Positions 1-64,000 of a stretch of DNA of 64,000 nucleotides are shown here, piece by piece. How positions within the stretch are numbered: the first letter of the stretch is position 1; each line of letters starts with the position of its first letter. A program made the position numbers and the translations under genes. This DNA is from Acetobacteraceae bacterium. Its GTDB lineage: Bacteria > Bacillota > Sulfobacillia > JAIMBG01. The DNA is taken from the NCBI GenBank assembly GCA_023511555.1, contig JAIMBG010000001.1, positions 961-64,960 of the forward strand. The letters run 5' to 3'. The notes beneath the pieces were generated by a model. The model did no database searches, had not been told where the DNA came from, and was given only the letters and a program-made list of their open reading frames with translations.

Positions 1-1772
1 CACCACCCGGATCTTCTCGCCGGCGTTGGCCGGGATGGTGACGATCTTGGGAAACTCGCCGGAGGTGGTAGAGCTGAGCGCCGCGGTCTGGCCGGCCGCG
101 AGGTCCCAGTAGGCGTTGTCGGCCACGATGGTGCCGCAGCCCTCCTGGTCGTGGGGGGTGTTGCCGTTGGCGATGGTGCCGTAGACCATGTGGGTGGCCG
201 ACGCCATGACCATGGAGCGGAGCACCTCGGGCCAGACCCTGAGCCAGTTCTGGTAGGAGATCATGAGCGCGACCTCGCCCGCCACCATGGGGGCGGCGTA
301 GCTCGTGCCCTGGTGAGCGTGCTCAGGCCGGGTGATCCAGGTGCCGTAGGAATTGAAGTAGCTCTGGGTCTCGGTGGAGCGCATGCCCTGCGCCACCGCG
401 CTCACCTCGGGCTTGTGCCGGTCGCCGTGAGGGGAGATGGGGTCTCTGTAGCTGGAGGCGTAGTAGCGGCTGTCGTCACCCCAGCCGGCGGTGTCGTTGT
501 CATACACCCCGCCTACGGTGAGCATGTTCCAGCCCAGCCCGGGGCTGGTGATGTTGCCGTCCTCGCCCGGGGCGCCGCGGTTGCCGGCCGACTTGCACAT
601 CAGCCGCCAGTGCTCCCAGATCACATGGTCGAAGAAGCGGTCCAGCGAGGAGGGGGTGAGGCCGGTGTCGAAGCCAAAGCTGCAGCTTAACACGTCGGCG
701 CCCTGGCCCAGGGCCCACTCCGCGGCCGCAATGAGGTCAGCGTCGTTCCATGTCTTGGCGTTGGCGCTGAGCAGCCCGATGGCGTTGCCCATCCCCTGGA
801 AGGTGGGCTCGCTGCTGGCGATGATCCCGGCAATCTCCGTGGGATGAGAGTCGATGTAGCCGGTGGTGTCACGGGTGGTGCCGTCGATCCAGGGGGCGGC
901 GAAGTCGATGCGCCCGGCCTCCGTCACTGCCACCCTGGTGTTGGCCCCGCGGATGCCGTTGCTCCAGAACCCGGTCGGGACTATGGCCGGCACGGCGCTG
1001 TTAATCTCAGGCGCGTAGTCCTTCGAGAGGTAGATGGTGACGACGTCGGCGCGCTTCTCCAAGGCGCTCAAGGCGGCGCAGGGGACTTCGGCAAAGACCA
1101 GAGGGGCGTATCGGCAGGAGTAGACCACTTCCCCGCCCAGTCCCGTCACTGCAGCCTCCACGCCCCTGGCGTGGGCCTCGTAGACCGGCTGCCGCTCCCG
1201 GGCCAGCGCGTCGCGGTAGGCCTGGACCCGCTGGGGGTCGGCCTGGGGGGCGGGGCGGTTGCCCAGGAAGGGCAGGTCGGGGTAGCGGCTGGCCACGGCG
1301 CGTTCCACCGCCCGAGTGTCGGGGGTGGTAAGCCACAGCGCCACCCGGATGCGCTCACCCGGGGCGGCGAGGGCCAGCCTCTCCTTGAGGGCGGGCTCGA
1401 TCTTGCCCCTGGCCGCTGAGAGCGCGGCCTCAGCGCTCCTCAGCCCGTCAAGTTCGGCGGGGCTGAGCGCGGAGCCGTCGGGGTTGAACGCCGCTTGGTA
1501 GGTCTTGCCTGTGGCCAGGTCCAGCACCTTGGCCAAAAGGGCGGTGCGGCCGCTCAGAGGGAAGGCGGCGCGGGTGGTGGCGATGGTCCTGAGGCTGTCG
1601 GGATCGAGCCCCTGCGTCTGAGCCACCTGGAGCAGGGCGGCTTGGGCCAGGGCGGGGCCGCCCAGCAGTCCGCGGGGGCCGGCCAGGGCGGGCCAGGCCA
1701 GGGCGGTGCCGCAGAGCAGCACCACCAGTGAGGCTGCCACCACCACTGCGGATAGGCGGGTCCTGCGGGTCA
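1..1772 (-). CDS. Subtilisin-like serine peptidase (S8 family), secreted; partial, C-terminal end lies beyond the window start
   Basis: Reading the minus strand from ATG at 1772 gives MTRRTRLSAVVVAASLVVLLCGTALA (signal peptide). Subtilase catalytic motifs follow: DTG-like Asp region, HPTEIAGI (His), GTSYAAPMVAG (Ser). GGAGG RBS sits 8 nt upstream. Not in the ORF track because it runs off the window edge. Confidence 0.8.
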
Positions 1773-2499
1773 TGTCCCATACCTCCCCTGGGGGGTGTGG
1801 TGGGGGGCCTGAGGAGCAGGCTCCCCCGGGGGCTCAGGCTGTCGTGTAACGCCTGGCCCCCAGACAATTATGCCATAGTATGCCTGTCGAATCACACCAA
1901 ACCGGGGGCCAGGGCGCCCCTCAAGTTGCGACAAGATAGGGTGCTTCCATCTCTCGGTAGAAGCTTCATGGGCTTAACCCCTTGCCCGTCTCGGACTGCA
2001 CTGATTGGCGGGGAAGGCATCCGGGCAGCAGGCGGCGCTGTAGCCAAAGGGCACCTGTTCCCTCTCCCTGGGGCCGGGAGGCGTGGCCAAACACCGCCGT
2101 CACCCCCAGCCCATAAGGGGGAAGCCGGTCATTGGCCGGGGCCCGCTGAATCCGCACGCCCGCGGCCACGGCCCCGCCTTCGGCCTGGCATGCTTCCCTG
2201 TCCCCGGTCGTCCCCCACGTCGGTCATCGCCCGCGGCCCCTCGTGTCACCCGGCGCTACTTACCCGACCTCCCCAATCCGCGCCGGCCGTGACCTTAAGC
2301 CTTCGACATCTCCTGCCAACATAAGAGTCATGCGTGACGCTACACTACCTGTCCCACGCGGATTTGCGGACTGCATTCCCTCCAGCCACCCGTCACGCCT
2401 TGTTTGGTGCCTTGTCATTTTCAGCACAGACCCGACGCGGCTTTGGCGGATTGGGGCGCAATATGACCGGACGTGTACTCATGTGTCGACAGGCAGGGT

Positions 2500-2528
2500 T
2501 TGACACTTCTCCACCTGCCCTGTACAAT
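2500..2528 (+). promoter_or_regulatory. Sigma-A type promoter: TTGACA, 17-nt spacer, TACAAT, upstream of cpaB
   Basis: TTGACA at 2500-2505, 17-nt spacer, TACAAT at 2523-2528, with TG immediately 5' of the -10. It lies ~45 nt upstream of the cpaB GTG at 2573. Confidence 0.5.
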
Positions 2529-2572
2529 GGTTACTGCGAAGCGACGCAGCTTGGTCACAGCAACCGCTCGGG

Positions 2573-3295
2573 GTGAGGGTCGTGCGGGATACGAAGCACC
2601 TGGTCGTCGCAGTGGTCGCAGCCCTGGTTACGGCAGCGCTGGTCTACTTCTACCTGGCAGCCGCCGACGCTCGGGCCGAGGTACTGATCGCGCGTCAGGA
2701 CATCCCTGCACGGGTCCGCCTGCAACCAGGCATGTTCCTGCGGGTTTCCTACCCGGCGGCCGCCGTGCACCCGGACGCCCTCACCCTGGAGCGAGAGGTT
2801 GTAGGCAAGTACCTGGTGACCCCCGTCCTGCGGGGCGAGCAGGTGCTGCGCCGCAAGCTGGCCGGCGGCCCCGCCGACCTCTCCCTGGCCGCCTCCCTGG
2901 GTCCGGGGGAGAGGGCCGTCCTGGTGCCCGTCACGCCGGAGACCGGGCTGGGCGGGGTGGTGCTGCCCGGAGACCGCGTTGATCTGGTGTTCGTGGCCGA
3001 CGAGAGACGGTTCGGCGCCTCGGCGGCCCGGGTCCTGATGAGGAGCCTCGCCGTCCTGGACGTGCGCGACGAGGGCGGCCGCGCCGCGTCCGGGGACGGG
3101 CGGGGCTCTCTGCCTATGGGGCTGGTGGTGAAGGTGACCCCCGGACAGGCGGAGAGGCTGGCGTTTGCGCTGGAGCACGGACGGCTCTACGTGGCGCTCG
3201 CGGGCCTGGAGGACGACGGCTGGGCTACGTCCGGGGTCACGCCGCAGAACCTGTTTTCACCCGAGGAGGCAGGTACCAGTGGCGCGGGGGGCTGA
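2573..3295 (+). CDS. cpaB: Flp pilus assembly protein CpaB/RcpC (SAF domain)
   Basis: N-terminal TM helix (LVVAVVAALVTAALVYFYL), then the SAF/CpaB-type architecture (…VLIARQDIPARVRL…GDRVDLVFV…). First gene of the Tad locus. Confidence 0.8.
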   Translation: MRVVRDTKHLVVAVVAALVTAALVYFYLAAADARAEVLIARQDIPARVRLQPGMFLRVSYPAAAVHPDALTLEREVVGKYLVTPVLRGEQVLRRKLAGGPADLSLAASLGPGERAVLVPVTPETGLGGVVLPGDRVDLVFVADERRFGASAARVLMRSLAVLDVRDEGGRAASGDGRGSLPMGLVVKVTPGQAERLAFALEHGRLYVALAGLEDDGWATSGVTPQNLFSPEEAGTSGAGG

Positions 3296-3653
3296 TCTAA
3301 TCTCTTCTCTCCTGGGCCGGCCGGGGCGGCCGGGGCGCCCCGCCCTGGCGGGGAGCCCGGCCTGGACGGCTGCAGCCGCCCCAGGCGGGTGGGGAGGGGC
3401 GTGCTCTTCCTCCCTCGGCCCCGAGGTTCCGCCGGACCGGAGGGAAGGTGGTGCCGGGGCAGCCGCCCAGCCGGGGGCGGGGGGTGGGGCGCCCTTTCCG
3501 CCCCCGGCCGCGGCGGCGGGGGAAGGGGGGTACGAGCGGGACTGGCGCCAGGCGGTGCGGCGGGAGTGGGGGCTGGGCTCGGGCCTCGAGGGGCCGGGCC
3601 CGGCCGGGGCCGGCCCGGGGAGGGAAGCCCCGGATTCCGGTCCCCTGGCCCGG

Positions 3654-4484
3654 GTGGTGACCGTGTTCAGCCCCAAAGGCGGCGCGGGCAAGACCTTCGT
3701 CGCGTCCAACCTGGGGGTGCTCCTGGCCGGGAGGCGGCCCGGGGAGGTGGCCCTGGCCGACCTGGCCCTCCCCGTGGGCGACGTAGGCGTGTACCTGGAT
3801 CTGGCGGGGGGTCCGACCCTCATCGACGCCCTGCCGTTTGCCGCCGACCTGGGCGGGGAGGGGATAAGGCGGTTCATGGTCCAGCACCGGCCCTCGGGCC
3901 TGGAGGTGCTGCTGGGGCCGCCGCGCCCGGAGCTGGCCGAGCTGGTGAGGCCCGACGCGGTCAGGGGCATGCTGGGGGCGCTGGAGGCGGCCTATGACCT
4001 GGTACTGCTCGACACCCCGCCCGACCTCGGCTCCGAGGTGGTCGGACAGTGTTTAGATCGCTCGGGCTGCGTGGTGCTAGTGGCCGGGGCGGACCCCGGG
4101 TGCCTCAGGCAGGTCAGGCTCCTCCTGGAGCTTCTCGGCCGGGTGCGGGGGGCGGCGCAACGCAGGCTGCTGCTGGTGCTCAACCGCTGGCCGGGCCCCG
4201 CCCGGCTCTCCCTGGCCCAGGTGGGAGGCTTCCTGGGCCGGCCGGTGGACCTGGCCATCCCCGACGACCGACGGGCGGTGGAGTGCGCCGCGCTGAGCGG
4301 GCGCCCCGTGGCCCAGGTCCACCCCTGCCACCCCGTGACCCGGGCGCTTGATGCCCTGGCCCAGATGGTCTGGCCGCGGCCTCGACCCCTGGAGGGCCTG
4401 GCCCCGGCGCGGGGGACGGGGGCGGGCGTTCCGGCCTCGCGCGGGGGCTCGCTCCGGCGCTGGTGGGGGAGGTGGAGAAGCTGA
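3654..4484 (+). CDS. cpaE: CpaE/TadZ-like ParA/MinD-family ATPase of the Tad system
   Basis: Deviant Walker A VVTVFSPKGGAGKTFVASNLG starts at the in-frame GTG 3654. This is the first canonical start after the cpaB stop, so I start the CDS here. The maximal ORF (3165) overlaps cpaB and would add a Gly/Ala/Pro low-complexity N-terminus with no canonical start; the true start is uncertain. Confidence 0.7.
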   Translation: MVTVFSPKGGAGKTFVASNLGVLLAGRRPGEVALADLALPVGDVGVYLDLAGGPTLIDALPFAADLGGEGIRRFMVQHRPSGLEVLLGPPRPELAELVRPDAVRGMLGALEAAYDLVLLDTPPDLGSEVVGQCLDRSGCVVLVAGADPGCLRQVRLLLELLGRVRGAAQRRLLLVLNRWPGPARLSLAQVGGFLGRPVDLAIPDDRRAVECAALSGRPVAQVHPCHPVTRALDALAQMVWPRPRPLEGLAPARGTGAGVPASRGGSLRRWWGRWRS

Positions 4485-6139
4485 GCCCAGGACTGCTTTC
4501 CCGACTGGAGGAGGCTGCCTCCTGGCCTGCGGCGGCCGGAGGCCGGGACGGCGCGACGGACGCCCCCGGGGGCAGGGTGGGGGTTTCTGCCGGCCCGACC
4601 GGGGCCCCGGTGGAGGATCGGGGCGGCGGCGCGGCCGCCGGGTCCCAGGCCTGCCCAGCTCCGGAGGGGCGGGACGGGCCTGCGTCCCGTGAGGCGGGGC
4701 TCGGCCCGGGGCTCACCCTGGAGGGGGTGGTGCGGCTGGCCCAGGAGCACATCCTCCGCGACCACTCCGACCTGCTGCTTGGGGCCCGCAGGGACCCCGA
4801 CCGGCGGCGCAAGCTGCGGGGCATCATCGCCCGGGTGCTGGTGAGCCAGGGCATCGGGTTCCCCGGCCCCAGCCGGGAGGCGCTGGTGGACCGGGTCACC
4901 AGCGAGATCGTGGGCTTCGGCCCCATCGACGGGGCCATCAGGGACCCAGAGGTGACGGAGGTGATGGTGAACGGCCCGGGGCAGGTATACCTGGAGAAGG
5001 CCGGCCGCCTGGAGCTCTCGCCCATCCGCTTTCGGGACGAAGACCACCTCATGGAGGTCATAAGCCGGATCGTGGCGCCGCTGGGGCGGCGGGTGGACCA
5101 GAGCAGCCCTTATGTGGACGCCCGTCTGCCCGACGGCTCCCGGGTGCATGCCATCGTTCCCCCTCTGGCCCTGGATGGGCCGGCGCTCACCATCCGCAAG
5201 TTCGCCCGCCAGGCGCTTACCCTTGAGGACCTGGTAGGCCTGGAGTCGCTGTCGCCGGAGATGGCCGGGTTCCTCAAGGTCTGCGTCCAGGGAAGGCTGA
5301 ACCTGGTGGTCTCTGGAGGCGCGGCCTCAGGCAAGACCACCACCCTCAACGCGCTGTCGGCTTTTATACAGGACGAGAGGGTGATCACTATCGAGGACGC
5401 GGCCGAGCTAGAGCTGAGGCAGCCCCACGTGGTGAGGCTGGAGTGCCGCCCGCCCAACCTGGAGGGCAGAGGCGAGGTAACGGTCCGGGACCTGGTGCGC
5501 AACGCGCTCCGCATGCGCCCCGACCGCATCATCGTCGGCGAGTGTCGCGGCGCCGAGGCCTTTGACGTGCTCCAGGCCATGAACACCGGCCACGACGGCT
5601 CCATGACCACGGTGCACGCCAACGGACCGCGGGACGCGCTGTCGCGCCTGGAGAACATGGCGCTCACCGCCGGCGAGGGCGTCCCGCTGTTTGCGCTGCG
5701 CGAGCAGATGCGGTCGGCGCTGGACCTCGTGGTACACCAGGCCCGCTTCCGCGACGGCAGCCGGCGGGTGGTGAGCATCTGCCTGGTGGCCGGTTCCGGC
5801 CCGAGACGGGGTGCGGAGGCGGCGGGCCCGCCGGGCGCTGGTCCGGGTGGCGGGGCGGGGAAGCAGCCGGGCCCGCCCGGCGGAGCGGACCAGCAGCCGG
5901 ACTCGGGGCCGGCCTGGGCCGGGCCCGACCTCCCGGCACTCCTGCCCGTTTTCTGGTTCGAGGTGACCGGGGTGGACGCCTCCGGCAAGGTCCGCGGCGT
6001 CTTCCGCCAGGCCCCGCGCCTGGCCCTTCCTCCCCGGCTGGAGGAGAAGCTCAGGGCTGCCGGCCTGGAGCCGGGGCGCTGGTGGGGGCGGGGAAGCGAT
6101 GAAGGCGCCAGGCTGCAGCGCGGGGGGGCAGCGGGCTGA
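4463..6139 (+). CDS. cpaF: Tad pilus ATPase CpaF/TadA (type II/IV secretion ATPase)
   Basis: Walker A GGAASGKTT, Asp box, Walker B (RIIVGECRG), His box (TGHDGSMTTVHAN). A Gly/Pro-rich insertion (…GSGPRRGAEAAGPPGAGPGGGAGKQPGPPGG…) sits in the C-terminal domain. Confidence 0.9.
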   Translation: MGEVEKLSPGLLSRLEEAASWPAAAGGRDGATDAPGGRVGVSAGPTGAPVEDRGGGAAAGSQACPAPEGRDGPASREAGLGPGLTLEGVVRLAQEHILRDHSDLLLGARRDPDRRRKLRGIIARVLVSQGIGFPGPSREALVDRVTSEIVGFGPIDGAIRDPEVTEVMVNGPGQVYLEKAGRLELSPIRFRDEDHLMEVISRIVAPLGRRVDQSSPYVDARLPDGSRVHAIVPPLALDGPALTIRKFARQALTLEDLVGLESLSPEMAGFLKVCVQGRLNLVVSGGAASGKTTTLNALSAFIQDERVITIEDAAELELRQPHVVRLECRPPNLEGRGEVTVRDLVRNALRMRPDRIIVGECRGAEAFDVLQAMNTGHDGSMTTVHANGPRDALSRLENMALTAGEGVPLFALREQMRSALDLVVHQARFRDGSRRVVSICLVAGSGPRRGAEAAGPPGAGPGGGAGKQPGPPGGADQQPDSGPAWAGPDLPALLPVFWFEVTGVDASGKVRGVFRQAPRLALPPRLEEKLRAAGLEPGRWWGRGSDEGARLQRGGAAG

Positions 6140-6144
6140 AGAGG

Positions 6145-7044
6145 TTGGAGGGGGGTGGGGATGTGCCGGGCGGAGGCTGGGTGCTGGGGCTGATCCGGGT
6201 GCTGGCGGCGGCGGGCGCGGGGGTGGGCGTCTACCGGGCGTTCTGTTGGACGCGGAGGCCCCGCCTCACCCGGGCGCTGGGAGGCGCCGCTGCCGGGCCG
6301 GTGACGGGGTTCGGCCGGCTTCAGGCCGGGCTGGGCCTCCTCAGCCGGGCCTGGGGGCGGTCGTGGCTCGCCATTCTCGCTGGGGCCCTGGGCCTGGGGC
6401 TGGGCTGGGCCCTGGCCGGCCCGGTCCTGGGGGCGGCGGGAGCGGCGGTGGCGGCCGGGTCAGCCGTGAGCTGGCTGAGGGGCAGGAGGAGGGCTAGGAT
6501 CCAACGGCTGGAGGACCGGCTGGAGGGGGTGCTGCTCTCGCTGGCCAGCTCGCTCCAGGCGGGACTGAGCCTGGTTCAGGCGGTGCGGGCGGCGGCGGAG
6601 GGGGGGAGCCCGCTAGGGCCGGAGCTGGCCGAGGTGGTGGGGCAGTATGACGCCGGCGTCCCGCTTGTCGAGGCGTTCGCCCGCCTGGCCCGGGAGCGGC
6701 CCTGCCCGGGTCTGAGGCACCTGGCCCGGGCCCTGGAGGTTCACCAGAGGGTGGGCGGGGACCTGCCCGCCCTGCTGGCCGGCCTCGCCGAGGCCCAGAG
6801 GGAGAGAAGGCTGCTCCAGGGCGAACTCAGGGCGCGGACGGCCGACGCCCGGCTCACCGCCCTCATCCTGGTGCTGCTCCCGCCGGCCCTGATCCTGGTG
6901 CTGGCGGTGGGCCAGCCGCAGTCACTGGGCACCCTGCTGGGCCACCCCTTGGGCCGGGTTGGTGTGGGCTACGCCTTCTGCTCCTGGTGCCTGGGGGCGG
7001 GCCTGGCGGTGCGCCTGTTGGGGTCGGGGGTGGGGGGCGGCTAG
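6145..7044 (+). CDS. tadB: Tad pilus inner-membrane protein TadB (T2SS F domain)
   Basis: T2SSF-like membrane protein with the TadB pattern (…LAEAQRERRLLQGELRARTADARLTALILVLLP…). TTG at 6145 or GTG at 6163, after a GGAGGGGGG RBS. Confidence 0.8.
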   Translation: MEGGGDVPGGGWVLGLIRVLAAAGAGVGVYRAFCWTRRPRLTRALGGAAAGPVTGFGRLQAGLGLLSRAWGRSWLAILAGALGLGLGWALAGPVLGAAGAAVAAGSAVSWLRGRRRARIQRLEDRLEGVLLSLASSLQAGLSLVQAVRAAAEGGSPLGPELAEVVGQYDAGVPLVEAFARLARERPCPGLRHLARALEVHQRVGGDLPALLAGLAEAQRERRLLQGELRARTADARLTALILVLLPPALILVLAVGQPQSLGTLLGHPLGRVGVGYAFCSWCLGAGLAVRLLGSGVGGG

Positions 7045-7052
7045 CGGTCGCG

Positions 7053-8084
7053 GTGCCGCGGGACGGACAGGGGGGTGGCGAGGTGGGGGCGGGAGGCGGG
7101 GCGGCTTCGCTGTGGGCCGTGGCGGCGGCGGTGGCGGCCGCAGGGGCCGTCTACCACGGCCTCCGGGCCTGGGGTGGGGGGCTGGGGCCGTGGGGAGGAA
7201 CGTCGCTTTCGCGGCTGGCGAGGCGAAGGACCGGTTCCCTCGACTGTCTGAGGGGCCCGGGGGCGGCGCCCGGGTCGGCCTCGGGTCAGGCTGCGGCTGG
7301 CGCGGGAGCGGCCGGACAGGGAGGCGGCCTCTCAGCCCGGGCGCGGGCGGCTGCGGGATGGGTCTGGCCCCGGCTTCCTGGGGCGCTGCGGGCAAGCCTT
7401 CGCCGGGACTGGGACCTGGTGGGCGGAGGCAGGGCCGGGGACCCCCGGGACGTGCTGGCCCGGGGCCTTGGGGCGGCGGCCCTGGCCCTGGCGGCGGCCG
7501 TCGCGGCCTTGGGGGCGGCGCGGCTCACAGGATCCGCCATCATCCGGTGGATGGCGTGGCCGTCGGTTTTGATCCTGCCCCCGGCGGGGCTCCTCTACCC
7601 CCTCTTGAGACTGAGGCGGGACGCCACCTGCAGGCGGGCCCAGGTACTCTCTGCCCTGCCCGAGGCCCTGGACCTCCTGGCTATATGCACTGCGGCCGGA
7701 CTCAACCTGCCCCAGGCCTTGGGGGTGGCGGCCCAACACGCCGGCGGGGGGCTGGGCCGGGAACTGGGGAGGCTGGAGAGCGAGCTTCTGGCTGGCCGGC
7801 GGCTCTCTGAGGCGCTAGGGGCTCTGGCCTCGCGGCTTGACCTCTGGCCGGTAAGCCTTCTGGCCGGGGCGCTGATGCAGGCGGAGGCCCTGGGCACGCC
7901 GCTGGCGGAGGTGATGAGGGCGCAGACCGCCGCGGCGAGGACCTGGCGGCGGCAGGCGGTGGAGGCCAGGATCGGCACCCTTCCCACCCGCCTTACCCTG
8001 GTCTCCATTTTCCTCCTCATGCCGGCGGTGTTCGTGGTGGCGGTCCTGCCCAACGTGCTGGCGTTCGTGGGCGGGCGGTGGTGA
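7053..8084 (+). CDS. tadC: Tad pilus inner-membrane protein TadC (T2SS F domain)
   Basis: Second T2SSF paralog (…ALDLLAICTAAGLNLPQALGVAA…MRAQTAAARTWRRQAVEARIGTLPTRLTLVSIFLLMPAVFVV). In-frame GTG at 7053 directly after the tadB stop; the maximal ORF starts at 6987. Confidence 0.75.
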   Translation: MPRDGQGGGEVGAGGGAASLWAVAAAVAAAGAVYHGLRAWGGGLGPWGGTSLSRLARRRTGSLDCLRGPGAAPGSASGQAAAGAGAAGQGGGLSARARAAAGWVWPRLPGALRASLRRDWDLVGGGRAGDPRDVLARGLGAAALALAAAVAALGAARLTGSAIIRWMAWPSVLILPPAGLLYPLLRLRRDATCRRAQVLSALPEALDLLAICTAAGLNLPQALGVAAQHAGGGLGRELGRLESELLAGRRLSEALGALASRLDLWPVSLLAGALMQAEALGTPLAEVMRAQTAAARTWRRQAVEARIGTLPTRLTLVSIFLLMPAVFVVAVLPNVLAFVGGRW

Positions 8085-8102
8085 GGGGGCGATTGGTCGC
8101 GA

Positions 8103-8411
8103 GTGTGGCTGCGGGAGGCTTTGCAGCCTGGGAGGGGGCGGTGGGATGGACGGCAGGGCGGGGTTAGGGCAGGCGGCGGCGAGGCTGGCACGGGGAGGTG
8201 GGCCTGGTTCCGGAGGCTCCGACGGGCTGCGGCGGACGGGCTTCGGCAGATTGCGGCCTGGGCGGCGTCCCCGGAAGGGGCGACCACGACGGAGTACGCC
8301 CTGCTCCTGGCCCTCGTGGTCGTGGTGCTCATCGGCACGCTGAGCGCGCTGGGGTCGGTGCTCAACGAGAAGCTGCAGGAGATCATAGACGAGATAAGCC
8401 ACGCAGGCTAG
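8103..8411 (+). CDS. flp: Flp/Fap family pilin (prepilin), probably with a long leader
   Basis: Flp motif …SPEG|ATTTEYALLLALVVVVLIGTLSALGSV… (G/xxxxEY cleavage-site signature plus hydrophobic stretch). GTG 8103 is the only canonical in-frame start; the mature pilin would be ~50 aa. Confidence 0.6.
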   Translation: MWLREALQPGRGRWDGRQGGVRAGGGEAGTGRWAWFRRLRRAAADGLRQIAAWAASPEGATTTEYALLLALVVVVLIGTLSALGSVLNEKLQEIIDEISHAG

Positions 8412-8601
8412 AGGGTGCAGGGTAGGGGCCCTGGGGCGGCCGGGGTCGGGCGGGGCTTGGCCCCCAGGCAGGGGCGACGGGCAGCGGCGCCCGTCCGGCC
8501 CCGGGCCGCCCCAGCCCTTGGGCCGGCGGGGTCGGGCAGGGGGCGGGCCGACCGGGCCAGCGCGGGACGCAGGCCGGGCAGGGGGGAGGGGCGCGGTTGC
8601 C

Positions 8602-9021
8602 GTGGTGTGGCAGAGGCTGTGGCGGGGCGCATCGCAGGGATCCGGGGCTGTGCTGGTGGAGTTCGTGCTTGTGGCGGGGCTGGTGCTGGTGCTACTGTTT
8701 GGAAGCATAGAGTACGGGCTGCTGCTGAACGCCAGGCTGGTGCTGGAGGCAGCGGCGCGGGATGGGGCCAGGCGGGCGGCGGTAGAGGGGGGCACCGGCG
8801 AGCAGGTGCTGGAACGAATCGCCCGGCAGCTGGAGCTGGGGGGCATAGACCCGGAGAAGGTGGAGGTGGACATAAGCCCCTGGTGGGCGGAGTATGGAAG
8901 GACGATCAGGGTGCGTCTGGCCTACGACTATCCCCTGATAAGCCCGGTGGTGAGGACGCTGTTGGGCGAGAGCGTGCGCCTGGAGGTGCGCGCCATCACG
9001 CGGAGCGAGAGGTCGAGGTGA
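8602..9021 (+). CDS. tadE: TadE-like pseudopilin / pilus assembly protein
   Basis: TadE N-terminal signature …GSGAVLVEFVLVAGLVLVLLFGSIEYG…; GTG 8602/8605 follows a GGGGGGAGGGG RBS. Maximal ORF starts at 8518. Confidence 0.65.
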   Translation: MVWQRLWRGASQGSGAVLVEFVLVAGLVLVLLFGSIEYGLLLNARLVLEAAARDGARRAAVEGGTGEQVLERIARQLELGGIDPEKVEVDISPWWAEYGRTIRVRLAYDYPLISPVVRTLLGESVRLEVRAITRSERSR

Positions 9022-9071
9022 GCGTCCGTGGGGCGGGTGATCCAGTTCCCCATGGTGAGGAGGGGTGAGGA

Positions 9072-9683
9072 GTGCGCCGGCTGGGAGGGGGACGTGGTGC
9101 TTGCACCGGAGCCGGCGGGCGAGGAGGGCTCAGGGGTGATACTGTTCCCCCCGGGGGGGAGGGCGTCCCTTCCCCGGCGGCCCGGGCAGCCCAGGCGGGG
9201 GCGGCGGCGCTCCTCCTGGTGGTCGCGCTCCCCGTCCTGGCCGCGGCCCTGGGGCTAGTGGCCGACGGGGGTGTGATGCTGCTCTGCCGGCTGCGGGCGC
9301 AAGGGGCGGCCGACCTGGCGGCGCTGGCGGCAGCGCAGGACGTGGACCTGGAGAGGCTGGCCAGGGGAGAGCGGTTCATCGTGGAGGAGCAGGCACGCCG
9401 GGATGCCCGGGACTGGGCGCTGGGCAACCTGGAGCCCCTGGCTGAGCTCATGGGTGGTCCTCCCCAGCAGTTGGCCGAAATCGAAGTGGAGGTCATCAAC
9501 CCCCCGCCTGGCGGTTCCGTACGCCACCCCCGGACCGGCAGGTTGGTGTCCGACCCCACGGTATGGGTTGCGGTGTCCTTCCCGGTGCGGCTGCCGCTGG
9601 GGCTGGCGGCGTTGCAGGGAAGGGCCTGGGCCCAGGCCGACGCCAGCGTGGTGGAGAAGAAGGCGGGGGCCCAGGGATCATAG
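9072..9683 (+). CDS. TadE/TadG-like pilus assembly protein
   Basis: Hydrophobic TadE/G-type N-terminus (AAALLLVVALPVLAAALGLVADGGVMLLCRLRAQGAADLAALAAAQD). Last gene of the Tad locus, convergent with livF. Confidence 0.5.
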   Translation: MRRLGGGRGACTGAGGRGGLRGDTVPPGGEGVPSPAARAAQAGAAALLLVVALPVLAAALGLVADGGVMLLCRLRAQGAADLAALAAAQDVDLERLARGERFIVEEQARRDARDWALGNLEPLAELMGGPPQQLAEIEVEVINPPPGGSVRHPRTGRLVSDPTVWVAVSFPVRLPLGLAALQGRAWAQADASVVEKKAGAQGS

Positions 9684-19699: not shown

Positions 19700-20953
19700 C
19701 TAAAGGCCGGCCCTGATCTCCACCCCTTCCCTGAGCCACCCCGCGATGAAGCACGCCGGGCTGCGGGAGCCCTGGGCGATCCACTCCCGCAGCAGCGCCC
19801 CGGCCTCCCTGCACCGGAACCACTCCCGTCCCAGGCGGCGCCGGAGGTCTGCAGTGAGCGCCGCAGAAAGGCAGGTGGAGAGGAGGTAGACGAGCCAGGA
19901 GTGCGCCGTGCCGGGCTCGGCCAGCCAGAACCCTGGTGAAAAGGGCGCGCTCAGCGCCTCCGCCTGCCCTCGGGCGTAGCCCTCCAGCGCCGCTGGGGCG
20001 TCCTCCCCGGCGTCCCGAGCGGCCTCCAGCGCGAACCGCCAGTTGGCCGCTGCAGCCCGGCGGGGCATCAGCCGGCTGAGCCGGGCCCAGCCGGAAAGCC
20101 CCGCCATCCAGGGGCCCGCCCAGGCGAGGTCACGCCCGAGCTGGCCCAGCAGGTGGGCGAAGCCCTCAGCCACCGCTATCCCGGACGTTCCCGTCCCCTT
20201 GGTCCCGGCGTGGGCGAACTGGAGCGCGTGCCCCGTCTCGTGCAGCAGCGTCACCACGTCGGCGTAGCGGCCGGAGAGCTCCACCGCTGCCACCGCCGCC
20301 CCGTTCTGCACTGAACACCTGCCACGCGAGGCCTGGCCCCGGCAGAGGAGGAGGCGCACCGGCATGAGTGCCCCCTCCAGCACCCCCATCTCCGCCAGCG
20401 TGTCTCCGATCCGGCCCACGGCCTCCCCCGGCGCCGGGGCCGCGGGCGGGCCCCCGTCCAGGAGGAACCGCGCCGCCGCGGCCAGGCTGGGGAAGGGCGG
20501 CGGCGGGTCTGCGGCCTCCAGCATCGCCCCGGCCAGGGCGCCGGTGTCGGAGGGCCCCAAGCCCAGGCGCTGGGCGCCGTGGCGCTCCAGCCAGGAGACA
20601 AGCCGCCGGAGCGGTCCGCCCGCAAACGCCCGGTACTGGCGCACCACCGCCTCTCCGGCAGCGGCCACCGCTGCGGCGAGCCCCCGCTCCCGCCGCTCCC
20701 CTTCGGGGTACGGTGCCGCCACCCACCGCAGGAGCTGGGTGCCCTGACCGGTCCAGCCCGTAAGCCTTCGCGCCACCCGGTGGAGGAGCTGGAACCGCGC
20801 GCTAAGCTCCTCTTCGCCGGCCGCGATGTTGGCCGCGTCCTCCGCCACCGCCCCGCCCAGCCCCGACGCCGCGATGAGCCGCAGGCTCCCCGCATCGGCC
20901 ACCGGGCTGCCCAGGGCGGGGAGCCGGGCCACCTCTTCCCACTCTATCCCCAT
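19700..20953 (-). CDS. HExxH zinc metallopeptidase (unassigned family)
   Basis: LLHETGHALQF (HExxH) with a downstream Glu candidate (AEGFAH); ~417 aa, cytoplasmic. Starts 6 nt after the queA stop. Confidence 0.55.
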   Translation of the reverse strand: MGIEWEEVARLPALGSPVADAGSLRLIAASGLGGAVAEDAANIAAGEEELSARFQLLHRVARRLTGWTGQGTQLLRWVAAPYPEGERRERGLAAAVAAAGEAVVRQYRAFAGGPLRRLVSWLERHGAQRLGLGPSDTGALAGAMLEAADPPPPFPSLAAAARFLLDGGPPAAPAPGEAVGRIGDTLAEMGVLEGALMPVRLLLCRGQASRGRCSVQNGAAVAAVELSGRYADVVTLLHETGHALQFAHAGTKGTGTSGIAVAEGFAHLLGQLGRDLAWAGPWMAGLSGWARLSRLMPRRAAAANWRFALEAARDAGEDAPAALEGYARGQAEALSAPFSPGFWLAEPGTAHSWLVYLLSTCLSAALTADLRRRLGREWFRCREAGALLREWIAQGSRSPACFIAGWLREGVEIRAGL

Positions 20954-20959
20954 CGGGGC

Positions 20960-21985
20960 TCACCTGATCAGCAGGGCGTCCCCGAAGTCGTAGAACCGGT
21001 AGCCGGCGTCCCGCGCCCGCCGGTAGCACTCCTTCATGAGGTCCACGCCGATGAGCGCCGCGGTGACCAGAAGGCCCGTGCTCCGGGGCGGATGGAGGTT
21101 GGTGACCAGCCCGGTGATGCATCGCACCCGGTACCCGGGGTACATGTAGAGGTCGGACATGCCCTTCATGGGGCGGACGCGGCCGGTCCCGTCCGCCGCG
21201 GTCTCCAGGGTGCGGGCGACGGTGGTCCCGATGGCTACCACCCGCTTCCCCGCGGCCCGGGCGCGGTTCACCGCTTCGGCGGTGTCGGGCGGCACCTCTA
21301 TTTCTTCGCCGTGCATCACGTGGTCCTCGACGTGCTCCACGGTTATCGGGGCTGAGCCCAGACCGATGTGGAGCGTGATGTATTTCATGTCGATGCCGGC
21401 CTGGGCCAGGCTGTCGATGACCCGTGGCGTGAAGTGCAGGCCGGCGGTGGGCGGCAGCCCCGACCCCGGCTCCCGGGCGTAGACCGTGTCGTAGAGCGCC
21501 CGCTCGCGGACCTTTTGGTCGGCGAACACCGGCAGGGCCAGCTCCCCGATCTTCTCCACCGCGGCGTAGAAGTCGCCCTCGCAGGTGAAGCGGATTATCC
21601 AGTGCGTCATGGGGCCGATCTGCTCCGGCTCCAGCAGCTCCCCGGTTACGCCCTCACCGAAGAACAGCCGCTCTCCGGGGCCCAGCCCCCTCGCCGGTCG
21701 TACCTGGCAGCACCACACGTCGGGCGCCCGCCGCGAGACCAGCACCACCAGGAGCTCGCGACCGTCGGCCCGCCGCCCCGGCAGACGGCAGGGGATGACC
21801 TGGCTGTCGTTGGCGACGAGCAGGTCTCCCGGGTCCAGGAAGCCCGCGATATCGCGAAAGATCGCGTGCTCTATCGCACCCGTGGCCCTGGTGAACACCA
21901 TGAGGCGGCACTGGTCCCGGTCGGCCAGGGGCACCCGGCCGATCTGCTCCACTGGCACGTCGATGCTGAGCTCGTCGACCCTCAT
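20960..21985 (-). CDS. queA: S-adenosylmethionine:tRNA ribosyltransferase-isomerase QueA (paralog 1)
   Basis: Collinear with E. coli QueA as I recall it (MRVDELSIDVP…YDTVYAREPGSGLPPTAGLHFT…VAIGTTVARTLE…YRFYDFGDALLI). ATG 21985 preferred; the track's 21994 is a GTG. Confidence 0.8.
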   Translation of the reverse strand: MRVDELSIDVPVEQIGRVPLADRDQCRLMVFTRATGAIEHAIFRDIAGFLDPGDLLVANDSQVIPCRLPGRRADGRELLVVLVSRRAPDVWCCQVRPARGLGPGERLFFGEGVTGELLEPEQIGPMTHWIIRFTCEGDFYAAVEKIGELALPVFADQKVRERALYDTVYAREPGSGLPPTAGLHFTPRVIDSLAQAGIDMKYITLHIGLGSAPITVEHVEDHVMHGEEIEVPPDTAEAVNRARAAGKRVVAIGTTVARTLETAADGTGRVRPMKGMSDLYMYPGYRVRCITGLVTNLHPPRSTGLLVTAALIGVDLMKECYRRARDAGYRFYDFGDALLIR

Positions 21986-22043
21986 CGCTCTCACTACCTC
22001 TATTAAGGGGTGGCTCTATGCGAAGCGGGGGCTAACTATCAGG

Positions 22044-22073
22044 CCCCGCACGCGCCTTGCGGCGCGCGCGGGG
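22044..22073 (-). other. Very stable GC hairpin (13-bp stem, GCAA loop) after the small ORF; candidate stabilizer/attenuator, no U-tract
   Basis: Minus-strand CCCCGCGCGCGCC-GCAA-GGCGCGTGCGGGG, 13 pairs with one G·U, starting 10 nt after the TAG of the 25-codon ORF. Confidence 0.35.
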
Positions 22074-22082
22074 AGCCGCGGC

Positions 22083-22160
22083 CTACATCAGCTTGCACGA
22101 CAAGGTAAGCTCCTTGAAGAGCTCCACCTTGGCGCACAGAGGCTTGACATAAGCCTTCAA
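22083..22160 (-). CDS. Candidate 25-aa precursor peptide, PqqA-like (MKAYVKPLCAKVELFKELTLSCKLM), TTG start
   Basis: TTG start 6 nt after a strong AAGGGAGGTG SD and 19 nt after the PqqD-like stop. Not in the ORF track (below its length cutoff). Resembles PqqA in the KP…E-x-T-L motif; a stable hairpin follows. Confidence 0.3.
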   Translation of the reverse strand: MKAYVKPLCAKVELFKELTLSCKLM

Positions 22161-22179
22161 CGGGTTCACCTCCCTTCTT

Positions 22180-22470
22180 TTAGGCGGGCGTCCCGCCCGA
22201 GAGCTGGACAAGGCCCCTCTCGAGCAGGACGCCTATGAGCTCTTTCACGTCTGCCTCGGCCGTCGCCGGGTCGCACTCAAACCCGGCGCAGATCTCCCTG
22301 ACCATGTCGGCGACAGTCGACTTGCTGTCTGCCAGCTCCCAGACCACGGCCGCCGTCGCGTTAAGCTGGTAGTAAGACTCGTTCTCCGGGTCCATGAGCA
22401 CAATGTCGTCGCCCACGTTGGTCCAGCGGATCCTCTCCGTCCGGGTCAGCACCGTGTTGGAATCAATCAT
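22180..22470 (-). CDS. PqqD-family protein (RiPP recognition element-like peptide chaperone)
   Basis: 96 aa; …WTNVGDDIVLMDPENESYYQLNATAAVVWELADSKSTVADMVREICAGFECDPATAEADVKELIGVLLERGLV is the PqqD/RRE pattern. GGAGGGAG RBS. Confidence 0.75.
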   Translation of the reverse strand: MIDSNTVLTRTERIRWTNVGDDIVLMDPENESYYQLNATAAVVWELADSKSTVADMVREICAGFECDPATAEADVKELIGVLLERGLVQLSGGTPA

Positions 22471-22489
22471 GCCCCGCCTCTCCCTCCGG

Positions 22490-23566
22490 TCAGATCATTA
22501 GGGTGGTGTCCCCAAACTCGTAAAAGCGGTACCTCTGCGCCACCGCCTCCCGGTAGGCCGAAAGCACGAGTTCCCGCCCGGCGAACGCCGCTACCAGCAG
22601 GAGCCGGGTGCTGCGGGGCTGGTGGAAGTTGCTGATGATGGCGTCGCAGGCCTTAAACCTAAAGCCCGGGTAGATGAACAGCCCCGCCCAGCCCGACCCG
22701 GCCCGCACTACGCCGTCGTCCCCCGTTGCTGTCTCCAGGGTGCGCACGCAGGTGGTGCCGCAGGCGAACACGCGGCCGCCCGCGGCGCGCCGGCGATTTA
22801 TCTCGGCCGCGGCCTGGGGAGACACCTCGTACCACTCGGGCAGCATGGTGTGCTGGGTATAGTCCTCCATCTCGATGGGCAGCGAGCTCACCCCCACGTG
22901 GAGCGTGAGCCGGGTTATGGCCGTGCCCTGGGAGGCGATCCTGTCCAGCAGTTCGGGGGTGAAGTGCCGGCCGGCGGCGGGAAGCTCCGTGGACCCCGGG
23001 TTTTGGGCGTACACCGTCTGGTACTGCTCGAAGTCCCTGGGCTCCCGGATATACATAGAGTAGGACGGGCGGCCCAGCTCGCTCAGCACCGGCCACAGCA
23101 GGTCAGGATCGCTGAACTCCACCCGCCAGGCCCGCGCCCCCACCTGCTCCACCAGCCGCCCGGAAAGCCTCTTGCCGAAGGTGAGGCGGAGCCCCTGGCG
23201 GGCCGCCCGCGGCGGCCGCACCAGGCAGTGCCAGGTGCCGTCGGGGCAGCGGGAGAAGATGTTGAGCGTAACCCGGGCCCCGTCGTCCCGGGTCCCGGGG
23301 AGGAGGCTGTTTATCACCCGCGAGTCGTTTATGACCAAGACGTCGCCGGGGAGGAGGTACTCCACGATGTCGCAGAAGCGGCGGTGCTCCAGGACGCCCC
23401 TTCGGCGGTGGATGACCAAAAGGCGCGACTGGTCGCGGCTTAACCCCTGGTTTTCCACCGGCTCCCGGGCTACGAGCTCCATGGGCAGGTCGAACTCGTA
23501 CTCTGAGAGCCTGTGAAGCCTGGCTTCCTGCGGGATGACGCTGGGGGTCGTGGCTTCACTGTTCAT
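22490..23566 (-). CDS. QueA-family ribosyltransferase-isomerase paralog 2, possibly recruited to a secondary pathway
   Basis: Full-length QueA homolog (…EFDLPMELVAREP…LLVINDSRVI…YQTVYAQNPGSTELPAAGRHFT…FACGTTCVRTLE…YRFYEFGDTTLMI). Overlaps the upstream kinase stop; lies 19 nt from PqqD. Confidence 0.75.
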   Translation of the reverse strand: MNSEATTPSVIPQEARLHRLSEYEFDLPMELVAREPVENQGLSRDQSRLLVIHRRRGVLEHRRFCDIVEYLLPGDVLVINDSRVINSLLPGTRDDGARVTLNIFSRCPDGTWHCLVRPPRAARQGLRLTFGKRLSGRLVEQVGARAWRVEFSDPDLLWPVLSELGRPSYSMYIREPRDFEQYQTVYAQNPGSTELPAAGRHFTPELLDRIASQGTAITRLTLHVGVSSLPIEMEDYTQHTMLPEWYEVSPQAAAEINRRRAAGGRVFACGTTCVRTLETATGDDGVVRAGSGWAGLFIYPGFRFKACDAIISNFHQPRSTRLLLVAAFAGRELVLSAYREAVAQRYRFYEFGDTTLMI

Positions 23567-24545
23567 GGGGGCTGCCCACCTCCCAGCTCAGGATCTCGTT
23601 GACTCGCCTTCCGGCGGCCGTGATGTGGAGCGAGGCGCGGTACTTGTCCGGGGTGAGGTGAAAGCAGGCTATCATCTGCCGGATCTCCTCCAGAAGGGCG
23701 TAGATAGCGCTGCGGCGGGGCCAGGACGCCGTCGCCGGCCGTCGTCTGCGGAAGGCCCGCTCCACCAGGGGATAAAAGTCGCCCCAGTTGGTGAACCCCG
23801 CCAGCTCTACGTCGGCATCGGCGAACTGCGCGTGCTCCAGGTCTATGACCCCCACGATGCTGGTCTGGCCGGGAGGTCCGTCGACCATGACGTTGGACAT
23901 GTTGGCCAGGTTGCCGTGGACGAAGGCCGGGCGGATCTCGGGGTCGTCGATGGCCCGGGCCGCGATCTCCTTGAGCTTGAGCAGCCTGTCCGCCGGTACC
24001 CCGGCCACAAAGCCCAGGTAGTTCAGGCGCAGAAACCCCCGCTCCCGGAAGAACGATGCCCAGGTGGGGAAGCCCTGCAGCAGCCCGCGATGATCGATCC
24101 AGCCGAACAGCGGCGCCTCGATCTCGGCCAGGTCGGCCAGCAGCTCCCCCATCTTCCCGGCCAGGCGCTCCCGCTCCGCGACGGTAAGCGTGTCCCAGGC
24201 CAGGTGGAGGGGCGTGCCCGGCATCTTCTCCATGAGCACGTATGCCCTGCCGGCGGCGCCCGCCTCCCCCGAGGCCCCATGGACCCGGGGCACCCGCACC
24301 CGGGACATCCCCAGCACCAGGCGGCTGAGGTGGGGTTCCTTGAGGAGCTGCTGTTGGTTCTCCAGCCGGGCATTCTCCGGCGCCACCTTCATGATGTAGG
24401 TGCCGGCGGTGCACTCCACCTCGTAGACCGTGTTGCAGCGGCCGCCCCCCAGCTCCTTCACCCCGGTGAGCTCACCGCCGAGGTGCCGTTCCACCGCCCG
24501 CCGGATAACGTCCCGGTCCACTTCGGCCTTCAGCGTGGACTCCAC
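23556..24545 (-). CDS. Phosphotransferase-family kinase (APH/choline-kinase-like fold)
   Basis: GTG 24545 after an AGGAGG RBS. N-lobe …ELGGGRCNTVYEVECTAGTYIMKV…, Brenner-like HGNLANMSNVMV, DxxxxN-type …VIDLEHAQFAD… Maximal ORF to 24770 is an antisense extension. Confidence 0.7.
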   Translation of the reverse strand: MESTLKAEVDRDVIRRAVERHLGGELTGVKELGGGRCNTVYEVECTAGTYIMKVAPENARLENQQQLLKEPHLSRLVLGMSRVRVPRVHGASGEAGAAGRAYVLMEKMPGTPLHLAWDTLTVAERERLAGKMGELLADLAEIEAPLFGWIDHRGLLQGFPTWASFFRERGFLRLNYLGFVAGVPADRLLKLKEIAARAIDDPEIRPAFVHGNLANMSNVMVDGPPGQTSIVGVIDLEHAQFADADVELAGFTNWGDFYPLVERAFRRRRPATASWPRRSAIYALLEEIRQMIACFHLTPDKYRASLHITAAGRRVNEILSWEVGSPHEQ

Positions 24546-24577
24546 GCCGCCACCCCTCCTAAGCCGGGGAGATCGCT

Positions 24578-25996
24578 CTAGGAGGCCAACACCAGTTGCG
24601 GAGCCGCCTCTCTCCACGCCCTGTCCCGGTCGAATCGCACATATAGCCCCTGGGGGTCGAAGTCCGCCGGCGGATGGCCCCCGTGGCAGAAGAAGAGGTA
24701 GAGGAAAAGGTCGGCGGTGAACCTCTGCAGCCTGTCGGGATAGAGCCACCTCAGCGGGTGGCTGTCCCACTCCACCCCCGGGAGCGCGGCGACGGCCCCG
24801 GCCACCGCCGCCCTGAGCCCCGCAGCGGCGTCGGGCAGGCCCACCTTGTTGCGGGATGCCACCGCCTCACCCAGGCCTCCGGGGAGCAGGGCCCGCACCA
24901 GGTCACGCAGGGGCCGCTTGGTGACCCCGCCGCGCACCAGTTCCCCGGGCGTCTGAGCCAGGGCGTAGTCGATCACCTGGGGGTCGAGGTAGGGAAAGGC
25001 CACCGGGGTGGGAGCCGCCTCCACGCGGGCGGTCCGCAGGTGAAGGTGGGGCAGCCGCTCGGTGAGGTTCATCCAGTAGAGCGCCCGGAACAGATCGGCG
25101 TTGCCCAGCCGCTCCCACTCCCCGATGCGGGCAGCCACCTCAGAGGCGCCTGGCACCTCGCCCCCCCGCGCCCGTAATAGGGCGTCCAGCCGCCGTCTCA
25201 GCCCCTCCACGTACAGCCGGGGGTGGGGGTAGATCCACCAGTACCCCGCGAAGAGTTCGTCAGCACCCTCGCCGCACAGCACCACCGGGACGGTGCCACG
25301 GACGGCGCCGCAGGCGGCCGCCACGCTGCCGGTCAGTATGCGGGGCGAGGCTATGAGCCGCACTACCTGGCACCACCTGTCCAGCGGGGAGCCGGCCGGC
25401 TCCACCATGACCTCCAGGCCCTGGATCACCAAATGCTGGCACACCCGGCGGGCCATGCCGCGGTCGGCCCGGCTGGACTCATCGCCGGATATGGCAGTGA
25501 CCGCCACCAGCGGCACGCTTGCCACCCGCGCCGCCCGGCGGGCCAGGACGGCCAAAAGCGTGGAGTCGACCCCGCCGGACAGCAGCACCGCTCCCCCGCC
25601 GTAGATTGCGGCCGAGACGGCGTTGTACAGCCTCGCCTCCAGGCCGGGTCCGTCGCCCCTTTCCGGAGCTGGGGGCGGGGGCGGCACTGACACTTCGACC
25701 TCCAGCCGCCCCCAGGGCGCAAACCGCGCCCTCACTGAGCCCCCCGGAGGCACCTGGCGCACGGCGCGGAAGACGGTGCGGGTCCCAGTGGGAAAGCCGA
25801 GGACGGCCTCCTCCACCAGCGCCGCGGAGTCCAGCCTGCGGTCCACGGCGGGATCAGCCAGGATCGCCGCCATCTCGTCGGCCCAGAGCAGGGTGCGGCC
25901 GTCACAGGTCAGAGCATAGTACAGCGCGTCCTGCCCGAACCAGCTTCGGGTCAAGACCAGCTCGCCGTCGCCCGAAAAGCGGCCCGCCCGGTTCAT
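24578..25996 (-). CDS. Asparagine synthetase (AsnB) C-terminal-domain homolog lacking the glutaminase domain; candidate ATP-dependent amide/lactam synthetase
   Basis: PP-loop LLSGGVDSTLLAVL and AsnB motif CGEGADELFAGYWW. N-terminus MNRAGRFSG… (ATG 25996) has no Cys2 nucleophile and only ~110 aa precede the PP-loop. Maximal ORF to 26419 is an antisense artefact. Confidence 0.7.
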   Translation of the reverse strand: MNRAGRFSGDGELVLTRSWFGQDALYYALTCDGRTLLWADEMAAILADPAVDRRLDSAALVEEAVLGFPTGTRTVFRAVRQVPPGGSVRARFAPWGRLEVEVSVPPPPPAPERGDGPGLEARLYNAVSAAIYGGGAVLLSGGVDSTLLAVLARRAARVASVPLVAVTAISGDESSRADRGMARRVCQHLVIQGLEVMVEPAGSPLDRWCQVVRLIASPRILTGSVAAACGAVRGTVPVVLCGEGADELFAGYWWIYPHPRLYVEGLRRRLDALLRARGGEVPGASEVAARIGEWERLGNADLFRALYWMNLTERLPHLHLRTARVEAAPTPVAFPYLDPQVIDYALAQTPGELVRGGVTKRPLRDLVRALLPGGLGEAVASRNKVGLPDAAAGLRAAVAGAVAALPGVEWDSHPLRWLYPDRLQRFTADLFLYLFFCHGGHPPADFDPQGLYVRFDRDRAWREAAPQLVLAS

Positions 25997-26013
25997 TCCC
26001 TTGCCCCCCTGTC

Positions 26014-27555
26014 TCACTCCTGTCCGAGTTGGCCGGCCGCCGCGCCCGGGGCCGGGCCCCTGGCCCCCACCAGGGCCAGCCGGTCCACCTTCCCCGAAGG
26101 GGTGCGGGGGAGCGCGGGCAGGAACTCCACGTCGCGCGGAACCATGTGCTCCGGCAGCACCCTGCGGCAGTGCTCGAACAGCTCCGCCTGCTCCAGGGGC
26201 CGCCGGGCCACCACGAAGACCCGCACCACCTCGCCCCAGACCCGGTTCCTGTCCCACACCACGGCGGCCTCGGCCACATCGGGGTGGGCCAGGAGCGCCT
26301 TCTCGATCGTCTCTCCCGAGACCTGAACCCCGGCGAACTTCACCATGTTTCGCGTCCGCCCGATGAGCTCCAGGCGGCCCTGCTCGTCGAACCGCCCCAG
26401 GTCCCCGGCGTGGGCCCACTCGCCCCGGTAGTGCTCCGCCGTGTCCTGCGGGCGCCGGTAGTAGCCGCTGGAGAGCCGGCCGTCAGGTGTGCGCAGGGAG
26501 TGCACCCAGACCTCACCCACGCCGGGGGCAAGGCCCTCGGCGTCAGCGCGCGCCGGCAGGATGCGGATCTCGCACCCGGGAAGCGGCCGGCCGACGAACC
26601 TCCAGTTCGACTCAGGGTCGTCGTCCCAGTTGAGGCAGGCCTGGCTGTACTCCCCGGAGCCGTAGTTGTTGTGGAGGTGGTGGCCGAAGCGGGAGAAGAA
26701 CTCGTCCCCCATCTTGGGGAAGAACGACGCCCCCACCATGCAGAGCCGCGTCCTCGGCCAGGTCATGCGTCCCGGGGCGGCGTCCATCAGCGCCCGGTAC
26801 ATGAACCCGATCCCCACCAGGTAGGTGAGTGTGCCGGAGGCGCACGCCCGGAGCACCTCGCGGGGGTTGAACCGGTCCTGCAGCAGCACCGTGGCCTGCG
26901 ACATCAGCGCCGAGAGGAACACCTGGTCCCGGCCGAAGCCGTTGAGGAAGGGGAGAGCCCCCAGTATCACGTCGTCGCGGGTGCAGTAGGTCGACTCGGC
27001 GGAGTGAACCACCCTGGCCCGCAACTGGTCGCTGGTGATCATGATCAGCTTGGGGATGCCGGTGCTGCCCGAGGTGGGACAGAGGACGGCCGTCCCCGGC
27101 ACCGGCGGTTCGGGATCGGGGGCCCGCGCCTCGCGCTTCGCGGGCGCAGCAGCCCAGAGGCTCTCCCCGGACTCGTCCACCATCAGCATGCGGGTGGGCA
27201 GGGGGGCCAGGATGTCCTGAACCAGCCCGGCGTGCTCCGGGGTGGTGACCAGGTAGCGCGCCCCGCTCTCCTCTATCAGCGCCGCCATAACGTGGCGGTG
27301 GTAGCTGGGGCTGAGCGGGAGCATCACCGCCCGGATGCGGCTCAGCGCGCAGAACGCCACGGGGAACGCCGGGGTGTTGCTCAAGAGCAGCACCACGTGG
27401 TCGCCAGGGCTCACGCCCTGATGCCTGAAGTCCAGAAGACGGGCCTCGGCCCGGCGGAGGAACTCGGCGTAGGTGATTTCCGTCCCCCGCCACAGGTAGG
27501 CCGGGTGGCCGGGGCGCTCGGCGGCCGCCTTCTCCAGCCAGTCAAACGGCACCAC
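26014..27555 (-). CDS. ANL-superfamily adenylating enzyme (acyl/aryl-CoA ligase or carrier-protein-loading adenylation enzyme)
   Basis: A3-like TSGSTGIPK, A5-like NNYGSGE, A7/A8-like YRGEWAHAGDLGRFDEQGRLELIGRTRNMVKFAGVQV. GTG 27555 sits 7 nt after the ACP stop, with a GGGTGAGGGAG RBS. Confidence 0.75.
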   Translation of the reverse strand: MVPFDWLEKAAAERPGHPAYLWRGTEITYAEFLRRAEARLLDFRHQGVSPGDHVVLLLSNTPAFPVAFCALSRIRAVMLPLSPSYHRHVMAALIEESGARYLVTTPEHAGLVQDILAPLPTRMLMVDESGESLWAAAPAKREARAPDPEPPVPGTAVLCPTSGSTGIPKLIMITSDQLRARVVHSAESTYCTRDDVILGALPFLNGFGRDQVFLSALMSQATVLLQDRFNPREVLRACASGTLTYLVGIGFMYRALMDAAPGRMTWPRTRLCMVGASFFPKMGDEFFSRFGHHLHNNYGSGEYSQACLNWDDDPESNWRFVGRPLPGCEIRILPARADAEGLAPGVGEVWVHSLRTPDGRLSSGYYRRPQDTAEHYRGEWAHAGDLGRFDEQGRLELIGRTRNMVKFAGVQVSGETIEKALLAHPDVAEAAVVWDRNRVWGEVVRVFVVARRPLEQAELFEHCRRVLPEHMVPRDVEFLPALPRTPSGKVDRLALVGARGPAPGAAAGQLGQE

Positions 27556-27562
27556 GGCTCCC

Positions 27563-27805
27563 TCACCCCTCTTCGGCCGGCCGGGAGGCACGCACCAGGT
27601 CCGCCCATGCCCTGGCGGACCGGGGCCGCCTGCGGCGAAGCTCATCCTCCTCGATCAGCACTCCGAAACGGCGCTCCAGCGAAACCACAAGCTGGATGAG
27701 GTCCATTGAGGCCAGCTCCAGCTCGCGATCGGGGTCGTCCCGGCCGTACGCCAGGTGAGGCATGGCCTCAAGCTCCGCCAAAACGCCTTCCAGGACCTGA
27801 TCCAA
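27563..27805 (-). CDS. Acyl/peptidyl carrier protein (phosphopantetheine attachment site)
   Basis: 80 aa; …ELASMDLIQLVVSLERRFGV… matches the carrier-protein helix-II Ser motif. TTG start after GGAGGGA, directly downstream of the SBP stop. Confidence 0.65.
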   Translation of the reverse strand: MDQVLEGVLAELEAMPHLAYGRDDPDRELELASMDLIQLVVSLERRFGVLIEEDELRRRRPRSARAWADLVRASRPAEEG

Positions 27806-27808
27806 GTC

Positions 27809-29386
27809 TCATCCCTCCATGCCTGACCGGGCCGGGGCCCGGCCCCATCTCCACCGGTGAGCGTTCCAGGTGACCGGCGTCTGCGACGACCCGCCTGGCC
27901 GGAAGTTCAGCAGCCCCACCCGGTGGGCCGAGACCTCGATGCGGTGGTACAGCGGGAGCGAAGGGAGGTCCCGGGCGAACAGCTCCTGCTGTCGGTGCAG
28001 GAGCTCCCACCGCCGCCGCTCGTCGAACTCCTCCTCGGCCCGGGCCAAAAGCTCGTCCACCTCCGGGTTCCGCCAGCCGGCGAAGTTGTGGCCGGAGTAC
28101 CCGTTTTCCGGGCCGGGCACCTGCTGGGAGTGCCAGGCGCCGCGCCCGATGGTGTCGGGGTGCATGAGCCAGGCGTAGAGCAGCAGATCGAACTCCCGCC
28201 GGCGCGCAAACTCCCCAAACACCCGGCGGGGCTCGTCCTCTCGGACCTCCACGGCGGCGCCGAACGCCCTCCACTGCTCCTTTAGCTCCGCCGCCGCCCT
28301 TATCCTCGCCGGATCCCCGGCGGTGGTGGTGATGGTGAACGAAAGCGGCTTCCCGTCTCCGTCCGCCCAGGTCCCGTCCCGGAACTCGAACCCGCAGCCC
28401 TTAAGCAGCTCGGCCGCGCGGCGGGCGTCGCCGCCGGGAAGGCGCTGGGCCTTGTACCCGCGGTGCCTTTCCGGAAGCCAGGAATCGGCGAGCCGGCCTT
28501 TGCCCCCGGTCGCCGCCGCCACCACCCGGGAGCGGTCCACGGCCCAGGCGAGGGCGTGCCTTACCTCGCGCCGGCCCAGGTGGGGGTGGTCGAGGTTGAA
28601 GTCGATGCGTTCCACGGCCAGAGACGGCGTGAAGTGGACGCACACCCGCCCCCGGCCCGCCTCGGCCAGCCGGGCGGCCTGGCCCAGGGTAAGGTTGTTG
28701 GTGGCCATTACGTCAAGGTCGCCCCGGAGCAGCGCCGCCGCCATCTCCTCCGGGTCGGGGATGAACCGGAACGACAGCCCGTCCAGGGGCGGCCGTCCCT
28801 CGCAGAAGTCGGGCACGGCGGAAAGGTCTATGCGGTCCTTTGGCCTCCACTCCACGAAGCGGAAGGGGCCGGTGGTGAGCGGCCGCTTGCCGAACTCCAG
28901 CAGGTGGAATCCGGCCGGGTCCTTGAGGTACGCCGGCTCGAGCACGTGCCGGGGGAGCATCAGGTAGTAGTGATTGGCCGTCGCCAGCCGGCGCTTCCAG
29001 GTGACCACCAGGGTATACGGGTCGGGGCACTGCATGTCCTCGATCTGGGGGTCGTACCAGCGCGAGTCTATCTGCACCCTGGGGTCCATCCTCAGCCGCC
29101 AGGTCCAGACTGCGTCCTGGGTGGTGAGGGGCACCCCGTCGTGCCAGCGGTAGCCGCGCTTCCAGTGGTAGGTGATGCGCATGCCGCCGCCGGGCAGGAA
29201 CTCCCACCCCCGCCCTGGGGTGGGGATGCGCCGGAGCACCCGGGGGTGGGCCCGGCCGCGGTCATCGTAGTGCAGCGGCCGGGTGGTCATGGCCCCCAGG
29301 ATGTCCGCGGCCGAGGCCATGGCCTGCATACCGGGGAACAGGCTGTCCGGTTCCTGGCTGAGCCCTATCCTGGCCAGCCCGCCCAT
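27809..29386 (-). CDS. Solute-binding protein family 5 (DppA/OppA-like) paralog without a signal peptide
   Basis: SBP_bac_5 architecture throughout. N-terminus MGGLARIGLSQEPDSLFPG… has no hydrophobic signal or lipobox, and the upstream gene leaves no room for one. Confidence 0.75.
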   Translation of the reverse strand: MGGLARIGLSQEPDSLFPGMQAMASAADILGAMTTRPLHYDDRGRAHPRVLRRIPTPGRGWEFLPGGGMRITYHWKRGYRWHDGVPLTTQDAVWTWRLRMDPRVQIDSRWYDPQIEDMQCPDPYTLVVTWKRRLATANHYYLMLPRHVLEPAYLKDPAGFHLLEFGKRPLTTGPFRFVEWRPKDRIDLSAVPDFCEGRPPLDGLSFRFIPDPEEMAAALLRGDLDVMATNNLTLGQAARLAEAGRGRVCVHFTPSLAVERIDFNLDHPHLGRREVRHALAWAVDRSRVVAAATGGKGRLADSWLPERHRGYKAQRLPGGDARRAAELLKGCGFEFRDGTWADGDGKPLSFTITTTAGDPARIRAAAELKEQWRAFGAAVEVREDEPRRVFGEFARRREFDLLLYAWLMHPDTIGRGAWHSQQVPGPENGYSGHNFAGWRNPEVDELLARAEEEFDERRRWELLHRQQELFARDLPSLPLYHRIEVSAHRVGLLNFRPGGSSQTPVTWNAHRWRWGRAPARSGMEG

Positions 29387-29407
29387 GTCTTCAGCCCTCC
29401 CGTGCCC

Positions 29408-31042
29408 TCAGCTCCCCCACCGCCAGGTGTGCGCGTTCCAGGGGAGGTAGGTCCCCGAGAGCCCCACCGGCCTGACCCCAAGCAGGCTGCGCTTTGAGGT
29501 CTGGAGGTGGATGCGGAAGTAAAGGGGGAGGGAGGGGAGGTCGGCGGCGAACTGCTCCTGCTGCCGGTGGAACAGCTCGATCCGCTTCGCGGTGTCAAGC
29601 TCCCGCAGGACCGCGGCGATGAGGCGGTCGTTCTCCGCGCTGCGCCAGCCGCAGAAGTTCTGGCCGGTGTAGTTGTTATCCGGGGACGGTATCTGGCTGG
29701 AGTGCCACAGCCCGAAGCCCGGGGCGGTGGGGCTCATCACCCACGACAGCATGACCAGTTGGAACTGCCTTTTGCGCAGCCGGTCGGCGATAAGCACCTG
29801 GGCCGGCAGCTCCTCCAGCTTCAGCTCGATGCCGGCCCGGGCCAGGTCCTCTGTCATGGCGGCCGCGATTCGCCGCCGGAGCTGGTTTCCGGCGGTGGTG
29901 GACAGCGTGAGGGTGAGCCTCTCGCCGCCGGCGTTCCGGCGGATGCCGTCGGGGCCGCGGCGCCAGCCGGCCTGGTCCAGGAGCTGCGAAGCGCGGTCGG
30001 GCTCGTACTCGTACCGCGGAACGCCGGGGTGGAAAGCGTAGTATCTTTCGCCCAGCCAGGTGTGGGCCACGTTCACCCGGCCCCGGAACTCGCGCTTGAC
30101 CGCGGCCTCGCGGTTGAACGCATGGAGCAGCGCCCGCCGCACCCGGACGTCGGAGAGCACCGGGTCGTCGAGGTTGACGTCGATGTGCTCCCACTCGATG
30201 GCCGGGCTGTAGTGGGTGGCGACAAAGTCGCCCGCCGCCTCCTCTATCTCCGCCATGTCCTCCAGGGAGAAGTTGTTGAGCTCGGTGCAGTCCACCTCGC
30301 CCGCGATCTGGGCCCTCTTCAGCGAGGCGGCGTCGGGGTAGAAGCGGTAGACCAGCCGCTTTATCGTGGCCGGACCCTCCACGAAGTCTTCCACCGCCCG
30401 GACGCTCAGCTCCTCCCCGCGCCTCCAGTAGTCGAAGCGGTAGGGGCCGTTGCCCATCGGGTGGTCCCAGAGGGGGACCTGGTCGAGCCTGTCCCTTCCC
30501 TTGAGCAGCGGCTCATAGACCCTGCGGGGTACGAACGACGCCCCATATGCGGCGCCGAAGAACAGGTCGGCGTGAGGCAGCCGCTCTTTCCAGTGGACGT
30601 CGAACTCCAGGTCGTTCTTCACCACGATGCTTTCTATCTTGGCCTCTATCCACCGGGTAACGATGGGCAGCCGGGGGTCGAGGCAGAACTGCCAGCCGTA
30701 GAGCACGTCGTCGGCCGTCACCGGGGTGCCGTCGTGCCACTTGTAGCCGGGACGGAGGCGGTAGTGCATTATCATCCGGTCTCCGTGGACCTCCCAGGAG
30801 CCGTCCTCCAGGGAGGGGAGCTTCTCGGCCACGCGGGCGTATGGCTTCCAGTCGTCGTTCCACTCGATGAGCGCGCAGAACATGGTGTTCATCACCGCTC
30901 CGGCGGCCACCGTGCTCTGCCCCTTTATGGCCATCCCGTCGGGCTCCTGCGCCATCCCGATGACCACCGTCTTTTCGTCTATCACCGGGCCCTTTATGGG
31001 CATCCGCCTCATCCCTCCCTCGGTTCTTCGGACCACACCCAC
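29408..31042 (-). CDS. Solute-binding protein family 5 paralog without a signal peptide
   Basis: Paralog of the neighbouring genes (…IGMAQEPDGMAIKG…). No signal peptide; overlaps the upstream paralog's 3' end. Confidence 0.75.
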   Translation of the reverse strand: MGVVRRTEGGMRRMPIKGPVIDEKTVVIGMAQEPDGMAIKGQSTVAAGAVMNTMFCALIEWNDDWKPYARVAEKLPSLEDGSWEVHGDRMIMHYRLRPGYKWHDGTPVTADDVLYGWQFCLDPRLPIVTRWIEAKIESIVVKNDLEFDVHWKERLPHADLFFGAAYGASFVPRRVYEPLLKGRDRLDQVPLWDHPMGNGPYRFDYWRRGEELSVRAVEDFVEGPATIKRLVYRFYPDAASLKRAQIAGEVDCTELNNFSLEDMAEIEEAAGDFVATHYSPAIEWEHIDVNLDDPVLSDVRVRRALLHAFNREAAVKREFRGRVNVAHTWLGERYYAFHPGVPRYEYEPDRASQLLDQAGWRRGPDGIRRNAGGERLTLTLSTTAGNQLRRRIAAAMTEDLARAGIELKLEELPAQVLIADRLRKRQFQLVMLSWVMSPTAPGFGLWHSSQIPSPDNNYTGQNFCGWRSAENDRLIAAVLRELDTAKRIELFHRQQEQFAADLPSLPLYFRIHLQTSKRSLLGVRPVGLSGTYLPWNAHTWRWGS

Positions 31043-32595
31043 TCCTGCGCGTTCCAGGTGACCGGCCCCACCGACATCCCGGTGGGACGGATGCCTTTCA
31101 GACCGCGGCGGTGGGCCACCACCTCCGCCCTCATGAGCAGCGGAAGGCAGGGCAGGTCGCGGGCGAAGACCGCCTGCTGCTCCCGCATCACCGCCGCCCG
31201 GCGGTCGTCGTCCAGCTCTCGCAGCCCCCGGGACAGCAGGGCGTCGTTTTCCGCGCTCCGCCAGCCGGGGTAGTTGCGGCCCTGCCAGGCGTTCTGGGGG
31301 CTGGGGACCTGAGACGAGTGCCAGGCCCCGAACCCCATGGCGTGAAGGTGCATCACCCAGGAGTACATGGCCAGGTGCTCGAACCGCCGCCGCGGCAGAA
31401 GCTCGGTAAACAGTTCCCGGGCCGGGACCCAGCCGGTCTCGCAGGCCACGCCTATCTCCCGCCAGGCCGAGACCAGCCCCTCGGCCAGCCGCTCCCTGAG
31501 CTTGTCGCCCGCGGTGGTAAGCAGCCGCAGCGGGCTCTTGCCGGCGGGGATGAGCCGTCCGGAGCGCTCCTCCCAGCCCGCCTCGAGCAGCAGCGACCGC
31601 GCCCTCCCGGGGTCGCGCCCCAGAGCCCTGAGCACCGGGTCGTGGTCGGGATGCCCGGTGGGCAGCCAGCTCGTCGCCACCTGGAGCCGGCCCGCCGACG
31701 CCTGCCGCACCAGCTCCTCCCGGTCCACCGCCAGGGCCAGGCCCAGCCGGGCCCGGGGGTCGGAGAGCGCCGGGGAGTCGCAGTTGAAGTCCAGCCTTTC
31801 CACGATGAGCGCGGGCTTGTAAACGAATCTGAACTCCGGAAAGGCGTCCTCCAGGTCCAGAACCTCGTCAAGCGACATCGACGCGCCCGAGACCACGTCG
31901 ACCTCGCCCCGTCGCCAGCCCGCGACGAGCTCCTCCGGCCCCGGGTAGAAGCGGAAGACTATCCGCTCCGCCGCCCGGCCCCGGGCGGGGGGCGGGGGCG
32001 GCGCCATGCGGACCACCTCGATGAACTCCCCTGGAACCCAGCGGGAGAACCGGAACGGACCCATGCCCACCGGGCTCCGGGCGAAGGGAAGCCGCGGGAG
32101 CGAGGTGGGGTCCCTGTCGAAAGCCTCCGCCAGGAGGTGGCGGGGCAGCGCCCGGTGGCACATGTTGGCGTTGGGGGTCATCTCACTCCAGTCGACCACC
32201 AGGGTGAGGGGGTCCGGGCAGTGCATCCCGGCCACCTTGACGTCGTCGGACTTCGTCACCACGGACTTTACGGCGGGGTGCGTCCACATCCGCCATGTCC
32301 ACTCGACGTCGTAGGCCTGGAGCGGATGCCCGTCGTGCCACCGCACCCCCGGCCGGATGCGGTAGGTGAGCCGCATGCGGCCGTCGGGGAACACCTCCCA
32401 GTCGCCGCCCGATACCGAAGGGATGCGCTCCACCCAGGTGGGGAAAGGCCGCCAGTCGTCGCCGTACTGCACCGGCCGGGTGTAGAGCGTCGCCAGCACC
32501 AGCCCCGAGGCGTAAAGCGGCGTAAACGCCAGCAGCAGGTTGTCCGGCTCCTGCGTCACCCCGATGACCACCGTGCCCTCGTCACCGCGACCCAT
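31009..32595 (-). CDS. Solute-binding protein family 5 paralog without a signal peptide
   Basis: MGRGDEGTVVIGVTQEPDNLLLAF…; starts 22 nt after the 5'-nucleotidase stop; no signal peptide. Confidence 0.75.
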   Translation of the reverse strand: MGRGDEGTVVIGVTQEPDNLLLAFTPLYASGLVLATLYTRPVQYGDDWRPFPTWVERIPSVSGGDWEVFPDGRMRLTYRIRPGVRWHDGHPLQAYDVEWTWRMWTHPAVKSVVTKSDDVKVAGMHCPDPLTLVVDWSEMTPNANMCHRALPRHLLAEAFDRDPTSLPRLPFARSPVGMGPFRFSRWVPGEFIEVVRMAPPPPPARGRAAERIVFRFYPGPEELVAGWRRGEVDVVSGASMSLDEVLDLEDAFPEFRFVYKPALIVERLDFNCDSPALSDPRARLGLALAVDREELVRQASAGRLQVATSWLPTGHPDHDPVLRALGRDPGRARSLLLEAGWEERSGRLIPAGKSPLRLLTTAGDKLRERLAEGLVSAWREIGVACETGWVPARELFTELLPRRRFEHLAMYSWVMHLHAMGFGAWHSSQVPSPQNAWQGRNYPGWRSAENDALLSRGLRELDDDRRAAVMREQQAVFARDLPCLPLLMRAEVVAHRRGLKGIRPTGMSVGPVTWNAQEWVWSEEPREG

Positions 32596-32617
32596 CGGCT
32601 CCCCTCCCTCTGGAATG

Positions 32618-34108
32618 TCACAGGAGCGTGTGGCCGTCCAGGAAGTCGCTGTCCTGCTCCCCCGCAGACCAGGGCGGGGGCGGCGGCTGGCTCACCAGCT
32701 CCACCGGCGGGGCCGGGGCTCCCGGCCCGGACCTGAGGTACTCCTTGAGACAGGTGACGGGGTGGATGCCCGTGTCCTGCCCGTCTGGGGGCATCCGGAA
32801 GCCCGCCCCGCCGCGGGCCATGTACTCCTGCACCGCCACGGCGTACCGGCCGTCCTCGTCCGGCGGGCCCTCGAACTCCAGCCCCACCACGCGCTGCCCC
32901 GGGGGCCGCCGGGGGTCGACCTTGACCTTGGCCCCCGCCACCTGCAGCAGCGTTCCCCCCAGGGCGTCAAGCTGCTTCAGGCCGTGCTCCAGACAGGCCA
33001 GGACTTCCTCGCGTGTGAGGCGGAACCGCACTACCCGGGAGCGGTAGGGAATCACGTCCACCAGGTCCTGGTAGCGGATGGGGCCCTTGAGGCCGGCCGA
33101 GAACACCCCGCCCACGAGCTGCAGCGCCACGTCGCACTTGCAGTGCCAGCGAACCGCGGCCGCCACCAGGCCCCCCAGGGCGGCCTGGCCCCGGCGCAGC
33201 CGCACCAGGTTGCCGTCGGTGTAGGGCAAGAATGCTACCGGCTGGTCCAGCTCCTCCCGGAAGGGCCGGAGCGCCGCCTCGACCGCCGGGTCGGGCGGTA
33301 TGGCCAGGGAGACCTCGATGAGCTGGGCCTGGGCCCTGAGCCAGCGCCCGGGCAGGAGCTCCGCCTCCAGTCGGCCGAGCCAGCGCCCCTGCCTTCCGGC
33401 CTTGACCACGATGGGCCCCGGCCCCTCGTACTCGGCCACCGGGCTGCTGCCGCCAGGGGGGATGAGCCCGGCGAACCCCGCCACATGACCCCCCACGATC
33501 ACGTCGGCATGGGGAAACTCCGCCGCCAGGCGGCAGTCGTCCTCCGTGGTCTGGTGAGTGATCACCACCACCCAATCGGGTGCCTCGGCGTTGCCGCCGC
33601 CCACCAGCCGCTGGAGCGCCGGGACCGGGGGCAGCCATCTGAGCTGGGCCCGGGCTGGGGGGTTGAACTTGCTGAACACGTCCTCCGAGACCACCGAGGC
33701 TATCAGCACTGACCCGGCCGGGGTCTTAAGCAGGGCCGTCTCGGGCAGCACCGGCCCCCCCTCCGCCAGGTGCACGTTGCTGGACACGATGGGGAAGCTG
33801 GCCAGGGAGGCTAGCTCCCGGATGTAGGCCGGCCCCAGGTCGAAGTCGTGGTTGCCGCAGCCCATGGCGTCGTAACCGGCGGCGCTCATGCCCACGATGT
33901 CGGCACGCCCGCCGAACGCCGCAGATGCCGTGGCCCCGTAAAGCACGTCGCCGCTGTCGAGCAGCAGCACCGCCCCCCCGCCCTCCCGCTCTCGCCGTAC
34001 CAGCGCGGCCCGGCGCTCCAGGCCCCCGACCGGCCGCCCGTCCGGGGCGGAAAACGGCCAGACGGAGGCGTGGTGCTCGCAGGAGTGGAAGATGACCAGC
34101 CGGCTCAC
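32618..34108 (-). CDS. Bifunctional metallophosphatase / 5'-nucleotidase (UshA/YfkN family), cytoplasmic
   Basis: Calcineurin-like metallophosphatase motifs (…LLLDSGD…, GNHDFD) and a 5'-nucleotidase C-terminal substrate-binding domain. No signal peptide. Confidence 0.8.
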   Translation of the reverse strand: MSRLVIFHSCEHHASVWPFSAPDGRPVGGLERRAALVRREREGGGAVLLLDSGDVLYGATASAAFGGRADIVGMSAAGYDAMGCGNHDFDLGPAYIRELASLASFPIVSSNVHLAEGGPVLPETALLKTPAGSVLIASVVSEDVFSKFNPPARAQLRWLPPVPALQRLVGGGNAEAPDWVVVITHQTTEDDCRLAAEFPHADVIVGGHVAGFAGLIPPGGSSPVAEYEGPGPIVVKAGRQGRWLGRLEAELLPGRWLRAQAQLIEVSLAIPPDPAVEAALRPFREELDQPVAFLPYTDGNLVRLRRGQAALGGLVAAAVRWHCKCDVALQLVGGVFSAGLKGPIRYQDLVDVIPYRSRVVRFRLTREEVLACLEHGLKQLDALGGTLLQVAGAKVKVDPRRPPGQRVVGLEFEGPPDEDGRYAVAVQEYMARGGAGFRMPPDGQDTGIHPVTCLKEYLRSGPGAPAPPVELVSQPPPPPWSAGEQDSDFLDGHTLL

Positions 34109-35346
34109 CCGCCGACCCCCTCCTTCCGGATGCCGTGCTCCCGCACCTCACGGCGCAGCGTCATCGACGCCGCCAGGGCGGAGAGGATGGGGCCGCAGAC
34201 CGCAAACACCGCGGCTGGGCCGAGGATCTCGGTGAGCTCGCCCACGGCCAGGAAACCCAGGGGCAGGATGGACATCCCTAGGGCCATGCCGGCGCCGCTC
34301 ACCCGGCCCACGAACTCCGCAGCCACGTCGGACTGAAGCGAGGTCTGCCAGATGACCCCGAACACCGTGCTGCCCGCGCCCACCACCAGGCCGGCGAGCA
34401 GCACGCTCCACAGCGCTGGGCACAGGCCCGCGACCAGCAGGCTCAGCCCCTGGGCGGCGACTGCCCAGTACACCACCAGGCCGGGGCGCAGCAGGCGCAG
34501 GCCGGAGCCGAAGGCCACCGCCATGCCGACAGACCCCGCCGCCTGGACGCTGTAGGCCAGGCCCAGGCCGACGAGACCGATGCTGGCGTGGGCGCGGGCC
34601 AGAAGCGGCAGGGAGACCAGCCAGGGGCCGGCGGCCAGCACGTTGCCCACGGCGGTGAAGACAGAGGCGCCCAAGAGGAACCGGTGCCGCAGCAGTTCCC
34701 TCCAGCCGGGGCCAATCTTCCTCCACAGCGGCTCCGACGGCCCGCGCGCCTGGCGGGCGGCGACCCTGAGCAGCATCAGGGTGGCCACCGACACCATGAA
34801 GGTGGCGGCATCGAAAAGGACCGGGGCGCTGAGCCCCCCCAGGGCGGCCAGGCCGGTCGCCAGCGTGGGGCCGATCACCATGGCTGTTTGACGGGTGGCC
34901 GCCAGGAGCGAATTGGTGGGGGGCAGGATCTCCCGGGGGGCAATGTCGGCGATGAGAGCCATGGAGGCGGGCTGAAACAGCGACTCCAGCAGGCCGAACA
35001 GCGCCATGGTCAGGTACAGCATCCACATCTGATGCCGGCCCAAAAGGACCACGAGGCCCAGCGCCGCCACCAGGGCGGCGCGGCCTGCATCGGCCCAGAT
35101 CATTACCCTGCGCCCGCTGACGCGGTCGGCGAGGGCCCCGCCGAACATAAGCATAACGGCCTGGGGCAGGGAAGCGGCCACCAGCACCAGCGACACCTGA
35201 AGGCCGGAGTCGGTGAGCGTGCAGGCGATCCATGCCAGGGCCACCTGGTATATGCGGTCGCCAAGCAAAGACAGAGACTGGCCGGACCAGTACAGCCGGA
35301 CTCGGGCGTTCCTCAGCGCCTCCAGCCAGCTTGCTCCCCTAGCCAC
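34105..35346 (-). CDS. MFS transporter (efflux-type, EntS/YbdA-like)
   Basis: 12-TM MFS pattern. GTG 35346 overlaps the GNAT stop (GTGGCTAG); maximal ORF to 35451. Confidence 0.75.
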   Translation of the reverse strand: MARGASWLEALRNARVRLYWSGQSLSLLGDRIYQVALAWIACTLTDSGLQVSLVLVAASLPQAVMLMFGGALADRVSGRRVMIWADAGRAALVAALGLVVLLGRHQMWMLYLTMALFGLLESLFQPASMALIADIAPREILPPTNSLLAATRQTAMVIGPTLATGLAALGGLSAPVLFDAATFMVSVATLMLLRVAARQARGPSEPLWRKIGPGWRELLRHRFLLGASVFTAVGNVLAAGPWLVSLPLLARAHASIGLVGLGLAYSVQAAGSVGMAVAFGSGLRLLRPGLVVYWAVAAQGLSLLVAGLCPALWSVLLAGLVVGAGSTVFGVIWQTSLQSDVAAEFVGRVSGAGMALGMSILPLGFLAVGELTEILGPAAVFAVCGPILSALAASMTLRREVREHGIRKEGVGG

Positions 35347-35929
35347 AGCCTCCCCCTCCCCGCGCCTCTCCGCGCCGCCCGGCATACTCCCCGCGCAGCA
35401 GGCCGAGTCGGATGGTCTTCCAGAAGCGGCCGTCCACGTATACGTCGTCACGGCTCTCGCCCTCGACCTGGAACCCCGCCGACTGGAACAGCCTTAGCGA
35501 TCGCCGGTTGAACTCGAAGGTGGTCGCCTGGACCTTGTGGGCCGCCTGGCCGTCGAAGAGGAGGGCCAGAAGGAGGTCGAGCGCTTCACGGCCGTACCCC
35601 TTGCCCCAGAGATCGGGCCGGCCGATGAGCAGGCCGACGTCGTACACCCCGAACTCCCTCACCCTGGTCCAGCGCGCCCACCCGATGAGCTCCTGGGGCA
35701 GCAGCACCACGCCGTAGGCGCGGAAGTCGGGGGAAAAGGCCCGTTCCCGGTAGCGCTGCTCTAAGAAGGCGAGGGGTATCTGGTCGACTGAGGCGTCAAA
35801 CATCTTGAGCACCTCGGGGTCTGAAAGCCACGCCCAGTAAGAGCGGTTGTCCTCGGGCTCCCAGGCCCTGAGTGCCACGCGGCTGCCGGCTATCACTCCC
35901 CCCACCTCCATGCGGCCGCGGCCGTGCAA
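35339..35929 (-). CDS. GNAT-family N-acetyltransferase (RimJ/RimL-like)
   Basis: GNAT fold motifs (…VGLLIGRPDLWGKGYGREALDLLL…FQSAGF…). Confidence 0.8.
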   Translation of the reverse strand: MHGRGRMEVGGVIAGSRVALRAWEPEDNRSYWAWLSDPEVLKMFDASVDQIPLAFLEQRYRERAFSPDFRAYGVVLLPQELIGWARWTRVREFGVYDVGLLIGRPDLWGKGYGREALDLLLALLFDGQAAHKVQATTFEFNRRSLRLFQSAGFQVEGESRDDVYVDGRFWKTIRLGLLRGEYAGRRGEARGGGGCG

Positions 35930-36355
35930 TCTGGCGGTCCACCTGCCCTGGTGGCGCCCTGAGGTTCAATGGGTGATAGCCCCGGGATTTGACATAATAT
36001 TCAGGTTCTGCTTAAGAACATTCGGGGCAAGACGGTTAAGTCCTGCTATACCTTGCGAGTCAAAAAAGATTTTACTAGCCTCCCTGACCACCCCGGCGAG
36101 ACCGCCACTCACCAGGGAATAGACAGGCCGCACCCCTGAGAGCCGCGGCCCGCACTCTTCAAAGCTGCAATTCTCTTCTTTCCACAATATCGGTGCCCCC
36201 GGGCGGCCGTGAGCGAACCGGGTGGGCGCAGGGTCATGCCGCATGGCCGCGAGCGACGTCGTGGCGTCCCCAGGCCGCCCGCACCGCTGCTTACTCGCGG
36301 CGCCAGCCTTGACCCCCCGCCCTGCCGGTGGCCGGGCGCGGCCTCCCCCGGGGGC

Positions 36356-37765
36356 TCAGCGGCGCCCGGGAGAGCCTGCCCCCCGGCGCGGCATTCGGCC
36401 TTCTCCCCCCGCCCCATCCGCGTGGCTCCGCCGCCATCCCGCTGCCAGGGCGAGCGGGCTCAGGAGCAGCAGGCCTCCGCCGCCGAACAGGAGGGGCTTT
36501 ATGCCCAGCAGGTCCCACGCCGCCCCCACCAGGGCCATCGCCCCGGCGCTCACCAGGTAGTCCATGCCCTCAAAGACCGACAGGATGCGGCCCCTGAACT
36601 CGGCGGGGGCGATGGCCTGAAGGTAGCTGCGCAGCGATATGTCGTAGCCCGCCGCCCCCATGCCCAGCACCACCCGGGACAGCGCGGCCACGGCGATGCC
36701 CGGCGCGGCCGCGAACAGGATCAGCCCTGCCCCGCAGACGGAGGTGGAGGCGGCCAGCATCGGGTACACGCCGCCCAGCCTGGGGCCTCCCCGACCTACG
36801 ATGGCCGACCCCACCAGCATCCCTGCCGCCAGGGCCGAGGTCAGGAAGCCCAGCTCTCGAGGGCCCGCGCCCAGGTTCTGCTCGGCGTGGACCCAGAGCA
36901 GCACATTGCTGGTGCCGAACGCTGTGGAGACCAGCGCCATGGTCACCAGTAGCCCGCCGACCCCGGGGATGGCTCTTACCCGGGCGAGGCCCGACCCCAG
37001 CTCCCGGCCGAAGGCCTTCGCGCCTTGGGACGGAACCGGCCGCGAGGCTGCGGAGACACGGGCCCCCAGCCAGATGATGGCCCCCGAGGAAAAGAAGCTG
37101 GCGCCGTTGATGAGAAACGCCGCGCCGGCTCCCAGGGCCTGGATGATGTAGCCTGCGGCTGCCGGGCCCACGATGCGGCACGCTACCCGGGTGGCGCTCA
37201 GCAGCGAGTTGGCCCGCACCAGTCTATCGGCGGGCACCGCGTCGGCGATGAGCGCCCGCTTGGCCGGCGAGCTCAGGGAGCCCAGGACGGACACCAGGGC
37301 GGCGATGGCGAAGAGCTGGCCCATCGAGACCGCCAGGGCGATGGAGCACACCATGGCCCCGCGTAGCACGTCGCAGAGGACCAGAACGGCGCGCCGGTCG
37401 TAGCGGTCTATCAGCGGCCCCGCCAGGGGAGTGAGGATGGCGGCGGGAACCATGGCGAAAAGCAAGGTCCCGGCGACGCCTGCGGCCGAGCCGGTGAGCT
37501 TCAGGCTGAGCCATATCAGGCCAATCTGCTGGATGAAGTCGCCGAGCCACGACACGGTGCTGGCGGCGCAGATCGCCCAGAACGTCGGCGAAAGCCCCCC
37601 GGCGCCCCGAGGGCCGAGGGCTGTGGCCTTGAGGTTCCCGTGTTCCACCCCGGCGCCCCCCTCCCGAGGGCGCGGCTGTGCCGCACCCCTGCCCGGTTGT
37701 CCCGGCGGCCATATCCCAGGGGCCGGATCACCCCTAATTGCAGCCTGCGGTGGCAGCCAATTCAA
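36356..37765 (-). CDS. MFS transporter
   Basis: Polytopic MFS-type sequence (…AILTPLAGPLIDRYDRRAVLV…). N-terminal extent uncertain. Confidence 0.7.
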   Translation of the reverse strand: MNWLPPQAAIRGDPAPGIWPPGQPGRGAAQPRPREGGAGVEHGNLKATALGPRGAGGLSPTFWAICAASTVSWLGDFIQQIGLIWLSLKLTGSAAGVAGTLLFAMVPAAILTPLAGPLIDRYDRRAVLVLCDVLRGAMVCSIALAVSMGQLFAIAALVSVLGSLSSPAKRALIADAVPADRLVRANSLLSATRVACRIVGPAAAGYIIQALGAGAAFLINGASFFSSGAIIWLGARVSAASRPVPSQGAKAFGRELGSGLARVRAIPGVGGLLVTMALVSTAFGTSNVLLWVHAEQNLGAGPRELGFLTSALAAGMLVGSAIVGRGGPRLGGVYPMLAASTSVCGAGLILFAAAPGIAVAALSRVVLGMGAAGYDISLRSYLQAIAPAEFRGRILSVFEGMDYLVSAGAMALVGAAWDLLGIKPLLFGGGGLLLLSPLALAAGWRRSHADGAGGEGRMPRRGAGSPGRR

Positions 37766-38242
37766 GGGGCGGGGCGGGAGAAGGCGGCCCGGCGGGCCCC
37801 GCAGCGGCGGCCCTGCGGCGTCCAGCCCAGCCGGGGCGCCGGGGCCCAGTGCGGCCGGGCGGGTGCTTTAAAGCGCCGCTACGCCGCCCTCCGGCCCGCG
37901 GTGGCCGTACCGACCCCCACGGGGCCGTGCTTCGACAGCGGGGAAGTTGTTTCCTTGGGGGGTAAAGTACCACTTGACCGTCGGCCGGCCACCGCAGGGG
38001 TGGTGGGGAGGGCTGCGGCTGCCCGAAGTCTCGGCCCGCGGCCCGGGGGAAGGCATGGTACCGGAGGCCGGGGGGTTGGGCCGACGGGAGACTGGAAACA
38101 CTGCGGGGAGAGGAGGGAGGACACCGCCCTAGGCGCTCATGGGTCGTACGCGGGCGATAGACGGCTGCATCGGGGCCGGAGGCGCGCCGGTTGGCCGGGA
38201 CGTGAGCAGGGGCCCTCGCCGTGGGAGCAGCCAGAGGGTCAA

Positions 38243-38271
38243 TTGCCAACTAATCCCAGTTGTGCTATCCT
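38243..38271 (+). promoter_or_regulatory. Candidate sigma-A promoter TTGCCA-17-TATCCT
   Basis: TTGCCA 38243-38248, 17-nt spacer, TATCCT 38266-38271. An AGGAGG RBS (38281) and in-frame GTG 38294 follow. Confidence 0.35.
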
Positions 38272-38293
38272 TGACTTAGCAGGAGGTGGGGGC

Positions 38294-39724
38294 GTGAGGG
38301 GCCGGGGCGGGTGTTTAATCTGGGCGAGAAGGTCGCGCGAAGTGGCAGCCGCCGGTCGGGGTCTTCCGGCGGGGACACCGCCGGAGCCTGTGCCACGCCC
38401 GGCGCTGGCGCTGGTGCTGGCCCTCGTGCTGCTTCTCCCCCGTGCCGCCCTCGCCTGGGGCGGGGGGGACCGCTTCTTCTCTCCGGACCGCGGGGCGCTG
38501 TCTTACCGCGTCTTCCGCTCGGGGCCGGTTTATGTCGAGGCCCGGGTGCAGGGCCTGTCCTGGACGGCCGCCCAGGTGCGGGCGCTCGTCTCCTGCGCCC
38601 AGGGCAGGGCCCCGATGCTGCCTGCCGTGGAGCTCCGGGATTTGAGCGGCCACCTCAGCGCCAGCGGCGAGTTCTGCACCAACCTTCCCGCGCCGCTGTG
38701 GAAGCGGCTGGACCCGGGCGGCGACAGGCGCTGGGAGCGGGCGGTTCTGGTGTGCCAGGCCCCGTGGAAGCTGGAGGCCTCCCGCCCCTACTTTCTCCGC
38801 ATCACCTTCTACGACTGGGACGGGGGCAGCCAGGGGCGCCTTGAGGCCTGCGCCCGGCAGGTCCGCTGGGGGTTTGAGGCGTCCGGCCGCTGGGAGCCGG
38901 TCGCCTACGCCGACCTCTATGACTGGCTCGACGAGGTGGCCTACGACTGCTCCCGCGCCGCGCCGGCAGACCCCTCGGCTCTCCCTGACCCGCCGTGGGA
39001 GCCCAACCACGGGGAGAAGGGGGTTTCGGGGGAGCCCATAGGGGAGCTGGTTCTGGACCTGCCCGAGGCCGGCGCCAGGCTCCGCCTGGGCGTCACCGAT
39101 GCCGGCTCGGTAGCGGCCCTGGTCGACCTGGATCTCAGGGACCGCGAGGCGGTGTCCCGCTACCTCGCTTACTGCCGCGCCCAGGCCCGCCGCCTCGCCG
39201 AGTCCGGGTCGGGCCTGGTGCCCGTGGCGCTCACCTTCCGCCGGCCCTTGGACCTCCCCACCGTGCGCGAGCTTCTGCAAGCCACCGGTCTCGAGGCCTG
39301 GAGCTTCGTCGGCCGCGGGCCGGCGTGGGACGGCTCGCCGGTTAGCTTCGGGGTGCACTCCGACTCCGACGCCTGGGTGCGCCTGCTGAAGCTGCGGGAC
39401 CGCCTGGAGGCGGGCGGCATCGCCCCCCTGGGTGTGACGGGGCTAAGTGGGCAGGTCGTCGCCTCGCCCATGCGTTTGGGGCGACTGCTGGACTTCCCGG
39501 AGCTGGCAGTCTGCGACATTATGGAGGCGGTGGCGAAAGACCGGGTGCGCCAGGTCCTGGGGCTTCCTCCACAGGCCGAGGTGTCTGTGTCGGGGAACCG
39601 CCCGCTTTATTGGGTGCTCGAGGACCTGGGGCTGCCTGAGGTAGGAAGCGGGTGCGGGGGCGTCGAATCCTTCGGTAGCCGGCGTTCCCCGGGGGCGCCG
39701 GGGGTGATCGGGGAAAGGGGCTGA
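38294..39724 (+). CDS. Secreted hypothetical protein (signal peptide …ALALVLALVLLLPRAALA|WGGGD)
   Basis: GTG 38294 after AGGAGG; long n-region then h-region and AxA site. No family recognized. Maximal ORF 37640. Confidence 0.5.
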   Translation: MRGRGGCLIWARRSREVAAAGRGLPAGTPPEPVPRPALALVLALVLLLPRAALAWGGGDRFFSPDRGALSYRVFRSGPVYVEARVQGLSWTAAQVRALVSCAQGRAPMLPAVELRDLSGHLSASGEFCTNLPAPLWKRLDPGGDRRWERAVLVCQAPWKLEASRPYFLRITFYDWDGGSQGRLEACARQVRWGFEASGRWEPVAYADLYDWLDEVAYDCSRAAPADPSALPDPPWEPNHGEKGVSGEPIGELVLDLPEAGARLRLGVTDAGSVAALVDLDLRDREAVSRYLAYCRAQARRLAESGSGLVPVALTFRRPLDLPTVRELLQATGLEAWSFVGRGPAWDGSPVSFGVHSDSDAWVRLLKLRDRLEAGGIAPLGVTGLSGQVVASPMRLGRLLDFPELAVCDIMEAVAKDRVRQVLGLPPQAEVSVSGNRPLYWVLEDLGLPEVGSGCGGVESFGSRRSPGAPGVIGERG

Positions 39725-39729
39725 AGGCG

Positions 39730-40029
39730 TTGCACGGCGGCAACGGCGAGGATCGGGAGCGTCGCCCGTTGAAGGTGGAGGTGCCGGCCGACCTCAGGCC
39801 TTCTCCTGCGAACTTCTTGGGGGTTTCCCACACGCCGTACGACTTCATCCTCGACTTCGCGGAAGTGATTCCTGTGGGGGACCAGCCGAGGGCCCAGGTC
39901 GTGGCCCGCATCGTGATCAGCCCGCAGTTCGTCCACCGCATGGTGGAGACCCTCCAGCACAACCTGGCCAAGTACGAGCAGACCTTCGGACCGATAAAGC
40001 GGCCAGCGCTGCCCGGCCGGGAGGGCTGA
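39730..40029 (+). CDS. DUF3467-family small protein
   Basis: …SHTPYDFILDFAEVIPVGDQPRAQVVARIVISPQFVHRMVETLQHNLAKYEQTFGPIK matches my recollection of DUF3467. TTG start. Confidence 0.6.
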   Translation: MHGGNGEDRERRPLKVEVPADLRPSPANFLGVSHTPYDFILDFAEVIPVGDQPRAQVVARIVISPQFVHRMVETLQHNLAKYEQTFGPIKRPALPGREG

Positions 40030-40324
40030 GCAGTTTCTGTGCGGGCCTGATGGTTAGGGGCCCGCCTCGCGGCGCACACCTTTGCCGGGGGCCAGCCCCT
40101 CGTTTGTCATCCGGGCCCTACCGCGCGCTTGCCACGCCACGGGCGCTCCAACGGGGCGAGGAACCTCTTGCGTGGCCGCCCCGACTGGCTGACGCCGGGC
40201 TGTCTCGACGACTGGCTCACGCCTTCCCAGCGGCAGGAAGGCGGCATGACGGAAGAGAATCAAAGGAAAGGGAGGGCGATCGGTCCCATAGGCCCGATCG
40301 CCTTCCTTCTGCGGGAGGTGGGGG

Positions 40325-41179
40325 GTGGTGCAGCGTTATAGTGCTGTCTTCCTGGCTGTCGCCGTCCTGGCGGGCGTCCTGACCGGCTGTGCGCGTGGAG
40401 GGCCCGGGCCGGGTGCCATGCCGCCTGCGGTCCAGCCCCCTTCCGGTCCGGTCGGCGAAGCGCCGGCTTCCAGCCCGGGCGGCGGGCAGGCGCCGGCTGC
40501 TCCAGGGGGTGGGCAGCCACCCGGTGTTCCAGGGGGTACGCTACCTGCGGCGAGTTGGGATGACCTCCTCAGGGAGTTGCCCGCGCCGGCGCTCGGCGAC
40601 GGCTTCTCCGCCTATCACCGGGCGGTCGGCCGGGCGTTGGCCCAGGCGTACGGGCACGACCCATGCATTGCGGTGGAGCACGGCATTCCCTACGAGGAGA
40701 CGGGCGGGCGGAGGGTCTACGAGTATGCGTGGATTCACTTCCCGGCCCCCTTCGCGGGGGGCGAGCCGCAGGGGTTCGACACGGTGGCCCGCCTCACCGT
40801 CACCATCACGCCCGCCGGCGACCCCCAGGCGGCCGCGCCGGCGGGGGCCGTGGAGGTCCGCGAGGTAGTGAACGAGACAACCGTCATCCAGGTCATCAAG
40901 GACAGGGGAGAGTATAGGGCCACCCCTCTCGGCGTCGGCGCCGACGGGCTGGAGGCGCTGGCCCGGGTACGCCGGGTGGTTGTGGGCGCCTACCTGAAGA
41001 CCGACCCTGAGTTCTGGCCGGCGTTCGAGGCCGCCAACTGGTTCAGCGGCGCCGCCGCCGCCCTCCCGGGGGCCGCCGGGGGCCAGGCGCAACTGACCGT
41101 CCACCAGGTGCGCAGCGAGGAGGGCTACCTGCAGCGCCACTACACGCTGAGCGTCCCGGCGTCGCCGGGGGGAGGCTGA
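40325..41179 (+). CDS. Hypothetical lipoprotein
   Basis: Signal peptide with lipobox (…VAVLAGVLTGC), then a Gly/Pro/Ala linker and a globular domain. Confidence 0.6.
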   Translation: MVQRYSAVFLAVAVLAGVLTGCARGGPGPGAMPPAVQPPSGPVGEAPASSPGGGQAPAAPGGGQPPGVPGGTLPAASWDDLLRELPAPALGDGFSAYHRAVGRALAQAYGHDPCIAVEHGIPYEETGGRRVYEYAWIHFPAPFAGGEPQGFDTVARLTVTITPAGDPQAAAPAGAVEVREVVNETTVIQVIKDRGEYRATPLGVGADGLEALARVRRVVVGAYLKTDPEFWPAFEAANWFSGAAAALPGAAGGQAQLTVHQVRSEEGYLQRHYTLSVPASPGGG

Positions 41180-41707
41180 TTCGAGAGCAAGGAAACCCTG
41201 GCCCCGCGCCAGCTCTTTGGGCATATTGGTCCCAGCCAAATGGGCCGGGGGGATCGCCCCCCCCGGCCCCTTTTCGACGGGGGATCTTCCTCAGCCTCCG
41301 CCGGGCCGCCGCAGTATCCCCCCAGCACCTCCAGGTCGATGTTGCGGCCGGTCAGGGCCACCACCGGCGGCCGCCGCGCCCCCGGCCCGCCGCCCAGGGC
41401 TTTGGCCAGGCAGCGGCTGGTTCGTCCGGCGCAGTGCTGGCCGCGGGCCCCGCGCCTTCGCGCCTCGCCCCTGACGAGTGGGTCTACACTTCCCGGCTGC
41501 CGGACGAACCGGTGTCTTTTGAGCCTGCCCCCGGGGTGGATATCTCCCAAAGGTGCTTGCAGGAAACCTGGCCCGGCACCAGTGGCGCCTCGCTGCCCTC
41601 GCGGGTCATCGCGTGGGCGCCGGGGGGCTGGCGCCGGGGATGGAGGAATCAGGGGCCCCTGGGGAGTATTCCTTTCCGCGATGCTGAGCCTACGGAGGTG
41701 CGGGTCC

Positions 41708-42505
41708 ATGCGCGCGATCCTCTGCCTTGACCCTCCGGAGTCGCGGCGGCTCATCGCCCGGGCGGTGGCCGCCCTGGACGAGGTGGTTCAGGCGCGGCGA
41801 AGCGGCACCATCATCGTGGCCAACGGCGTGACCAACGCGTACGTTGCCGAGGAGCTCCTGGGCCGGCGGCTGGAAGAGAAGTGCCTTTTCGCCGCCGGGC
41901 TGGTGGCCGACGGCCGCCTGTGCCTCAGCCCCGAGAAGGAGAGGCTGCCCGCCCTGGTGCTCAGGCAGGGGGAGCCCGCGTCCGTGCCCTGGACGGAGGC
42001 GCTCGACGGGTTCGGGGCCGGCGACGTGTTCATCAAGGGCGGCAACGCCCTCGACCCTCAGGGGGCGGTGGGGGTGTTCATGGCCCACGAGCGCGGGGGA
42101 ACCGTGGGCGCGGCCCTGGGGACGCTGCGGGCCCGGGGGTCACACCTGGTGATGCCGGTAGGACTGGAGAAGCTGGTGCCGTCCGTGCCGGCGGCCGCGG
42201 CGCTGCTCGGCACCAGGGTGCTCGACCTCTCCCACGGCCTCAAGGTGGGCATGATGGTGGTAGTGGGGGCCCGGGTGGTGACAGAGGCCGTGGCCCTGGA
42301 GCGGCTGTTCGGGGTCAACGCGGTTCACGCCGCCTCCGGCGGGGTGGGCGCCTCCCAGGGGGCGGTGGTGCTGGCGATTGACGGCGAGGAGCGGGCGGTC
42401 CGCGCCGCCTTCGAGTACGTGAGCGCGCTCAAGGGGGAGGAGCCGCCGGCCATCCGCCGGGAGGACTGCGCCGCCTGCGGCCGGGGGTGCGAGTGGAGGG
42501 GATGA
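41708..42505 (+). CDS. Hypothetical protein with C-terminal CxxCxxxC
   Basis: ATG 41708 follows a GGAGGTG RBS (MRAILCLDPP…). The maximal ORF (41240) prefix is low-complexity. C-terminus …DCAACGRGCEWRG. Family not recognized. Confidence 0.5.
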   Translation: MRAILCLDPPESRRLIARAVAALDEVVQARRSGTIIVANGVTNAYVAEELLGRRLEEKCLFAAGLVADGRLCLSPEKERLPALVLRQGEPASVPWTEALDGFGAGDVFIKGGNALDPQGAVGVFMAHERGGTVGAALGTLRARGSHLVMPVGLEKLVPSVPAAAALLGTRVLDLSHGLKVGMMVVVGARVVTEAVALERLFGVNAVHAASGGVGASQGAVVLAIDGEERAVRAAFEYVSALKGEEPPAIRREDCAACGRGCEWRG

Positions 42506-42666
42506 GGCACCCTGTCGTCGCTACGGAACCGGTGGCGGCGGGGGCAACCCCAGCAGTGCGCGATCCACGCGCAGTCTTAACCCCGAGCGATAAGTGATCT
42601 CAAGGCTCCTGGGGTAGCTTCTCCGACGGACCAGCGAGCCCACCACCTGCGGTCCCACCCCGCCGT

Positions 42667-43161
42667 TCAGCGTGGCCAGGGGTCAGAAGCTTGGGCTGCC
42701 CGCGATTGAGGTCCATGAGGAACACCTTGTTGTCGTGGGGCTGGCCATACTCGCCCTGCCAGGTCGGGCTGGCTTGCCGCCATGGCCAGGATACCCGCGG
42801 CCAGCCGGGCCTGAGGGTTTTGGGCTAGGGCCGGGCTCTGCTCCACCCCGAGCCTCCAGGCCTCGACGGCGCGGGGGATCAGCTCGGGGAACCGATTGAA
42901 GGGCCACGGCGGTGGCGCAGGAGGTATCTCGTCCAGCAGCACCAGGCGGGCCAGGCCGATGTAGGACCCGGCGAACCCCGGGTCGCACTCGGCGGCCTCG
43001 AGGTACATTTGTGCCGTCTGGCCGTTCATCTCTATGCCCTCGAAGCTGCTCTCCGAGCCGAAGCCCCGGTCGTCGGCCGCCCTAACCAGCGCCTGGGCCG
43101 ACAGGCTCTTGCTCTTGGGGTGGTCGGGGTGCTCTCTCAGGAGCCGGCGGGAAGCCTCCAC
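42667..43161 (-). CDS. Hypothetical protein or gene remnant
   Basis: 164-aa ORF with no recognizable motifs and no clear RBS. Confidence 0.25.
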   Translation of the reverse strand: MEASRRLLREHPDHPKSKSLSAQALVRAADDRGFGSESSFEGIEMNGQTAQMYLEAAECDPGFAGSYIGLARLVLLDEIPPAPPPWPFNRFPELIPRAVEAWRLGVEQSPALAQNPQARLAAGILAMAASQPDLAGRVWPAPRQQGVPHGPQSRAAQASDPWPR

Positions 43162-43544
43162 CGCCTCGGCGGCCCTGCCTTCGGGGCCAGACGGGCCACG
43201 GGGCGGAGCATGACGCCCCTCCTTGTGCGGACCGCGTCGCCGGTGCTCGAGACAGCGCCAGGGCCGGGGGCCCTCCTCCCGGCTGCATGCACGGGCCGGA
43301 GACGGGCGTCCTGCTCACCACCTCGGGTCCGGGACGGGGAAGCGCCGCCAGGCAGGGTTCGGCGGGCAGTTACAGTTTTCCTTCCTGGCTGGGGAATGAT
43401 GGCGGATCAGGGATGGAGGTGACGGCGGCCCATGCCCCCGCCAGCAGGAAAACCCAGCCTCAGGGCGAAAGCTAACCAGGGGGCGCGGCGGGCTGGGGCA
43501 GGGCCGGGCGTGGCCCCCGGAGGGCGCCCCGGCCGGGCAAACTG

Positions 43545-43745
43545 AATATCCGGAGGAGGGTGGCGGGAGAGTCCCCCGGGCCGGTCGGGGGCGCCGAAGG
43601 AGCAAGGCCGCGGTGAGAGGCCGAAACTCTCAGGCAAAAGTACCGCTGCCGGACGGGCCTCTGGAGAGGGCCCCAACCGAGGGGCCGCCCAAGGGGTAAC
43701 TTCCCCCCGGGAAGGAATCTCTCTGGTCAAAGGACAGAGGAGAAG
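43545..43745 (+). promoter_or_regulatory. Tandem glycine riboswitch (two aptamers) in the gcvT leader
   Basis: Aptamer 1: GGGAGAG…CCGAAGGAGCAA…CTCTCAGGCAAAAG. Aptamer 2: CTGGAGAG…CCCAAGGGGTAA…CTCTCTGGTCAAAGGACAG. Consensus glycine-aptamer cores, directly upstream of the gcv operon. Confidence 0.8.
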
Positions 43746-43790
43746 CGGAGGGGACCCGGTCCCAGCGTCTCCGTTTGTCCTTGTTTTTGT
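43746..43790 (+). terminator. Riboswitch expression-platform terminator (nested GC hairpin plus U-rich tract)
   Basis: GCGGAG-GGGACCCGGTCCC-…-TCTCCG followed by TTTGTCCTTGTTTTTGT. Fits a glycine-ON transcriptional switch as in B. subtilis gcvT. Confidence 0.45.
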
Positions 43791-43878
43791 GGGTGGGAGC
43801 CGGCGGGGCTGAGCCCGGCGGGCGGGGCCTACGTGGCGGGCGGCCGAGTGCGAGCGGAACCGGGAAGGAGGTGCCGGG

Positions 43879-44994
43879 TTGGAGGGGTTGGAGAAGCTCA
43901 AGAAAACCCCGCTGTTTGACTGCCACCTCAAGGCGGGGGGCAAGATCATCGACTTCGGGGGGTGGGCGCTGCCGGTACAGTACACCGGCATCCTGGAGGA
44001 GCACCACTGCGTGAGGCAGCGGGCGGGGCTGTTCGACGTGTCCCACATGGGAGAGGTCCGGGTGGAGGGCAGGGGAGCGCTCCGGTACCTCCAGCACCTC
44101 GTGGCCAACGACGTGTCGCGGCTTTCGCCGGGCCAGATATGCTACGCCCACATGCTTTACCCCAACGGAGGGACGGTCGACGACCTCCTGGTGTACCGGC
44201 TGGCGGAGCAGGAGTTCTTCATCGTCATCAACGCCGCCAACACCGCCAAGGACGTGGCCTGGATGCAGAAGGTAGCCCTGGACTTCAGGGACGTCAAGGT
44301 CTACGACCTCTCGGCGGCCACCGCGGAGCTGGCGCTCCAGGGCCCCCTGGCCGCGTCCATCCTGCAGAGGCTCACCTCCGCGGACCTCAGCAAGATCCGC
44401 TACTACTGGTGCCAGCGGGGGCTAAAGGTGGCCGGCCTGCTGTGCCTGGTCTCCCGCACCGGCTACACCGGCGAGGATGGGTTCGAGATCTTCGTGGAGC
44501 CTGAGAACGCGCCGGCGTTGTGGGAGGCGCTGCTGCAGGCGGGCAGGCCCGAGGGGCTCAGGCCCGTAGGACTCGGCGCGCGGGACAGCCTGCGGTTTGA
44601 GGCCTGCATGCCGCTTTACGGCCAGGAGCTGGACGCCGACACCAGCCCGCTTGAGGCCGGGCTGGAGCGCTATGTGGCGTTTGACAAGCCGGACTTCATC
44701 GGCAAGGCGGGGCTGCTGGAGCGCAGGCAGGCGGGGCTTAAGAAGCGGCTGGTGGGGTTTGAGATGGTGGACAGGGGCATAGCCCGCTCCCACTACCGCA
44801 TCCTCAAAGGCGCCACCGAGGTGGGCTACGTCACCAGCGGCATGTATTCGCCCACGCTGGCCAGGAACCTGGGGCTGGGCTACGTCCCGCCCGAGATGGC
44901 CGGGGTCGGCTCCGAGTTCCACGTCGAGGTGAGGGGCCAGGGGCTCTTGGCCCGGGCCGTCCCCACCCCGTTCTACCGCAGGAGTCGGCGGTAG
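43879..44994 (+). CDS. gcvT: Glycine cleavage system T protein (aminomethyltransferase)
   Basis: …KTPLFDCHLKAGGKIIDFGGWALPVQY…AGLFDVSHMGEVRVEG… is the GcvT signature. TTG start after GGAAGGAGGTG. Confidence 0.9.
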   Translation: MEGLEKLKKTPLFDCHLKAGGKIIDFGGWALPVQYTGILEEHHCVRQRAGLFDVSHMGEVRVEGRGALRYLQHLVANDVSRLSPGQICYAHMLYPNGGTVDDLLVYRLAEQEFFIVINAANTAKDVAWMQKVALDFRDVKVYDLSAATAELALQGPLAASILQRLTSADLSKIRYYWCQRGLKVAGLLCLVSRTGYTGEDGFEIFVEPENAPALWEALLQAGRPEGLRPVGLGARDSLRFEACMPLYGQELDADTSPLEAGLERYVAFDKPDFIGKAGLLERRQAGLKKRLVGFEMVDRGIARSHYRILKGATEVGYVTSGMYSPTLARNLGLGYVPPEMAGVGSEFHVEVRGQGLLARAVPTPFYRRSRR

Positions 44995-45136
44995 CGGCCC
45001 CCGCCGTGCCCGGCCCCGCGCGCCGCCAGTCCGCGGGCAGCCGCGGCGGCGGGGCCGCGAACCAGGGCTGCCCCGACCCAACGCGGACCGCCGGGGGCCT
45101 CAGGTTTCGGAACCAGTTACTTAAGGAGGTTGGGCC

Positions 45137-45523
45137 ATGTATCCCGAGGACCTCAAGTACACCAAGACCCATGAGTGGATCAGGCTTGAGGGCAACAGGG
45201 GCCGGGTGGGCCTCACCCACTACGCCCAGGACCAGCTCGGCGACATCGTGTTCGTCGAGCTTCCTGCCGTGGGCAAGGTGGTCAAGCAGGGCGAGACCTT
45301 CGGGGTGGTGGAGTCGGTGAAGGCTGCCTCCGACTGCTACGCTCCCCTGAGCGGCAAGGTGGTGGAGGTGAACAGCCGGCTCACCGACGAGCCTGCGACC
45401 ATCAACCAGGACTGCTACGGCCAGGGCTGGATGATGGTGCTGGAGGTGTCCGACCCGTCTGAGGTGGGCAAGCTCATGGATGCGGCCCGGTACCAGGAGT
45501 ACCTGAAAGAGGTCGGTCACTGA
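45137..45523 (+). CDS. gcvH: Glycine cleavage system H protein (lipoyl carrier)
   Basis: …THEWIRLEG…GDIVFVELP…ESVKAASD… lipoyl-lysine motif. Confidence 0.9.
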   Translation: MYPEDLKYTKTHEWIRLEGNRGRVGLTHYAQDQLGDIVFVELPAVGKVVKQGETFGVVESVKAASDCYAPLSGKVVEVNSRLTDEPATINQDCYGQGWMMVLEVSDPSEVGKLMDAARYQEYLKEVGH

Positions 45524-46865
45524 TGATGAAGTACCTGCCGCACACCGACCGGGACCGGGAGGCGATGCTGAAGACCATCGGGGTTAAGTCCGTAGACGAG
45601 CTCTTCTCCGACATCCCCGCCCAGGTCCGGTTCAACCGGGCGCTCGACCTGCCCCGGCCGCTCAGCGACCCTGAGCTGGCCAGGCACATGGGCGAGCTGG
45701 CCTCGCGCAACCGCTCGCTGGACGGGCTGACCTGCTTTCTCGGCGGCGGGGTCTACGACCACTTCGTGCCCAGCGTGGTCGAGCACATAGTGTCGCGCAG
45801 CGAGTTTTATACCGCCTACACCCCCTACCAGGCCGAGGCCAGCCAGGGGGTGCTGCAGTCGATATACGAGTATCAGACCCTGATCTGCGAGCTCACCGGC
45901 ATGGACGTGTCGCAGGCGTCGATGTACGACGGGGCGTCGGCGGCGGCCGAGGCCGGGCTGATCTGCGCCGCCACCCTGGGTCGGGGGCGCATAGTGGTCC
46001 CGGCGAGCCTCCACCCCGAGTATCGGCAGACCATAAAGACCTACGCCTGGGCGCACGACCTGGAGGTGGCCGAGGTCCCGTTCGGGCCCCAGGGGACCGC
46101 CGACCTGAGCCGCCTGGAGGCTGCGCTGGGCCCGGAGCCGGCCTGCCTCATCGTCCAGCACCCCAACTTCTTCGGGGCGCTCGAGCCGGTGGAGGAGATG
46201 GGGCGGCTGGTGCACGCCCGGGGGGGGCTGCTGGTGGCGGCCTGCGACCCCATATCGCTCGGGGTGCTCAAGCCCCCCGCAGCGTATGGCGCCGACATCG
46301 CCCTGGGCGAGGGCCAGCCGCTCGGCATTCGGCTCAGCTTCGGCGGGCCCTACCTGGGGTTCTTCGCCACCTCCGAGAAGCTGGTGCGGCGCATGCCCGG
46401 CCGCATCGCCGGCGCCACCCTGGACCACCAGGGGCGCCGGGGCTTCGTGCTGGCCCTGCAGACCCGCGAGCAGCACATCCGCCGGGAGAAGGCGACCTCC
46501 AACATCTGCTCCAACGAGGCGCTGTGCGCGCTTGCGGCCACGGTCTACCTCTGCGCCTTGGGCAGGCGGGGGATTGTGAAGCTAGCCGGGCTGTGCCTTC
46601 AGAAGGCGCACTACGCCCGGGATCAGGTGGCGCGCCTGGAGCGGTTCAAGCCGGCGTTCGACGCGCCGTTTTTCAGGGAGTTCGCGGTGCGCTCCACCCT
46701 GCCCTGGGAGAGGGTCGAGTCCGGCCTGCTCCAGCAGGGGCAGGCGGTGGGGCCTTCCCTGGGGCGGTTCTACCCCGAGCTTAAGGACTGCTTCCTCCTG
46801 GCGTTCACCGAAAAGCGCACCCGGGAGGAGATCGACTACCTGGTGGGGCGGATGGAGGGATTGAT

Positions 46866-46869
<4 letters not shown>
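45523..46869 (+). CDS. gcvPA: Glycine dehydrogenase (decarboxylating) subunit 1
   Basis: GcvPA signature sequence; start overlaps the gcvH stop (TGATG). Confidence 0.9.
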
Positions 46870-48353
<1,484 letters not shown>

Positions 48354-48379
48354 GCCCTGGGGCGCCGGGGGCGGGGCGG

Positions 48380-49231
48380 GTGGCCCGGGAGCCGGGCCGC
48401 ATCCGGGCGTTCAACCCCCGGCGGACGCTGGCGGTGAGCGTCACCGGCCGGGGGTGTGCGCTCCGCTGCCGGCACTGCGGGGGGCGGTACCTAAAGGGCA
48501 TGGCCGACCTGGGGCGGGCCAGGCGGCTCCTGCTGGGCCCGCCCTGGCCGCGGCCCTTCCGTCCCGTGCGGTTTTGGAGCCTGCTAGTCAGCGGCGGCTC
48601 GGATCTTTCCGGCCGGGTTCCGCTCGCCGACCACCTCGGGGACCTGGAGGTGTTTCGGGCGCTGGGGCTAAGGCTCAACCTCCACACCGGCCTGGTGGGC
48701 CCGGAGGAGGCGGCTGGGCTGGGCCCCCTGGCGTCCGCAGTATCGCTCGACTTCGTGGGCTCGGCGGAGGTCGCCCGCGAGGTGTACGGGCTCAACGCAG
48801 GCCCCCGGGAGTCTATCGCCGCGCTGCGGGCGCTTAAGCCCTTCGCCCGGGTGGTGCCGCACCTCTGCCTGGGGCTTAAGGGCGGGGAGCCGTCGGCGGA
48901 GGAGGAGGCCCTGGAGCTGCTCTCCTGTGAGGGGGTGGAAGCCCTGGTGCTGCTGGTGTTCACCCCCACCCCGGGCACCGACTACTCTGGCCGCCTCCCG
49001 CCGCCGCTTCCGCGGGTGGAGGCGCTCTTCCGGCTGGCGCGGGAGCTCCTTCCCCGGGCGGCGGTCTACCTGGGCTGCATGAGGCCCGGGGGCGGGTACC
49101 GCCGGGAGCTGGACCGGGCCGCGGTCCGGGCCGGCTTGGACGGGGTGGTGCTCCCGGCGGCCGAGGCGCTGGAGGAGGCCCTGGCGCTGGGACTTGAGGT
49201 CTCCTGGGGAGAGGAGTGCTGCGCCCTGTGA
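48380..49231 (+). CDS. Radical SAM protein, candidate LipS1/LipS2-type lipoyl synthase subunit
   Basis: CALRCRHC (CxxxCxxC) at residues ~25-32 from GTG 48380. Sits between gcvPB and lplA. The maximal ORF (48143) overlaps gcvPB. Confidence 0.55.
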   Translation: MAREPGRIRAFNPRRTLAVSVTGRGCALRCRHCGGRYLKGMADLGRARRLLLGPPWPRPFRPVRFWSLLVSGGSDLSGRVPLADHLGDLEVFRALGLRLNLHTGLVGPEEAAGLGPLASAVSLDFVGSAEVAREVYGLNAGPRESIAALRALKPFARVVPHLCLGLKGGEPSAEEEALELLSCEGVEALVLLVFTPTPGTDYSGRLPPPLPRVEALFRLARELLPRAAVYLGCMRPGGGYRRELDRAAVRAGLDGVVLPAAEALEEALALGLEVSWGEECCAL

Positions 49232-50316
49232 TCCGGGTTTCTCTGGGGACCGCGGCGGTGCTGGGCCTTTCCCCGGCCAGGGTCGACGCCCCGCCCCGCA
49301 CCGCCTACATCCTCTGCGGCCAGGGCTGCGCCCTGGACTGCGGGTTCTGCCCCCAGGCGCGGTCCAGCCGGTCGCCCCGGGGCCTGCTGTCGCGGGTCAC
49401 CTGGCCGGAGGCCCGCCTGGAGGAGGTAGTGCCCCGGCTGGCGGAGGCCGCCTCGAGGGGGCTGGTCGGCCGCGCCTGCCTCCAGGTGGTGGAGGGGGAG
49501 GAGGGCCGGAGCGAGGCCCGGCGGGCGCTTTCGGCCCTATCTGAGGCGGCCCGCCTTCCCGTCTCGGTCTCGGCGGCGTTCGCCGGCCCGCAGCCAGCGA
49601 AGGAGTGGATCCGCCTGGGCGCCGAGAGGGTGGGCATACCCCTCGACGGCGCCAGCCCGGCTGCGTTCCGGCTGGCGAGGGGAGGGGACTTCTGCCGGGC
49701 CCTGGCCCGGGTGGAGGCCGCGGCCCGGGCCTGCCCGGGGCGGGTGAGCACCCACCTCATCGTGGGGCTGGGGGAGACCGACGAGGAACTGGTGCGGCTT
49801 CTGGCCCGACTGACCGCGCAGGGGATCGCCGTGGGGCTGTTTGCGTTCACCCCGGTCAGAGGCACCCGGCTGGAGCGCCTCCCTCCGCCACCCCTCAAGC
49901 GCTACCGGCGGCTGCAGGCTGCCCACCACCTCCTGCGGCTTGTGCCCCAGGCGCTTTCGGGCCTGCGCTTCGACGGGCGGGGAAGGCTCGTGGGCTGGGG
50001 CCTCAGCCGCAAAGAGCTTGAGGCCCTGCTCTCCCCCGGGGATGCCTTCCTCACCGCAGGCTGCCCCGACTGCAACCGCCCCTACTACAACGAGCGGCCG
50101 CAGGGCCCCATCTATAACTACCCGCGGCCACTGTCGCCCCGGGAGGCTGCGGCAGCCGTGGCGCTGGCGCTCGCGCCGGCTGCCGGGGATGGCGCCGGGG
50201 AAGAGGCCCTCGAGGGCGCGGGCGACGGCGGTGGGGAGGGCGCCGGGGGTGGCGCCGAGCCGGACGGCGCCGGCGACGAGTGCCGGCCGGAGGAAGCTGC
50301 GGGCGGGGGGAGTTGA
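49216..50316 (+). CDS. Radical SAM protein, candidate LipS1/LipS2-type lipoyl synthase subunit
   Basis: CALDCGFC (CxxxCxxC) near the N-terminus; biotin/lipoyl-synthase-like TIM-barrel region. A second Cys cluster (…TAGCPDCNRPYYNE…) could hold an auxiliary cluster. Acidic Gly/Ala-rich C-terminal tail. Confidence 0.55.
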   Translation: MLRPVIRVSLGTAAVLGLSPARVDAPPRTAYILCGQGCALDCGFCPQARSSRSPRGLLSRVTWPEARLEEVVPRLAEAASRGLVGRACLQVVEGEEGRSEARRALSALSEAARLPVSVSAAFAGPQPAKEWIRLGAERVGIPLDGASPAAFRLARGGDFCRALARVEAAARACPGRVSTHLIVGLGETDEELVRLLARLTAQGIAVGLFAFTPVRGTRLERLPPPPLKRYRRLQAAHHLLRLVPQALSGLRFDGRGRLVGWGLSRKELEALLSPGDAFLTAGCPDCNRPYYNERPQGPIYNYPRPLSPREAAAAVALALAPAAGDGAGEEALEGAGDGGGEGAGGGAEPDGAGDECRPEEAAGGGS

Positions 50317-50321
50317 GCGGC

Positions 50322-51155
50322 GTGCAGTGGCGGCTCATTCTCTCGGGGCCGGCCGACGGCCCGACCAACATGGCGGTGGACGAGGCGCTGCTGGGCTCCT
50401 GCGGCGGGGGCCAGTCCCCTCCCACCCTGCGCTTTTACACCTGGTCGCCGGCCACCGCGTCGGTGGGCCGGTTTCAGGACCTGCAGGAGGAGGTAGACCT
50501 CGAGGCCTGCCGCGCCATGGGGATAGGCTGGGTGAGACGGCCCACCGGCGGCCGCATGGTGCTTCACGACCGGGAGCTCACCTACAGCCTGGCCGCGCCG
50601 CGGGCGCTGTTCCCGGCCGGCGTAGTGGACTCCTACCTGGCCATCAGCCGGGGGCTGGTGGAGGGGCTCCGGCTCCTGGGTGTGGACGCCCGGGCCGCCT
50701 CCCCTCCCCAGGGCCGGGCGTCGCTGGCCGGGGCCTGCTTCGACACCCCCTCCTGGTACGAGGTGACGGTGGGTCAGAGGAAGGTGGTGGGCAGCGCCCA
50801 GGTGCGGAGCGGCGGGGGGCTTCTGCAGCACGGCTCGGTGCTGCTAGAGTTTGACGCCTCAAGACTGGTCCGCGTGCTGGCGCCGGGGCGGAGGGGCCCC
50901 GACCCCGAGGCCCTGGCGGAGTTCCTGGGCCGGCGGGCGACGGGGCTGTGGCAGGCGGCGGGGCGGCGGCTTTCTCCCTCCGAGGTGGCCCAGGCCCTGG
51001 CGGAGGGGTTCGCCAGGGCCCTGGGGGTCAGGCTCGTGGAGGGCGGGCTTTCCCCGGCCGAGGCGGAGCGTGCCGAAAGGCTCAAGCGGCAGAAGTATCT
51101 CAGCCCGGAGTGGAACCTGAGGCCGGCTCCCAGGCCGGCGCGGGGGGAGGGGTGA
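50322..51155 (+). CDS. lplA: Lipoate-protein ligase / octanoyltransferase (BPL/LPL catalytic domain)
   Basis: …WRLILSGPADGPTNMAVDEALL… matches the LplA N-terminus; …GRKVVGSAQ… conserved Lys region. GTG 50322 is 5 nt after the upstream stop. Confidence 0.75.
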   Translation: MQWRLILSGPADGPTNMAVDEALLGSCGGGQSPPTLRFYTWSPATASVGRFQDLQEEVDLEACRAMGIGWVRRPTGGRMVLHDRELTYSLAAPRALFPAGVVDSYLAISRGLVEGLRLLGVDARAASPPQGRASLAGACFDTPSWYEVTVGQRKVVGSAQVRSGGGLLQHGSVLLEFDASRLVRVLAPGRRGPDPEALAEFLGRRATGLWQAAGRRLSPSEVAQALAEGFARALGVRLVEGGLSPAEAERAERLKRQKYLSPEWNLRPAPRPARGEG

Positions 51156-52558
51156 GGGTGTACGACCTGGTGGTGGTGGGGAGCGGGCCCGGCGGGTATG
51201 TGGCCGCCATCCGCGCCGCCCACCGGGGGGCGAAGGTGGCCCTGGTGGAGAAGGCGCAGATCGGCGGCACCTGCCTCAACCGGGGCTGCATACCCACCAA
51301 GGCCCTGGTCAGGAGCGCGGAGATATACGGCAACGTGAGGCGGGCCCAGGAGTTCGGGGTGAGGGTGGAGGGGGTGGGGTTCGACTTCGGCCGGGTCATG
51401 GCCCGCAAGCGCCAGGTGGTCCAGCGCCTGGTGGGCGGGGTGGAGTACCTGCTTAAGGCCAACGGCGTGGAGGTCTTCCGGGGGAAGGCGCGAGTGCCCC
51501 GGCCGGGCCTGGTGGAGGTGGAGCTGCCCGACGGCACGGCCCCGCTTGAGACCCGGAACGTCATCCTGGCCACGGGGTCGGCGCATGCCCTGCCCCCGCT
51601 CCCGCCCGAGAGCATCGCGCTCTGCATCTCCAGCGACCAGGCCCTGGAGCTGGACCGGCCCCCCGAGTCCCTGGTGGTGATCGGCGGAGGGGTACTGGGG
51701 GTCGAGTTCGCCTGCATCTATGCCGCGTTCGGCGCCCGGGCGCAGATAGTCAAGCGCACCCCTCTGGTCCTGCCGCCGATGGACGACGAGATATCCCAGC
51801 GCATAGCGCCGCTGCTCAAGAAGGCCAACATCACCGTCACCAGCGGGGTATTCGTAAAGCGGGTGGAGAAGACCTCGGCGGGGCTCGTGCTCCTGGCCGA
51901 CCTCAAGGAGGGCGGCGAGGCGCGGTTTGAGGGCGAGGCCATACTCATCGCCATGGGCCGGGTCCCCGACTTCGGCGGCATCGACCTGGACGCGCTGGGG
52001 GTGGCCTATGACCGGCGGGGGATAAAGGTGGACGCCCGCATGCGCACCAGCGTGCCCGGCATCTACGCCGTCGGCGACGTGGTGGGCCGCTACTACCTGG
52101 CGTCGGTAGCCTCGGCCGAGGGTATTGCGGCGGTGGACGACATCTGCGGCCACGGCCGCGACATGGACTACGCCGCCGTGCCGCAGTGCGTGTTCTCCAG
52201 CCCCGAGGCGGCCGGCGTGGGGCTCAAGGAGAGGGAGGCCAGGGAGCGGGGGATTGAGCTGGTGGTGTCCAGGTTTCCATATGCCGCCAACGGTAAGGCC
52301 CTGGCCCTGGGCGAGACCGATGGCCTGGTGAAGGTGGTAGCGAAGGCCCAGGACAGGAAGCTGCTGGGGGTGCACCTCCTGGGGGCCCGCGCCACCGACC
52401 TCATCCACGAGGCGGCCCTGGCCATCAAGCTGGGCGCCACCGCCCACGATCTGGCGGCGCTCATCCACGCCCACCCCACGCTCTCTGAGACCATCATGGA
52501 GGCGGCGCACGGCGCCTCTCACCTCTCTATCCACCAGGCCCCACCGCGACGGGGGTGA
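51152..52558 (+). CDS. lpdA: Dihydrolipoyl dehydrogenase (L-protein/E3)
   Basis: FAD motif YDLVVVGSGPGGY, redox-active disulfide GGTCLNRGCIPTK, C-terminal HAHPTLSE. Confidence 0.9.
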   Translation: MRVYDLVVVGSGPGGYVAAIRAAHRGAKVALVEKAQIGGTCLNRGCIPTKALVRSAEIYGNVRRAQEFGVRVEGVGFDFGRVMARKRQVVQRLVGGVEYLLKANGVEVFRGKARVPRPGLVEVELPDGTAPLETRNVILATGSAHALPPLPPESIALCISSDQALELDRPPESLVVIGGGVLGVEFACIYAAFGARAQIVKRTPLVLPPMDDEISQRIAPLLKKANITVTSGVFVKRVEKTSAGLVLLADLKEGGEARFEGEAILIAMGRVPDFGGIDLDALGVAYDRRGIKVDARMRTSVPGIYAVGDVVGRYYLASVASAEGIAAVDDICGHGRDMDYAAVPQCVFSSPEAAGVGLKEREARERGIELVVSRFPYAANGKALALGETDGLVKVVAKAQDRKLLGVHLLGARATDLIHEAALAIKLGATAHDLAALIHAHPTLSETIMEAAHGASHLSIHQAPPRRG

Positions 52559-52562
52559 GCCG

Positions 52563-53105
52563 GTGGGCGGCGCTGGCAGCCGCGGCGCCGGTGGGGATGC
52601 GCCCTGTGGCGCCGGCGGCAGGGCAGAGCCCCTCCTGGGCATCGCCGACCTGGAGGGCTGGATGAGGGCGCGGGGGATAGCGGGGCAGGTGGTGAGGCTG
52701 AAGGAGCCCACCCCCACGGTGGCCGCGGCGGCGAGGGTCCTGGGGGTGGGGCCCGAAGGCATCGTTAAGAGCCTGGTGTTCGTGGCCGGGGGGAGGCCCC
52801 TCCTGGTAGTGGCACGCGGCCTGGCGAGGGTGGACCCGGCCAAGGTAGCCCGGGCGGTGGGGGCGGGGTCGGCCCGTCTGGCCGAGCCTCAAGAGGTGGA
52901 GGCCGTCACCGGCTACCCGGTGGGCGCCACGCCCCCGTTCGGCCACCTCAGTCCCCTCCCGACCCTGATAGACGCCGGGGTGGCGGGGGGAGGGGCCGAG
53001 GTCTACGCCGGCGGAGGAGCGGAGGACGCCCTGCTGAGGATCGATCCCGGCGAGCTTCTGAGGGCCACTGGCGGACGGGTGGCGGATCTGGTGGAGCGGC
53101 GGTGA
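52563..53105 (+). CDS. YbaK/ProX-family aminoacyl-tRNA deacylase
   Basis: …VKSLVFVAGGRPLLVVARG… and …TGYPVGATPPFGH… match YbaK-like trans-editing domains. Confidence 0.7.
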   Translation: MGGAGSRGAGGDAPCGAGGRAEPLLGIADLEGWMRARGIAGQVVRLKEPTPTVAAAARVLGVGPEGIVKSLVFVAGGRPLLVVARGLARVDPAKVARAVGAGSARLAEPQEVEAVTGYPVGATPPFGHLSPLPTLIDAGVAGGGAEVYAGGGAEDALLRIDPGELLRATGGRVADLVERR

Positions 53106-53142
53106 ACGGGAGGGTCAAAGCCGGGGAGGGGGAGGGAGGAGG

Positions 53143-54213
53143 GTGTCGGCCGGGGAGAGGCTGGCGGCGGTGAGGGGGAAGCTCGGCGAACTGAGCCTGG
53201 ACGCGTTCCTGGTGCTGGGGGCCGAGAACCGGCGGTATCTCAGCGGGTTCACCGGCTCCGCCGGGGGGCTGATCATCACCCCCGACCGGGCGTTCTTGGC
53301 TACCGACTACCGCTACCTCGAGCAGGTGCAGACGGAGGCGCCGGGCTTCACCGTGCTCAAGTGGAAGAACCGGCCCGGCGAAGTGCTGGCCCAGGCGCTG
53401 GGGCCGGGGCCGCATCGCCTGGGGTTTGAGAAGGAGATCCTCACCTGCGGGGAGTTCGAGCGGATCAAGGCGGCGGCGGCCGAGGTGGAGCTGGTGCCGG
53501 TGGAGGGGCTGGTGGAGAACCTCAGGGCCGTGAAGGACGCCGATGAGCTGGGGGCGATCAGGGAGGCGGCGGCGCTGGTGGTCTCCGTCTGGGAACGGGT
53601 CCCTGCCCTGCTGAGGGAGGGGCGGGGAGAGGCTGAGGCGGCCCTGGACCTGGAGTTTGAGCTGCGGCGGGCTGGCTCGGAGGAGGCGCCGTTCCAGATC
53701 ATCCTGGCCTCCGGCCCCCAGGCGGCCCTGCCCCACGCCCGGCCGGGCGGCCGTCGGCTGGCCCGGGGCGACGTGGTCATCCTGGACGTGGGGGCGGTGC
53801 GCCGCGGCTACGCCTCCGATTTCACCCGCACCCTGGTGGTGGGGCCGGCCGAGTCCCGGCATCGGGAGCTTCATCAGATCGTGGTCCAGGCCCGCGACGC
53901 GGCGGTGGCGAAGGTGGCGCCAGGGGTGAAGGCGGCGGAGGTGGACCGGGCGGCCCGCGAGGTGATAGCCGCGGCCGGCTACGGAGAGGCCTTCGGCCAC
54001 GGGTTGGGCCACGGCGTGGGGCTGGCGGTGCACGAGGCCCCCAGGCTCACCGCAGAGTCGGCGGACGTGCTTGCCGCGGGCATGGTGGTGACCATAGAGC
54101 CGGGCCTCTATATCCCCGGCTGGGGCGGGGTGCGGGTGGAGGACATGGTGCTGGTGACCCCGGACGGCTGTGAGGTGCTGACGCCGCTTCCCACCGACCT
54201 GGTGGAGCTCTAG
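53143..54213 (+). CDS. pepP: Xaa-Pro aminopeptidase (M24 family)
   Basis: Creatinase/prolidase N-domain then pita-bread fold with metal ligands (…DVVILDVGA…, HGLGHGVGLAVHE, …TIEPGLY…). Confidence 0.85.
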   Translation: MSAGERLAAVRGKLGELSLDAFLVLGAENRRYLSGFTGSAGGLIITPDRAFLATDYRYLEQVQTEAPGFTVLKWKNRPGEVLAQALGPGPHRLGFEKEILTCGEFERIKAAAAEVELVPVEGLVENLRAVKDADELGAIREAAALVVSVWERVPALLREGRGEAEAALDLEFELRRAGSEEAPFQIILASGPQAALPHARPGGRRLARGDVVILDVGAVRRGYASDFTRTLVVGPAESRHRELHQIVVQARDAAVAKVAPGVKAAEVDRAAREVIAAAGYGEAFGHGLGHGVGLAVHEAPRLTAESADVLAAGMVVTIEPGLYIPGWGGVRVEDMVLVTPDGCEVLTPLPTDLVEL

Positions 54214-54366
54214 GGGCAGGCATCAGGGCGGTTCCGCCCGCGGCGCGCGGGGCGGGGAGGGGTGGCGGGTAGCCGTCCCGCCCCGTGGGGAGGGGTGGGG
54301 GTTGGGGCGCGAGGACCGGGCCGGGGCGCGGGGCCCCGGCTCCGGCTGCTGGGAGGTGCAGGCGGG

Positions 54367-55422
54367 GTGGACGGGCGGTTTCCGGCACCGCTCCTGGTGG
54401 GATTTGCGGCACGGGTGCTGGAGGCGGCGGGGGCGCGGCGGAGCGATGCCCTCATCACGGCGCGCGTCCTGGTGGAGGCTGACCTCCGCGGCATCGACTC
54501 CCACGGGGTGGCGCGGCTGCCGGTGTACGCGAGGCGGCTGAAGGGGGGGCTCATAAACCCCCGTGCGCGGCTCAGGGGGCTTAAGGACTCGGGGTCGGTG
54601 CTGTGGCTTGACGCCCAGAACGGCCTGGGCCCCCCGGCGGCGGCGAGGGCCATGGGGCGCTGCCTGGAACGGGCGGCCACCGAGGGTCTGGCCATGGCGG
54701 CGGTGAGGAACTCCAACCACTTCGGCATCGCCGGGTACTACGCCATGATGGCCCTGGACCGGGGCATGATCGGGGTGGCGATGAGCAACGCCTCTCCGCT
54801 CATGGCCCCCTGGGGCGGCAGGACGCGGATGCTGGGCACCAACCCCCTGGCGGTGGCCATCCCCGGGGGAAGCGGGCCGCCGGTGGTCATGGACATGGCG
54901 ACGTCGCAGGCGGCCCGGGGCAAGCTAGAGGTGGCGCGGCGCCTGGGGAGGCCCCTGCCCCCCGGCTGGGCGCTCGGACCTGACGGGCGGCCCACCACCG
55001 ACCCGGCGGAGGGCCTGGCGGGGCTGCTGCTGCCCATGGGCGCCCACAAGGGTTACTGCCTGGCCGTGGTCATCGAGGCTCTCTGCGGGGCGCTGACCGG
55101 CGGGGCCATGGGCCCTGAGGTGGGGGAGCTGACCGCCTTTGACCGGCCCCAGGGGGTGGGCCACGCCTTTATCGCCATAGACCCCCAGGCGTTCGTGGGG
55201 CTGGAGAGCCTGGGCCGGCGCATGGACGAGTACGGGAGGAAGCTGAAGGCGGACCGACCGGCCGAAGGTGTAGAGCGCATATACCTCCCCGGCGAGATCG
55301 AGCACGAGGAGAGGCTGCGCCGCGTAAAGCACGGCGTGCCGCTCCCCCCGGCGGTGCGCAGGGAGCTGGCCGCCCTGGGGGCGGAGGTGGGGGTGGAGGT
55401 GGGGTTCCTGGCGGAGGGGTAG
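54367..55422 (+). CDS. Ldh_2-family (malate/L-lactate/sulfolactate dehydrogenase-like) oxidoreductase
   Basis: …DLRGIDSHGVARLP…AAVRNSNHFGIAGYYA…MLGTNPLAVAIP… is the Ldh_2 signature. GTG 54367 chosen by N-terminal alignment; maximal ORF 54262. Confidence 0.75.
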   Translation: MDGRFPAPLLVGFAARVLEAAGARRSDALITARVLVEADLRGIDSHGVARLPVYARRLKGGLINPRARLRGLKDSGSVLWLDAQNGLGPPAAARAMGRCLERAATEGLAMAAVRNSNHFGIAGYYAMMALDRGMIGVAMSNASPLMAPWGGRTRMLGTNPLAVAIPGGSGPPVVMDMATSQAARGKLEVARRLGRPLPPGWALGPDGRPTTDPAEGLAGLLLPMGAHKGYCLAVVIEALCGALTGGAMGPEVGELTAFDRPQGVGHAFIAIDPQAFVGLESLGRRMDEYGRKLKADRPAEGVERIYLPGEIEHEERLRRVKHGVPLPPAVRRELAALGAEVGVEVGFLAEG

Positions 55423-55573
55423 GGGGCGGGCCGAGCGCCCGCAGCAGGTCCCGGTCGACGGCCGGCTCAGCGAACCGGAAGGAATTGGCGCGGATCTTAG
55501 CGAAGAATGACGCGGCGCGTGGCTTTGGGCTCCAGGATCCGCCCCGGGGGAACGGGGCAGGGGAGGGAAGGCC

Positions 55574-56131
55574 GTGATCTCCACCAACGACTTTCGAAAC
55601 GGCGTGACCATAGAGCTGGACGGCGAGGTCTGGGTGGTGGTGGAGTTTCTGCATGTAAAGCCGGGCAAGGGCTCGGCCTTTGTCCGCTCTAAGCTCAAGA
55701 ACGTCAGGACGGGGGCCGTGGTGGAGCGGACCTTCCGTGCGGGCGAGAAGGTGCCGCGGGCCCACATGGAGCGCCGCGAGATGCAGTACCTTTACAGGAG
55801 CGGCGACCAGCTGTTCTTTATGGACAGCCAGACGTTCGAGCAGATGCCGCTCAACGAGGACCAGATCGGTGACGCCAGCAGCTACCTTAAGGAGGGCGCG
55901 ACCATTGCGGTGCTCATGTATCAGGGGCAGGTAATAGGCGTGGACCTCCCCACCGCCGTGGACCTGGAGGTGGTCCAGACCGACCCCGGCGTCAGGGGGG
56001 ACACCGCCAGCGGCGGCACAAAGCCGGCCAAACTGGAGACCGGCCTGGTGGTGCAGGTGCCGCTGTTCATCAACGTGGGCGACGTGGTGAGGGTGGACAC
56101 TAGGACGGGGGCGTACGTGGAGAGGGTGTAG
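55574..56131 (+). CDS. efp: Elongation factor P
   Basis: Collinear with E. coli EF-P as I recall it (…[17 protein letters not shown]… with the modified-Lys loop KPGKG, …[16 protein letters not shown]…). Confidence 0.9.
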
Positions 56132-56288
56132 GCCCAAAGCGTGCAGGTTCTGACGCGGGCTATCCGGGCCCCTGCTGCGCCGCCGCTGCCTGCCCGGCAT
56201 CGGCGGCAGTCGAACCGGGTGGTGAGCCCCTGCAGGAGATCCTTTCCCCTTCGCGAAGTCCCTCCCTGAACATCCCTCCGCTAGCGAG

Positions 56289-57467
56289 GTGAAACCCTTG
56301 AACAGGCGCGCCCAGGTTGCCCTGTGGGTGGCCGTGGCTGCGGCGCTCCTGGTCGGAGGCTGCCTGGCGCAGGTCTTTCTGCCCCACGTCTTCATCCCCG
56401 CCCTGTTCTGGCCGCTCTACGCACTGTTGGTGGTCTTCGCCTTCTGCTTCCCCTGGCGAAGCGTGTCGCTGAGGCTGCTTCTGGCCGCCTTCCTGGCCGG
56501 GGCCGGGCCGGTGATGCTGGTCACCGTTGGCGCAGAGAGGCTGCTCATGCTGGCGCTGGAGCGCCTCCCCACCCTGGACTGCTGGCTCCTGACCCACCTC
56601 CTCCCCTGGGGAGGAGACCCCGGCCGGGGCATAGTGGCTCCGCTTGCCGAGGAGTCGCTTAAGATTGCCCCGCTCGTGCTGTTCCTGTCCTGGATGCGGA
56701 GGAGGCGGTGGCTCACCCTGGGGCCTCTCGACATCGTCCTGCTGGCGGTGGCCGTCGGGGCGGGCTTCGACTTCAGCGAGAGCGCTTTCCTGGCGTTCAA
56801 GGGGGACCAACCCCTGGGCGACCTGGCCTGGGCGACCCGGGCCGGGCCACACCTCGGGCCGCTCTACCTCTTCCCCAGCCTGACCGTGCAGTTTTGGGGC
56901 GCCTCCCCCATGGCCTGCTTCAGCCACCCCGGCTGGACGGGCACCATCGGGGTGGCGCTGGGGCTGGCCTGGTTCTTGGGCCGCCGCCACCGGTGGGTGG
57001 GTGCGCTGCCCTGGCTGGCCGTGGTCTGGGCCATGTGGGACCACTACCTCTGGAACTGCTACACCGACCCCCTGGATTCACCCAGCGCCCTGCTGCGCGC
57101 CCTCCCCGCCCTTGACGGCTACGGCTGGGCCATGCCCTTTGTGATGCTGGCCGGGATCGGCTACGGCGCCTACCTCTCCGCCCGGGCCGTCTGCAGGTTC
57201 CTCAAGGCCGACCCGGCGGCGGCCATAGGGAGGCCCCCGGGGGCGCTCATCAGGATGGCCTTGACCCGCCCCGGCGAGCTCTACGCCTTCCTCCACGCCC
57301 GGCGGGCCCTGGCCTACGGCGCCCGGGCGCTGAAGCAGACCGGGTTTTCCGATGACAGGCTCGGCGGGCAGATGCTGCTCCTGCGGGCAGCGGTGCTGGA
57401 CCTCAGGCGCGGGCTTACTGGAGAGGCCGTCCCCGCCCCGGCAGGCGCCGGGGCCCGGGACGGCTGA
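56289..57467 (+). CDS. Polytopic membrane protein, possibly a PrsW-family intramembrane protease
   Basis: ~8 TM segments; EExxK-like (AEESLK) and GFDFSESAF motifs resemble PrsW/M82. Low certainty. Confidence 0.4.
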   Translation: MKPLNRRAQVALWVAVAAALLVGGCLAQVFLPHVFIPALFWPLYALLVVFAFCFPWRSVSLRLLLAAFLAGAGPVMLVTVGAERLLMLALERLPTLDCWLLTHLLPWGGDPGRGIVAPLAEESLKIAPLVLFLSWMRRRRWLTLGPLDIVLLAVAVGAGFDFSESAFLAFKGDQPLGDLAWATRAGPHLGPLYLFPSLTVQFWGASPMACFSHPGWTGTIGVALGLAWFLGRRHRWVGALPWLAVVWAMWDHYLWNCYTDPLDSPSALLRALPALDGYGWAMPFVMLAGIGYGAYLSARAVCRFLKADPAAAIGRPPGALIRMALTRPGELYAFLHARRALAYGARALKQTGFSDDRLGGQMLLLRAAVLDLRRGLTGEAVPAPAGAGARDG

Positions 57468-57484
57468 AAGGCTGGTGACGTCTG

Positions 57485-57760
57485 ATGACCGTTGTCCCGG
57501 TCGACGCGGTGGTTGCCCTCTCCCAATGCGCGGGGGGGTTCGCTCTGGAGCACCTGGGGCCTGAGGGCCTGATGTGGGTCGGCGTGGGGGCCGTGGTCGG
57601 GGGAGCCGTGGGGGGCCTCGCATGGGGGCCCGGCGGCGCGATAGGAGGGGCGATCATCGGCGGGATCATAGGCGGGGGCGTGAGTATAGGCGTTGACCAC
57701 CTCCCAGGGGTGGTCGGCGACTGGGTGGCCAGGGAGTTCTGGGGCGGGCTGGAGGAGTGA
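57485..57760 (+). CDS. Small glycine-zipper membrane protein (possible YqhV-position gene)
   Basis: 91 aa with an extended GxxxG ladder (…VGVGAVVGGAVGGLAWGPGGAIGGAIIGGIIGGGVSIGV…). Lies between efp and spoIIIAA, where B. subtilis has the small membrane gene yqhV. Confidence 0.4.
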   Translation: MTVVPVDAVVALSQCAGGFALEHLGPEGLMWVGVGAVVGGAVGGLAWGPGGAIGGAIIGGIIGGGVSIGVDHLPGVVGDWVAREFWGGLEE

Positions 57761-58261
57761 GGAAGGCTGGGGGCGTGTCCTTCCACAGCGGCCCCGTGGC
57801 GGAGGCCGTCGACCCGGCATAGCCCCGCTCCCGTTCAAAGAAGCAGCCGGGAGCCAAACGGACTCCCGGCTGTCGCTTAACGTACCCACGGAGGGCCGAC
57901 CCCTCTTCTTCCCCCGTTCCCATCTGCCCTGAACCAGCCGGGCGTTTCGGGTCAACCGGTCTGGGCCCGGCCATCTGAGCCGCTCGAAAGCGCACCGCTG
58001 TCAGCCTGGCCACGGACCGTTGCTGGAGCAACGGCTGCGACTGCGGCGGCCGTGAAGCGGAGAGCGGGGACAAACCCTCAGCTTCCCCCTCCCGGTGGCA
58101 TGATTTGGCGTCGGCCCCAATATGCTTAGAAGGAAACCGCAGGTCAGCCTGGGGGAGGGTGGCCCGTGGGGGACAGGGGCCGGCAGCCGCAGGGGAACGC
58201 CATCGCGGATATTCCCGCCGGGGACGGTGCTTTTTCAGCGCCGGGGGCTGCGGAGTCTCCG

Positions 58262-64000: not shown

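What the first reader, a model, noticed from the sequence alone, without database searches (positions are those of the whole stretch)
20960..23566. Two full-length QueA paralogs bracket a PqqD-like RRE and a short peptide ORF
QueA normally acts on preQ1-tRNA. It transfers the ribosyl moiety of SAM to a primary amine to make an epoxy-cyclopentanediol (epoxyqueuosine).

Here two QueA homologs (20960-21985 and 22490-23566) sit 19-20 nt either side of a PqqD-family gene and a 25-codon ORF. At least one QueA may therefore act on a peptide or small-molecule amine, installing a SAM-derived epoxy-carbocycle. I cannot tell which copy, if either, is the housekeeping one.
Basis: inference. Interest (0 to 1): 0.8.

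Follow-up and report, generated by a model that had tools for sequence, protein, structure and literature searches.

The report
QueA-type enzymes recruited to a peptide pathway
Two diverged copies of a tRNA-modifying enzyme (QueA) sit in a conserved operon with a peptide-binding chaperone and a 25-residue peptide gene, which points to an undescribed peptide natural-product pathway that may use S-adenosylmethionine as a ribose donor.

Summary
On the minus strand lie QueA-2 (22490-23566), a PqqD-type RRE (22180-22470), a 25-codon ORF (22083-22160) and QueA-1 (20960-21985).

- **Peptide:** it is a genuine gene. It has a Shine-Dalgarno site, is always 25 aa, and is conserved in loci whose QueA is only 48% identical (K-x-Y-x-K-P...LFKE-x-TLSCK-xx).
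- **Co-occurrence:** every close homologue of this PqqD with readable upstream DNA, and every QueA of the "upstream" clade examined, shows the QueA-PqqD pair (nine contig groups, about four lineages).
- **Divergence:** neither window copy looks like a housekeeping QueA. Of 61 columns at least 99% conserved in 228 conventional QueAs, they keep 47 and 45; conventional ones keep 58-61. There is no tgt nearby, whereas their nearest conventional relatives lie in queA-tgt operons.
- **RRE and leader:** the RRE model best matches lasso-peptide B1 proteins. The peptide has a lasso-like leader (Y-17, P-14, T-2), leaving a 5-residue core, SCKxx.
- **Context:** acyl-AMP ligase, carrier protein, Asn-synthetase-like protein, kinase, HExxH protein, transglutaminase-like protein, oxidoreductases, MFS exporters and an AlkZ-like glycosylase.

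Most likely this is a new RiPP-type pathway in which QueA-derived enzymes put a SAM-derived epoxy-cyclopentanediol on a peptide amine. The chemistry is inferred, not shown. I found no literature on it.

The parts
22490..23566 (-). QueA-2 ('upstream' clade): diverged SAM ribosyltransferase-isomerase homologue, always directly followed by the PqqD gene
   Evidence: PF02547 2e-105. NCBIfam QueA 332 bits against a cutoff of 324. Keeps 45 of 61 near-invariant QueA columns. Clade signature motifs listed. Adjacent to PqqD in all nine contig groups examined.
22180..22470 (-). PqqD-family RiPP recognition element (RRE), lasso-B1-like
   Evidence: PF05402 4e-19. Best NCBIfam hit is the lasso PqqD chaperone, below cutoff. 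AF2 model has pLDDT 87. Best PDB matches are TbiB1 and a lasso B1 bound to leader peptides, TM 0.76-0.86.
22083..22160 (-). 25-codon precursor peptide MKAYVKPLCAKVELFKELTLSCKLM, not annotated in NCBI
   Evidence: SD site plus TTG start. A 25-aa homologue is found in L001/L012, L004, L008 and L017. A related 33-aa peptide with YxKP and CK is found in L015/L016. Synonymous codon changes are documented.
22044..22073 (-). 13-bp G+C hairpin just after the peptide stop codon; possible attenuator or mRNA-stabilising stem
   Evidence: -48.8 kcal/mol for the 105-nt spacer, z = -2.75. It has no U-tract. It is not significant in L004.
20960..21985 (-). QueA-1 ('downstream' copy): second diverged QueA homologue
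   Evidence: PF02547 2e-97. NCBIfam 326 bits against a cutoff of 324. Keeps 47 of 61 near-invariant columns. 41% identical to QueA-2. A second QueA is also present in L001 and L004.
23556..24545 (-). APH-family kinase; stop overlaps the QueA-2 start
   Evidence: PF01636 1e-21. Start placed. Ortholog in L001, absent from L004.
24578..25996 (-). Asparagine-synthetase-like ATP-dependent ligase or cyclase homologue, with no N-terminal Cys nucleophile
   Evidence: PF00733 8e-26. Weak NCBIfam hits to macrolactam and lasso cyclases, far below cutoff. Present only in the window and L001 type.
26014..27555 (-). Acyl/aryl-AMP ligase (adenylating enzyme)
   Evidence: PF00501 and PF13193. Best NCBIfam hits are fatty-acyl ligases. 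Homologues sit beside QueA or PqqD in L004, L008 and L007.
27563..27805 (-). Stand-alone carrier protein (PP-binding)
   Evidence: PF00550 2.5e-4. The counterpart in L004/L008 lies just after the peptide gene.
19700..20953 (-). 417-aa protein with an HETGH motif; candidate zinc peptidase
   Evidence: No Pfam hit at threshold. Weak M3 match across HExxH, E = 0.13. No PDB relative. AF2 single-sequence model unusable. L015 carries a TldD/PmbA pair in the equivalent place.
17629..19644 (-). 671-aa transglutaminase-like superfamily protein
   Evidence: 117 relatives found. 23 of 70 hit Transglut_core. Cys368 is conserved in 62 of 70, but the family His column is Arg here. A homologue precedes QueA in L007.
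16873..17613 (-). Short-chain dehydrogenase/reductase
   Evidence: PF00106 2e-59. Ortholog in L001.
15671..16876 (-). GFO/IDH/MocA NAD(P)-dependent oxidoreductase
   Evidence: PF01408 and PF22725. 36% identical homologue in the L004 cluster.
14493..15674 (-). AlkZ-like DNA glycosylase with an H-A-Q motif; possible self-resistance gene at the cluster edge
   Evidence: PF06224 2e-52. The only PDB hit is AlkZ 5UUJ (5e-23), and H-A-Q aligns to AlkZ Q-A-Q. Motif classes are defined in PMC9040887. Conserved in L001.
27809..32595 (-). Three tandem SBP_bac_5 paralogues (27809-29386, 29408-31042, 31009-32595) that start at the mature domain with no signal peptide
   Evidence: All three are conserved in L001. 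Role unknown.
32618..37765 (-). 5'-nucleotidase-like phosphoesterase (32618-34108) and two MFS_1/MFS_3 transporters (34105-35451, 36356-37765); likely export. Cluster membership is tentative
   Evidence: An MFS_3 homologue ends the L004 cluster.

Best explanation
The region is the core of a RiPP-type biosynthetic operon of an undescribed class, spanning about 14.5-37.8 kb on the minus strand.

Proposed pathway:
1. The 25-residue peptide is the substrate.
2. Its N-terminal K-x-Y-x-K-P segment is bound by the lasso-B1-like PqqD protein.
3. PqqD presents the conserved C-terminal segment (LFKE-x-TL-SCK-xx) to the QueA-2-type enzyme.
4. That enzyme keeps the QueA catalytic core but has a rebuilt substrate side. 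It uses S-adenosylmethionine as a ribosyl donor to alkylate a peptide primary amine.
5. The most likely amine is the epsilon-amine of the conserved Lys in the C-K motif, the chemical analogue of the aminomethyl group of preQ1.
6. The product would be an N-(2,3-epoxy-4,5-dihydroxycyclopentyl) adduct (+114.03 Da), with release of adenine and methionine.
7. The second paralogue (QueA-1) performs a second, related transfer. One candidate site is the alpha-amine of Ser21, exposed if the leader is cut after T19-L20.
8. The NAD(P) oxidoreductases, the kinase, the Asn-synthetase-like ligase and the acyl-AMP ligase/carrier protein then tailor the product.
9. A metallopeptidase removes the leader, and MFS pumps export the product.
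10. The epoxide could make the product an electrophile, which would fit the adjacent AlkZ-like glycosylase.

Shown: gene content, the conserved peptide, QueA-PqqD co-occurrence, divergence of both QueAs, and the RRE fold.

Inferred: that the peptide is the QueA substrate, which amine is modified, the chemistry, and the bioactivity.
For: 1. QueA-PqqD adjacency, with gaps of 9-38 nt, holds in every locus examined, across about four lineages with otherwise different tailoring genes. QueA is the only enzyme common to all of them, which makes it the RRE-dependent enzyme.
2. All PqqD homologues scoring above 110 bits whose upstream DNA could be read are preceded by this QueA type. Weaker PqqD hits (P0246, P0248) are not.
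3. The peptide is conserved with coding-type substitution, has a constant length of 25 aa, and has an invariant C-K.
4. Both QueAs retain the core residues: R44, R48, D75, N80, H201-F-T, H223, E244, G-T-T 270-272, R275, E278, N313, H315, P317, S319 and F-G-D. They replace motifs that are 100% conserved in 228 conventional QueAs:
   - PLPPYI becomes SYSMYI in QueA-2 and ALPVFA in QueA-1.
   - AAPTAGLHFT becomes ELPAAGRHFT.
   - GLGTFRPV becomes GVSSL-PI.
   - NFHLPxSTL becomes NFHQPRSTR.
   - FSFGDAM becomes YEFGDTT or YDFGDAL.
5. The window has no tgt, no deazaguanine genes and no preQ1 riboswitch. The nearest conventional QueAs lie in queA-tgt(-yajC-secDF) operons.
6. The RRE model best matches lasso B1 proteins solved with their leaders. 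Y4, P7 and T19 reproduce the lasso leader spacing of -17, -14 and -2 (PMC10368454).
7. Both cluster types encode sugar-type or cyclitol-type NAD(P) oxidoreductases, an exporter, an adenylating enzyme and a carrier protein.
8. The AlkZ-like gene carries the BGC-associated H-Phi-Q motif.
Against: - There is no biochemical evidence of any kind.
- Both paralogues still pass NCBI's QueA equivalog cutoffs, though by only 2-8 bits on NF001140 and 15-17 bits on TIGR00113. They are 47-48% identical to genuine QueAs, more than to each other at 41%.
- Monophyly of all cluster QueAs has only 55% NJ support, and the two 'downstream' copies do not group together.
- Whether the genome has a third, housekeeping queA could not be checked.
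- The site of modification is a guess. The whole stretch VELFKELTLSCK is conserved, so the leader/core boundary is uncertain.
- The lasso-type T(-2) spacing fails in the L015 peptide.
- The AlkZ-like gene sits at the cluster edge and is shared only with the close relative L001.
- The transglutaminase-like protein lacks the family His.
- The family is rare: about 8 PqqD clusters at 90% identity, and no hit in 185,579 species-representative genomes with the peptide pattern.
Confidence: 0.6

Rival explanations
1. The QueA paralogues do ribosyl-transfer chemistry, but on a small-molecule or carrier-protein-tethered amine loaded by the acyl-AMP ligase onto the PP-binding protein. In this reading the peptide and PqqD serve another step: as a scaffold on which the small molecule is built, as in pearlin-type pathways, or as the substrate of other enzymes.
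For: - An adenylating enzyme and a stand-alone carrier protein are conserved in both cluster types. In L004 the carrier gene lies between the peptide and the second QueA.
- No acyltransferase that would join the two branches was seen.
- Peptidases (an HExxH protein here, TldD/PmbA in L015) could release a small product.
- MFS exporters suit small molecules.
Against: - QueA-2-type genes are always immediately followed by PqqD, including in L015/L016, where no ligase or carrier is visible in the sequenced stretch.
- Across all lineages the RRE has no other common enzyme partner.
Confidence: 0.2
2. The QueA homologues have kept the fold but changed chemistry. They might transfer another part of SAM, or serve as non-catalytic peptide-binding or scaffolding subunits, for example as a heterodimer in which only one copy is active.
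For: - 14-16 of 61 near-invariant positions have changed, including a conserved His (hk H242 becomes L/G/M in the upstream clade) and several Arg residues.
- The two copies are conserved together in two cluster types.
Against: - About 45 near-invariant core positions are retained in every one of the 11 sequences, including the charged and polar ones. This argues for retained catalysis.
- Sugar-type and cyclitol-type oxidoreductases accompany the QueAs.
Confidence: 0.12
3. Both genes are ordinary tRNA-modifying QueAs, one or both housekeeping, that happen to lie in or were duplicated into this operon. The link to PqqD and the peptide would then be incidental or regulatory.
For: - Both pass the NCBIfam QueA equivalog cutoffs and are annotated as QueA by NCBI.
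- Both are full length, and net charge and pI are the same as in conventional QueAs.
Against: - The association recurs in about four lineages down to 47-48% identity.
- Divergence falls at positions invariant in 228 conventional QueAs.
- There is no tgt nearby, while the nearest conventional relatives are tgt-linked.
Confidence: 0.05

Closest known systems
QueA, tRNA preQ1(34) S-adenosylmethionine ribosyltransferase-isomerase (PF02547; structures 1VKY, 1YY3, 1WDI)
   Same: - Same fold and length.
- 47-48% identity to genuine queA-tgt-linked enzymes.
- About 45 of 61 near-invariant residues are retained.
- By inference, the same use of SAM as a ribosyl donor to a primary amine.
   Different: - Encoded in a peptide-pathway operon, next to an RRE rather than tgt.
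- Several family-invariant motifs are replaced in a clade-specific way.
- There is a 4-residue insertion near the N-terminus and a one-residue deletion in the GTFRPV motif.
- Two paralogues are present.
- The presumed substrate is a peptide amine rather than preQ1 in a tRNA anticodon loop.
Lasso peptide biosynthesis (B1 RRE, B2 transglutaminase-like protease, C Asn-synthetase-like cyclase)
   Same: - A discrete PqqD-type RRE whose model best matches TbiB1 and a lasso B1.
- A leader with Y(-17), P(-14) and T(-2) spacing.
- The window-type cluster also has an Asn-synthetase homologue, a transglutaminase-superfamily protein and a kinase, as some lasso clusters do.
   Different: - The core would be only 5 residues, with no Asp/Glu ring acceptor, so a lasso fold is impossible.
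- The Asn-synthetase and transglutaminase-like genes are missing from the L004-type cluster.
- The transglutaminase-like protein lacks the family His.
- The conserved enzyme partner of the RRE is QueA.
PqqD-dependent small-peptide pathways (PQQ: PqqA/D/E; mycofactocin: MftA/B/C)
   Same: A very short, highly conserved precursor (about 25-30 aa) is presented by a PqqD-family chaperone to a SAM-using enzyme. High conservation of the whole peptide suggests a single defined product rather than a diversifying antibiotic family.
   Different: The SAM-using enzyme here is not a radical SAM enzyme but a QueA homologue. The peptide sequence is unrelated.
AlkZ-like (AZL) glycosylase self-resistance in genotoxin gene clusters (azinomycin B, hedamycin, trioxacarcin)
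   Same: An HTH_42/AlkZ-like gene with the (Q/H)-Phi-Q motif lies next to a biosynthetic operon whose inferred product would carry an epoxide.
   Different: Known examples are polyketide or NRPS products in Actinobacteria. Here the link is positional only, and it is conserved only in the close relative L001. The L004 type has a DinB_2 protein instead.

Membership tests
QueA (tRNA preQ1(34) SAM ribosyltransferase-isomerase) | Full-length Queuosine_synth domain (PF02547) | tested here: met
   2e-97 and 2e-105, profile positions 1-322 covered. PDB hits are 1VKY, 1YY3 and 1WDI.
QueA (tRNA preQ1(34) SAM ribosyltransferase-isomerase) | Score above the curated equivalog cutoffs (NF001140, TIGR00113) | tested here: met
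   Met, but only marginally on NF001140: 326.1 and 332.0 bits against a cutoff of 324. On TIGR00113: 284 and 282 bits against 267.
QueA (tRNA preQ1(34) SAM ribosyltransferase-isomerase) | Retention of the residues that are near-invariant across conventional QueAs | tested here: not met
   47 and 45 of 61 columns that are at least 99% conserved. 228 conventional QueAs keep 58-61.
QueA (tRNA preQ1(34) SAM ribosyltransferase-isomerase) | Housekeeping genomic context (queA next to tgt, yajC, secDF, ruvAB) | tested here: not met
   The 64-kb window has no tgt. Both genes are inside the peptide operon. The nearest conventional relatives P0033 and P0124 are tgt-linked.
QueA (tRNA preQ1(34) SAM ribosyltransferase-isomerase) | Converts preQ1-tRNA to epoxyqueuosine-tRNA | not testable with these tools
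   Needs an enzyme assay or complementation of a queA mutant.
Lasso peptide system | Discrete PqqD-type B1 RRE | tested here: met
   PF05402. The best NCBIfam hit is the lasso PqqD chaperone, though below cutoff. Fold matches TbiB1 and a lasso B1.
Lasso peptide system | Leader with YxxPxL at -17 to -12 and Thr at -2 | tested here: inconclusive
   Y4, P7 and T19 fit the spacing in all four 25-mers. Position -12 is L or I in L004/L008 only. The L015 peptide does not fit.
Lasso peptide system | B2 transglutaminase-like Cys protease with a Cys-His-Asp triad | tested here: inconclusive
   The 671-aa protein belongs to a family in which 23 of 70 members hit Transglut_core. The Cys is kept, but the family His column is Arg. 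The gene is absent from L004.
Lasso peptide system | Asn-synthetase-like macrolactam cyclase (C protein) | tested here: inconclusive
   An Asn_synthase homologue is present, but it scores 18.7 bits against a cutoff of 525 for the lasso cyclase model. It is absent from L004-type clusters.
Lasso peptide system | Core of about 15 residues or more, with an Asp/Glu acceptor at position 7-9 for the ring | tested here: not met
   The predicted core SCKLM has 5 residues and no acidic residue.
RRE-dependent RiPP gene cluster (generic) | Short conserved precursor gene next to an RRE and a modifying enzyme, with a peptidase and an exporter | tested here: met
   The peptidase assignment is weak in the window (HETGH motif only).
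RRE-dependent RiPP gene cluster (generic) | A modified peptide product is made | not testable with these tools
   Needs expression and mass spectrometry.
AlkZ-like (AZL) self-resistance glycosylase | HTH_42/AlkZ-like domain with a (Q/H)-Phi-Q catalytic motif (not Q-Phi-D of YcaQ-like proteins) | tested here: met
   PF06224 2e-52. H-A-Q aligns with AlkZ Q-A-Q. Motif definitions come from PMC9040887.
AlkZ-like (AZL) self-resistance glycosylase | Functionally part of the biosynthetic cluster | tested here: inconclusive
   Same strand, adjacent to the last oxidoreductase, and conserved in L001. L001 is a close relative, and the L004 type lacks the gene.

The most novel reading that the evidence does not exclude
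This is the founding member of a new RiPP class in which enzymes evolved from the tRNA-modifying QueA, guided by a lasso-type RRE, use SAM as a ribosyl donor. They install one or two epoxy-dihydroxycyclopentyl groups on amines of a five-residue core (Lys epsilon-NH2 and possibly the new N-terminus). The result would be an epoxide-armed, possibly DNA-alkylating peptide, against which the producer protects itself with an AlkZ-like glycosylase. It would be the first use of SAM ribosyl-transfer chemistry outside queuosine biosynthesis.
Probability: 0.3. Interest if true: 0.92.

Novelty: new variant of a known kind. Interest (0 to 1): 0.8.

Why it matters
QueA's reaction is described as unique to queuosine biosynthesis (PMC9092360, PMC1282579). 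It transfers and rearranges the ribose of SAM into an epoxy-cyclopentanediol. Finding QueA descendants wired to an RRE and a conserved precursor peptide would have four consequences.

- It would extend this chemistry from RNA to peptides.
- It would define a new RiPP class and a new way to make a carbocyclic, epoxide-bearing warhead.
- It would give a tractable minimal system (peptide, PqqD, QueA, SAM) for studying a mechanism that has never been seen with bound substrates.
- It flags an annotation problem. NCBI's pipeline names both proteins as genuine QueA and misses the peptide gene, so such clusters are invisible to standard genome-mining rules.

Tried and rejected
1. **Net charge and pI as a proxy for lost tRNA binding.** The cluster QueAs (-11 to +1) fall inside the conventional range (mean -4.8, sd 4.4), so this was uninformative.
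2. **Peptide-derived degenerate DNA patterns.** They gave 0 hits in GTDB species-representative genomes. The JGI metagenome set gave only two contigs, both of the L001 lineage. The family is rare, and no named organism was obtained.
3. **Weaker PqqD hits.** P0246 and P0248 lie in unrelated contexts and were excluded.
4. **The 417-aa and 671-aa proteins.**
   - Neither has a Pfam or NCBIfam hit at threshold.
   - PDB profile searches were empty.
   - The single-sequence AF2 model of the 417-aa protein was unusable, pLDDT 38.
5. **The idea that the 671-aa protein is an active lasso-B2-type protease.** This was downgraded because the family His column is Arg in the window and the position is also non-His in L001.
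6. **A preQ1 or SAM riboswitch linking the operon to queuosine metabolism.** None was found; the only hit was a glycine riboswitch elsewhere.
7. **Promoter and terminator scans.** Results did not differ from shuffled sequence.
8. **Fused QueA-PqqD proteins among the longer hits.** The extensions are low-complexity tails.
9. **Orthology of the two 'downstream' QueAs (window and L004).** Not supported: 38% identity and 12% bootstrap.
10. **Literature searches.** QueA with RiPP, QueA with PqqD, 'QueA-like', PF02547, and ribosyltransferase-isomerase with RiPP all found nothing relevant.

Full report
**1. What is there**

The region lies in a long run of minus-strand genes. Reading 5' to 3' on that strand:

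| Window coordinates | Gene |
|---|---|
| 36356-37765 and 34105-35451 | two MFS transporters |
| 32618-34108 | 5'-nucleotidase-like protein |
| 27809-32595 | three SBP_bac_5 paralogues with no signal peptide |
| 27563-27805 | PP-binding carrier protein |
| 26014-27555 | acyl-AMP ligase |
| 24578-25996 | Asn-synthetase homologue |
| 23556-24545 | APH-family kinase |
| 22490-23566 | QueA-2 |
| 22180-22470 | PqqD |
| 22083-22160 | 25-codon ORF |
| 20960-21985 | QueA-1 |
| 19700-20953 | 417-aa HETGH protein |
| 17629-19644 | 671-aa protein |
| 16873-17613 | SDR |
| 15671-16876 | GFO/IDH/MocA oxidoreductase |
| 14493-15674 | AlkZ-like protein |

- Both QueAs are full-length PF02547 proteins (2e-97 and 2e-105).
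- The gaps QueA-2 to PqqD and PqqD to peptide are each 19 nt.
- The gap from the peptide to QueA-1 is 97 nt and contains a 13-bp G+C hairpin.

**2. The peptide is a real gene**

It has a strong Shine-Dalgarno site and a TTG start. Homologues of exactly 25 codons, each with GGAGG-type sites and GTG starts, occur in other contigs.

| Locus | Peptide |
|---|---|
| window | MKAYVKPLCAKVELFKELTLSCKLM |
| L001/L012 | VKAYMKPACDKVELFKELTLSCKLL |
| L004 | VKSYRKPELKSVELFKEVTLSCKMT |
| L008 | MKTYSKPGIKPIDLFKEVTLSCKVS |
| L017 | as L008, but ending KIS |

- Many codon differences are synonymous, and Ser21 switches between TCG and AGC.
- A more distant lineage (L015/L016) has a 33-aa peptide, VKKKPYTKPQAKKVTTKASIAGLAMACCKITT(H/L). 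It shares K-x-Y-x-K-P-x3-K-V and a C-K near the C-terminus.
- NCBI does not annotate the peptide: MCL6449687, -688 and -689 are QueA-1, PqqD and QueA-2.

**3. The association is conserved**

- **Close relatives.** QueA-2's closest relatives (77% and 76% identity) lie in an identical gene order on 263-267-kb contigs (L001/L002) and on L003 and L012.
- **L004-L006 and L008/L009.** The next relatives (48% identity) lie here, in the order DinB_2, acyl-AMP ligase, QueA, PqqD, peptide and carrier protein. The longer L004-L006 contigs continue with a B12-radical SAM, a second QueA and an AKR/ferredoxin protein. L004 alone runs on to an SQHop-cyclase-like protein, GFO/IDH/MocA and MFS_3.
- **L007.** P0013 is flanked by a homologue of the 671-aa protein, PqqD and an acyl-AMP ligase.
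- **L015/L016.** P0016 is flanked by a TldD/PmbA pair, PqqD, the peptide and a UDP-sugar-dehydrogenase-type enzyme.
- **PqqD profile search.** It found only eight clusters scoring above 110 bits. All seven with readable upstream DNA follow a QueA with the clade signature (L017 and L018 included). Weaker hits are unrelated.

QueA is therefore the only enzyme partner of this RRE common to all lineages.

**4. Neither QueA is a conventional one**

I aligned the cluster QueAs with 228 other QueAs recovered by the two searches. Of these, P0033 and P0124 were checked and lie in queA-tgt and era-queA-tgt-yajC-secDF contexts.
- The conventional set has 61 columns that are at least 99% conserved. Conventional sequences keep 58-61 of them.
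- The 11 cluster-linked QueAs keep 41-50. QueA-1 keeps 47 and QueA-2 keeps 45.

The core is retained in all 11: R44, R48, D75, N80, H-F-T 201-203, H223, E244, G-T-T, R275, E278, N313, H315, P317, S319 and F-G-D.

Replaced motifs:

| Conventional motif | Upstream clade (QueA-2 type) | QueA-1 |
|---|---|---|
| PLPPYI | (S/A)(Y/T)SMY(I/A) | ALPVFA |
| GSxAAPTAGLHFT | GSTELPAAGRHFT | not reported |
| HVGLGTFRPV | HVGVSSL-PI | not reported |
| the MH of HxMHxE | L, G or M | not reported |
| NFHLPxSTL | NFHQPRSTR | NFHPPRSTG |
| FSFGDAM | YEFGDTT | YDFGDAL |

Phylogeny and similarity:
- In an NJ tree the seven upstream-type QueAs form a clade (68% of 200 bootstraps).
- All 11 cluster QueAs group together with 55% support.
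- The window and L004 downstream copies do not pair.
- QueA-1 and QueA-2 are 41% identical to each other and 47-48% identical to P0033.

Other points:
- The window has no third QueA and no tgt, and no preQ1 riboswitch.
- No SAM- or RNA-bound QueA structure exists (PMC1282579), so contact residues cannot be named.

**5. The RRE and leader are lasso-like**

- **RRE model.** The PqqD model (8-sequence alignment, pLDDT 87) best matches TbiB1 bound to TbiA leaders (5V1V/5V1U) and a lasso B1-leader complex (6JX3). TM-scores are 0.75-0.86, ahead of PqqD itself.
- **Lasso leader rule.** Lasso leaders carry YxxPxL at -17 to -12 and Thr at -2 (PMC10368454).
- **Fit to the 25-mers.** In all four sequence variants, Y4, P7 and T19 fit this spacing exactly. 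That places the cut after L20 and leaves a core S-C-K-x-x.
- **Not a lasso peptide.** A five-residue core with no acidic residue cannot form one.
- **Other lasso-type genes.** The lasso-type C gene (the Asn-synthetase homologue) and the transglutaminase-like gene are present only in the window/L001 type.
- **The 671-aa protein.** Its family belongs to the transglutaminase-like superfamily (23 of 70 members hit Transglut_core). Its Cys is conserved, but the family His is Arg here.

I read this as a pathway that borrowed lasso-type leader recognition.

**6. Other context**

- **Shared between cluster types.** Both have the acyl-AMP ligase (28-30% identity), the carrier protein, GFO/IDH/MocA (36%) and MFS_3 (26%).
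- **AlkZ-like protein.** Its only PDB relative is AlkZ (5UUJ), and it carries H-A-Q where AlkZ has Q-A-Q. (Q/H)-Phi-Q marks the gene-cluster-associated AZL subfamily that protects producers of DNA-alkylating agents (PMC9040887).
- **Why that matters.** The QueA reaction product is an epoxide, so this is suggestive. It rests on position only, and on conservation in a close relative.
- **L004 type.** It carries a DinB_2 protein instead.

**7. Mechanism proposed**

Steps marked *inferred* are not shown by any result here.
1. PqqD binds the K-x-Y-x-K-P leader.
2. QueA-2 transfers and isomerises the ribosyl part of SAM onto a peptide primary amine. The best candidate is the conserved Lys of the C-K motif. 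The adduct is +114.03 Da, and adenine and methionine are released (*inferred*).
3. QueA-1 does a second transfer, possibly on the alpha-amine freed by leader removal (*inferred*).
4. Oxidoreductases, the kinase, the Asn-synthetase-like ligase and the ligase/carrier pair tailor the product (*inferred*).
5. A metallopeptidase and MFS pumps finish the pathway (*inferred*).

Rival readings are:
- a carrier-protein-bound or small-molecule acceptor;
- altered or lost catalysis;
- ordinary tRNA QueAs.

**8. Novelty**

No paper in the searchable library links QueA or PF02547 to RiPPs or PqqD. Reviews describe QueA's reaction as unique to queuosine. No NCBIfam model covers the peptide or lifts this PqqD above a cutoff.

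I rate it a new variant of a known kind: an RRE-dependent RiPP-type cluster with an unprecedented class-defining enzyme.

Confidence in the genomic inference is high. Confidence in the chemistry is moderate.

Noticed in passing
window 58166-59578 and 60721-62100 (+); 45523-48353 (+): The contig encodes SpoIIIAA and SpoIIIAE and a split glycine dehydrogenase (gcvPA/gcvPB). Its QueAs are closest to Bacillota sequences. NCBI nevertheless labels the MAG 'Acetobacteraceae bacterium'. The contig looks like a high-G+C (about 72%) spore-forming Bacillota, so it is mis-binned or mislabelled.
   Followed up: partly
window 43554-43740 (+): A tandem glycine riboswitch (two aptamers, 64 and 48 bits) lies upstream of the glycine-cleavage genes.
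   Followed up: no
window 27809-32595 (-): Three tandem SBP_bac_5 (Opp/Dpp-type solute-binding) paralogues start directly at the mature domain with no signal peptide or lipobox. All three are conserved in L001. No ABC permease or ATPase genes were identified between them or flanking them. Cytoplasmic peptide-binding proteins inside a peptide-pathway operon are unexplained; they could act in immunity by sequestration, or as chaperones.
   Followed up: partly
window 14493-15674 (-): An AlkZ-like DNA glycosylase with the H-A-Q (AZL-type) catalytic motif lies directly downstream of the cluster's last oxidoreductase. It is followed by branched-chain-type ABC transporter genes.
   Followed up: partly
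window 15671-16876 (-): The GFO/IDH/MocA oxidoreductase is about 60 residues longer than its L001 ortholog (401 against 337 aa). The extra length is an Ala/Gly/Pro/Ser-rich low-complexity insertion in the C-terminal half.
   Followed up: no
L004 4635-5366 and L008 7646-8359: The distant cluster type carries a DinB_2-family protein (a family that includes thiol S-transferases) just upstream of the ligase, where the window type has none. If the product is an electrophile, this could be a detoxifying or thiol-adding enzyme.
   Followed up: no
window 37640-39724 (+) and 41240-42505 (+): These large ORFs (694 and 421 aa) have no Pfam match. In this G+C-rich sequence they may be real genes or spurious ORFs.
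   Followed up: no
window 21000-24000: G+C content dips to 0.66-0.70 over the QueA/PqqD/peptide core, against 0.71-0.76 in the flanking cluster genes.
   Followed up: no

Follow-up and report, generated by a model that had tools for sequence, protein, structure and literature searches.

A conserved 25-codon peptide gene and a PqqD-family chaperone between two divergent QueA copies suggest a rare, undescribed peptide natural-product pathway

A 25-codon open reading frame (ORF) in the genome of a high-GC, spore-forming Firmicute is probably (at roughly 0.7) a genuine gene for a precursor or scaffold peptide that depends on a RiPP recognition element (RRE) and belongs to a rare, uncharacterised natural-product pathway, a reading drawn from sequence comparison. 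The peptide gene and its adjoining PqqD-family chaperone lie between two divergent copies of QueA, an arrangement that suggests an undescribed peptide pathway and not PQQ biosynthesis. The elements at the centre of the locus, given by their positions in the 64-kb window (the whole stretch of DNA analysed, 64,000 nucleotides), are as follows.

22083..22160, minus strand: putative 25-codon precursor/scaffold peptide gene, TTG start; MKAYVKPLCAKVELFKELTLSCKLM
22167..22176, minus strand: Shine-Dalgarno sequence AAGGGAGGTG, with a GGAGG core at 22169-22173, 8 nt 5' of the start codon
22044..22073, minus strand: 13-bp GC hairpin with one G.U pair and a GCAA loop, 9 nt past the stop codon
22180..22470, minus strand: PqqD-family RiPP recognition element (discrete RRE), 96 aa (PF05402, E 4e-19)
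22490..23566, minus strand: QueA paralog 1, 358 aa, full-length PF02547, 332 bits against a cutoff of 324
20960..21985, minus strand: QueA paralog 2, 341 aa, ATG at 21985, full-length PF02547, 326 bits against a cutoff of 324

The peptide gene and its conservation

Read from 22160 to 22083, the minus strand runs TAA-aagaagggaggtgaacccg-TTG AAG GCT ... ATG TAG and specifies the product (M)KAYVKPLCAKVELFKELTLSCKLM, and a gap of 19 nt separates the ORF from the end of the PqqD-family gene at 22180. The ORF, the gap, the strong Shine-Dalgarno sequence and the hairpin at 22044-22073 had all been reported in a preliminary description of this DNA, and each of these statements was confirmed. The same description called the ORF unannotated, which is borne out indirectly by database content. 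Neither the 25-aa nor the 42-aa form of the peptide is present in a collection of 15 billion proteins that does hold other proteins from the same NCBI MAG, and the JGI, ENA and Logan gene callers placed only over-extended 'hypothetical proteins' of 40-48 aa at the site. An open frame of 25 codons has no significance per se, as 119 ORFs of at least 20 aa occur in 11 kb of this 72% GC DNA, and the antisense frame of the peptide ORF is likewise open. The case that the ORF is real is therefore carried by the comparative signal across three lineages, in the start column, the Shine-Dalgarno spacing and the C-terminal codons, and not by the open frame alone.

The same peptide occurs in two further uncultured lineages with 84-88% amino acid identity, and 21 of the 25 residues are invariant across all three. 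The start codons (TTG, GTG and ATG) share one alignment column, and the GGAGG core with its 8-nt spacing is repeated in both relatives (L001 and L006). Three synonymous changes are the only differences in the final 14 codons, alternative frames are interrupted by stops, and change is biased towards third codon positions, a signal based on 12 variable columns in a comparison set of three fairly close lineages. In addition, the codon-position GC content of the ORF (GC1/GC2/GC3 of 0.44/0.28/0.84) is typical of coding sequence in this genome, and five of the codons are AAG (Lys) in a genome of 72% GC. The conserved block extends from the Shine-Dalgarno sequence to just past the hairpin, and its flanks decay into indels. 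Few genes of the operon are as well conserved as that of the peptide (84%, compared with 71% for the RRE and 55% for the asparagine-synthetase-like enzyme), which, judged from these comparisons, is under purifying selection. The preliminary description had considered that the hairpin alone might be conserved in related genomes; examination of the relatives found the ORF to be conserved. Because the three lineages are fairly close, their common synteny partly reflects relatedness. No second copy of the precursor was found within the window, and the peptide matched no PDB chain. Reading the C-terminal CKL(M/L) as a CaaX box was also weighed and then discarded, since Lys is non-aliphatic and a prenylation context is absent.

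The RRE and the putative leader

The best NCBIfam match of the discrete RRE is the lasso PqqD chaperone model, at a score under its cutoff, and its best PDB match is the lasso B1 protein TbiB1 (8e-7). Directly after the RRE gene comes the peptide ORF, small, conserved and provided with a ribosome-binding site of its own, as expected of an RRE-dependent precursor, and then the stable hairpin, so that the locus does have the typical precursor-peptide arrangement that had been ascribed to it. The RRE-recognition motif is [Y/W]xxPx[L/V/I/F/A], of which YxxP is essential for RRE binding (PMC13381572), and lasso-type leaders carry YxxPxL at -17 to -12 and Thr at -2 (PMC10368454, PMC13381572). Y4-x-x-P7 is invariant in the peptide, and an invariant Cys (leader -12) takes the sixth place of the motif instead of L/V/I/F/A. 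With a core starting at S21, the Tyr-17/Pro-14/Thr-2 spacing is matched by Y4, P7 and T19. By this lasso-type rule residues 1-20 would form the leader, ending at L20, and the modified part would be the invariant C-terminus S21-C-K-L-(M/L), with a putative core of S21-C-K-L-M in the window and the C-terminal M/L as its sole variable residue. Weak points of the precursor reading include this unusually short core of five residues and the Cys at the sixth motif position.

The flanking QueA paralogs

The two QueA paralogs match PF02547 with E-values of 1e-97 to 1e-105 and are 41% identical to each other. Like QueA, both are full-length and retain most invariant motifs (PTAGLHFT, GTT..R.LE, NFH.P.S, YRF..GD). 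On the equivalog model NF001140 (cutoff 324), they lie about 150 bits under housekeeping QueAs (479-486 bits), and the JGI ortholog of paralog 1 scores 321 bits. Of 96 columns that are at least 93% conserved in housekeeping QueAs, approximately 27 are changed and 70 kept in each paralog; 17 are replaced in both, and the replacements are consistent among orthologs. Unlike housekeeping QueA, the paralogs are not beside tgt but are duplicated around the RRE and peptide genes, and the order QueA#1-PqqD-peptide-QueA#2 is found in every locus carrying the peptide. Whether PqqD-like and QueA-like genes always accompany the peptide had been posed as a check, and they do at all of these loci. Paralog 2 has one close relative (an ortholog at 84%), the next matches being at most 47% identical and located in housekeeping queA-tgt loci; the best generic QueA matches inspected were ordinary queA-tgt-yajC-secDF loci. 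Both paralogs of the window barely pass the equivalog cutoff, and one of them could in principle be the tRNA enzyme of the cell.

In a 2023 review, SAM ribosyl transfer and isomerisation by QueA are treated solely in queuosine biosynthesis on tRNA, and it is still unclear how QueA binds SAM or tRNA, the crystal structures being without substrates (PMC10491745). No association of QueA with a RiPP, PqqD, a precursor peptide or a biosynthetic gene cluster was found in the literature searched. It is possible, though doubtful, that the paralogs are the first QueA-family enzymes to act outside tRNA, guided by the RRE to place a 'queuine-like' epoxide warhead on the peptide or on a group built on the peptide.

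Proposed pathway and neighbouring genes

The following genes of the operon may contribute further enzymes.

24578..25996, minus strand: asparagine-synthetase-like (AS-like) ATP-dependent amide ligase, without Cys2 and without the glutaminase domain
23556..24770, minus strand: APH-family kinase (PF01636, 1e-21); maximal ORF, true start probably near 24540
26014..27645, minus strand: AMP-binding adenylating enzyme; maximal ORF, true start probably near 27560
27563..27805, minus strand: carrier protein, 80 aa; weak PP-binding match (21.7 bits against a cutoff of 20.8), LASMDLIQLV serine motif
19700..20953, minus strand: 417-aa HExxH protein without a family match; candidate metallopeptidase or HExxH tailoring enzyme
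17629..19644, minus strand: 671-aa protein with an NTF2-like N-terminal domain and a large domain from an uncharacterised family in which a Cys is conserved

In the proposed pathway, the RRE would bind Y4-V-K-P7 and present the peptide to the neighbouring enzymes. The likeliest chemistry, put forward tentatively, is of the QueA type: one or both paralogs would transfer and isomerise the ribosyl group of SAM, with a primary amine on the peptide as acceptor in place of preQ1-tRNA. Candidate acceptors are Lys23, a newly formed N-terminus at Ser21 and a C-terminally installed amine. Each transfer would add an epoxy-dihydroxycyclopentyl group (+114.03 Da) to the product. Further modification could come from the AS-like ligase, from the APH kinase and from the adenylating enzyme together with its carrier protein; the C-terminal carboxylate is a possible site, by comparison with fosfazinomycin and nitrilobacillin. 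A clear leader peptidase was not recognised in the operon; the HExxH protein, which has a weak Peptidase_M3-like match only, around its HETGH motif, is a candidate peptidase.

Four further sets of syntenic or adjoining genes are only candidate members of the pathway, the first three downstream and the last at the upstream end of the operon.

16873-17613, minus strand: SDR
about 15671-16700, minus strand: GFO/IDH/MocA oxidoreductase
14493-15674, minus strand: AlkZ-like DNA glycosylase
27809..32595, minus strand: three tandem SBP_bac_5 paralogs without signal peptides

If the QueA paralogs do act on the peptide, the syntenic glycosylase might provide self-protection against an epoxide genotoxin.

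Rarity and potential significance

The family is extremely rare, with three uncultured lineages among billions of proteins. The back-translated motif ELFKELTLSCK had no match in 185,579 GTDB species genomes, and in metagenome contigs it was found in two already-known JGI contigs and nowhere else. Word-indexed searches with PqqD, QueA paralog 2 and the AS-like enzyme returned same-clade orthologs and generic housekeeping QueAs only, with three relatives of the RRE among 5.8 billion proteins (all same-clade orthologs) and three orthologs of the AS-like enzyme; an exact look-up of the PqqD protein of the window gave no record. Routine genome mining would miss a family of such rarity. If the preferred reading is true, the locus is a candidate for a new class of ribosomal (RiPP) or peptide-scaffolded natural product, and would be another case in which very short YxxP peptides, systematically missed by gene callers, reassign the logic of a cluster, as for fosfazinomycin. 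Should the QueA pair act on the peptide, it would offer a small, soluble and tractable substrate for unusual sulfonium-ylide chemistry.

The peptide as scaffold or as precursor

By analogy, the closest precedent is found in short scaffold peptides with a YxxP motif, fosfazinomycin FzmZ among them. In systems of the FzmZ/FzmA/FzmT kind, YxxP peptides of 21-22 aa that gene callers had overlooked act together with AS-like enzymes, kinases and discrete RREs (PMC13622209), and nitrilobacillin PesC has been described along with some 300 non-lasso AS-like RiPP enzymes that are uncharacterised (PMC13060819). The present locus resembles these systems in its short peptide (21-25 aa across the systems) with an N-terminal YxxP that is too small for gene callers, and in its discrete PF05402 RRE, PF00733 AS-like enzyme, cluster kinase and nearby MFS transporters. 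Unlike these systems, it has no phosphonate or hydrazine genes, and its peptide is flanked by two QueA paralogs, QueA being unmentioned in both studies (PMC13622209, PMC13060819). The AS-like enzyme also differs from the FzmA type in having neither the nitrogen-liberating, glutaminase-type N-terminal domain nor a fused RRE: its TIGR01536 match begins at profile position 133, and Pfam found no RRE domain in it. No close relationship to characterised AS-like RiPP enzymes was detected in the word-indexed search, which returned three orthologs only.

A variant of the best explanation, rather than its opposite, is that the peptide is a true scaffold in the manner of fosfazinomycin and the pearlins and is not part of the product. 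A small molecule would be built on the C-terminal residue by the AS-like ligase, the kinase, the adenylating enzyme with its carrier protein and the QueA paralogs, and then be cut free by the HExxH peptidase. The extreme shortness of the peptide, its N-terminal YxxP and the combination of AS-like enzyme, discrete RRE and kinase known from FzmZ/FzmA/FzmT (PMC13622209) are consistent with this variant, as are the C-terminal M/L as the only variable core residue and the many small-molecule-type enzymes (SDR, GFO/MocA, adenylating enzyme with carrier protein). Nevertheless, the AS-like enzyme has neither a glutaminase domain nor detected close kinship with characterised AS-like RiPP enzymes, the invariant SCKL suggests that the peptide residues themselves matter, and no product is known; a pure scaffold role is rated as rather unlikely.

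The hairpin and a possible regulatory role

The 56-nt stretch with the hairpin has a minimum free energy of -35.3 kcal/mol (z = -2.8 against shuffles), and the hairpin is present in all three lineages with energies of -35 to -38 kcal/mol and z values of -2.8 to -5.9; one compensatory change from G-C to A-U is seen among them, and the loops differ. It has no U-tract and was not detected by a search for canonical terminators, and no alternative anti-terminator pairing was found. The hairpin is probably a partial terminator or an mRNA-stabilising or processing element. At 9 nt past the stop codon, it might allow the short precursor message to accumulate or attenuate read-through to QueA paralog 2 and the downstream genes. 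The Rfam search of the region gave noise only and matched no family, and a preQ1 riboswitch or other known RNA was rejected on this basis.

A short ORF with a strong hairpin close behind and a gene downstream is also the layout of a regulatory leader peptide, in which translation and the hairpin would attenuate or couple expression of QueA paralog 2 and the downstream genes, with no role for the peptide as a substrate; a ribosome at the stop codon would presumably reach into the 5' arm of the stem. However, leader peptides of this kind conserve their regulatory codons and not the sequence as a whole, whereas here 21 of 25 residues are invariant and synonymous changes occur. The RRE-binding YxxP motif beside an RRE gene, and the absence of anti-terminator pairing, a U-tract and a known RNA family, argue in the same direction, and a purely regulatory peptide appears quite improbable.

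It is very unlikely that the ORF is untranslated and the conserved stretch a noncoding RNA or DNA element. Open frames are common at 72% GC, the antisense frame is open as well and the comparison covers three lineages only, all of which would suit such an element. Against it stand a Shine-Dalgarno sequence and start column kept across three different start codons, the third-position bias, the synonymous-only change over 14 codons and the coding-type GC1/2/3 values; Rfam was unmatched and, the hairpin aside, the conservation needs no structure.

Comparison with lasso systems

The preferred reading, an RRE-dependent precursor or scaffold peptide, shares several traits with lasso systems: the leader fits Tyr-17, Pro-14 and Thr-2, the RRE is closest to the B1 proteins TbiB1, TfuB1 and PbaB1, and the AS-like enzyme lacks the glutaminase nucleophile. 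A lasso precursor served by B1 (PqqD), B2 (the 671-aa protein) and C (the AS-like enzyme) might be envisaged from these traits, together with the weak, sub-threshold Transglut_core matches in remote relatives of the 671-aa protein, which itself has no Pfam match. Lasso rings, however, require Asp or Glu at core position 7-9 (PMC10368454). The SCKL(M/L) core, with five residues and no acidic acceptor, effectively refutes a lasso precursor, leaving it with only a minute probability. In addition, the AS-like enzyme fails the cyclase models (NF033535, 20 bits against a cutoff of 525; NF033561, 53 against 300), leader position -12 is Cys, no B2 is recognisable and none of the operon proteins matches Transglut_core3/B2. 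A lasso B2-like Cys protease function of the 671-aa protein was not confirmed: the family Cys is kept, and this clade has Arg where the family usually has His. An MSA-based AlphaFold model of this protein reached a pLDDT of 81, and Foldseek against the PDB resolved the NTF2-like N-terminal domain alone; the single-sequence model (pLDDT 37) was unusable. Its alignment yielded 53 pattern matches in genome contigs, 0 of which were confirmed.

Comparison with PqqA

In PqqA, a conserved Glu and Tyr, three residues apart, are cross-linked. The preliminary description had the peptide 'resembling PqqA', and as family kinship this does not stand. The three peptide variants gave no match at E <= 10 to PqqA or other precursor models (Pfam, NCBIfam), in searches where HMMER speed filters may hide very weak matches. 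Glu-x3-Tyr is absent, E17-L-T-L-S21 in all three lineages (3/3) placing Ser at the cross-linked Tyr position, and pqqB, pqqC and pqqE were not found in the 64-kb window. The view in the same description that any chemistry would be non-PQQ is upheld by the last result. A PQQ precursor, for which the adjoining PqqD-family gene, the similar length and a K-P...E-x-T-L pattern noted in that description might speak, is refuted by these three findings and has next to no probability. What the peptide shares with PqqA/PqqD systems is a small peptide gene of similar length beside a PqqD-family chaperone, although the gene order differs. A generic RRE-binding leader accounts better for the KP...E.TL pattern, given the Y(-17)xxP(-14)...T(-2) lasso-type rule and TbiB1 as the best solved relative of the RRE. 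The window has a single radical SAM gene, at 49198-50313, about 27 kb from the peptide locus and on the other strand, where its neighbours are unrelated genes.

A short open reading frame beside the PqqD-family gene

Downstream of a PqqD-family gene that ends in TAA, and after a gap of 19 nt (aagAAGGGAGGTGaacccg), the window carries a 25-codon open reading frame (ORF) that starts with TTG, runs from 22160 to 22083 on the minus strand and encodes MKAYVKPLCAKVELFKELTLSCKLM. A GGAGG Shine-Dalgarno (SD) core lies 8 nt 5' of the start codon, the stop codon is TAG, and 9 nt further 3' is a hairpin (22044-22073) with a 13-bp G+C stem and a GCAA loop. The preliminary description had placed the ORF, its strong SD, its distance from the PqqD-like gene and the hairpin correctly. 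Neither the 25-aa nor a 42-aa form of the window's peptide has a record in the protein collection that holds the same MAG's other proteins, so the peptide is unannotated in the MAG record. By itself the ORF is unremarkable. G+C content in the window is about 72%, 119 ORFs with a length of 20 aa or more overlap 11 kb of it, and the antisense frame is likewise open; the case for coding must rest on comparison.

The operon and its upstream neighbours
32621-37867, minus: 5'-nucleotidase-like metallophosphoesterase, two MFS_1/MFS_3 transporters and a GNAT acetyltransferase, upstream of the operon
27809-32595, minus: three tandem SBP_bac_5 (OppA/DppA-type) paralogs, head of the operon, starting directly at the mature domain
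Within 26014-27805, minus: 80-aa carrier protein with a LASMDLIQLV serine motif and a weak PP-binding match
Within 26014-27805, minus: AMP-binding adenylating enzyme, next to the carrier protein
24578-25996, minus: enzyme resembling asparagine synthetase (AS-like enzyme)
23556-24770, minus: APH-family kinase, followed in operon order by the next four features
22490-23566, minus: QueA#1, first QueA paralog
22180-22470, minus: PqqD-family RiPP recognition element (RRE), PF05402, E 4e-19
22083-22160, minus: peptide ORF
20960-21985, minus: QueA#2, second QueA paralog
19700-20953, minus: 417-aa HExxH protein, HETGH motif
17629-19644, minus: 671-aa protein, no family match
Downstream end, minus: SDR, then GFO/IDH/MocA oxidoreductase, then AlkZ-like DNA glycosylase
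14493-15674, minus: the AlkZ-like DNA glycosylase, PF06224, 1.6e-52

Conservation of the peptide

A search of 5.8 billion clustered proteins gave only three relatives of the PqqD-like protein. One is the window's own record, from an NCBI MAG; the second, at 71% identity, represents a JGI sediment lineage with five contigs (L001-L005); the third, at 76%, comes from a Logan assembly (L006). GTDB species representatives gave no match and a metagenome scan returned already-known contigs only; the system is very rare, occurring in three uncultured lineages. Gene order is identical in all their loci, and a small peptide ORF lies directly 3' of PqqD in every lineage, with a GTG start and the product MKAYMKPACDKVELFKELTLSCKLL in the JGI lineage, and an ATG start and the product MKAYVKPSCDKVELFKELTLSCKLL in the Logan lineage. 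The three start codons share one alignment column, each 8 nt after GGAGG. Sequence 5' of the SD is unrelated from lineage to lineage, and even two JGI contigs differ there by a 1-nt indel, so automated calls of 40-48-aa peptides are over-extensions.

Variable columns in the ORF are distributed 4/2/6 over the three codon positions, and the last 14 codons (KVELFKELTLSCKL) contain three changes, all of them synonymous. In the JGI lineage, stops break the +1 frame. In addition, GC content by codon position (0.44/0.28/0.84) and five AAG lysine codons in a genome of 72% GC give the ORF the appearance of a selected coding frame in this genome. Conservation spans the SD, the ORF and the hairpin, and then decays into indels up to the ribosome-binding site of queA#2. 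The preliminary description had asked whether the peptide always accompanies PqqD-like and QueA-like genes, and the order QueA-RRE-peptide-QueA is indeed invariant in the three lineages. It had also named, as a pattern contrary to a peptide gene, a hairpin kept without its ORF; the peptide, with its coding signature, is instead 84-88% identical, similar to QueA#2 (84%) and the SDR (87%) and far above the RRE (71%), the 671-aa protein (63%), the AS-like enzyme (55%) and the kinase (51%). The probability that the ORF is a genuine, unannotated gene for a precursor or scaffold peptide is put at about 0.7-0.8. Between PqqD stop and peptide start, an SD-like unit is directly repeated three times in the JGI lineage (L001 10288-10349; CCCGGAAGGGAC, CCCGGAAAGGAC and CCCGGAAGGGAG) but is present in single copy in the window and Logan lineages.

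Leader features and functional precedents

Lasso-type leaders carry YxxPxL at -17 to -12 and Thr at -2 (PMC10368454), and RRE binding requires the YxxP element (PMC13381572). If the core begins at S21, residues Y4, P7 and T19 of the peptide occupy exactly those positions, and its leader suits the lasso-type rule much better than it does PqqA. Among solved structures the best relative of the RRE is TbiB1, a lasso B1 protein (8e-7), with PqqCD slightly behind. The closest functional precedent is a recent one, fosfazinomycin, in which the 22-aa YxxP peptide FzmZ, missed for a decade through its short length, is a scaffold on whose C-terminus the product is assembled by an AS-like enzyme, discrete RREs and kinases (PMC13622209). 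In a plausible variant of the present system, the peptide would likewise be a scaffold and the product would be cut from the C-terminus. The survey in the nitrilobacillin paper counted about 300 uncharacterised non-lasso AS-like enzymes beside RiPP elements (PMC13060819). QueA is mentioned in neither the fosfazinomycin (PMC13622209) nor the nitrilobacillin (PMC13060819) paper, and no link between QueA and RiPPs, RREs or biosynthetic clusters emerged from the literature searched. Among RRE-dependent pathways to peptide natural products the system is probably a new form, set apart by a pair of divergent QueA enzymes that the literature searched does not describe. It is relevant to RiPP and SAM enzymology, with a small comparative sample of three lineages.

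The hairpin and alternative readings

A 56-nt stretch with the hairpin folds at -35.3 kcal/mol in the window (z = -2.8 against dinucleotide shuffles), and at -36.6 and -38 kcal/mol in the other two lineages (z -5.2 and -5.9). The stem shows one compensatory double change (G-C to A-U), and the loops differ, being of three kinds. No U-tract lies 3' of the stem and a terminator scan did not report the hairpin. No Rfam family covers the region: the best scores, 19 and 17 bits, lie below the gathering scores, 40 and 75. This excludes a preQ1 riboswitch and leader RNAs of other known types. A purely regulatory leader peptide is unlikely, given conservation of the whole amino-acid sequence and the lack of alternative pairing and of a U-tract; a noncoding element is improbable too, being opposed by the start-codon, SD and codon-position evidence. 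For a precursor or scaffold gene, the hairpin may raise the precursor-to-enzyme ratio by stabilising a short transcript or damping read-through.

Neither lasso nor PqqA membership survives the defining tests. A lasso peptide is rejected on the predicted five-residue core SCKL(M/L), which has no acidic acceptor, and on the AS-like enzyme's 20 bits against a cyclase-model cutoff of 525. The PqqA resemblance first suggested proved superficial, and membership is rejected: the three peptide variants matched neither PqqA models nor other precursor families even at E <= 10, the cross-linked Tyr of PqqA is Ser in every lineage, and pqqB, pqqC and pqqE are absent, as had been stated.

The QueA paralogs

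Both paralogs are full-length PF02547 proteins (E 1e-105 and 1e-97) with 41% identity to each other. QueA#2 has one 84% ortholog in the database and next relatives at <=47%, the best of these remaining matches lying in ordinary queA-tgt-yajC-secDF loci. Against the NCBI QueA equivalog model (cutoff 324), the paralogs score 332 and 326 bits, the JGI ortholog of QueA#1 321, and housekeeping QueAs 479-486. The paralogs were aligned with 118 other QueAs from the same search, two of which were checked and belong to housekeeping queA-tgt loci. In that set 96 columns are conserved at 93% or more, and about 70 of them are kept by each paralog; PTAGLHFT, GTT..R.LE, NFH.P.S and YRF..GD are retained in both, and 17 columns are replaced in both, with the same replacements in orthologs. 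The pattern suggests that the catalytic core is kept and the substrate contacts are altered; no substrate-bound QueA structure exists by which the residues could be assigned (PMC10491745).

Neighbouring genes

The SBP_bac_5 paralogs have no signal peptide or lipobox and are conserved in the JGI lineage; their sequences suggest cytoplasmic peptide-binding proteins, with possible roles in immunity, sequestration or chaperoning. The adenylating enzyme and carrier protein look like a DltA/DltC-style loading pair, and if so an acyl or aminoacyl building block would enter a ribosomal-peptide pathway. The AS-like enzyme is predicted to be a glutaminase-less ATP-dependent amide ligase, because its N-terminus, M(D/N)RAGRF, lacks the Cys2 nucleophile and its AsnB match begins at profile position 133. 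The 417-aa protein is not assigned to any family: a Peptidase_M3-like match of 12 bits around HETGH is all that it shows. In RiPP clusters, HExxH proteins can serve either as peptidases or as oxidative tailoring enzymes (PMC12636437). The 671-aa protein has about 117 remote relatives, with which it forms an uncharacterised family. Its MSA-based AlphaFold model (pLDDT 81, pTM 0.82) shows an N-terminal domain that is NTF2-like, followed by a large C-terminal domain in which Y522, Q525 and Y535 are invariant and Cys368 is mostly conserved. In this clade Arg replaces the His that the family usually has at position 397, which leaves a lasso-B2-like protease reading unproven. AlkZ-like family members are self-resistance genes in clusters for DNA-alkylating natural products. 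The glycosylase is syntenic with the cluster in both lineages having long contigs, and a tie to epoxide-forming QueA chemistry is intriguing but unproven. The genes at 32621-37867 may provide export or self-resistance functions of the same cluster.

Proposed mechanism

A selected, SD-equipped peptide gene with YxxP adjoins an RRE in the invariant arrangement of two flanking QueA genes. The RRE would bind the YxxP strand and present the invariant C-terminal part to tailoring enzymes. The QueA paralogs might perform on a peptide amine the known QueA reaction, in which amine and SAM give an N-(epoxy-dihydroxycyclopentyl)amine, adenine and methionine (PMC10491745); this predicts +114.03 Da per transfer, as calculated from stoichiometry. 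The kinase, AS-like ligase, adenylating enzyme and carrier protein could attach further groups, possibly at the C-terminal carboxylate, and the HExxH protein may release the product. The NTF2-like fold includes epoxide hydrolases. Elaboration of an epoxide-bearing product, and protection from it, would be in keeping with the two oxidoreductases, the NTF2-like domain and the AlkZ-like glycosylase; all of these may just as well be bystanders, since shared synteny among three such close lineages is weak evidence.

Source of the contig

On the plus strand of the window, at 58130-62097 and 45463-48350, are spoIIIAA, spoIIIAE and a glycine dehydrogenase gene, gcvP, that is split (gcvPA/PB); the closest QueA homologs come from Firmicutes. 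The source is therefore an endospore-forming member of the Bacillota of about 72% GC, and the NCBI label 'MAG: Acetobacteraceae bacterium' on its proteins looks like a misclassification.

Follow-up and report, generated by a model that had tools for sequence, protein, structure and literature searches.

Three tandem signal-less oligopeptide-receptor paralogues in a RiPP-like operon: candidate intracellular peptide binders

Automatic annotation labels family-5 binding proteins (SBP_bac_5) 'peptide ABC transporter substrate-binding protein', and cluster mining reads them as importers. What, then, would three of them do in the middle of a biosynthetic operon if they carry no export signal and adjoin no ABC transporter? 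This question is raised by a 64-kb stretch of DNA (the window), in which a sequence-only reading had pointed to three tandem SBP_bac_5 genes on the minus strand. All three are present, each supported by Pfam:

27809..29386, minus strand: SBP_A, 525 aa, signal-less SBP_bac_5 paralogue, N-terminus MGGLARIGLSQEPD
29408..31012, minus strand: SBP_B, 531-534 aa, signal-less SBP_bac_5 paralogue, start at ATG 31003 or 31012
31009..32595, minus strand: SBP_C, 528 aa, signal-less SBP_bac_5 paralogue, N-terminus MGRGDEGTVVIGVTQEPD

The ORFs of this triad are full length and free of internal stops. They match PF00496 with E-values of 6.7e-58 (SBP_A), 1.8e-66 (SBP_B) and 1.1e-50 (SBP_C), that is 173-225 bits against a gathering cut-off of 32.4; the best NCBIfam equivalog, Opp4A, reaches 101-135 bits where 650 would be needed, which leaves the triad without an equivalog name. 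The pairwise alignment suggested earlier as a gauge of divergence gives 37-43% identity, with about 90 columns invariant among the three. SBP_B is identical to the database protein P0001.

The absence of export signals was judged from sequence reading, hydrophobicity and a structure model. The longest possible ORFs begin MGRGDEG.., MGVV../MRRMPIKG.. and MGGLARIG.., only 6-25 residues ahead of the first strand of the fold, and the upstream DNA is occupied. The SBP_C ATG lies 22 nt past the stop of the phosphoesterase gene, with the ribosome-binding site GGGAGGGGAG; SBP_B starts in an ATGA overlap with the SBP_C stop, and the SBP_A ATG follows the SBP_B stop by 21 nt. Each start is preceded by a GGAGG-type ribosome-binding site. 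The longest SBP_B frame opens at GTG 31042, whereas the database call for P0001 is ATG 31003; the real start is most likely ATG 31003 or ATG 31012. Hence the MGVV start given in the sequence-only reading gives way to one of these, and the correction leaves the signal-less conclusion as before, no alternative start supplying a signal peptide. In the AlphaFold model of SBP_B, disorder is limited to residues 1-9 and the first fold strand spans residues 15-20. In six proteins, the triad and its orthologues, reading revealed neither a Sec or Tat signal nor a lipobox, whereas the LIV binding protein of the same window, which served as positive control, has a classic lipoprotein signal, MKRWIALAMVLAVLAALWGC. 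Because the orthologues, which come from an independent assembly and were recovered in three samples, begin in the same way, the signal-less starts are not an artefact of assembly or gene calling. The earlier claim that signal peptides are missing and that upstream stops rule out longer N-termini thus holds in two versions of the cluster, and we infer that the triad proteins are cytoplasmic. They also contain 4-7 cysteines each, whereas proteins of the nearest exported clade average 0.4; this argument for cytoplasmic residence is weakened because the exported LIV receptor of the window has 6.

The second half of the puzzle, the missing transporter, was addressed with Pfam on GC3-called genes of the window and with tblastn of genuine OppB, OppC, OppD and OppF probes over all 64 kb. 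Neither approach found an Opp/Dpp-type permease (BPD_transp_1) or an oligo_HPY/Opp ATPase in the 64 kb; the ATPase probe matched the LIV ATPases alone, and weakly. Likewise, no Opp/Dpp permease or ATPase occurs at the orthologous loci L001 and L004. The triad was correctly described as lacking ABC partners nearby.

Is the receptor itself intact? The AF2 model of SBP_B (pLDDT 93.2, pTM 0.90) is a complete cluster-C fold, bilobed and including the additional domain that characterises peptide receptors. Its top Foldseek matches, with TM-scores of up to 0.84, are 2d5w, 1xoc and NikZ, all of them receptors and none an enzyme; the two closest, 2d5w and 1xoc, are peptide-bound. Exported receptor relatives share 91 of 92 triad-invariant positions, and the single deviation, Phe for Trp, does not involve a catalytic-type residue. 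Neither Pfam nor the SBP_B model indicates extra domains or insertions. Receptor core and predicted fold fit a triad that retains ligand binding.

The genes surrounding the triad are as follows:

34105..35352, minus strand: MFS transporter (Pfam MFS_1/MFS_3, EntS-like), L001 orthologue 71% identical
32618..34108, minus strand: 5'-nucleotidase/UshA-like metallophosphoesterase (Pfam 5_nucleotid_C and Metallophos)
27563..27805, minus strand: carrier-protein-like ORF, 80 aa, containing ELASMDLIQLVVSLE, weak NCBIfam ACP match
26014..27555, minus strand: AMP-binding adenylate-forming enzyme (Pfam AMP-binding and AMP-binding_C)
24578..26002, minus strand: Asn-synthase-like ATP-dependent amidotransferase/cyclase homologue, branch-specific (Pfam Asn_synthase)
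23556..24542, minus strand: APH-family kinase, branch-specific (Pfam APH), with an orthologue in L001 and none in L007
22490..23566, minus strand: QueA-like enzyme 1 (Pfam Queuosine_synth, E 2e-105)
22180..22470, minus strand: PqqD-family protein of the RiPP recognition element type (Pfam PqqD, E 4e-19, above gathering score)
22083..22160, minus strand: candidate precursor peptide, 25 aa, MKAYVKPLCAKVELFKELTLSCKLM, TTG start, GGGAGG ribosome-binding site
22044..22077, minus strand: GC-rich 13-bp hairpin directly 3' of the peptide gene
20960..21985, minus strand: QueA-like enzyme 2 (Pfam Queuosine_synth, E 2e-97; dN/dS 0.15)
19700..20953, minus strand: 417-aa protein, HETGH (HExxH) motif read from sequence, with an L001 orthologue
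17629..19644, minus strand: 671-aa protein common to SBP-less clusters, L007 counterpart 28% identical
14493..17613, minus strand: SDR, GFO/IDH/MocA oxidoreductase and AlkZ-like DNA glycosylase, tightly linked downstream, order kept in L004/L005

The triad sits mid-operon, with junctions of -4 to +22 nt, the MFS and phosphoesterase genes on one side and the carrier-protein and adenylating-enzyme genes on the other, and this synteny is conserved in L001, L004 and L005. The MFS gene opens a sub-block of MFS, phosphoesterase and the three SBP genes. It is overlapped by 4 nt by the UshA-like phosphoesterase gene, whose product matches UshA-type NCBIfam models below cut-off, is signal-less, has the same start in L001 and is absent from the SBP-less cluster L007. 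The carrier-protein-like ORF follows SBP_A by 3 nt and is 76% conserved in L001; a clearer counterpart with a DSV motif is found in L007 and L037. Of the enzymes, QueA-like enzyme 1 has its closest non-orthologous relative in the L007 cluster, where it adjoins PqqD and not tgt. The 25-mers of four loci (this one, L001, L007 and L037) share the pattern MKxYxKP....[VI][ED]LFKE[LV]TLSCK, and the 101-nt hairpin region has a predicted RNA fold of -48.1 kcal/mol (z = -3.5). No match in Pfam, NCBIfam or PDB was obtained for the HETGH protein, possibly a metalloprotease, or for the 671-aa protein. The SDR, MocA and AlkZ-like genes, spaced by -4 to +72 nt, may be part of the pathway.

A short conserved precursor ORF adjoined by a PqqD protein and tailoring enzymes is a RiPP-type arrangement, and the gene content suggests a RiPP-like peptide-modifying pathway; the earlier placement of the triad in a biosynthetic operon is borne out. 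Two familiar pathways do not account for it. A lasso peptide cluster was rejected on several counts: on the macrolactam/lasso cyclase models the Asn-synthase-like protein scores 52.8 against a cut-off of 300 (NF033561) and 19.7 against 525 (NF033535), Pfam finds no transglutaminase-type protein, the 25-mer as read has no plausible lasso core, and the Asn-synthase-like gene is missing from L007, which shares the peptide. A PQQ operon was likewise set aside, the genes offering no more than a PqqD-type protein and a small peptide, and Pfam finding no trace of PqqB, PqqC or PqqE in the operon. A cluster that joins two QueA-like enzymes to PqqD and a conserved 25-mer has no match in the searchable literature.

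Comparison with the independent orthologous cluster L001 (dS ~0.7) gave dN/dS values of 0.27 for SBP_A, 0.22 for SBP_B and 0.26 for SBP_C, as constrained as the operon's enzymes. The triad genes are functional and under purifying selection. Orthologues are 73% (SBP_A), 78% (SBP_B; P0002) and 75% (SBP_C; L001) identical and, because each paralogue pairs with its own orthologue in 200/200 bootstraps, all three are individually maintained. SBP_A is sister to SBP_C (200/200 bootstraps), and the paralogues are diverged, on long branches. Their nearest non-orthologous relatives are at most 45% identical and all carry export signals; the one whose genomic context was read, P0003 (Armatimonadota; L003), lies in a canonical opp operon, adjoined by two permeases and two ATPases.

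Related clusters without SBPs place the triad outside the core. L007 and L037 retain the same peptide and the QueA/PqqD core, to which the AMP-binding enzyme also belongs, and therefore the triad is a branch-specific accessory and not core; judging by these clusters, the core chemistry does not need the SBPs. The triad co-varies with the Asn-synthase-like, kinase and phosphoesterase genes, all missing from L007 and L037, although co-variation statistics are weak because public data hold the SBP-containing cluster in two independent versions only.

Signal-less SBP_bac_5 proteins also occur elsewhere. In an actinomycete family with members in Asanoa, Nocardiopsis, Actinomadura, Lentzea, Plantactinospora and Jidongwangia, two or three SBP_bac_5 genes are found at 9/9 loci beside PDZ/AHSA1, P450, methyltransferase and MFS genes, and no OppBCDF genes lie within 10 kb of these nine loci. 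Three of the genes in Asanoa (L011) and two in Nocardiopsis (L012) begin without a signal. The Asanoa order is SBP-P450-SBP-P450 with overlapping junctions; the Actinomadura locus L016 has the gene order of Nocardiopsis L012. A further signal-less protein, P0293, is encoded beside ketosynthase and dehydratase genes, without ABC genes. In 79% of NJ bootstraps, this family and P0293 fall into one group with SBP_A and SBP_C. Like the triad, they are signal-less, lack ABC partners within 10 kb and have enzymes and MFS proteins as neighbours, and the actinomycete loci share the two or three paralogues; unlike the triad, they are accompanied by PDZ/AHSA1, P450s, methyltransferase or ketosynthase/dehydratase and not by QueA, PqqD or the 25-mer. 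The actinomycete family supplies recurrence, not mechanism, for our reading of the triad.

Three known systems frame that reading. Canonical Opp/App/Dpp receptors (Thermus 2d5w, Bacillus subtilis AppA 1xoc, P0003) share the Pfam family, three-domain fold and core motifs and are the best structural and sequence matches of the triad (27-45% identity), but they carry Sec, Tat or lipoprotein signals and, in the case of P0003/L003, permeases and ATPases, and the triad has neither. In Streptomyces clavuligerus, late steps of clavulanic-acid synthesis require both oppA1 and oppA2; an oppA2 mutant leaks N-acetylglycyl-clavaminic acid, and OppA2 has been proposed to hold the intermediate in a multi-enzyme complex (PMC8788787; PMC7830376). 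Like the triad, OppA1 and OppA2 are family-5 oligopeptide-binding proteins present in more than one copy in a permease-less biosynthetic cluster, whereas their genes are two and dispersed, not three in tandem, and their pathway leads to a small molecule of non-ribosomal origin instead of a ribosomal peptide. The clavulanic-acid cluster also has an Asn-synthase-family enzyme. This comparison concerns context and role, signal-lessness being known for the triad; OppA2 chains are not among the best 60 of about 100 PDB matches obtained with either SBP_B or the actinomycete profile, and the resemblance, drawn by analogy, is functional only, not close sequence kinship. Finally, PqqD-like RRE domains are non-catalytic peptide-binding domains that present a ribosomal peptide to enzymes, the very role proposed here for the SBPs, but a winged helix of ~90 aa is unrelated in fold and size to a bilobed receptor of ~530 aa, and the triad operon already encodes its own PqqD protein.

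We give about an even chance to the triad being intracellular binders of the pathway's 25-mer, one of its fragments or a late intermediate, which they would retain and present to the tailoring enzymes. They would descend from Opp/App-type oligopeptide receptors and, still intact but now intracellular, would have ceased to serve an ABC importer; their genes would be co-transcribed with the peptide-modifying pathway and probably co-translated in similar amounts. The inter-lobe cleft of each would hold the 25-residue peptide, its fragment or a late modified intermediate, keeping it inside the cell and accessible to the branch's own tailoring enzymes, namely the Asn-synthase-like enzyme, the kinase, the phosphoesterase and the adenylating enzyme with its carrier protein, and the product would finally be handed to the MFS exporter.

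That exporter is central to an unlikely alternative, in which the SBPs sequester a finished, possibly toxic product and deliver it to the MFS protein for self-protection, with no part in biosynthesis. The tight coupling of the MFS-phosphoesterase-SBP sub-block is what it would predict, as are the signal-less SBP genes of Nocardiopsis L012, each of which abuts or overlaps an MFS gene where the visible enzyme set is minimal, and the presence of an AlkZ-like glycosylase gene in that run of genes suggests that the product may be genotoxic; L007 and L037 keep the core enzymes, so the SBPs are dispensable for core chemistry. However, L007 has an MFS protein without SBPs, the Asanoa SBPs alternate with P450s and not with pumps, and no relationship is detectable between the MFS proteins of the two systems, which argues against a co-evolving SBP-MFS pair. 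Simple sequestration also needs fewer than three individually conserved paralogues, and we know of no SBP-assisted MFS efflux. It is improbable that at least one paralogue has become a hydrolase, cyclase, transferase or other enzyme that acts on the peptide. Binding-protein folds have turned into enzymes before (MqnA/MqnD, THI5, PheC), cyclohexadienyl dehydratase having evolved from a binding protein, and three diverged paralogues on long branches, in an operon with no obvious leader protease save the HExxH protein, are compatible with such a change; set against it are the single substituted position among the invariant ones, the receptors as top structural matches and the lack of added domains. 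Of the roles that the sequence-only reading had preferred to import, binding and scaffolding are supported by the missing signals and ABC partners, the operon and selection, and catalysis becomes the least favoured because nearly all triad-invariant positions are also those of exported receptors.

Import itself, through non-classical export of the proteins or a distant Opp/Dpp permease, for precursor uptake or product re-import, seems slightly less probable still. Orphan SBP genes distant from permeases are common, and the permease search covered 64 kb of the genome. SBP_bac_5 genes in gene clusters are, moreover, normally accompanied by BPD_transp_1 importers (PMC7849407). Yet the six proteins lack the signal that the LIV receptor of the same genome carries, their cysteine content is elevated, and the adjacent UshA-like protein is also without its usual signal, with cytoplasmic enzymes flanking within one operon. 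An unanchored receptor would be lost from a Gram-positive-type cell. That the genes are functionless remnants of a decaying or misannotated opp operon has a negligible probability: a degrading importer locus would likewise have lost signal peptides and transporter genes, but the frames are full length with intact ribosome-binding sites, dN/dS is 0.22-0.27, the architecture persists in the other cluster version, whose proteins are 73-78% identical, and the fold prediction is confident.

The triad and the signal-less actinomycete family together show a recurrent use of these receptors without an ABC transporter, hidden by current annotation. If the SBPs hold or present pathway peptides, this would explain how some tailoring enzymes without a recognition domain find their substrate, would offer a testable parallel to the long-standing question of OppA1 and OppA2 in clavulanic-acid synthesis and would make the SBPs a natural source of high-affinity binders for modified peptides. 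SBP-containing and SBP-less cluster variants form a natural comparison, and a cluster with two QueA-like enzymes, PqqD and a 25-mer is a candidate for new peptide-modification chemistry. More tentatively, and in our view rather doubtfully, a lineage of family-5 receptors might, after losing its export signal, have turned into a new kind of intracellular subunit for handling peptides, working with tailoring enzymes (P450s, ATP-dependent ligases, kinases) and MFS exporters in peptide natural-product pathways and here serving an undescribed paired-QueA class of RiPPs; if so, the task of the RiPP recognition element would have been solved a second time by an unrelated structure.

Three tandem minus-strand genes of the window belong to the SBP_bac_5 family according to Pfam (E-values of 1e-50 to 2e-66) and are referred to here as the triad. 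The reading frames listed are the maximal possible ones.

31009-32595, minus strand, SBP_C, Pfam SBP_bac_5
29408-31042 at most, minus strand, SBP_B, Pfam SBP_bac_5; ATG 31003 or 31012 is the likelier start
27809-29386, minus strand, SBP_A, Pfam SBP_bac_5

The base composition of the window is ~72% G+C and a GGAGG-type ribosome-binding site precedes all three starts. SBP_C begins 22 nt past the stop of the phosphoesterase gene, the ATG of SBP_B overlaps the SBP_C stop (ATGA), and SBP_A begins 21 nt past the SBP_B stop. SBP_B probably starts at one of the two ATG codons rather than at GTG 31042, a choice that leaves the argument for a missing signal unaffected. The sequence-only reading had described three paralogues devoid of signal peptides, with no room upstream for longer N-termini, and both statements hold. 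Longer N-termini and alternative starts are excluded, since the frames are already maximal and the upstream DNA is occupied by the preceding genes. The AlphaFold model of SBP_B, the only triad member modelled, agrees (pLDDT 93.2, pTM 0.90): disorder is confined to residues 1-9 and the first strand of the fold spans residues 15-20. The LIV-type binding protein of the window serves as a control: it starts MKRWIALAMVLAVLAALWGC, a textbook lipoprotein signal. Pairwise alignment, proposed earlier as a gauge of divergence, gives 37-43% identity among A, B and C with ~90 invariant columns in common, which marks them as old paralogues, not recent duplicates.

The further claims that no ABC permease or ATPase lies near the triad, and that the LIV-type transporter is the only ABC system present, are confirmed across the 64-kb window. 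Pfam annotation covered the GC3-called genes across the window, and the sole ABC system among them is of the LIV/HAAT type (9845-14488). Whole-window tblastn with OppB, OppC, OppD and OppF of a genuine opp operon found no permease, and the ATPase probe gave weak matches on the LIV ATPases only. An Opp permease hidden in unannotated gaps is thereby excluded, as is the LIV system as partner of the triad, since it is a transporter of another family with a lipoprotein receptor of its own.

The triad is embedded in a tightly packed minus-strand run extending from ~35.9 kb down to 14.5 kb, with intergenic gaps of -14 to +97 nt. The gene order is as follows.

First genes, minus strand: GNAT, MFS, UshA-like phosphoesterase, SBP_C, SBP_B, SBP_A
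After SBP_A, minus strand: 80-aa carrier-protein-like ORF, AMP-binding enzyme, Asn-synthase-like enzyme, APH-type kinase
After the APH-type kinase, minus strand: QueA-like 1, PqqD, 25-aa peptide, QueA-like 2
After QueA-like 2, minus strand: 417-aa HExxH protein, 671-aa protein
After the 671-aa protein, minus strand: SDR, GFO/IDH/MocA oxidoreductase, AlkZ-like glycosylase; then the LIV genes

The UshA/5'-nucleotidase-family phosphoesterase (32618-34108, minus strand) has, in both versions of the cluster, no signal peptide of the kind typical of its family; its metal-binding motifs read as largely intact (GDVLYG, GNHDFD), with Glu replacing the first Asp. The 417-aa (HETGH motif) and 671-aa proteins (17629-20953, minus strand) have no sequence match in Pfam, NCBIfam or the PDB. 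A 28%-identical counterpart of the latter in L007, a related cluster without SBPs, places the 671-aa protein in the conserved core. The AlkZ-like DNA glycosylase gene (14493-15674, minus strand) shares 4 nt with the oxidoreductase gene before it and is separated by 4 nt from the LIV receptor gene that comes next. AlkZ-family enzymes are known to confer self-resistance against DNA-crosslinking natural products, a hint that the product is genotoxic; no such gene appears in the part of L007 that can be read. Upstream of the operon, a GNAT acetyltransferase and a second MFS gene (35339-37765, minus strand) are absent from the same place in the orthologous locus L001, so the upstream boundary of the cluster differs between the two versions. 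A promoter and terminator scan gave no informative signal, and readings of the operon as a lasso-peptide or PQQ operon were rejected by comparison with the defining features of those clusters.

Two QueA paralogues (20960-23566, minus strand), both just over the tRNA-QueA equivalog cut-off, flank PqqD and a conserved 25-aa candidate peptide, MKAYVKPLCAKVELFKELTLSCKLM, whose gene is preceded by a good ribosome-binding site; the operon also encodes an adenylating enzyme and a carrier protein. Directly 3' of the peptide gene, in the operon's largest intergenic gap (97 nt), lies a stable 13-bp GC-rich hairpin (22044-22077, minus strand; z = -3.5). The L001 peptide gene is likewise trailed by a similar GC-rich inverted repeat, and the hairpin, like many found behind precursor genes, may stabilise or attenuate the transcript. 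L001, L007 and L037 each encode a homologous 25-mer (consensus MKxYxKP....[VI][ED]LFKE[LV]TLSCKxx), and the QueA/PqqD/25-mer core is found in four organisms, namely those of the window, L001 and the two SBP-less clusters.

L007, 6980-11756: QueA/PqqD/25-mer core
L037, 8475-11803: QueA/PqqD/25-mer core, one QueA-like gene visible before the contig end

A scan for the motif ELFKExTLSCK, a pattern too strict for L037 (DLFKE), gave 0 matches among 185,579 species genomes; its only metagenomic matches came from the L001 organism. The searchable literature contained neither this core nor a QueA-like enzyme tied to peptide modification, and the core may represent a new RiPP class. As a speculation, a SAM-derived epoxy-carbocycle could be attached to a peptide amine, for example that of the conserved Lys in TLSCK.

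Common to L007 and L037 are an AMP-ligase, a QueA-like protein, PqqD, the peptide and a carrier protein; L007, which can be read further, also has a second QueA-like gene, a homologue of the 671-aa protein and an MFS gene. In the available DNA, which for L037 ends just past the carrier gene, neither cluster contains SBPs, the Asn-synthase-like enzyme, the kinase or the phosphoesterase, and other genes are found instead (e.g. a B12-radical SAM enzyme). The triad is therefore a branch-specific accessory that occurs together with one specific group of tailoring enzymes.

The database contains the window's own SBP_B, labelled as coming from an Acetobacteraceae MAG, and a single close relative with 78% identity, encoded in a fully syntenic operon that three samples yielded (L001, L004 and L005). 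These are 100% identical in DNA over the triad and count as one organism; independent versions of the SBP-containing cluster are two only. All three SBPs of this organism start in the same signal-less manner as those of the window, and each window paralogue paired with its own orthologue in 200/200 bootstraps. Between orthologues, dN/dS is 0.26 for C, 0.22 for B and 0.27 for A (dS ~0.7), inside the range of the other operon genes (0.15-0.43). These are functional genes, neither relics nor assembly errors, and decay of the triad is a less likely reading. An assembly artefact is excluded by the identical starts in the three samples of the one organism.

As regards the host, the window carries spoIIIAA, AB, AC/AD and AE (58166-62100, plus strand), genes that are a hallmark of endospore formers, and a Flp-pilus locus (2573-8411, plus strand). 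The best homologues come from Bacillota, Limnochordia and Armatimonadota MAGs, yet the database names the window's proteins as 'Acetobacteraceae bacterium' MAG. The host is probably a spore former of a high-GC Bacillota lineage, and the name Acetobacteraceae looks wrong.

In a profile search of 1.84 billion representatives, the triad scored 942, 941 and 761 bits, followed by a drop to 533 bits. The homologues that rank next, ~550-aa proteins of Armatimonadota and Bacillota MAGs with <=45% identity, have a clear signal peptide and then the same 'DTVVIGMAQEPD' fold start; one of them is encoded in a canonical operon with the order SBP, two permeases, SBP, two ATPases. Among the best 120 matches, the export signal is missing only in the window protein and its orthologue; the remainder are fragments or carry a Sec or Tat signal. 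Among solved structures, the nearest are a Thermus oligopeptide-binding protein with a pentapeptide (2d5w) and Bacillus subtilis AppA with a nonapeptide (1xoc), and all top structural neighbours are transporter receptors. By fold, the triad proteins are ordinary family-5 (cluster C) receptors. They lack, however, the export signal and the permease or ATPase partners that define ABC receptors, and none of A, B or C approached an NCBIfam equivalog cut-off; conventional import is a less likely role. Of the 92 columns invariant in the six triad proteins, 91 are common to the nearest exported relatives; the receptor core is retained, with no shared gain of catalytic-type residues.

The same search also retrieved further signal-less SBP_bac_5 members. 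An actinomycete family of ~27 sequence clusters occurs in Asanoa, Nocardiopsis, Actinomadura, Lentzea, Plantactinospora and Jidongwangia, and nine loci were examined, two of them from Nocardiopsis rhodophaea.

L011 (Asanoa), 7532-15602: actinomycete module
L012 (Nocardiopsis), 5276-13359: actinomycete module
L015-L021: further loci with the module

In the nine loci, the module comprises a PDZ/AHSA1 protein, two or three SBP_bac_5 genes and an MFS pump, to which two P450s and a methyltransferase are added in two (Asanoa and one MAG). OppBCDF or ABC genes are not found within 10 kb in any of them, and all SBP_bac_5 genes are signal-less where N-termini were read (L011 and L012). The Asanoa order is SBP-P450-SBP-P450 with overlapping junctions, and every Nocardiopsis SBP gene directly borders an MFS gene. 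The signal-less SBP_bac_5 protein P0293 (L036, 756-5242), from a short metagenomic contig, is encoded between ketosynthase and FabA/ApeI-like dehydratase genes and a cupin gene. In trees that are all neighbour-joining, with long-branch attraction possible, A and C are sisters, triad monophyly received 24/200 and 1/200 bootstraps only, and a signal-less clade of A, C, the actinomycete family and P0293 received 79%, or 34% once B was included. Cysteines are more numerous in the signal-less proteins (4-7 per protein in the triad, against an average of 0.4 for the closest exported clade), as would suit a cytoplasmic location. The exported LIV receptor of the window has 6, however, which weakens cysteine exclusion as a test here.

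Intact and conserved, the triad genes encode receptor-fold proteins that lack a signal, have no ABC partners and are co-transcribed with enzymes of peptide tailoring. We infer that these proteins remain cytoplasmic and can still enclose a peptide-like ligand. The sequence-only reading of cytoplasmic proteins that do not act in import is supported by the missing signals, the missing partners and the embedding in a biosynthetic operon; of the roles it named, catalysis is less likely. The best-supported role would be to hold the pathway's peptide or its late intermediates, keeping them available to the branch-specific enzymes until export, as has been proposed for OppA2 in clavulanic-acid synthesis. 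The three individually conserved paralogues could serve three different ligands or partners, or form a hetero-complex. In that clavulanic-acid pathway, both oppA1 and oppA2 are essential, N-acetylglycyl-clavaminic acid leaks from an oppA2 mutant, and the existence of a multi-enzyme complex has been put forward (PMC8788787, PMC7830376). Literature on cytoplasmic SBPs, SBP_bac_5 in gene clusters and QueA with RiPPs offered no direct precedent save these oppA genes. Their orphan products are the closest known kind; the triad, however, is not near OppA2 in sequence and is tandem, triplicated, demonstrably signal-less and part of a ribosomal-peptide pathway.

The main rival holds that the SBPs sequester a toxic product and hand it over to the MFS pump. 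An MFS gene adjoins the SBPs in both the window and the actinomycete systems, and the core chemistry does without SBPs, as in L007 and L037. However, the MFS proteins of the two systems are unrelated, and a co-evolving SBP-MFS module was rejected because they have no detectable similarity. Signal-less SBP_bac_5 proteins recur in unrelated lineages and are invisible to current annotation.

Follow-up and report, generated by a model that had tools for sequence, protein, structure and literature searches.

A conserved glycine cleavage operon with candidate LipS1/LipS2 lipoyl synthase and LipM-type octanoyltransferase genes behind a tandem glycine riboswitch

Organization of the locus

The stretch of DNA analyzed here, referred to as the window, spans 64,000 nucleotides and carries eight closely packed or overlapping genes, all on the forward strand, running from gcvT to lpdA. 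The first four encode proteins of glycine cleavage: the aminomethyltransferase or T protein (gcvT, 43879–44994; NCBIfam NF001567, 448 bits against a cut-off of 300), the lipoyl carrier or H protein (gcvH, 45137–45523; NCBIfam NF002270, 179 bits against 117), in which the presumed lipoyl-lysine lies inside the motif ESVKA, and subunits 1 (gcvPA, 45523–46869; NF001696, 622 bits against 364) and 2 (gcvPB, 46866–48353; NF003346, 779 bits against 441) of glycine dehydrogenase. They are followed by two genes for radical-SAM proteins, assigned below to lipS1 (48380–49231) and lipS2 (49216–50316), and by the gene for a probable LipM-type octanoyltransferase (50322–51155). The last gene, lpdA (51158–52558; TIGR01350, 520 bits against 408.8), encodes dihydrolipoyl dehydrogenase, the L protein, and has a GTG start 2 nt past the lipM stop. 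Between gcvT and lpdA, a simple scan for promoters and terminators gave no signal exceeding chance, intrinsic terminators included. In the public record, the lipS1 product is named "hypothetical protein" and the transferase carries the generic name "ligase family protein". The organism label of that record also appears to be wrong.

The earlier note on this DNA had placed a glycine riboswitch ahead of the gene set. Two tandem Rfam RF00504 aptamers were indeed found on the same strand 139 nt upstream of gcvT, both above the gathering score of 32: aptamer 1 (43554–43655) reached 64.4 bits over the full model (1–94), and aptamer 2 (43658–43740) reached 48 bits. The 5′ arm of a hairpin at 43732–43789, also on the forward strand, overlaps the 3′ end of aptamer 2, and the hairpin is followed by TTGTTTTTG. 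The 71-nt stretch that contains this hairpin (43725–43795) folds at −30.8 kcal/mol, with a z-score of −2.75. The hairpin was not called by the simple and consensus terminator scan; together with its U-tract, it may form a terminator-like expression platform of the riboswitch.

The radical-SAM pair

Two adjoining radical-SAM genes, each with a CxxxCxxC motif, had been described between gcvT-gcvH-gcvPA-gcvPB and a ligase-family gene with lpdA, and had been read as a probable two-component lipoyl synthase. The open reading frames, motifs and NCBIfam scores agree with this layout, and a six-frame scan located the CxxxCxxC motif, among the credible genes of the window, in lipS1 and lipS2 only. The reference for such a system is the two-protein lipoyl synthase LipS1/LipS2 (TK2109/TK2248) of Thermococcus kodakarensis, reportedly described by Jin in 2020. 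Mutagenesis of the T. kodakarensis proteins has defined their ligands as the radical-SAM Cys triad, C230/C276/C277 and H159 in LipS1, and the triad with C85/C276/C279 in LipS2 (Neti 2022, PMC9585515).

LipS1 is a protein of 283 aa with a GTG start at 48380, in which the motif CALRCRHC supplies Cys26/30/33. It lies marginally above the cut-off of the LipS1 equivalog NF053742 (230.7 bits against 230), covering profile positions 4–268 of 268. The comparison with TK2109 that the earlier note had proposed gave 29% identity over the full length (E 3e-32). The check for auxiliary-cluster cysteines was likewise positive in both proteins, with the ligands present and conserved. In LipS1 these are Cys233 within GCMRP and Cys280/281 within a C-terminal ECC; together with Cys26/30/33 and His161, they are kept in 83 of 83 homologues and align with the triad, C230/C276/C277 and H159 of the T. 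kodakarensis protein. Pfam assigned LipS1 to no family at E ≤ 0.01, the Radical_SAM model included, so the assignment relied on NCBIfam scores, on pairwise comparison with the reference proteins and on structure prediction. In the AlphaFold model (pLDDT 94.8), the predicted fold is a BioB/HydE-type radical-SAM barrel and not the LipA fold: the best Foldseek matches in the PDB were BioB (8VDW, 1R30), HydE and PylB, and LipA was absent from the top 50. A PDB sequence search with LipS1 and LipS2 returned no solved relative of either.

LipS2 comprises 366 aa, with Cys38/42/45 in the motif CALDCGFC and an alternative GTG start at 49228 that overlaps the lipS1 stop as GTGA. It matches the LipS2 equivalog NF053743 well above the cut-off (326.7 bits against 270) over the entire profile (1–292 of 292) and is 39% identical to TK2248 over the full length (E 7e-63). 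Cys38/42/45, Cys88 and His180 are kept in 72 of 72 homologues, and Cys283/286 in 70 of 72. Cys88 is located in RACLQ and Cys283/286 in GCPDCNRPYYNERP, which follows the pattern GCPxCNRPYYNERP; the cysteines are equivalent to the T. kodakarensis triad and to C85/C276/C279. Residues from about 306 to 366 form a tail rich in Ala, Gly and Glu. These results support the identification of the pair as LipS1/LipS2, a two-protein lipoyl synthase that was known before.

Comparison with LipA, also suggested earlier, yielded 16.8 bits for LipS2 against a cut-off of 310 (TIGR00510), whereas LipS1 matched neither the lipA nor the bioB (TIGR00433) NCBIfam model. With this score far below the cut-off, and with Cx4Cx5C and RSSY in neither protein, LipA identity was rejected. 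The earlier observation that canonical lipA is missing from the window holds: no LipA-type Cx4Cx5C or RSSY motif occurs in its credible open reading frames, and a Pfam scan of 40 other frames gave no lipoyl-synthase or radical-SAM family match. A canonical lipA may be present elsewhere in the host genome. Among 106 Firmicutes positive for LipS1/S2, 42 carry one according to the survey by Tanabe 2023 (PMC10332631).

The LipM-type transferase

The gene after lipS2 encodes a 277-aa protein with a single domain (Pfam PF21948, 131 bits; PF03099, 54 bits) and no other domain found. The start chosen by NCBI is a TTG at 50313, which overlaps the lipS2 stop. The protein is 42% identical to Bacillus subtilis LipM (211 bits, E 2e-72); its Cys139 aligns with LipM Cys150 and its Lys154 with LipM Lys165, and neither residue varies among 25 homologues. 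Christensen and Cronan are said to have established catalytic roles for Cys150 and Lys165 of LipM in 2010. These comparisons make the protein a likely LipM-type octanoyltransferase and not an LplA-type ligase. This narrows the combined label given earlier, lipoate-protein ligase/octanoyltransferase.

Conservation of the gene order

The closest relative, with a LipS1 that is 56% identical, carries the identical eight genes in the identical order. The earlier note had considered that a canonical lipA, combined with the absence of these genes from gcv contexts in relatives, would speak against its reading; in relatives, however, the genes do lie in gcv contexts. A gcv gene was present in the locus in 65 of 80 species-representative genomes with a LipS1 homologue, a set that excludes the genome of the window itself and reaches a best identity of 51%. 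Within these loci, gcvPB stands immediately upstream of lipS1 in 46 of 70, lipS2 immediately downstream of lipS1 in 65 of 73, and lipS2 is in turn followed by lipM in 49 of 59. Dozens of independent genomes repeat this gene order, which is not due to chance. Isolate genomes of Desulforudis, Desulfosporosinus and Desulfofundulus are among those that carry the operon. A glycine riboswitch was found upstream of gcvT in all seven Bacillota relatives tested. No such riboswitch precedes lipS1 at any of eight loci with the Chloroflexota-type arrangement (lipS1-lipS2-gcvT and onward), and it is likewise absent at a Thermincola locus (L017). In this survey, the operon gcvT-H-PA-PB-lipS1-lipS2-lipM(-lpdA) is both common and conserved, and a glycine riboswitch precedes it.

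Alternative assignments

The radical-SAM proteins could instead be members of a different BioB-like family of sulfur-inserting enzymes or maturases, such as biotin synthase, HydE or a PylB-like enzyme, and lie beside the gcv genes by coincidence. The predicted fold of LipS1 is nearest to BioB and HydE, LipS2 has a weak match to the bioB model (TIGR00433, 32.8 bits), and the T. kodakarensis proteins themselves were once annotated as biotin synthases (PMC9585515). However, the bioB cut-off is 225, whereas both LipS equivalogs are reached, and the outcome that the earlier note had named as damaging, a match to a different radical-SAM family such as BioB-like or HemW proteins, did not occur. The LipS-specific auxiliary patterns are present in both proteins, the linkage to gcvH and lipM is kept across two phyla, and the scanned parts of the window contain no biotin or hydrogenase genes. 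BioB identity was rejected on its score, and a chance neighbor of this type is barely credible; LipS1 and LipS2 remain the assignment that we carry forward.

The identity of the transferase calls for a comparable assessment. An ATP-dependent octanoate/lipoate:protein ligase at this position would imply a scavenging-type Lpl-LipS1/S2 pathway like that of sulfur oxidisers, whose single-domain LplA-like proteins are real ligases without octanoyltransferase activity but only 17–19% identical to LipM (PMC6067878). The name in NCBI, "lipoate--protein ligase family protein", points in that direction, as does the best PDB match, the true ligase subunit LplA of Thermoplasma acidophilum; yet the 79 bits of that match, and the 39 bits to Escherichia coli LplA, compare with 211 for LipM, and T. 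acidophilum LplA lacks a cysteine where the invariant Cys139 aligns with LipM Cys150. Similarly, the weak NCBIfam matches to LplA_large (103.5 bits) and LplAB (97.8 bits) are far under the respective cut-offs of 480 and 550, scores on which the sLpl(AB)/LplAB ligase was rejected, and neither an lplB-like gene nor an LplB accessory domain was found in the operon. A ligase is accordingly unlikely. More improbable still is an amidotransferase of the LipL type, which would pass lipoyl or octanoyl groups on from GcvH to E2 subunits while another locus encodes the enzyme that donates octanoyl. LipL, too, consists of one PF03099 domain and uses a catalytic Cys150, so the cysteine alone is no proof of LipM function, and a position next to gcvH would fit an enzyme acting as a relay. 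By contrast, the protein shows high identity to LipM itself over its full length, whereas its match to PDB 2P5I, which we take to be a LipL-like structure, is negligible (14.5 bits); LipL was rejected on these grounds. Furthermore, in the Tanabe 2023 survey, which counts a protein as LipM when it scores 130 or more with HAMAP MF_02118, 83 of the 106 LipS1/S2-positive Firmicutes are LipM-positive, 41 of these 83 without Lpl and 42 with it (PMC10332631). The LipM-type octanoyltransferase is therefore the reading used below.

Proposed function and significance

Building on the observed family identities, ligand residues, gene order with its conservation, and aptamers, we consider it very probable that this region is a self-contained operon that provides an active glycine cleavage system in lipoylated form. 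In the proposed mechanism, the tandem riboswitch with its putative terminator-like platform would turn transcription on when glycine is present, and the genes would be expressed as one transcript. Given the 42% identity to LipM and the retention of the cysteine and lysine residues, the likely route leads from octanoyl-ACP to GcvH: LipM would transfer octanoate from octanoyl-ACP, the presumed donor, first to its Cys139 and then to the lipoyl-lysine of GcvH. LipS2, a radical-SAM enzyme whose auxiliary [4Fe-4S] cluster would be sacrificed, would then insert sulfur at C8, and LipS1 would subsequently insert sulfur at C6 to give lipoyl-GcvH; this order and these positions are suggested by analogy with the known system. 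This organism is probably able to make lipoylated GcvH de novo in a way that bypasses classical LipA.

On balance, we lean towards a wider proposal, namely that in many anaerobic or sporulating Bacillota a glycine riboswitch may control the synthesis of the lipoyl cofactor itself. One transcript would carry the genes for LipM, LipS2 and LipS1 along with those for their client GcvH and for the remaining glycine cleavage proteins, and the cell would make holo-GcvH as needed by a de novo pathway, LipM to LipS1/S2, that dispenses with LipA.

The earlier note had cited the two-protein synthase from T. kodakarensis. The system is not confined to Thermococcus: LipS1/S2 were demonstrated to work as a lipoyl synthase in bacteria and were mapped across genomes in 2023, and the novelty is correspondingly lower than that reader had assumed (Tanabe 2023, PMC10332631). 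The combination of lipS1/lipS2 with LipM found here is an already catalogued type and not a new one (Tanabe 2023, PMC10332631). The text of that paper names the LipM-plus-LipS1/S2 combination for other phyla only and makes no mention of a gcv operon or a riboswitch, and the hand-over from LipM to LipS1/S2 is an inference in the literature (PMC10332631). Desulforudis, Desulfosporosinus and similar genera had no entry in the portion of its supplementary tables that was covered. Our literature search found no paper on the riboswitch-controlled operon layout and no explicit description or experimental proof of the LipM/LipS coupling or of its regulation by a riboswitch. For the specialist, the surprise is small because the core biochemistry is already established. 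The practical value lies mostly in annotation, since correct naming changes how the glycine catabolism and one-carbon metabolism of uncultured Bacillota are reconstructed. In addition, the operon offers a clean natural system for asking whether the substrate on which LipS1/S2 physiologically act is GcvH octanoylated by LipM, and whether the assembly of a cofactor is regulated by a ligand jointly with its client enzyme.

Comparison with known systems

The pair shares with LipS1/LipS2 of T. kodakarensis the CX3CX2C motif, the set of auxiliary [4Fe-4S] ligands and the lack of Cx4Cx5C and RSSY. In T. kodakarensis, however, the two genes lie more than 130 genes apart (PMC9585515), whereas here they adjoin and overlap in a bacterial host, are embedded in a gcv operon, and are accompanied by LipM instead of the archaeal LplA-LplB ligase; LipS2 is additionally extended at its C-terminus by about 60 aa of low-complexity sequence. 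The sLpl(AB)-LipS1/S2 pathway (PMC10332631) likewise employs LipS1 and LipS2 as lipoyl synthase, linked to an acyl-loading enzyme and a carrier of the GcvH family. In contrast to that pathway, the present locus has no genes for the sLpl(AB) ligase, the LipT oxidoreductase, sHdr or LbpA; its loader is LipM-type, and the client is a true glycine-cleavage GcvH.

With the LipM-LipA-LipL relay of B. subtilis, the locus has in common a LipM orthologue that is predicted to octanoylate GcvH as the first acceptor. Sulfur insertion, however, is here predicted to be carried out by LipS1/LipS2 and not by LipA, and no lipL is found in the window. The lipoylation genes of B. subtilis are scattered, whereas those described here lie inside the gcv operon. 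The gcvT-gcvPA-gcvPB operon of B. subtilis is under the control of a glycine riboswitch, and the likeness extends to tandem aptamers upstream of gcvT; with the putative terminator-like platform, the arrangement here would fit an ON switch. Compared with the B. subtilis operon, the putative transcript of this locus adds gcvH, the lipoylation genes and lpdA.

Results

The window has a G+C content of 72%, and the operon's genes, all on the + strand and tightly packed, were called by mechanical ORF listing and codon-position G+C. It is preceded by two adjacent Rfam glycine riboswitch aptamers (43554–43655 and 43658–43740, + strand; 64.4 and 48 bits, gathering score 32). On their 3′ side, a hairpin within the 71 nt at 43725–43795 (folding energy −30.8 kcal/mol, z = −2.75) shares its 5′ arm with the end of aptamer 2 and leads into TTGTTTTTG, an arrangement that would have the look expected of a transcriptional ON switch. 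A simple terminator scan made no call on this hairpin, so we infer its function. The genes gcvT (43879–44994), gcvH (45137–45523), gcvPA (45523–46869), and gcvPB (46866–48353), all far over their NCBIfam cut-offs, are followed by two radical-SAM genes (gene 1, 48380–49231, 283 aa, CALRCRHC; gene 2, 49216–50316, 366 aa, CALDCGFC), a lipoate-ligase-family gene (50322 or 50313 to 51155), and lpdA (51158–52558; TIGR01350, 520 bits). From gcvH to lpdA, spacing ranges from overlaps up to 26 nt. The sole sizeable intergenic gap within the operon (44995–45136, 142 nt) separates gcvT from gcvH; Rfam search and terminator scan found no RNA family or terminator-like site there. The earlier note's description of the locus proved accurate throughout, from riboswitch to lpdA; this observation is confirmed, and its reading of the radical-SAM pair as LipS1/LipS2 is supported.

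That reading was evaluated with the curated equivalog models that NCBIfam holds under the names LipS1 and LipS2. Gene 1 gave a full-length match to LipS1 whose 230.7 bits barely reached the cut-off of 230, and gene 2 matched LipS2 at 326.7 bits (cut-off 270). For gene 2, identity as BioB (32.8 bits against a cut-off of 225) or LipA (16.8 against 310) was rejected; gene 1 matched neither the bioB nor the lipA model of NCBIfam. In the comparison that the earlier note had proposed, gene 1 aligned to Thermococcus kodakarensis LipS1 (TK2109; 29% identity, full length, E 3e-32) and gene 2 to LipS2 (TK2248; 39%, E 7e-63). The reference sequences are those given by Neti et al. 2022 (machine-read supplement, residue numbering off by 1–2). 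The two window proteins share hardly any mutual similarity.

Mutagenesis of the Thermococcus proteins assigned the radical-SAM cluster ligands to C27/31/34 in LipS1 and C39/43/46 in LipS2, and the auxiliary [4Fe-4S] ligands to C230, C276, C277, and probably H159 in LipS1 and C85, C276, and C279 in LipS2 (Neti et al., PMC9585515). The auxiliary-cluster cysteines that the earlier note asked for have equivalents in both window proteins: LipS1 carries Cys26/30/33, His161, Cys233, and Cys280/281, positions kept in 83/83 homologs, and LipS2 carries Cys38/42/45, Cys88, and Cys283/286, kept in 70–72 of 72. The LipA motifs Cx4Cx5C and RSSY occur in neither LipS protein nor in any credible ORF of the window, in line with the absence of a canonical lipA noted there. 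The Ala/Gly/Glu-rich, low-complexity C-terminal tail of LipS2 (50131–50316, residues ~306–366) extends ~61 residues past the conserved YNYP region and is the longest among 67 homologs, whose tails span 10–43 residues.

LipS1 (48380–49231) is annotated as a hypothetical protein in the public record; exceeding the NCBIfam cut-off by only 0.7 bits, such a divergent LipS1 is likely missed by automatic annotation. Since Pfam did not recognize it and a PDB sequence search returned no solved structure for either LipS family, LipS1 was modeled from a 32-sequence alignment (pLDDT 94.8, pTM 0.92). The nearest solved folds were biotin synthases (8VDW, 1R30), HydE, and PylB, with LipA absent from the top 50 structure matches. 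The predicted fold agrees with the published placement of LipS proteins beside BioB.

The neighboring "ligase" is a single-domain protein of 277 aa (Pfam PF21948, PF03099) that reached ~100 bits against archaeal LplA large-subunit and fused LplAB models, with cut-offs of 480 and 550. To obtain a LipM reference, the protein database was searched with a Bacillus subtilis LipM sequence, whose matches at 99–100% identity were named "octanoyltransferase LipM [Bacillus subtilis]". The window protein aligned with one of these matches over its full length (42% identity, 211 bits, E 2e-72), placing Cys139 and Lys154, both invariant in 25 diverse homologs, opposite LipM Cys150 and Lys165. Because LipL likewise uses Cys150, a catalytic-type cysteine alone does not discriminate LipM from LipL. 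Overall similarity does, however: PDB 2P5I, which we take to be a LipL-like structure, scored 14.5 bits. We therefore conclude from sequence comparison that the neighbor is a LipM-type octanoyltransferase. Ligase function keeps a small probability. Single-domain LplA-like ligases are known in sulfur oxidizers, but these are only 17–19% identical to LipM (PMC6067878), and the scores against LplA of T. acidophilum (79 bits, with no Cys at the Cys139 position) and E. coli (39 bits) fall far under the 211 bits to LipM.

Conservation was surveyed by scanning one genome per prokaryotic species, which yielded at least 588 LipS1-encoding stretches. Among the 80 best of these, 65 loci contained a gcv gene, so the gcv context raised in the earlier note persists in relatives; gcvPB lay immediately 5′ of lipS1 in 46/70 with sufficient sequence, lipS2 came next after lipS1 in 65/73, and lipM after lipS2 in 49/59. 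The hosts were mostly Bacillota (Syntrophomonadaceae, Desulforudis, Desulfosporosinus, Desulfofundulus, Pelosinus, Dethiobacter, Thermincola), while Chloroflexota showed the rearranged orders lipS1-lipS2-gcvT-H-PA-PB or lipS1-lipS2-lipM-gcvH-PA-PB. Rfam placed a glycine riboswitch 5′ of gcvT in all seven Bacillota relatives examined, and detected no glycine riboswitch in eight Chloroflexota-type loci or in the Thermincola locus L017. Besides an identical public record, the closest LipS1 relative (56% identity, metagenomic contigs) has the same eight genes in identical order.

Variants were also observed. In the two Thermincola loci (L017 and L062) the module is reduced to gcvH-lipS1-lipS2-lipM-lpdA, and neither gcvT nor gcvP lies upstream of it; L017, the one of the pair covered by the Rfam scan, has a c-di-GMP-I riboswitch ~5 kb upstream of gcvH (locus features 4319–4403 and 9525–13994). 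In a Bacillota MAG (L072), lipS1 (8674–9468) and lipS2 (17714–18667) lie ~8 kb apart within otherwise intact order, which may reflect an insertion. A DUF3467 gene a few kb 5′ of the gcv operon is common to the window (39730–40029) and the closest relative, L001 (1368–1667), so synteny reaches beyond the operon; L001 also has a TPP riboswitch ahead of a thiamine transporter gene.

Elsewhere in the window, spoIIIAA, spoIIIAC/AD, and spoIIIAE are encoded on the 3′ side of efp (58166–62100). Together with split gcvPA/PB and the glycine riboswitch, they indicate a sporulating Bacillota at 72% G+C. Identical public proteins are labeled "MAG: Acetobacteraceae bacterium" (K6T75_00220); that label looks wrong, or the contig mis-binned. 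Pfam and ORF listing also revealed an unusual − strand cluster (17629–24770) comprising a phosphotransferase (APH)-like gene (23556–24770), a QueA-like Queuosine_synth gene (22490–23566), a 96-aa PqqD-type RiPP-recognition-element protein (22180–22470), a second QueA-like gene (20960–21994), and two large ORFs that matched nothing in Pfam (19700–20953, 17629–19644). The QueA paralogs on either side of the PqqD-like protein suggest a peptide-modification cluster. Further features are a Tad/Flp pilus assembly cluster (2573–9683, +), a branched-chain-amino-acid-type ABC transporter (9845–14488, −), and three tandem family-5 solute-binding-protein paralogs (27809–32595, −).

Discussion

By analogy with characterized orthologs, LipM, LipS2, and LipS1 would most likely act in that order. 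LipM would carry octanoate from octanoyl-ACP, through a Cys139 thioester, to the lipoyl-lysine of GcvH; LipS2, via a 5′-deoxyadenosyl radical and auxiliary-cluster sulfur, would yield 8-mercaptooctanoyl-GcvH; and LipS1 would add sulfur at C6. The C8-then-C6 order was demonstrated for the Thermococcus pair (PMC9585515) and would presumably extend to the window proteins. LpdA is the L protein, which re-oxidizes dihydrolipoyl-GcvH, and glycine binding to the riboswitch would induce the entire gene set.

The two-protein lipoyl synthase was described in 2020 and characterized in 2022 (PMC9585515), and Tanabe et al. 2023 (PMC10332631) proved LipS1/S2 function in bacteria and surveyed GTDB. Their S4 Table records LipS1 and LipS2 in 106 Firmicutes genomes (42 also with LipA; 42 with LipM and Lpl, 41 with LipM and no Lpl) and in 62 Chloroflexota (27, 28, and 8, respectively), and Neti et al. 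(PMC9585515) saw in neighborhood networks that bacterial LipS1/S2 group with H protein, a member of the biotin/lipoate ligase family, and a pyridine-nucleotide disulfide oxidoreductase. Thus, the system type, even the LipM-LipS1/S2 combination, is already catalogued, and the interest of the finding is modest. In the literature searched, no explicit description was found of the operon gcvT-H-PA-PB-lipS1-lipS2-lipM-lpdA behind a glycine riboswitch, and the word "riboswitch" is absent from the text of Tanabe et al. (PMC10332631). That study gives the hand-over from LipM to LipS1/S2 only as an implication. The finding is useful for annotation, and the operon offers a natural setting in which to test LipM/LipS coupling and glycine-regulated cofactor assembly.
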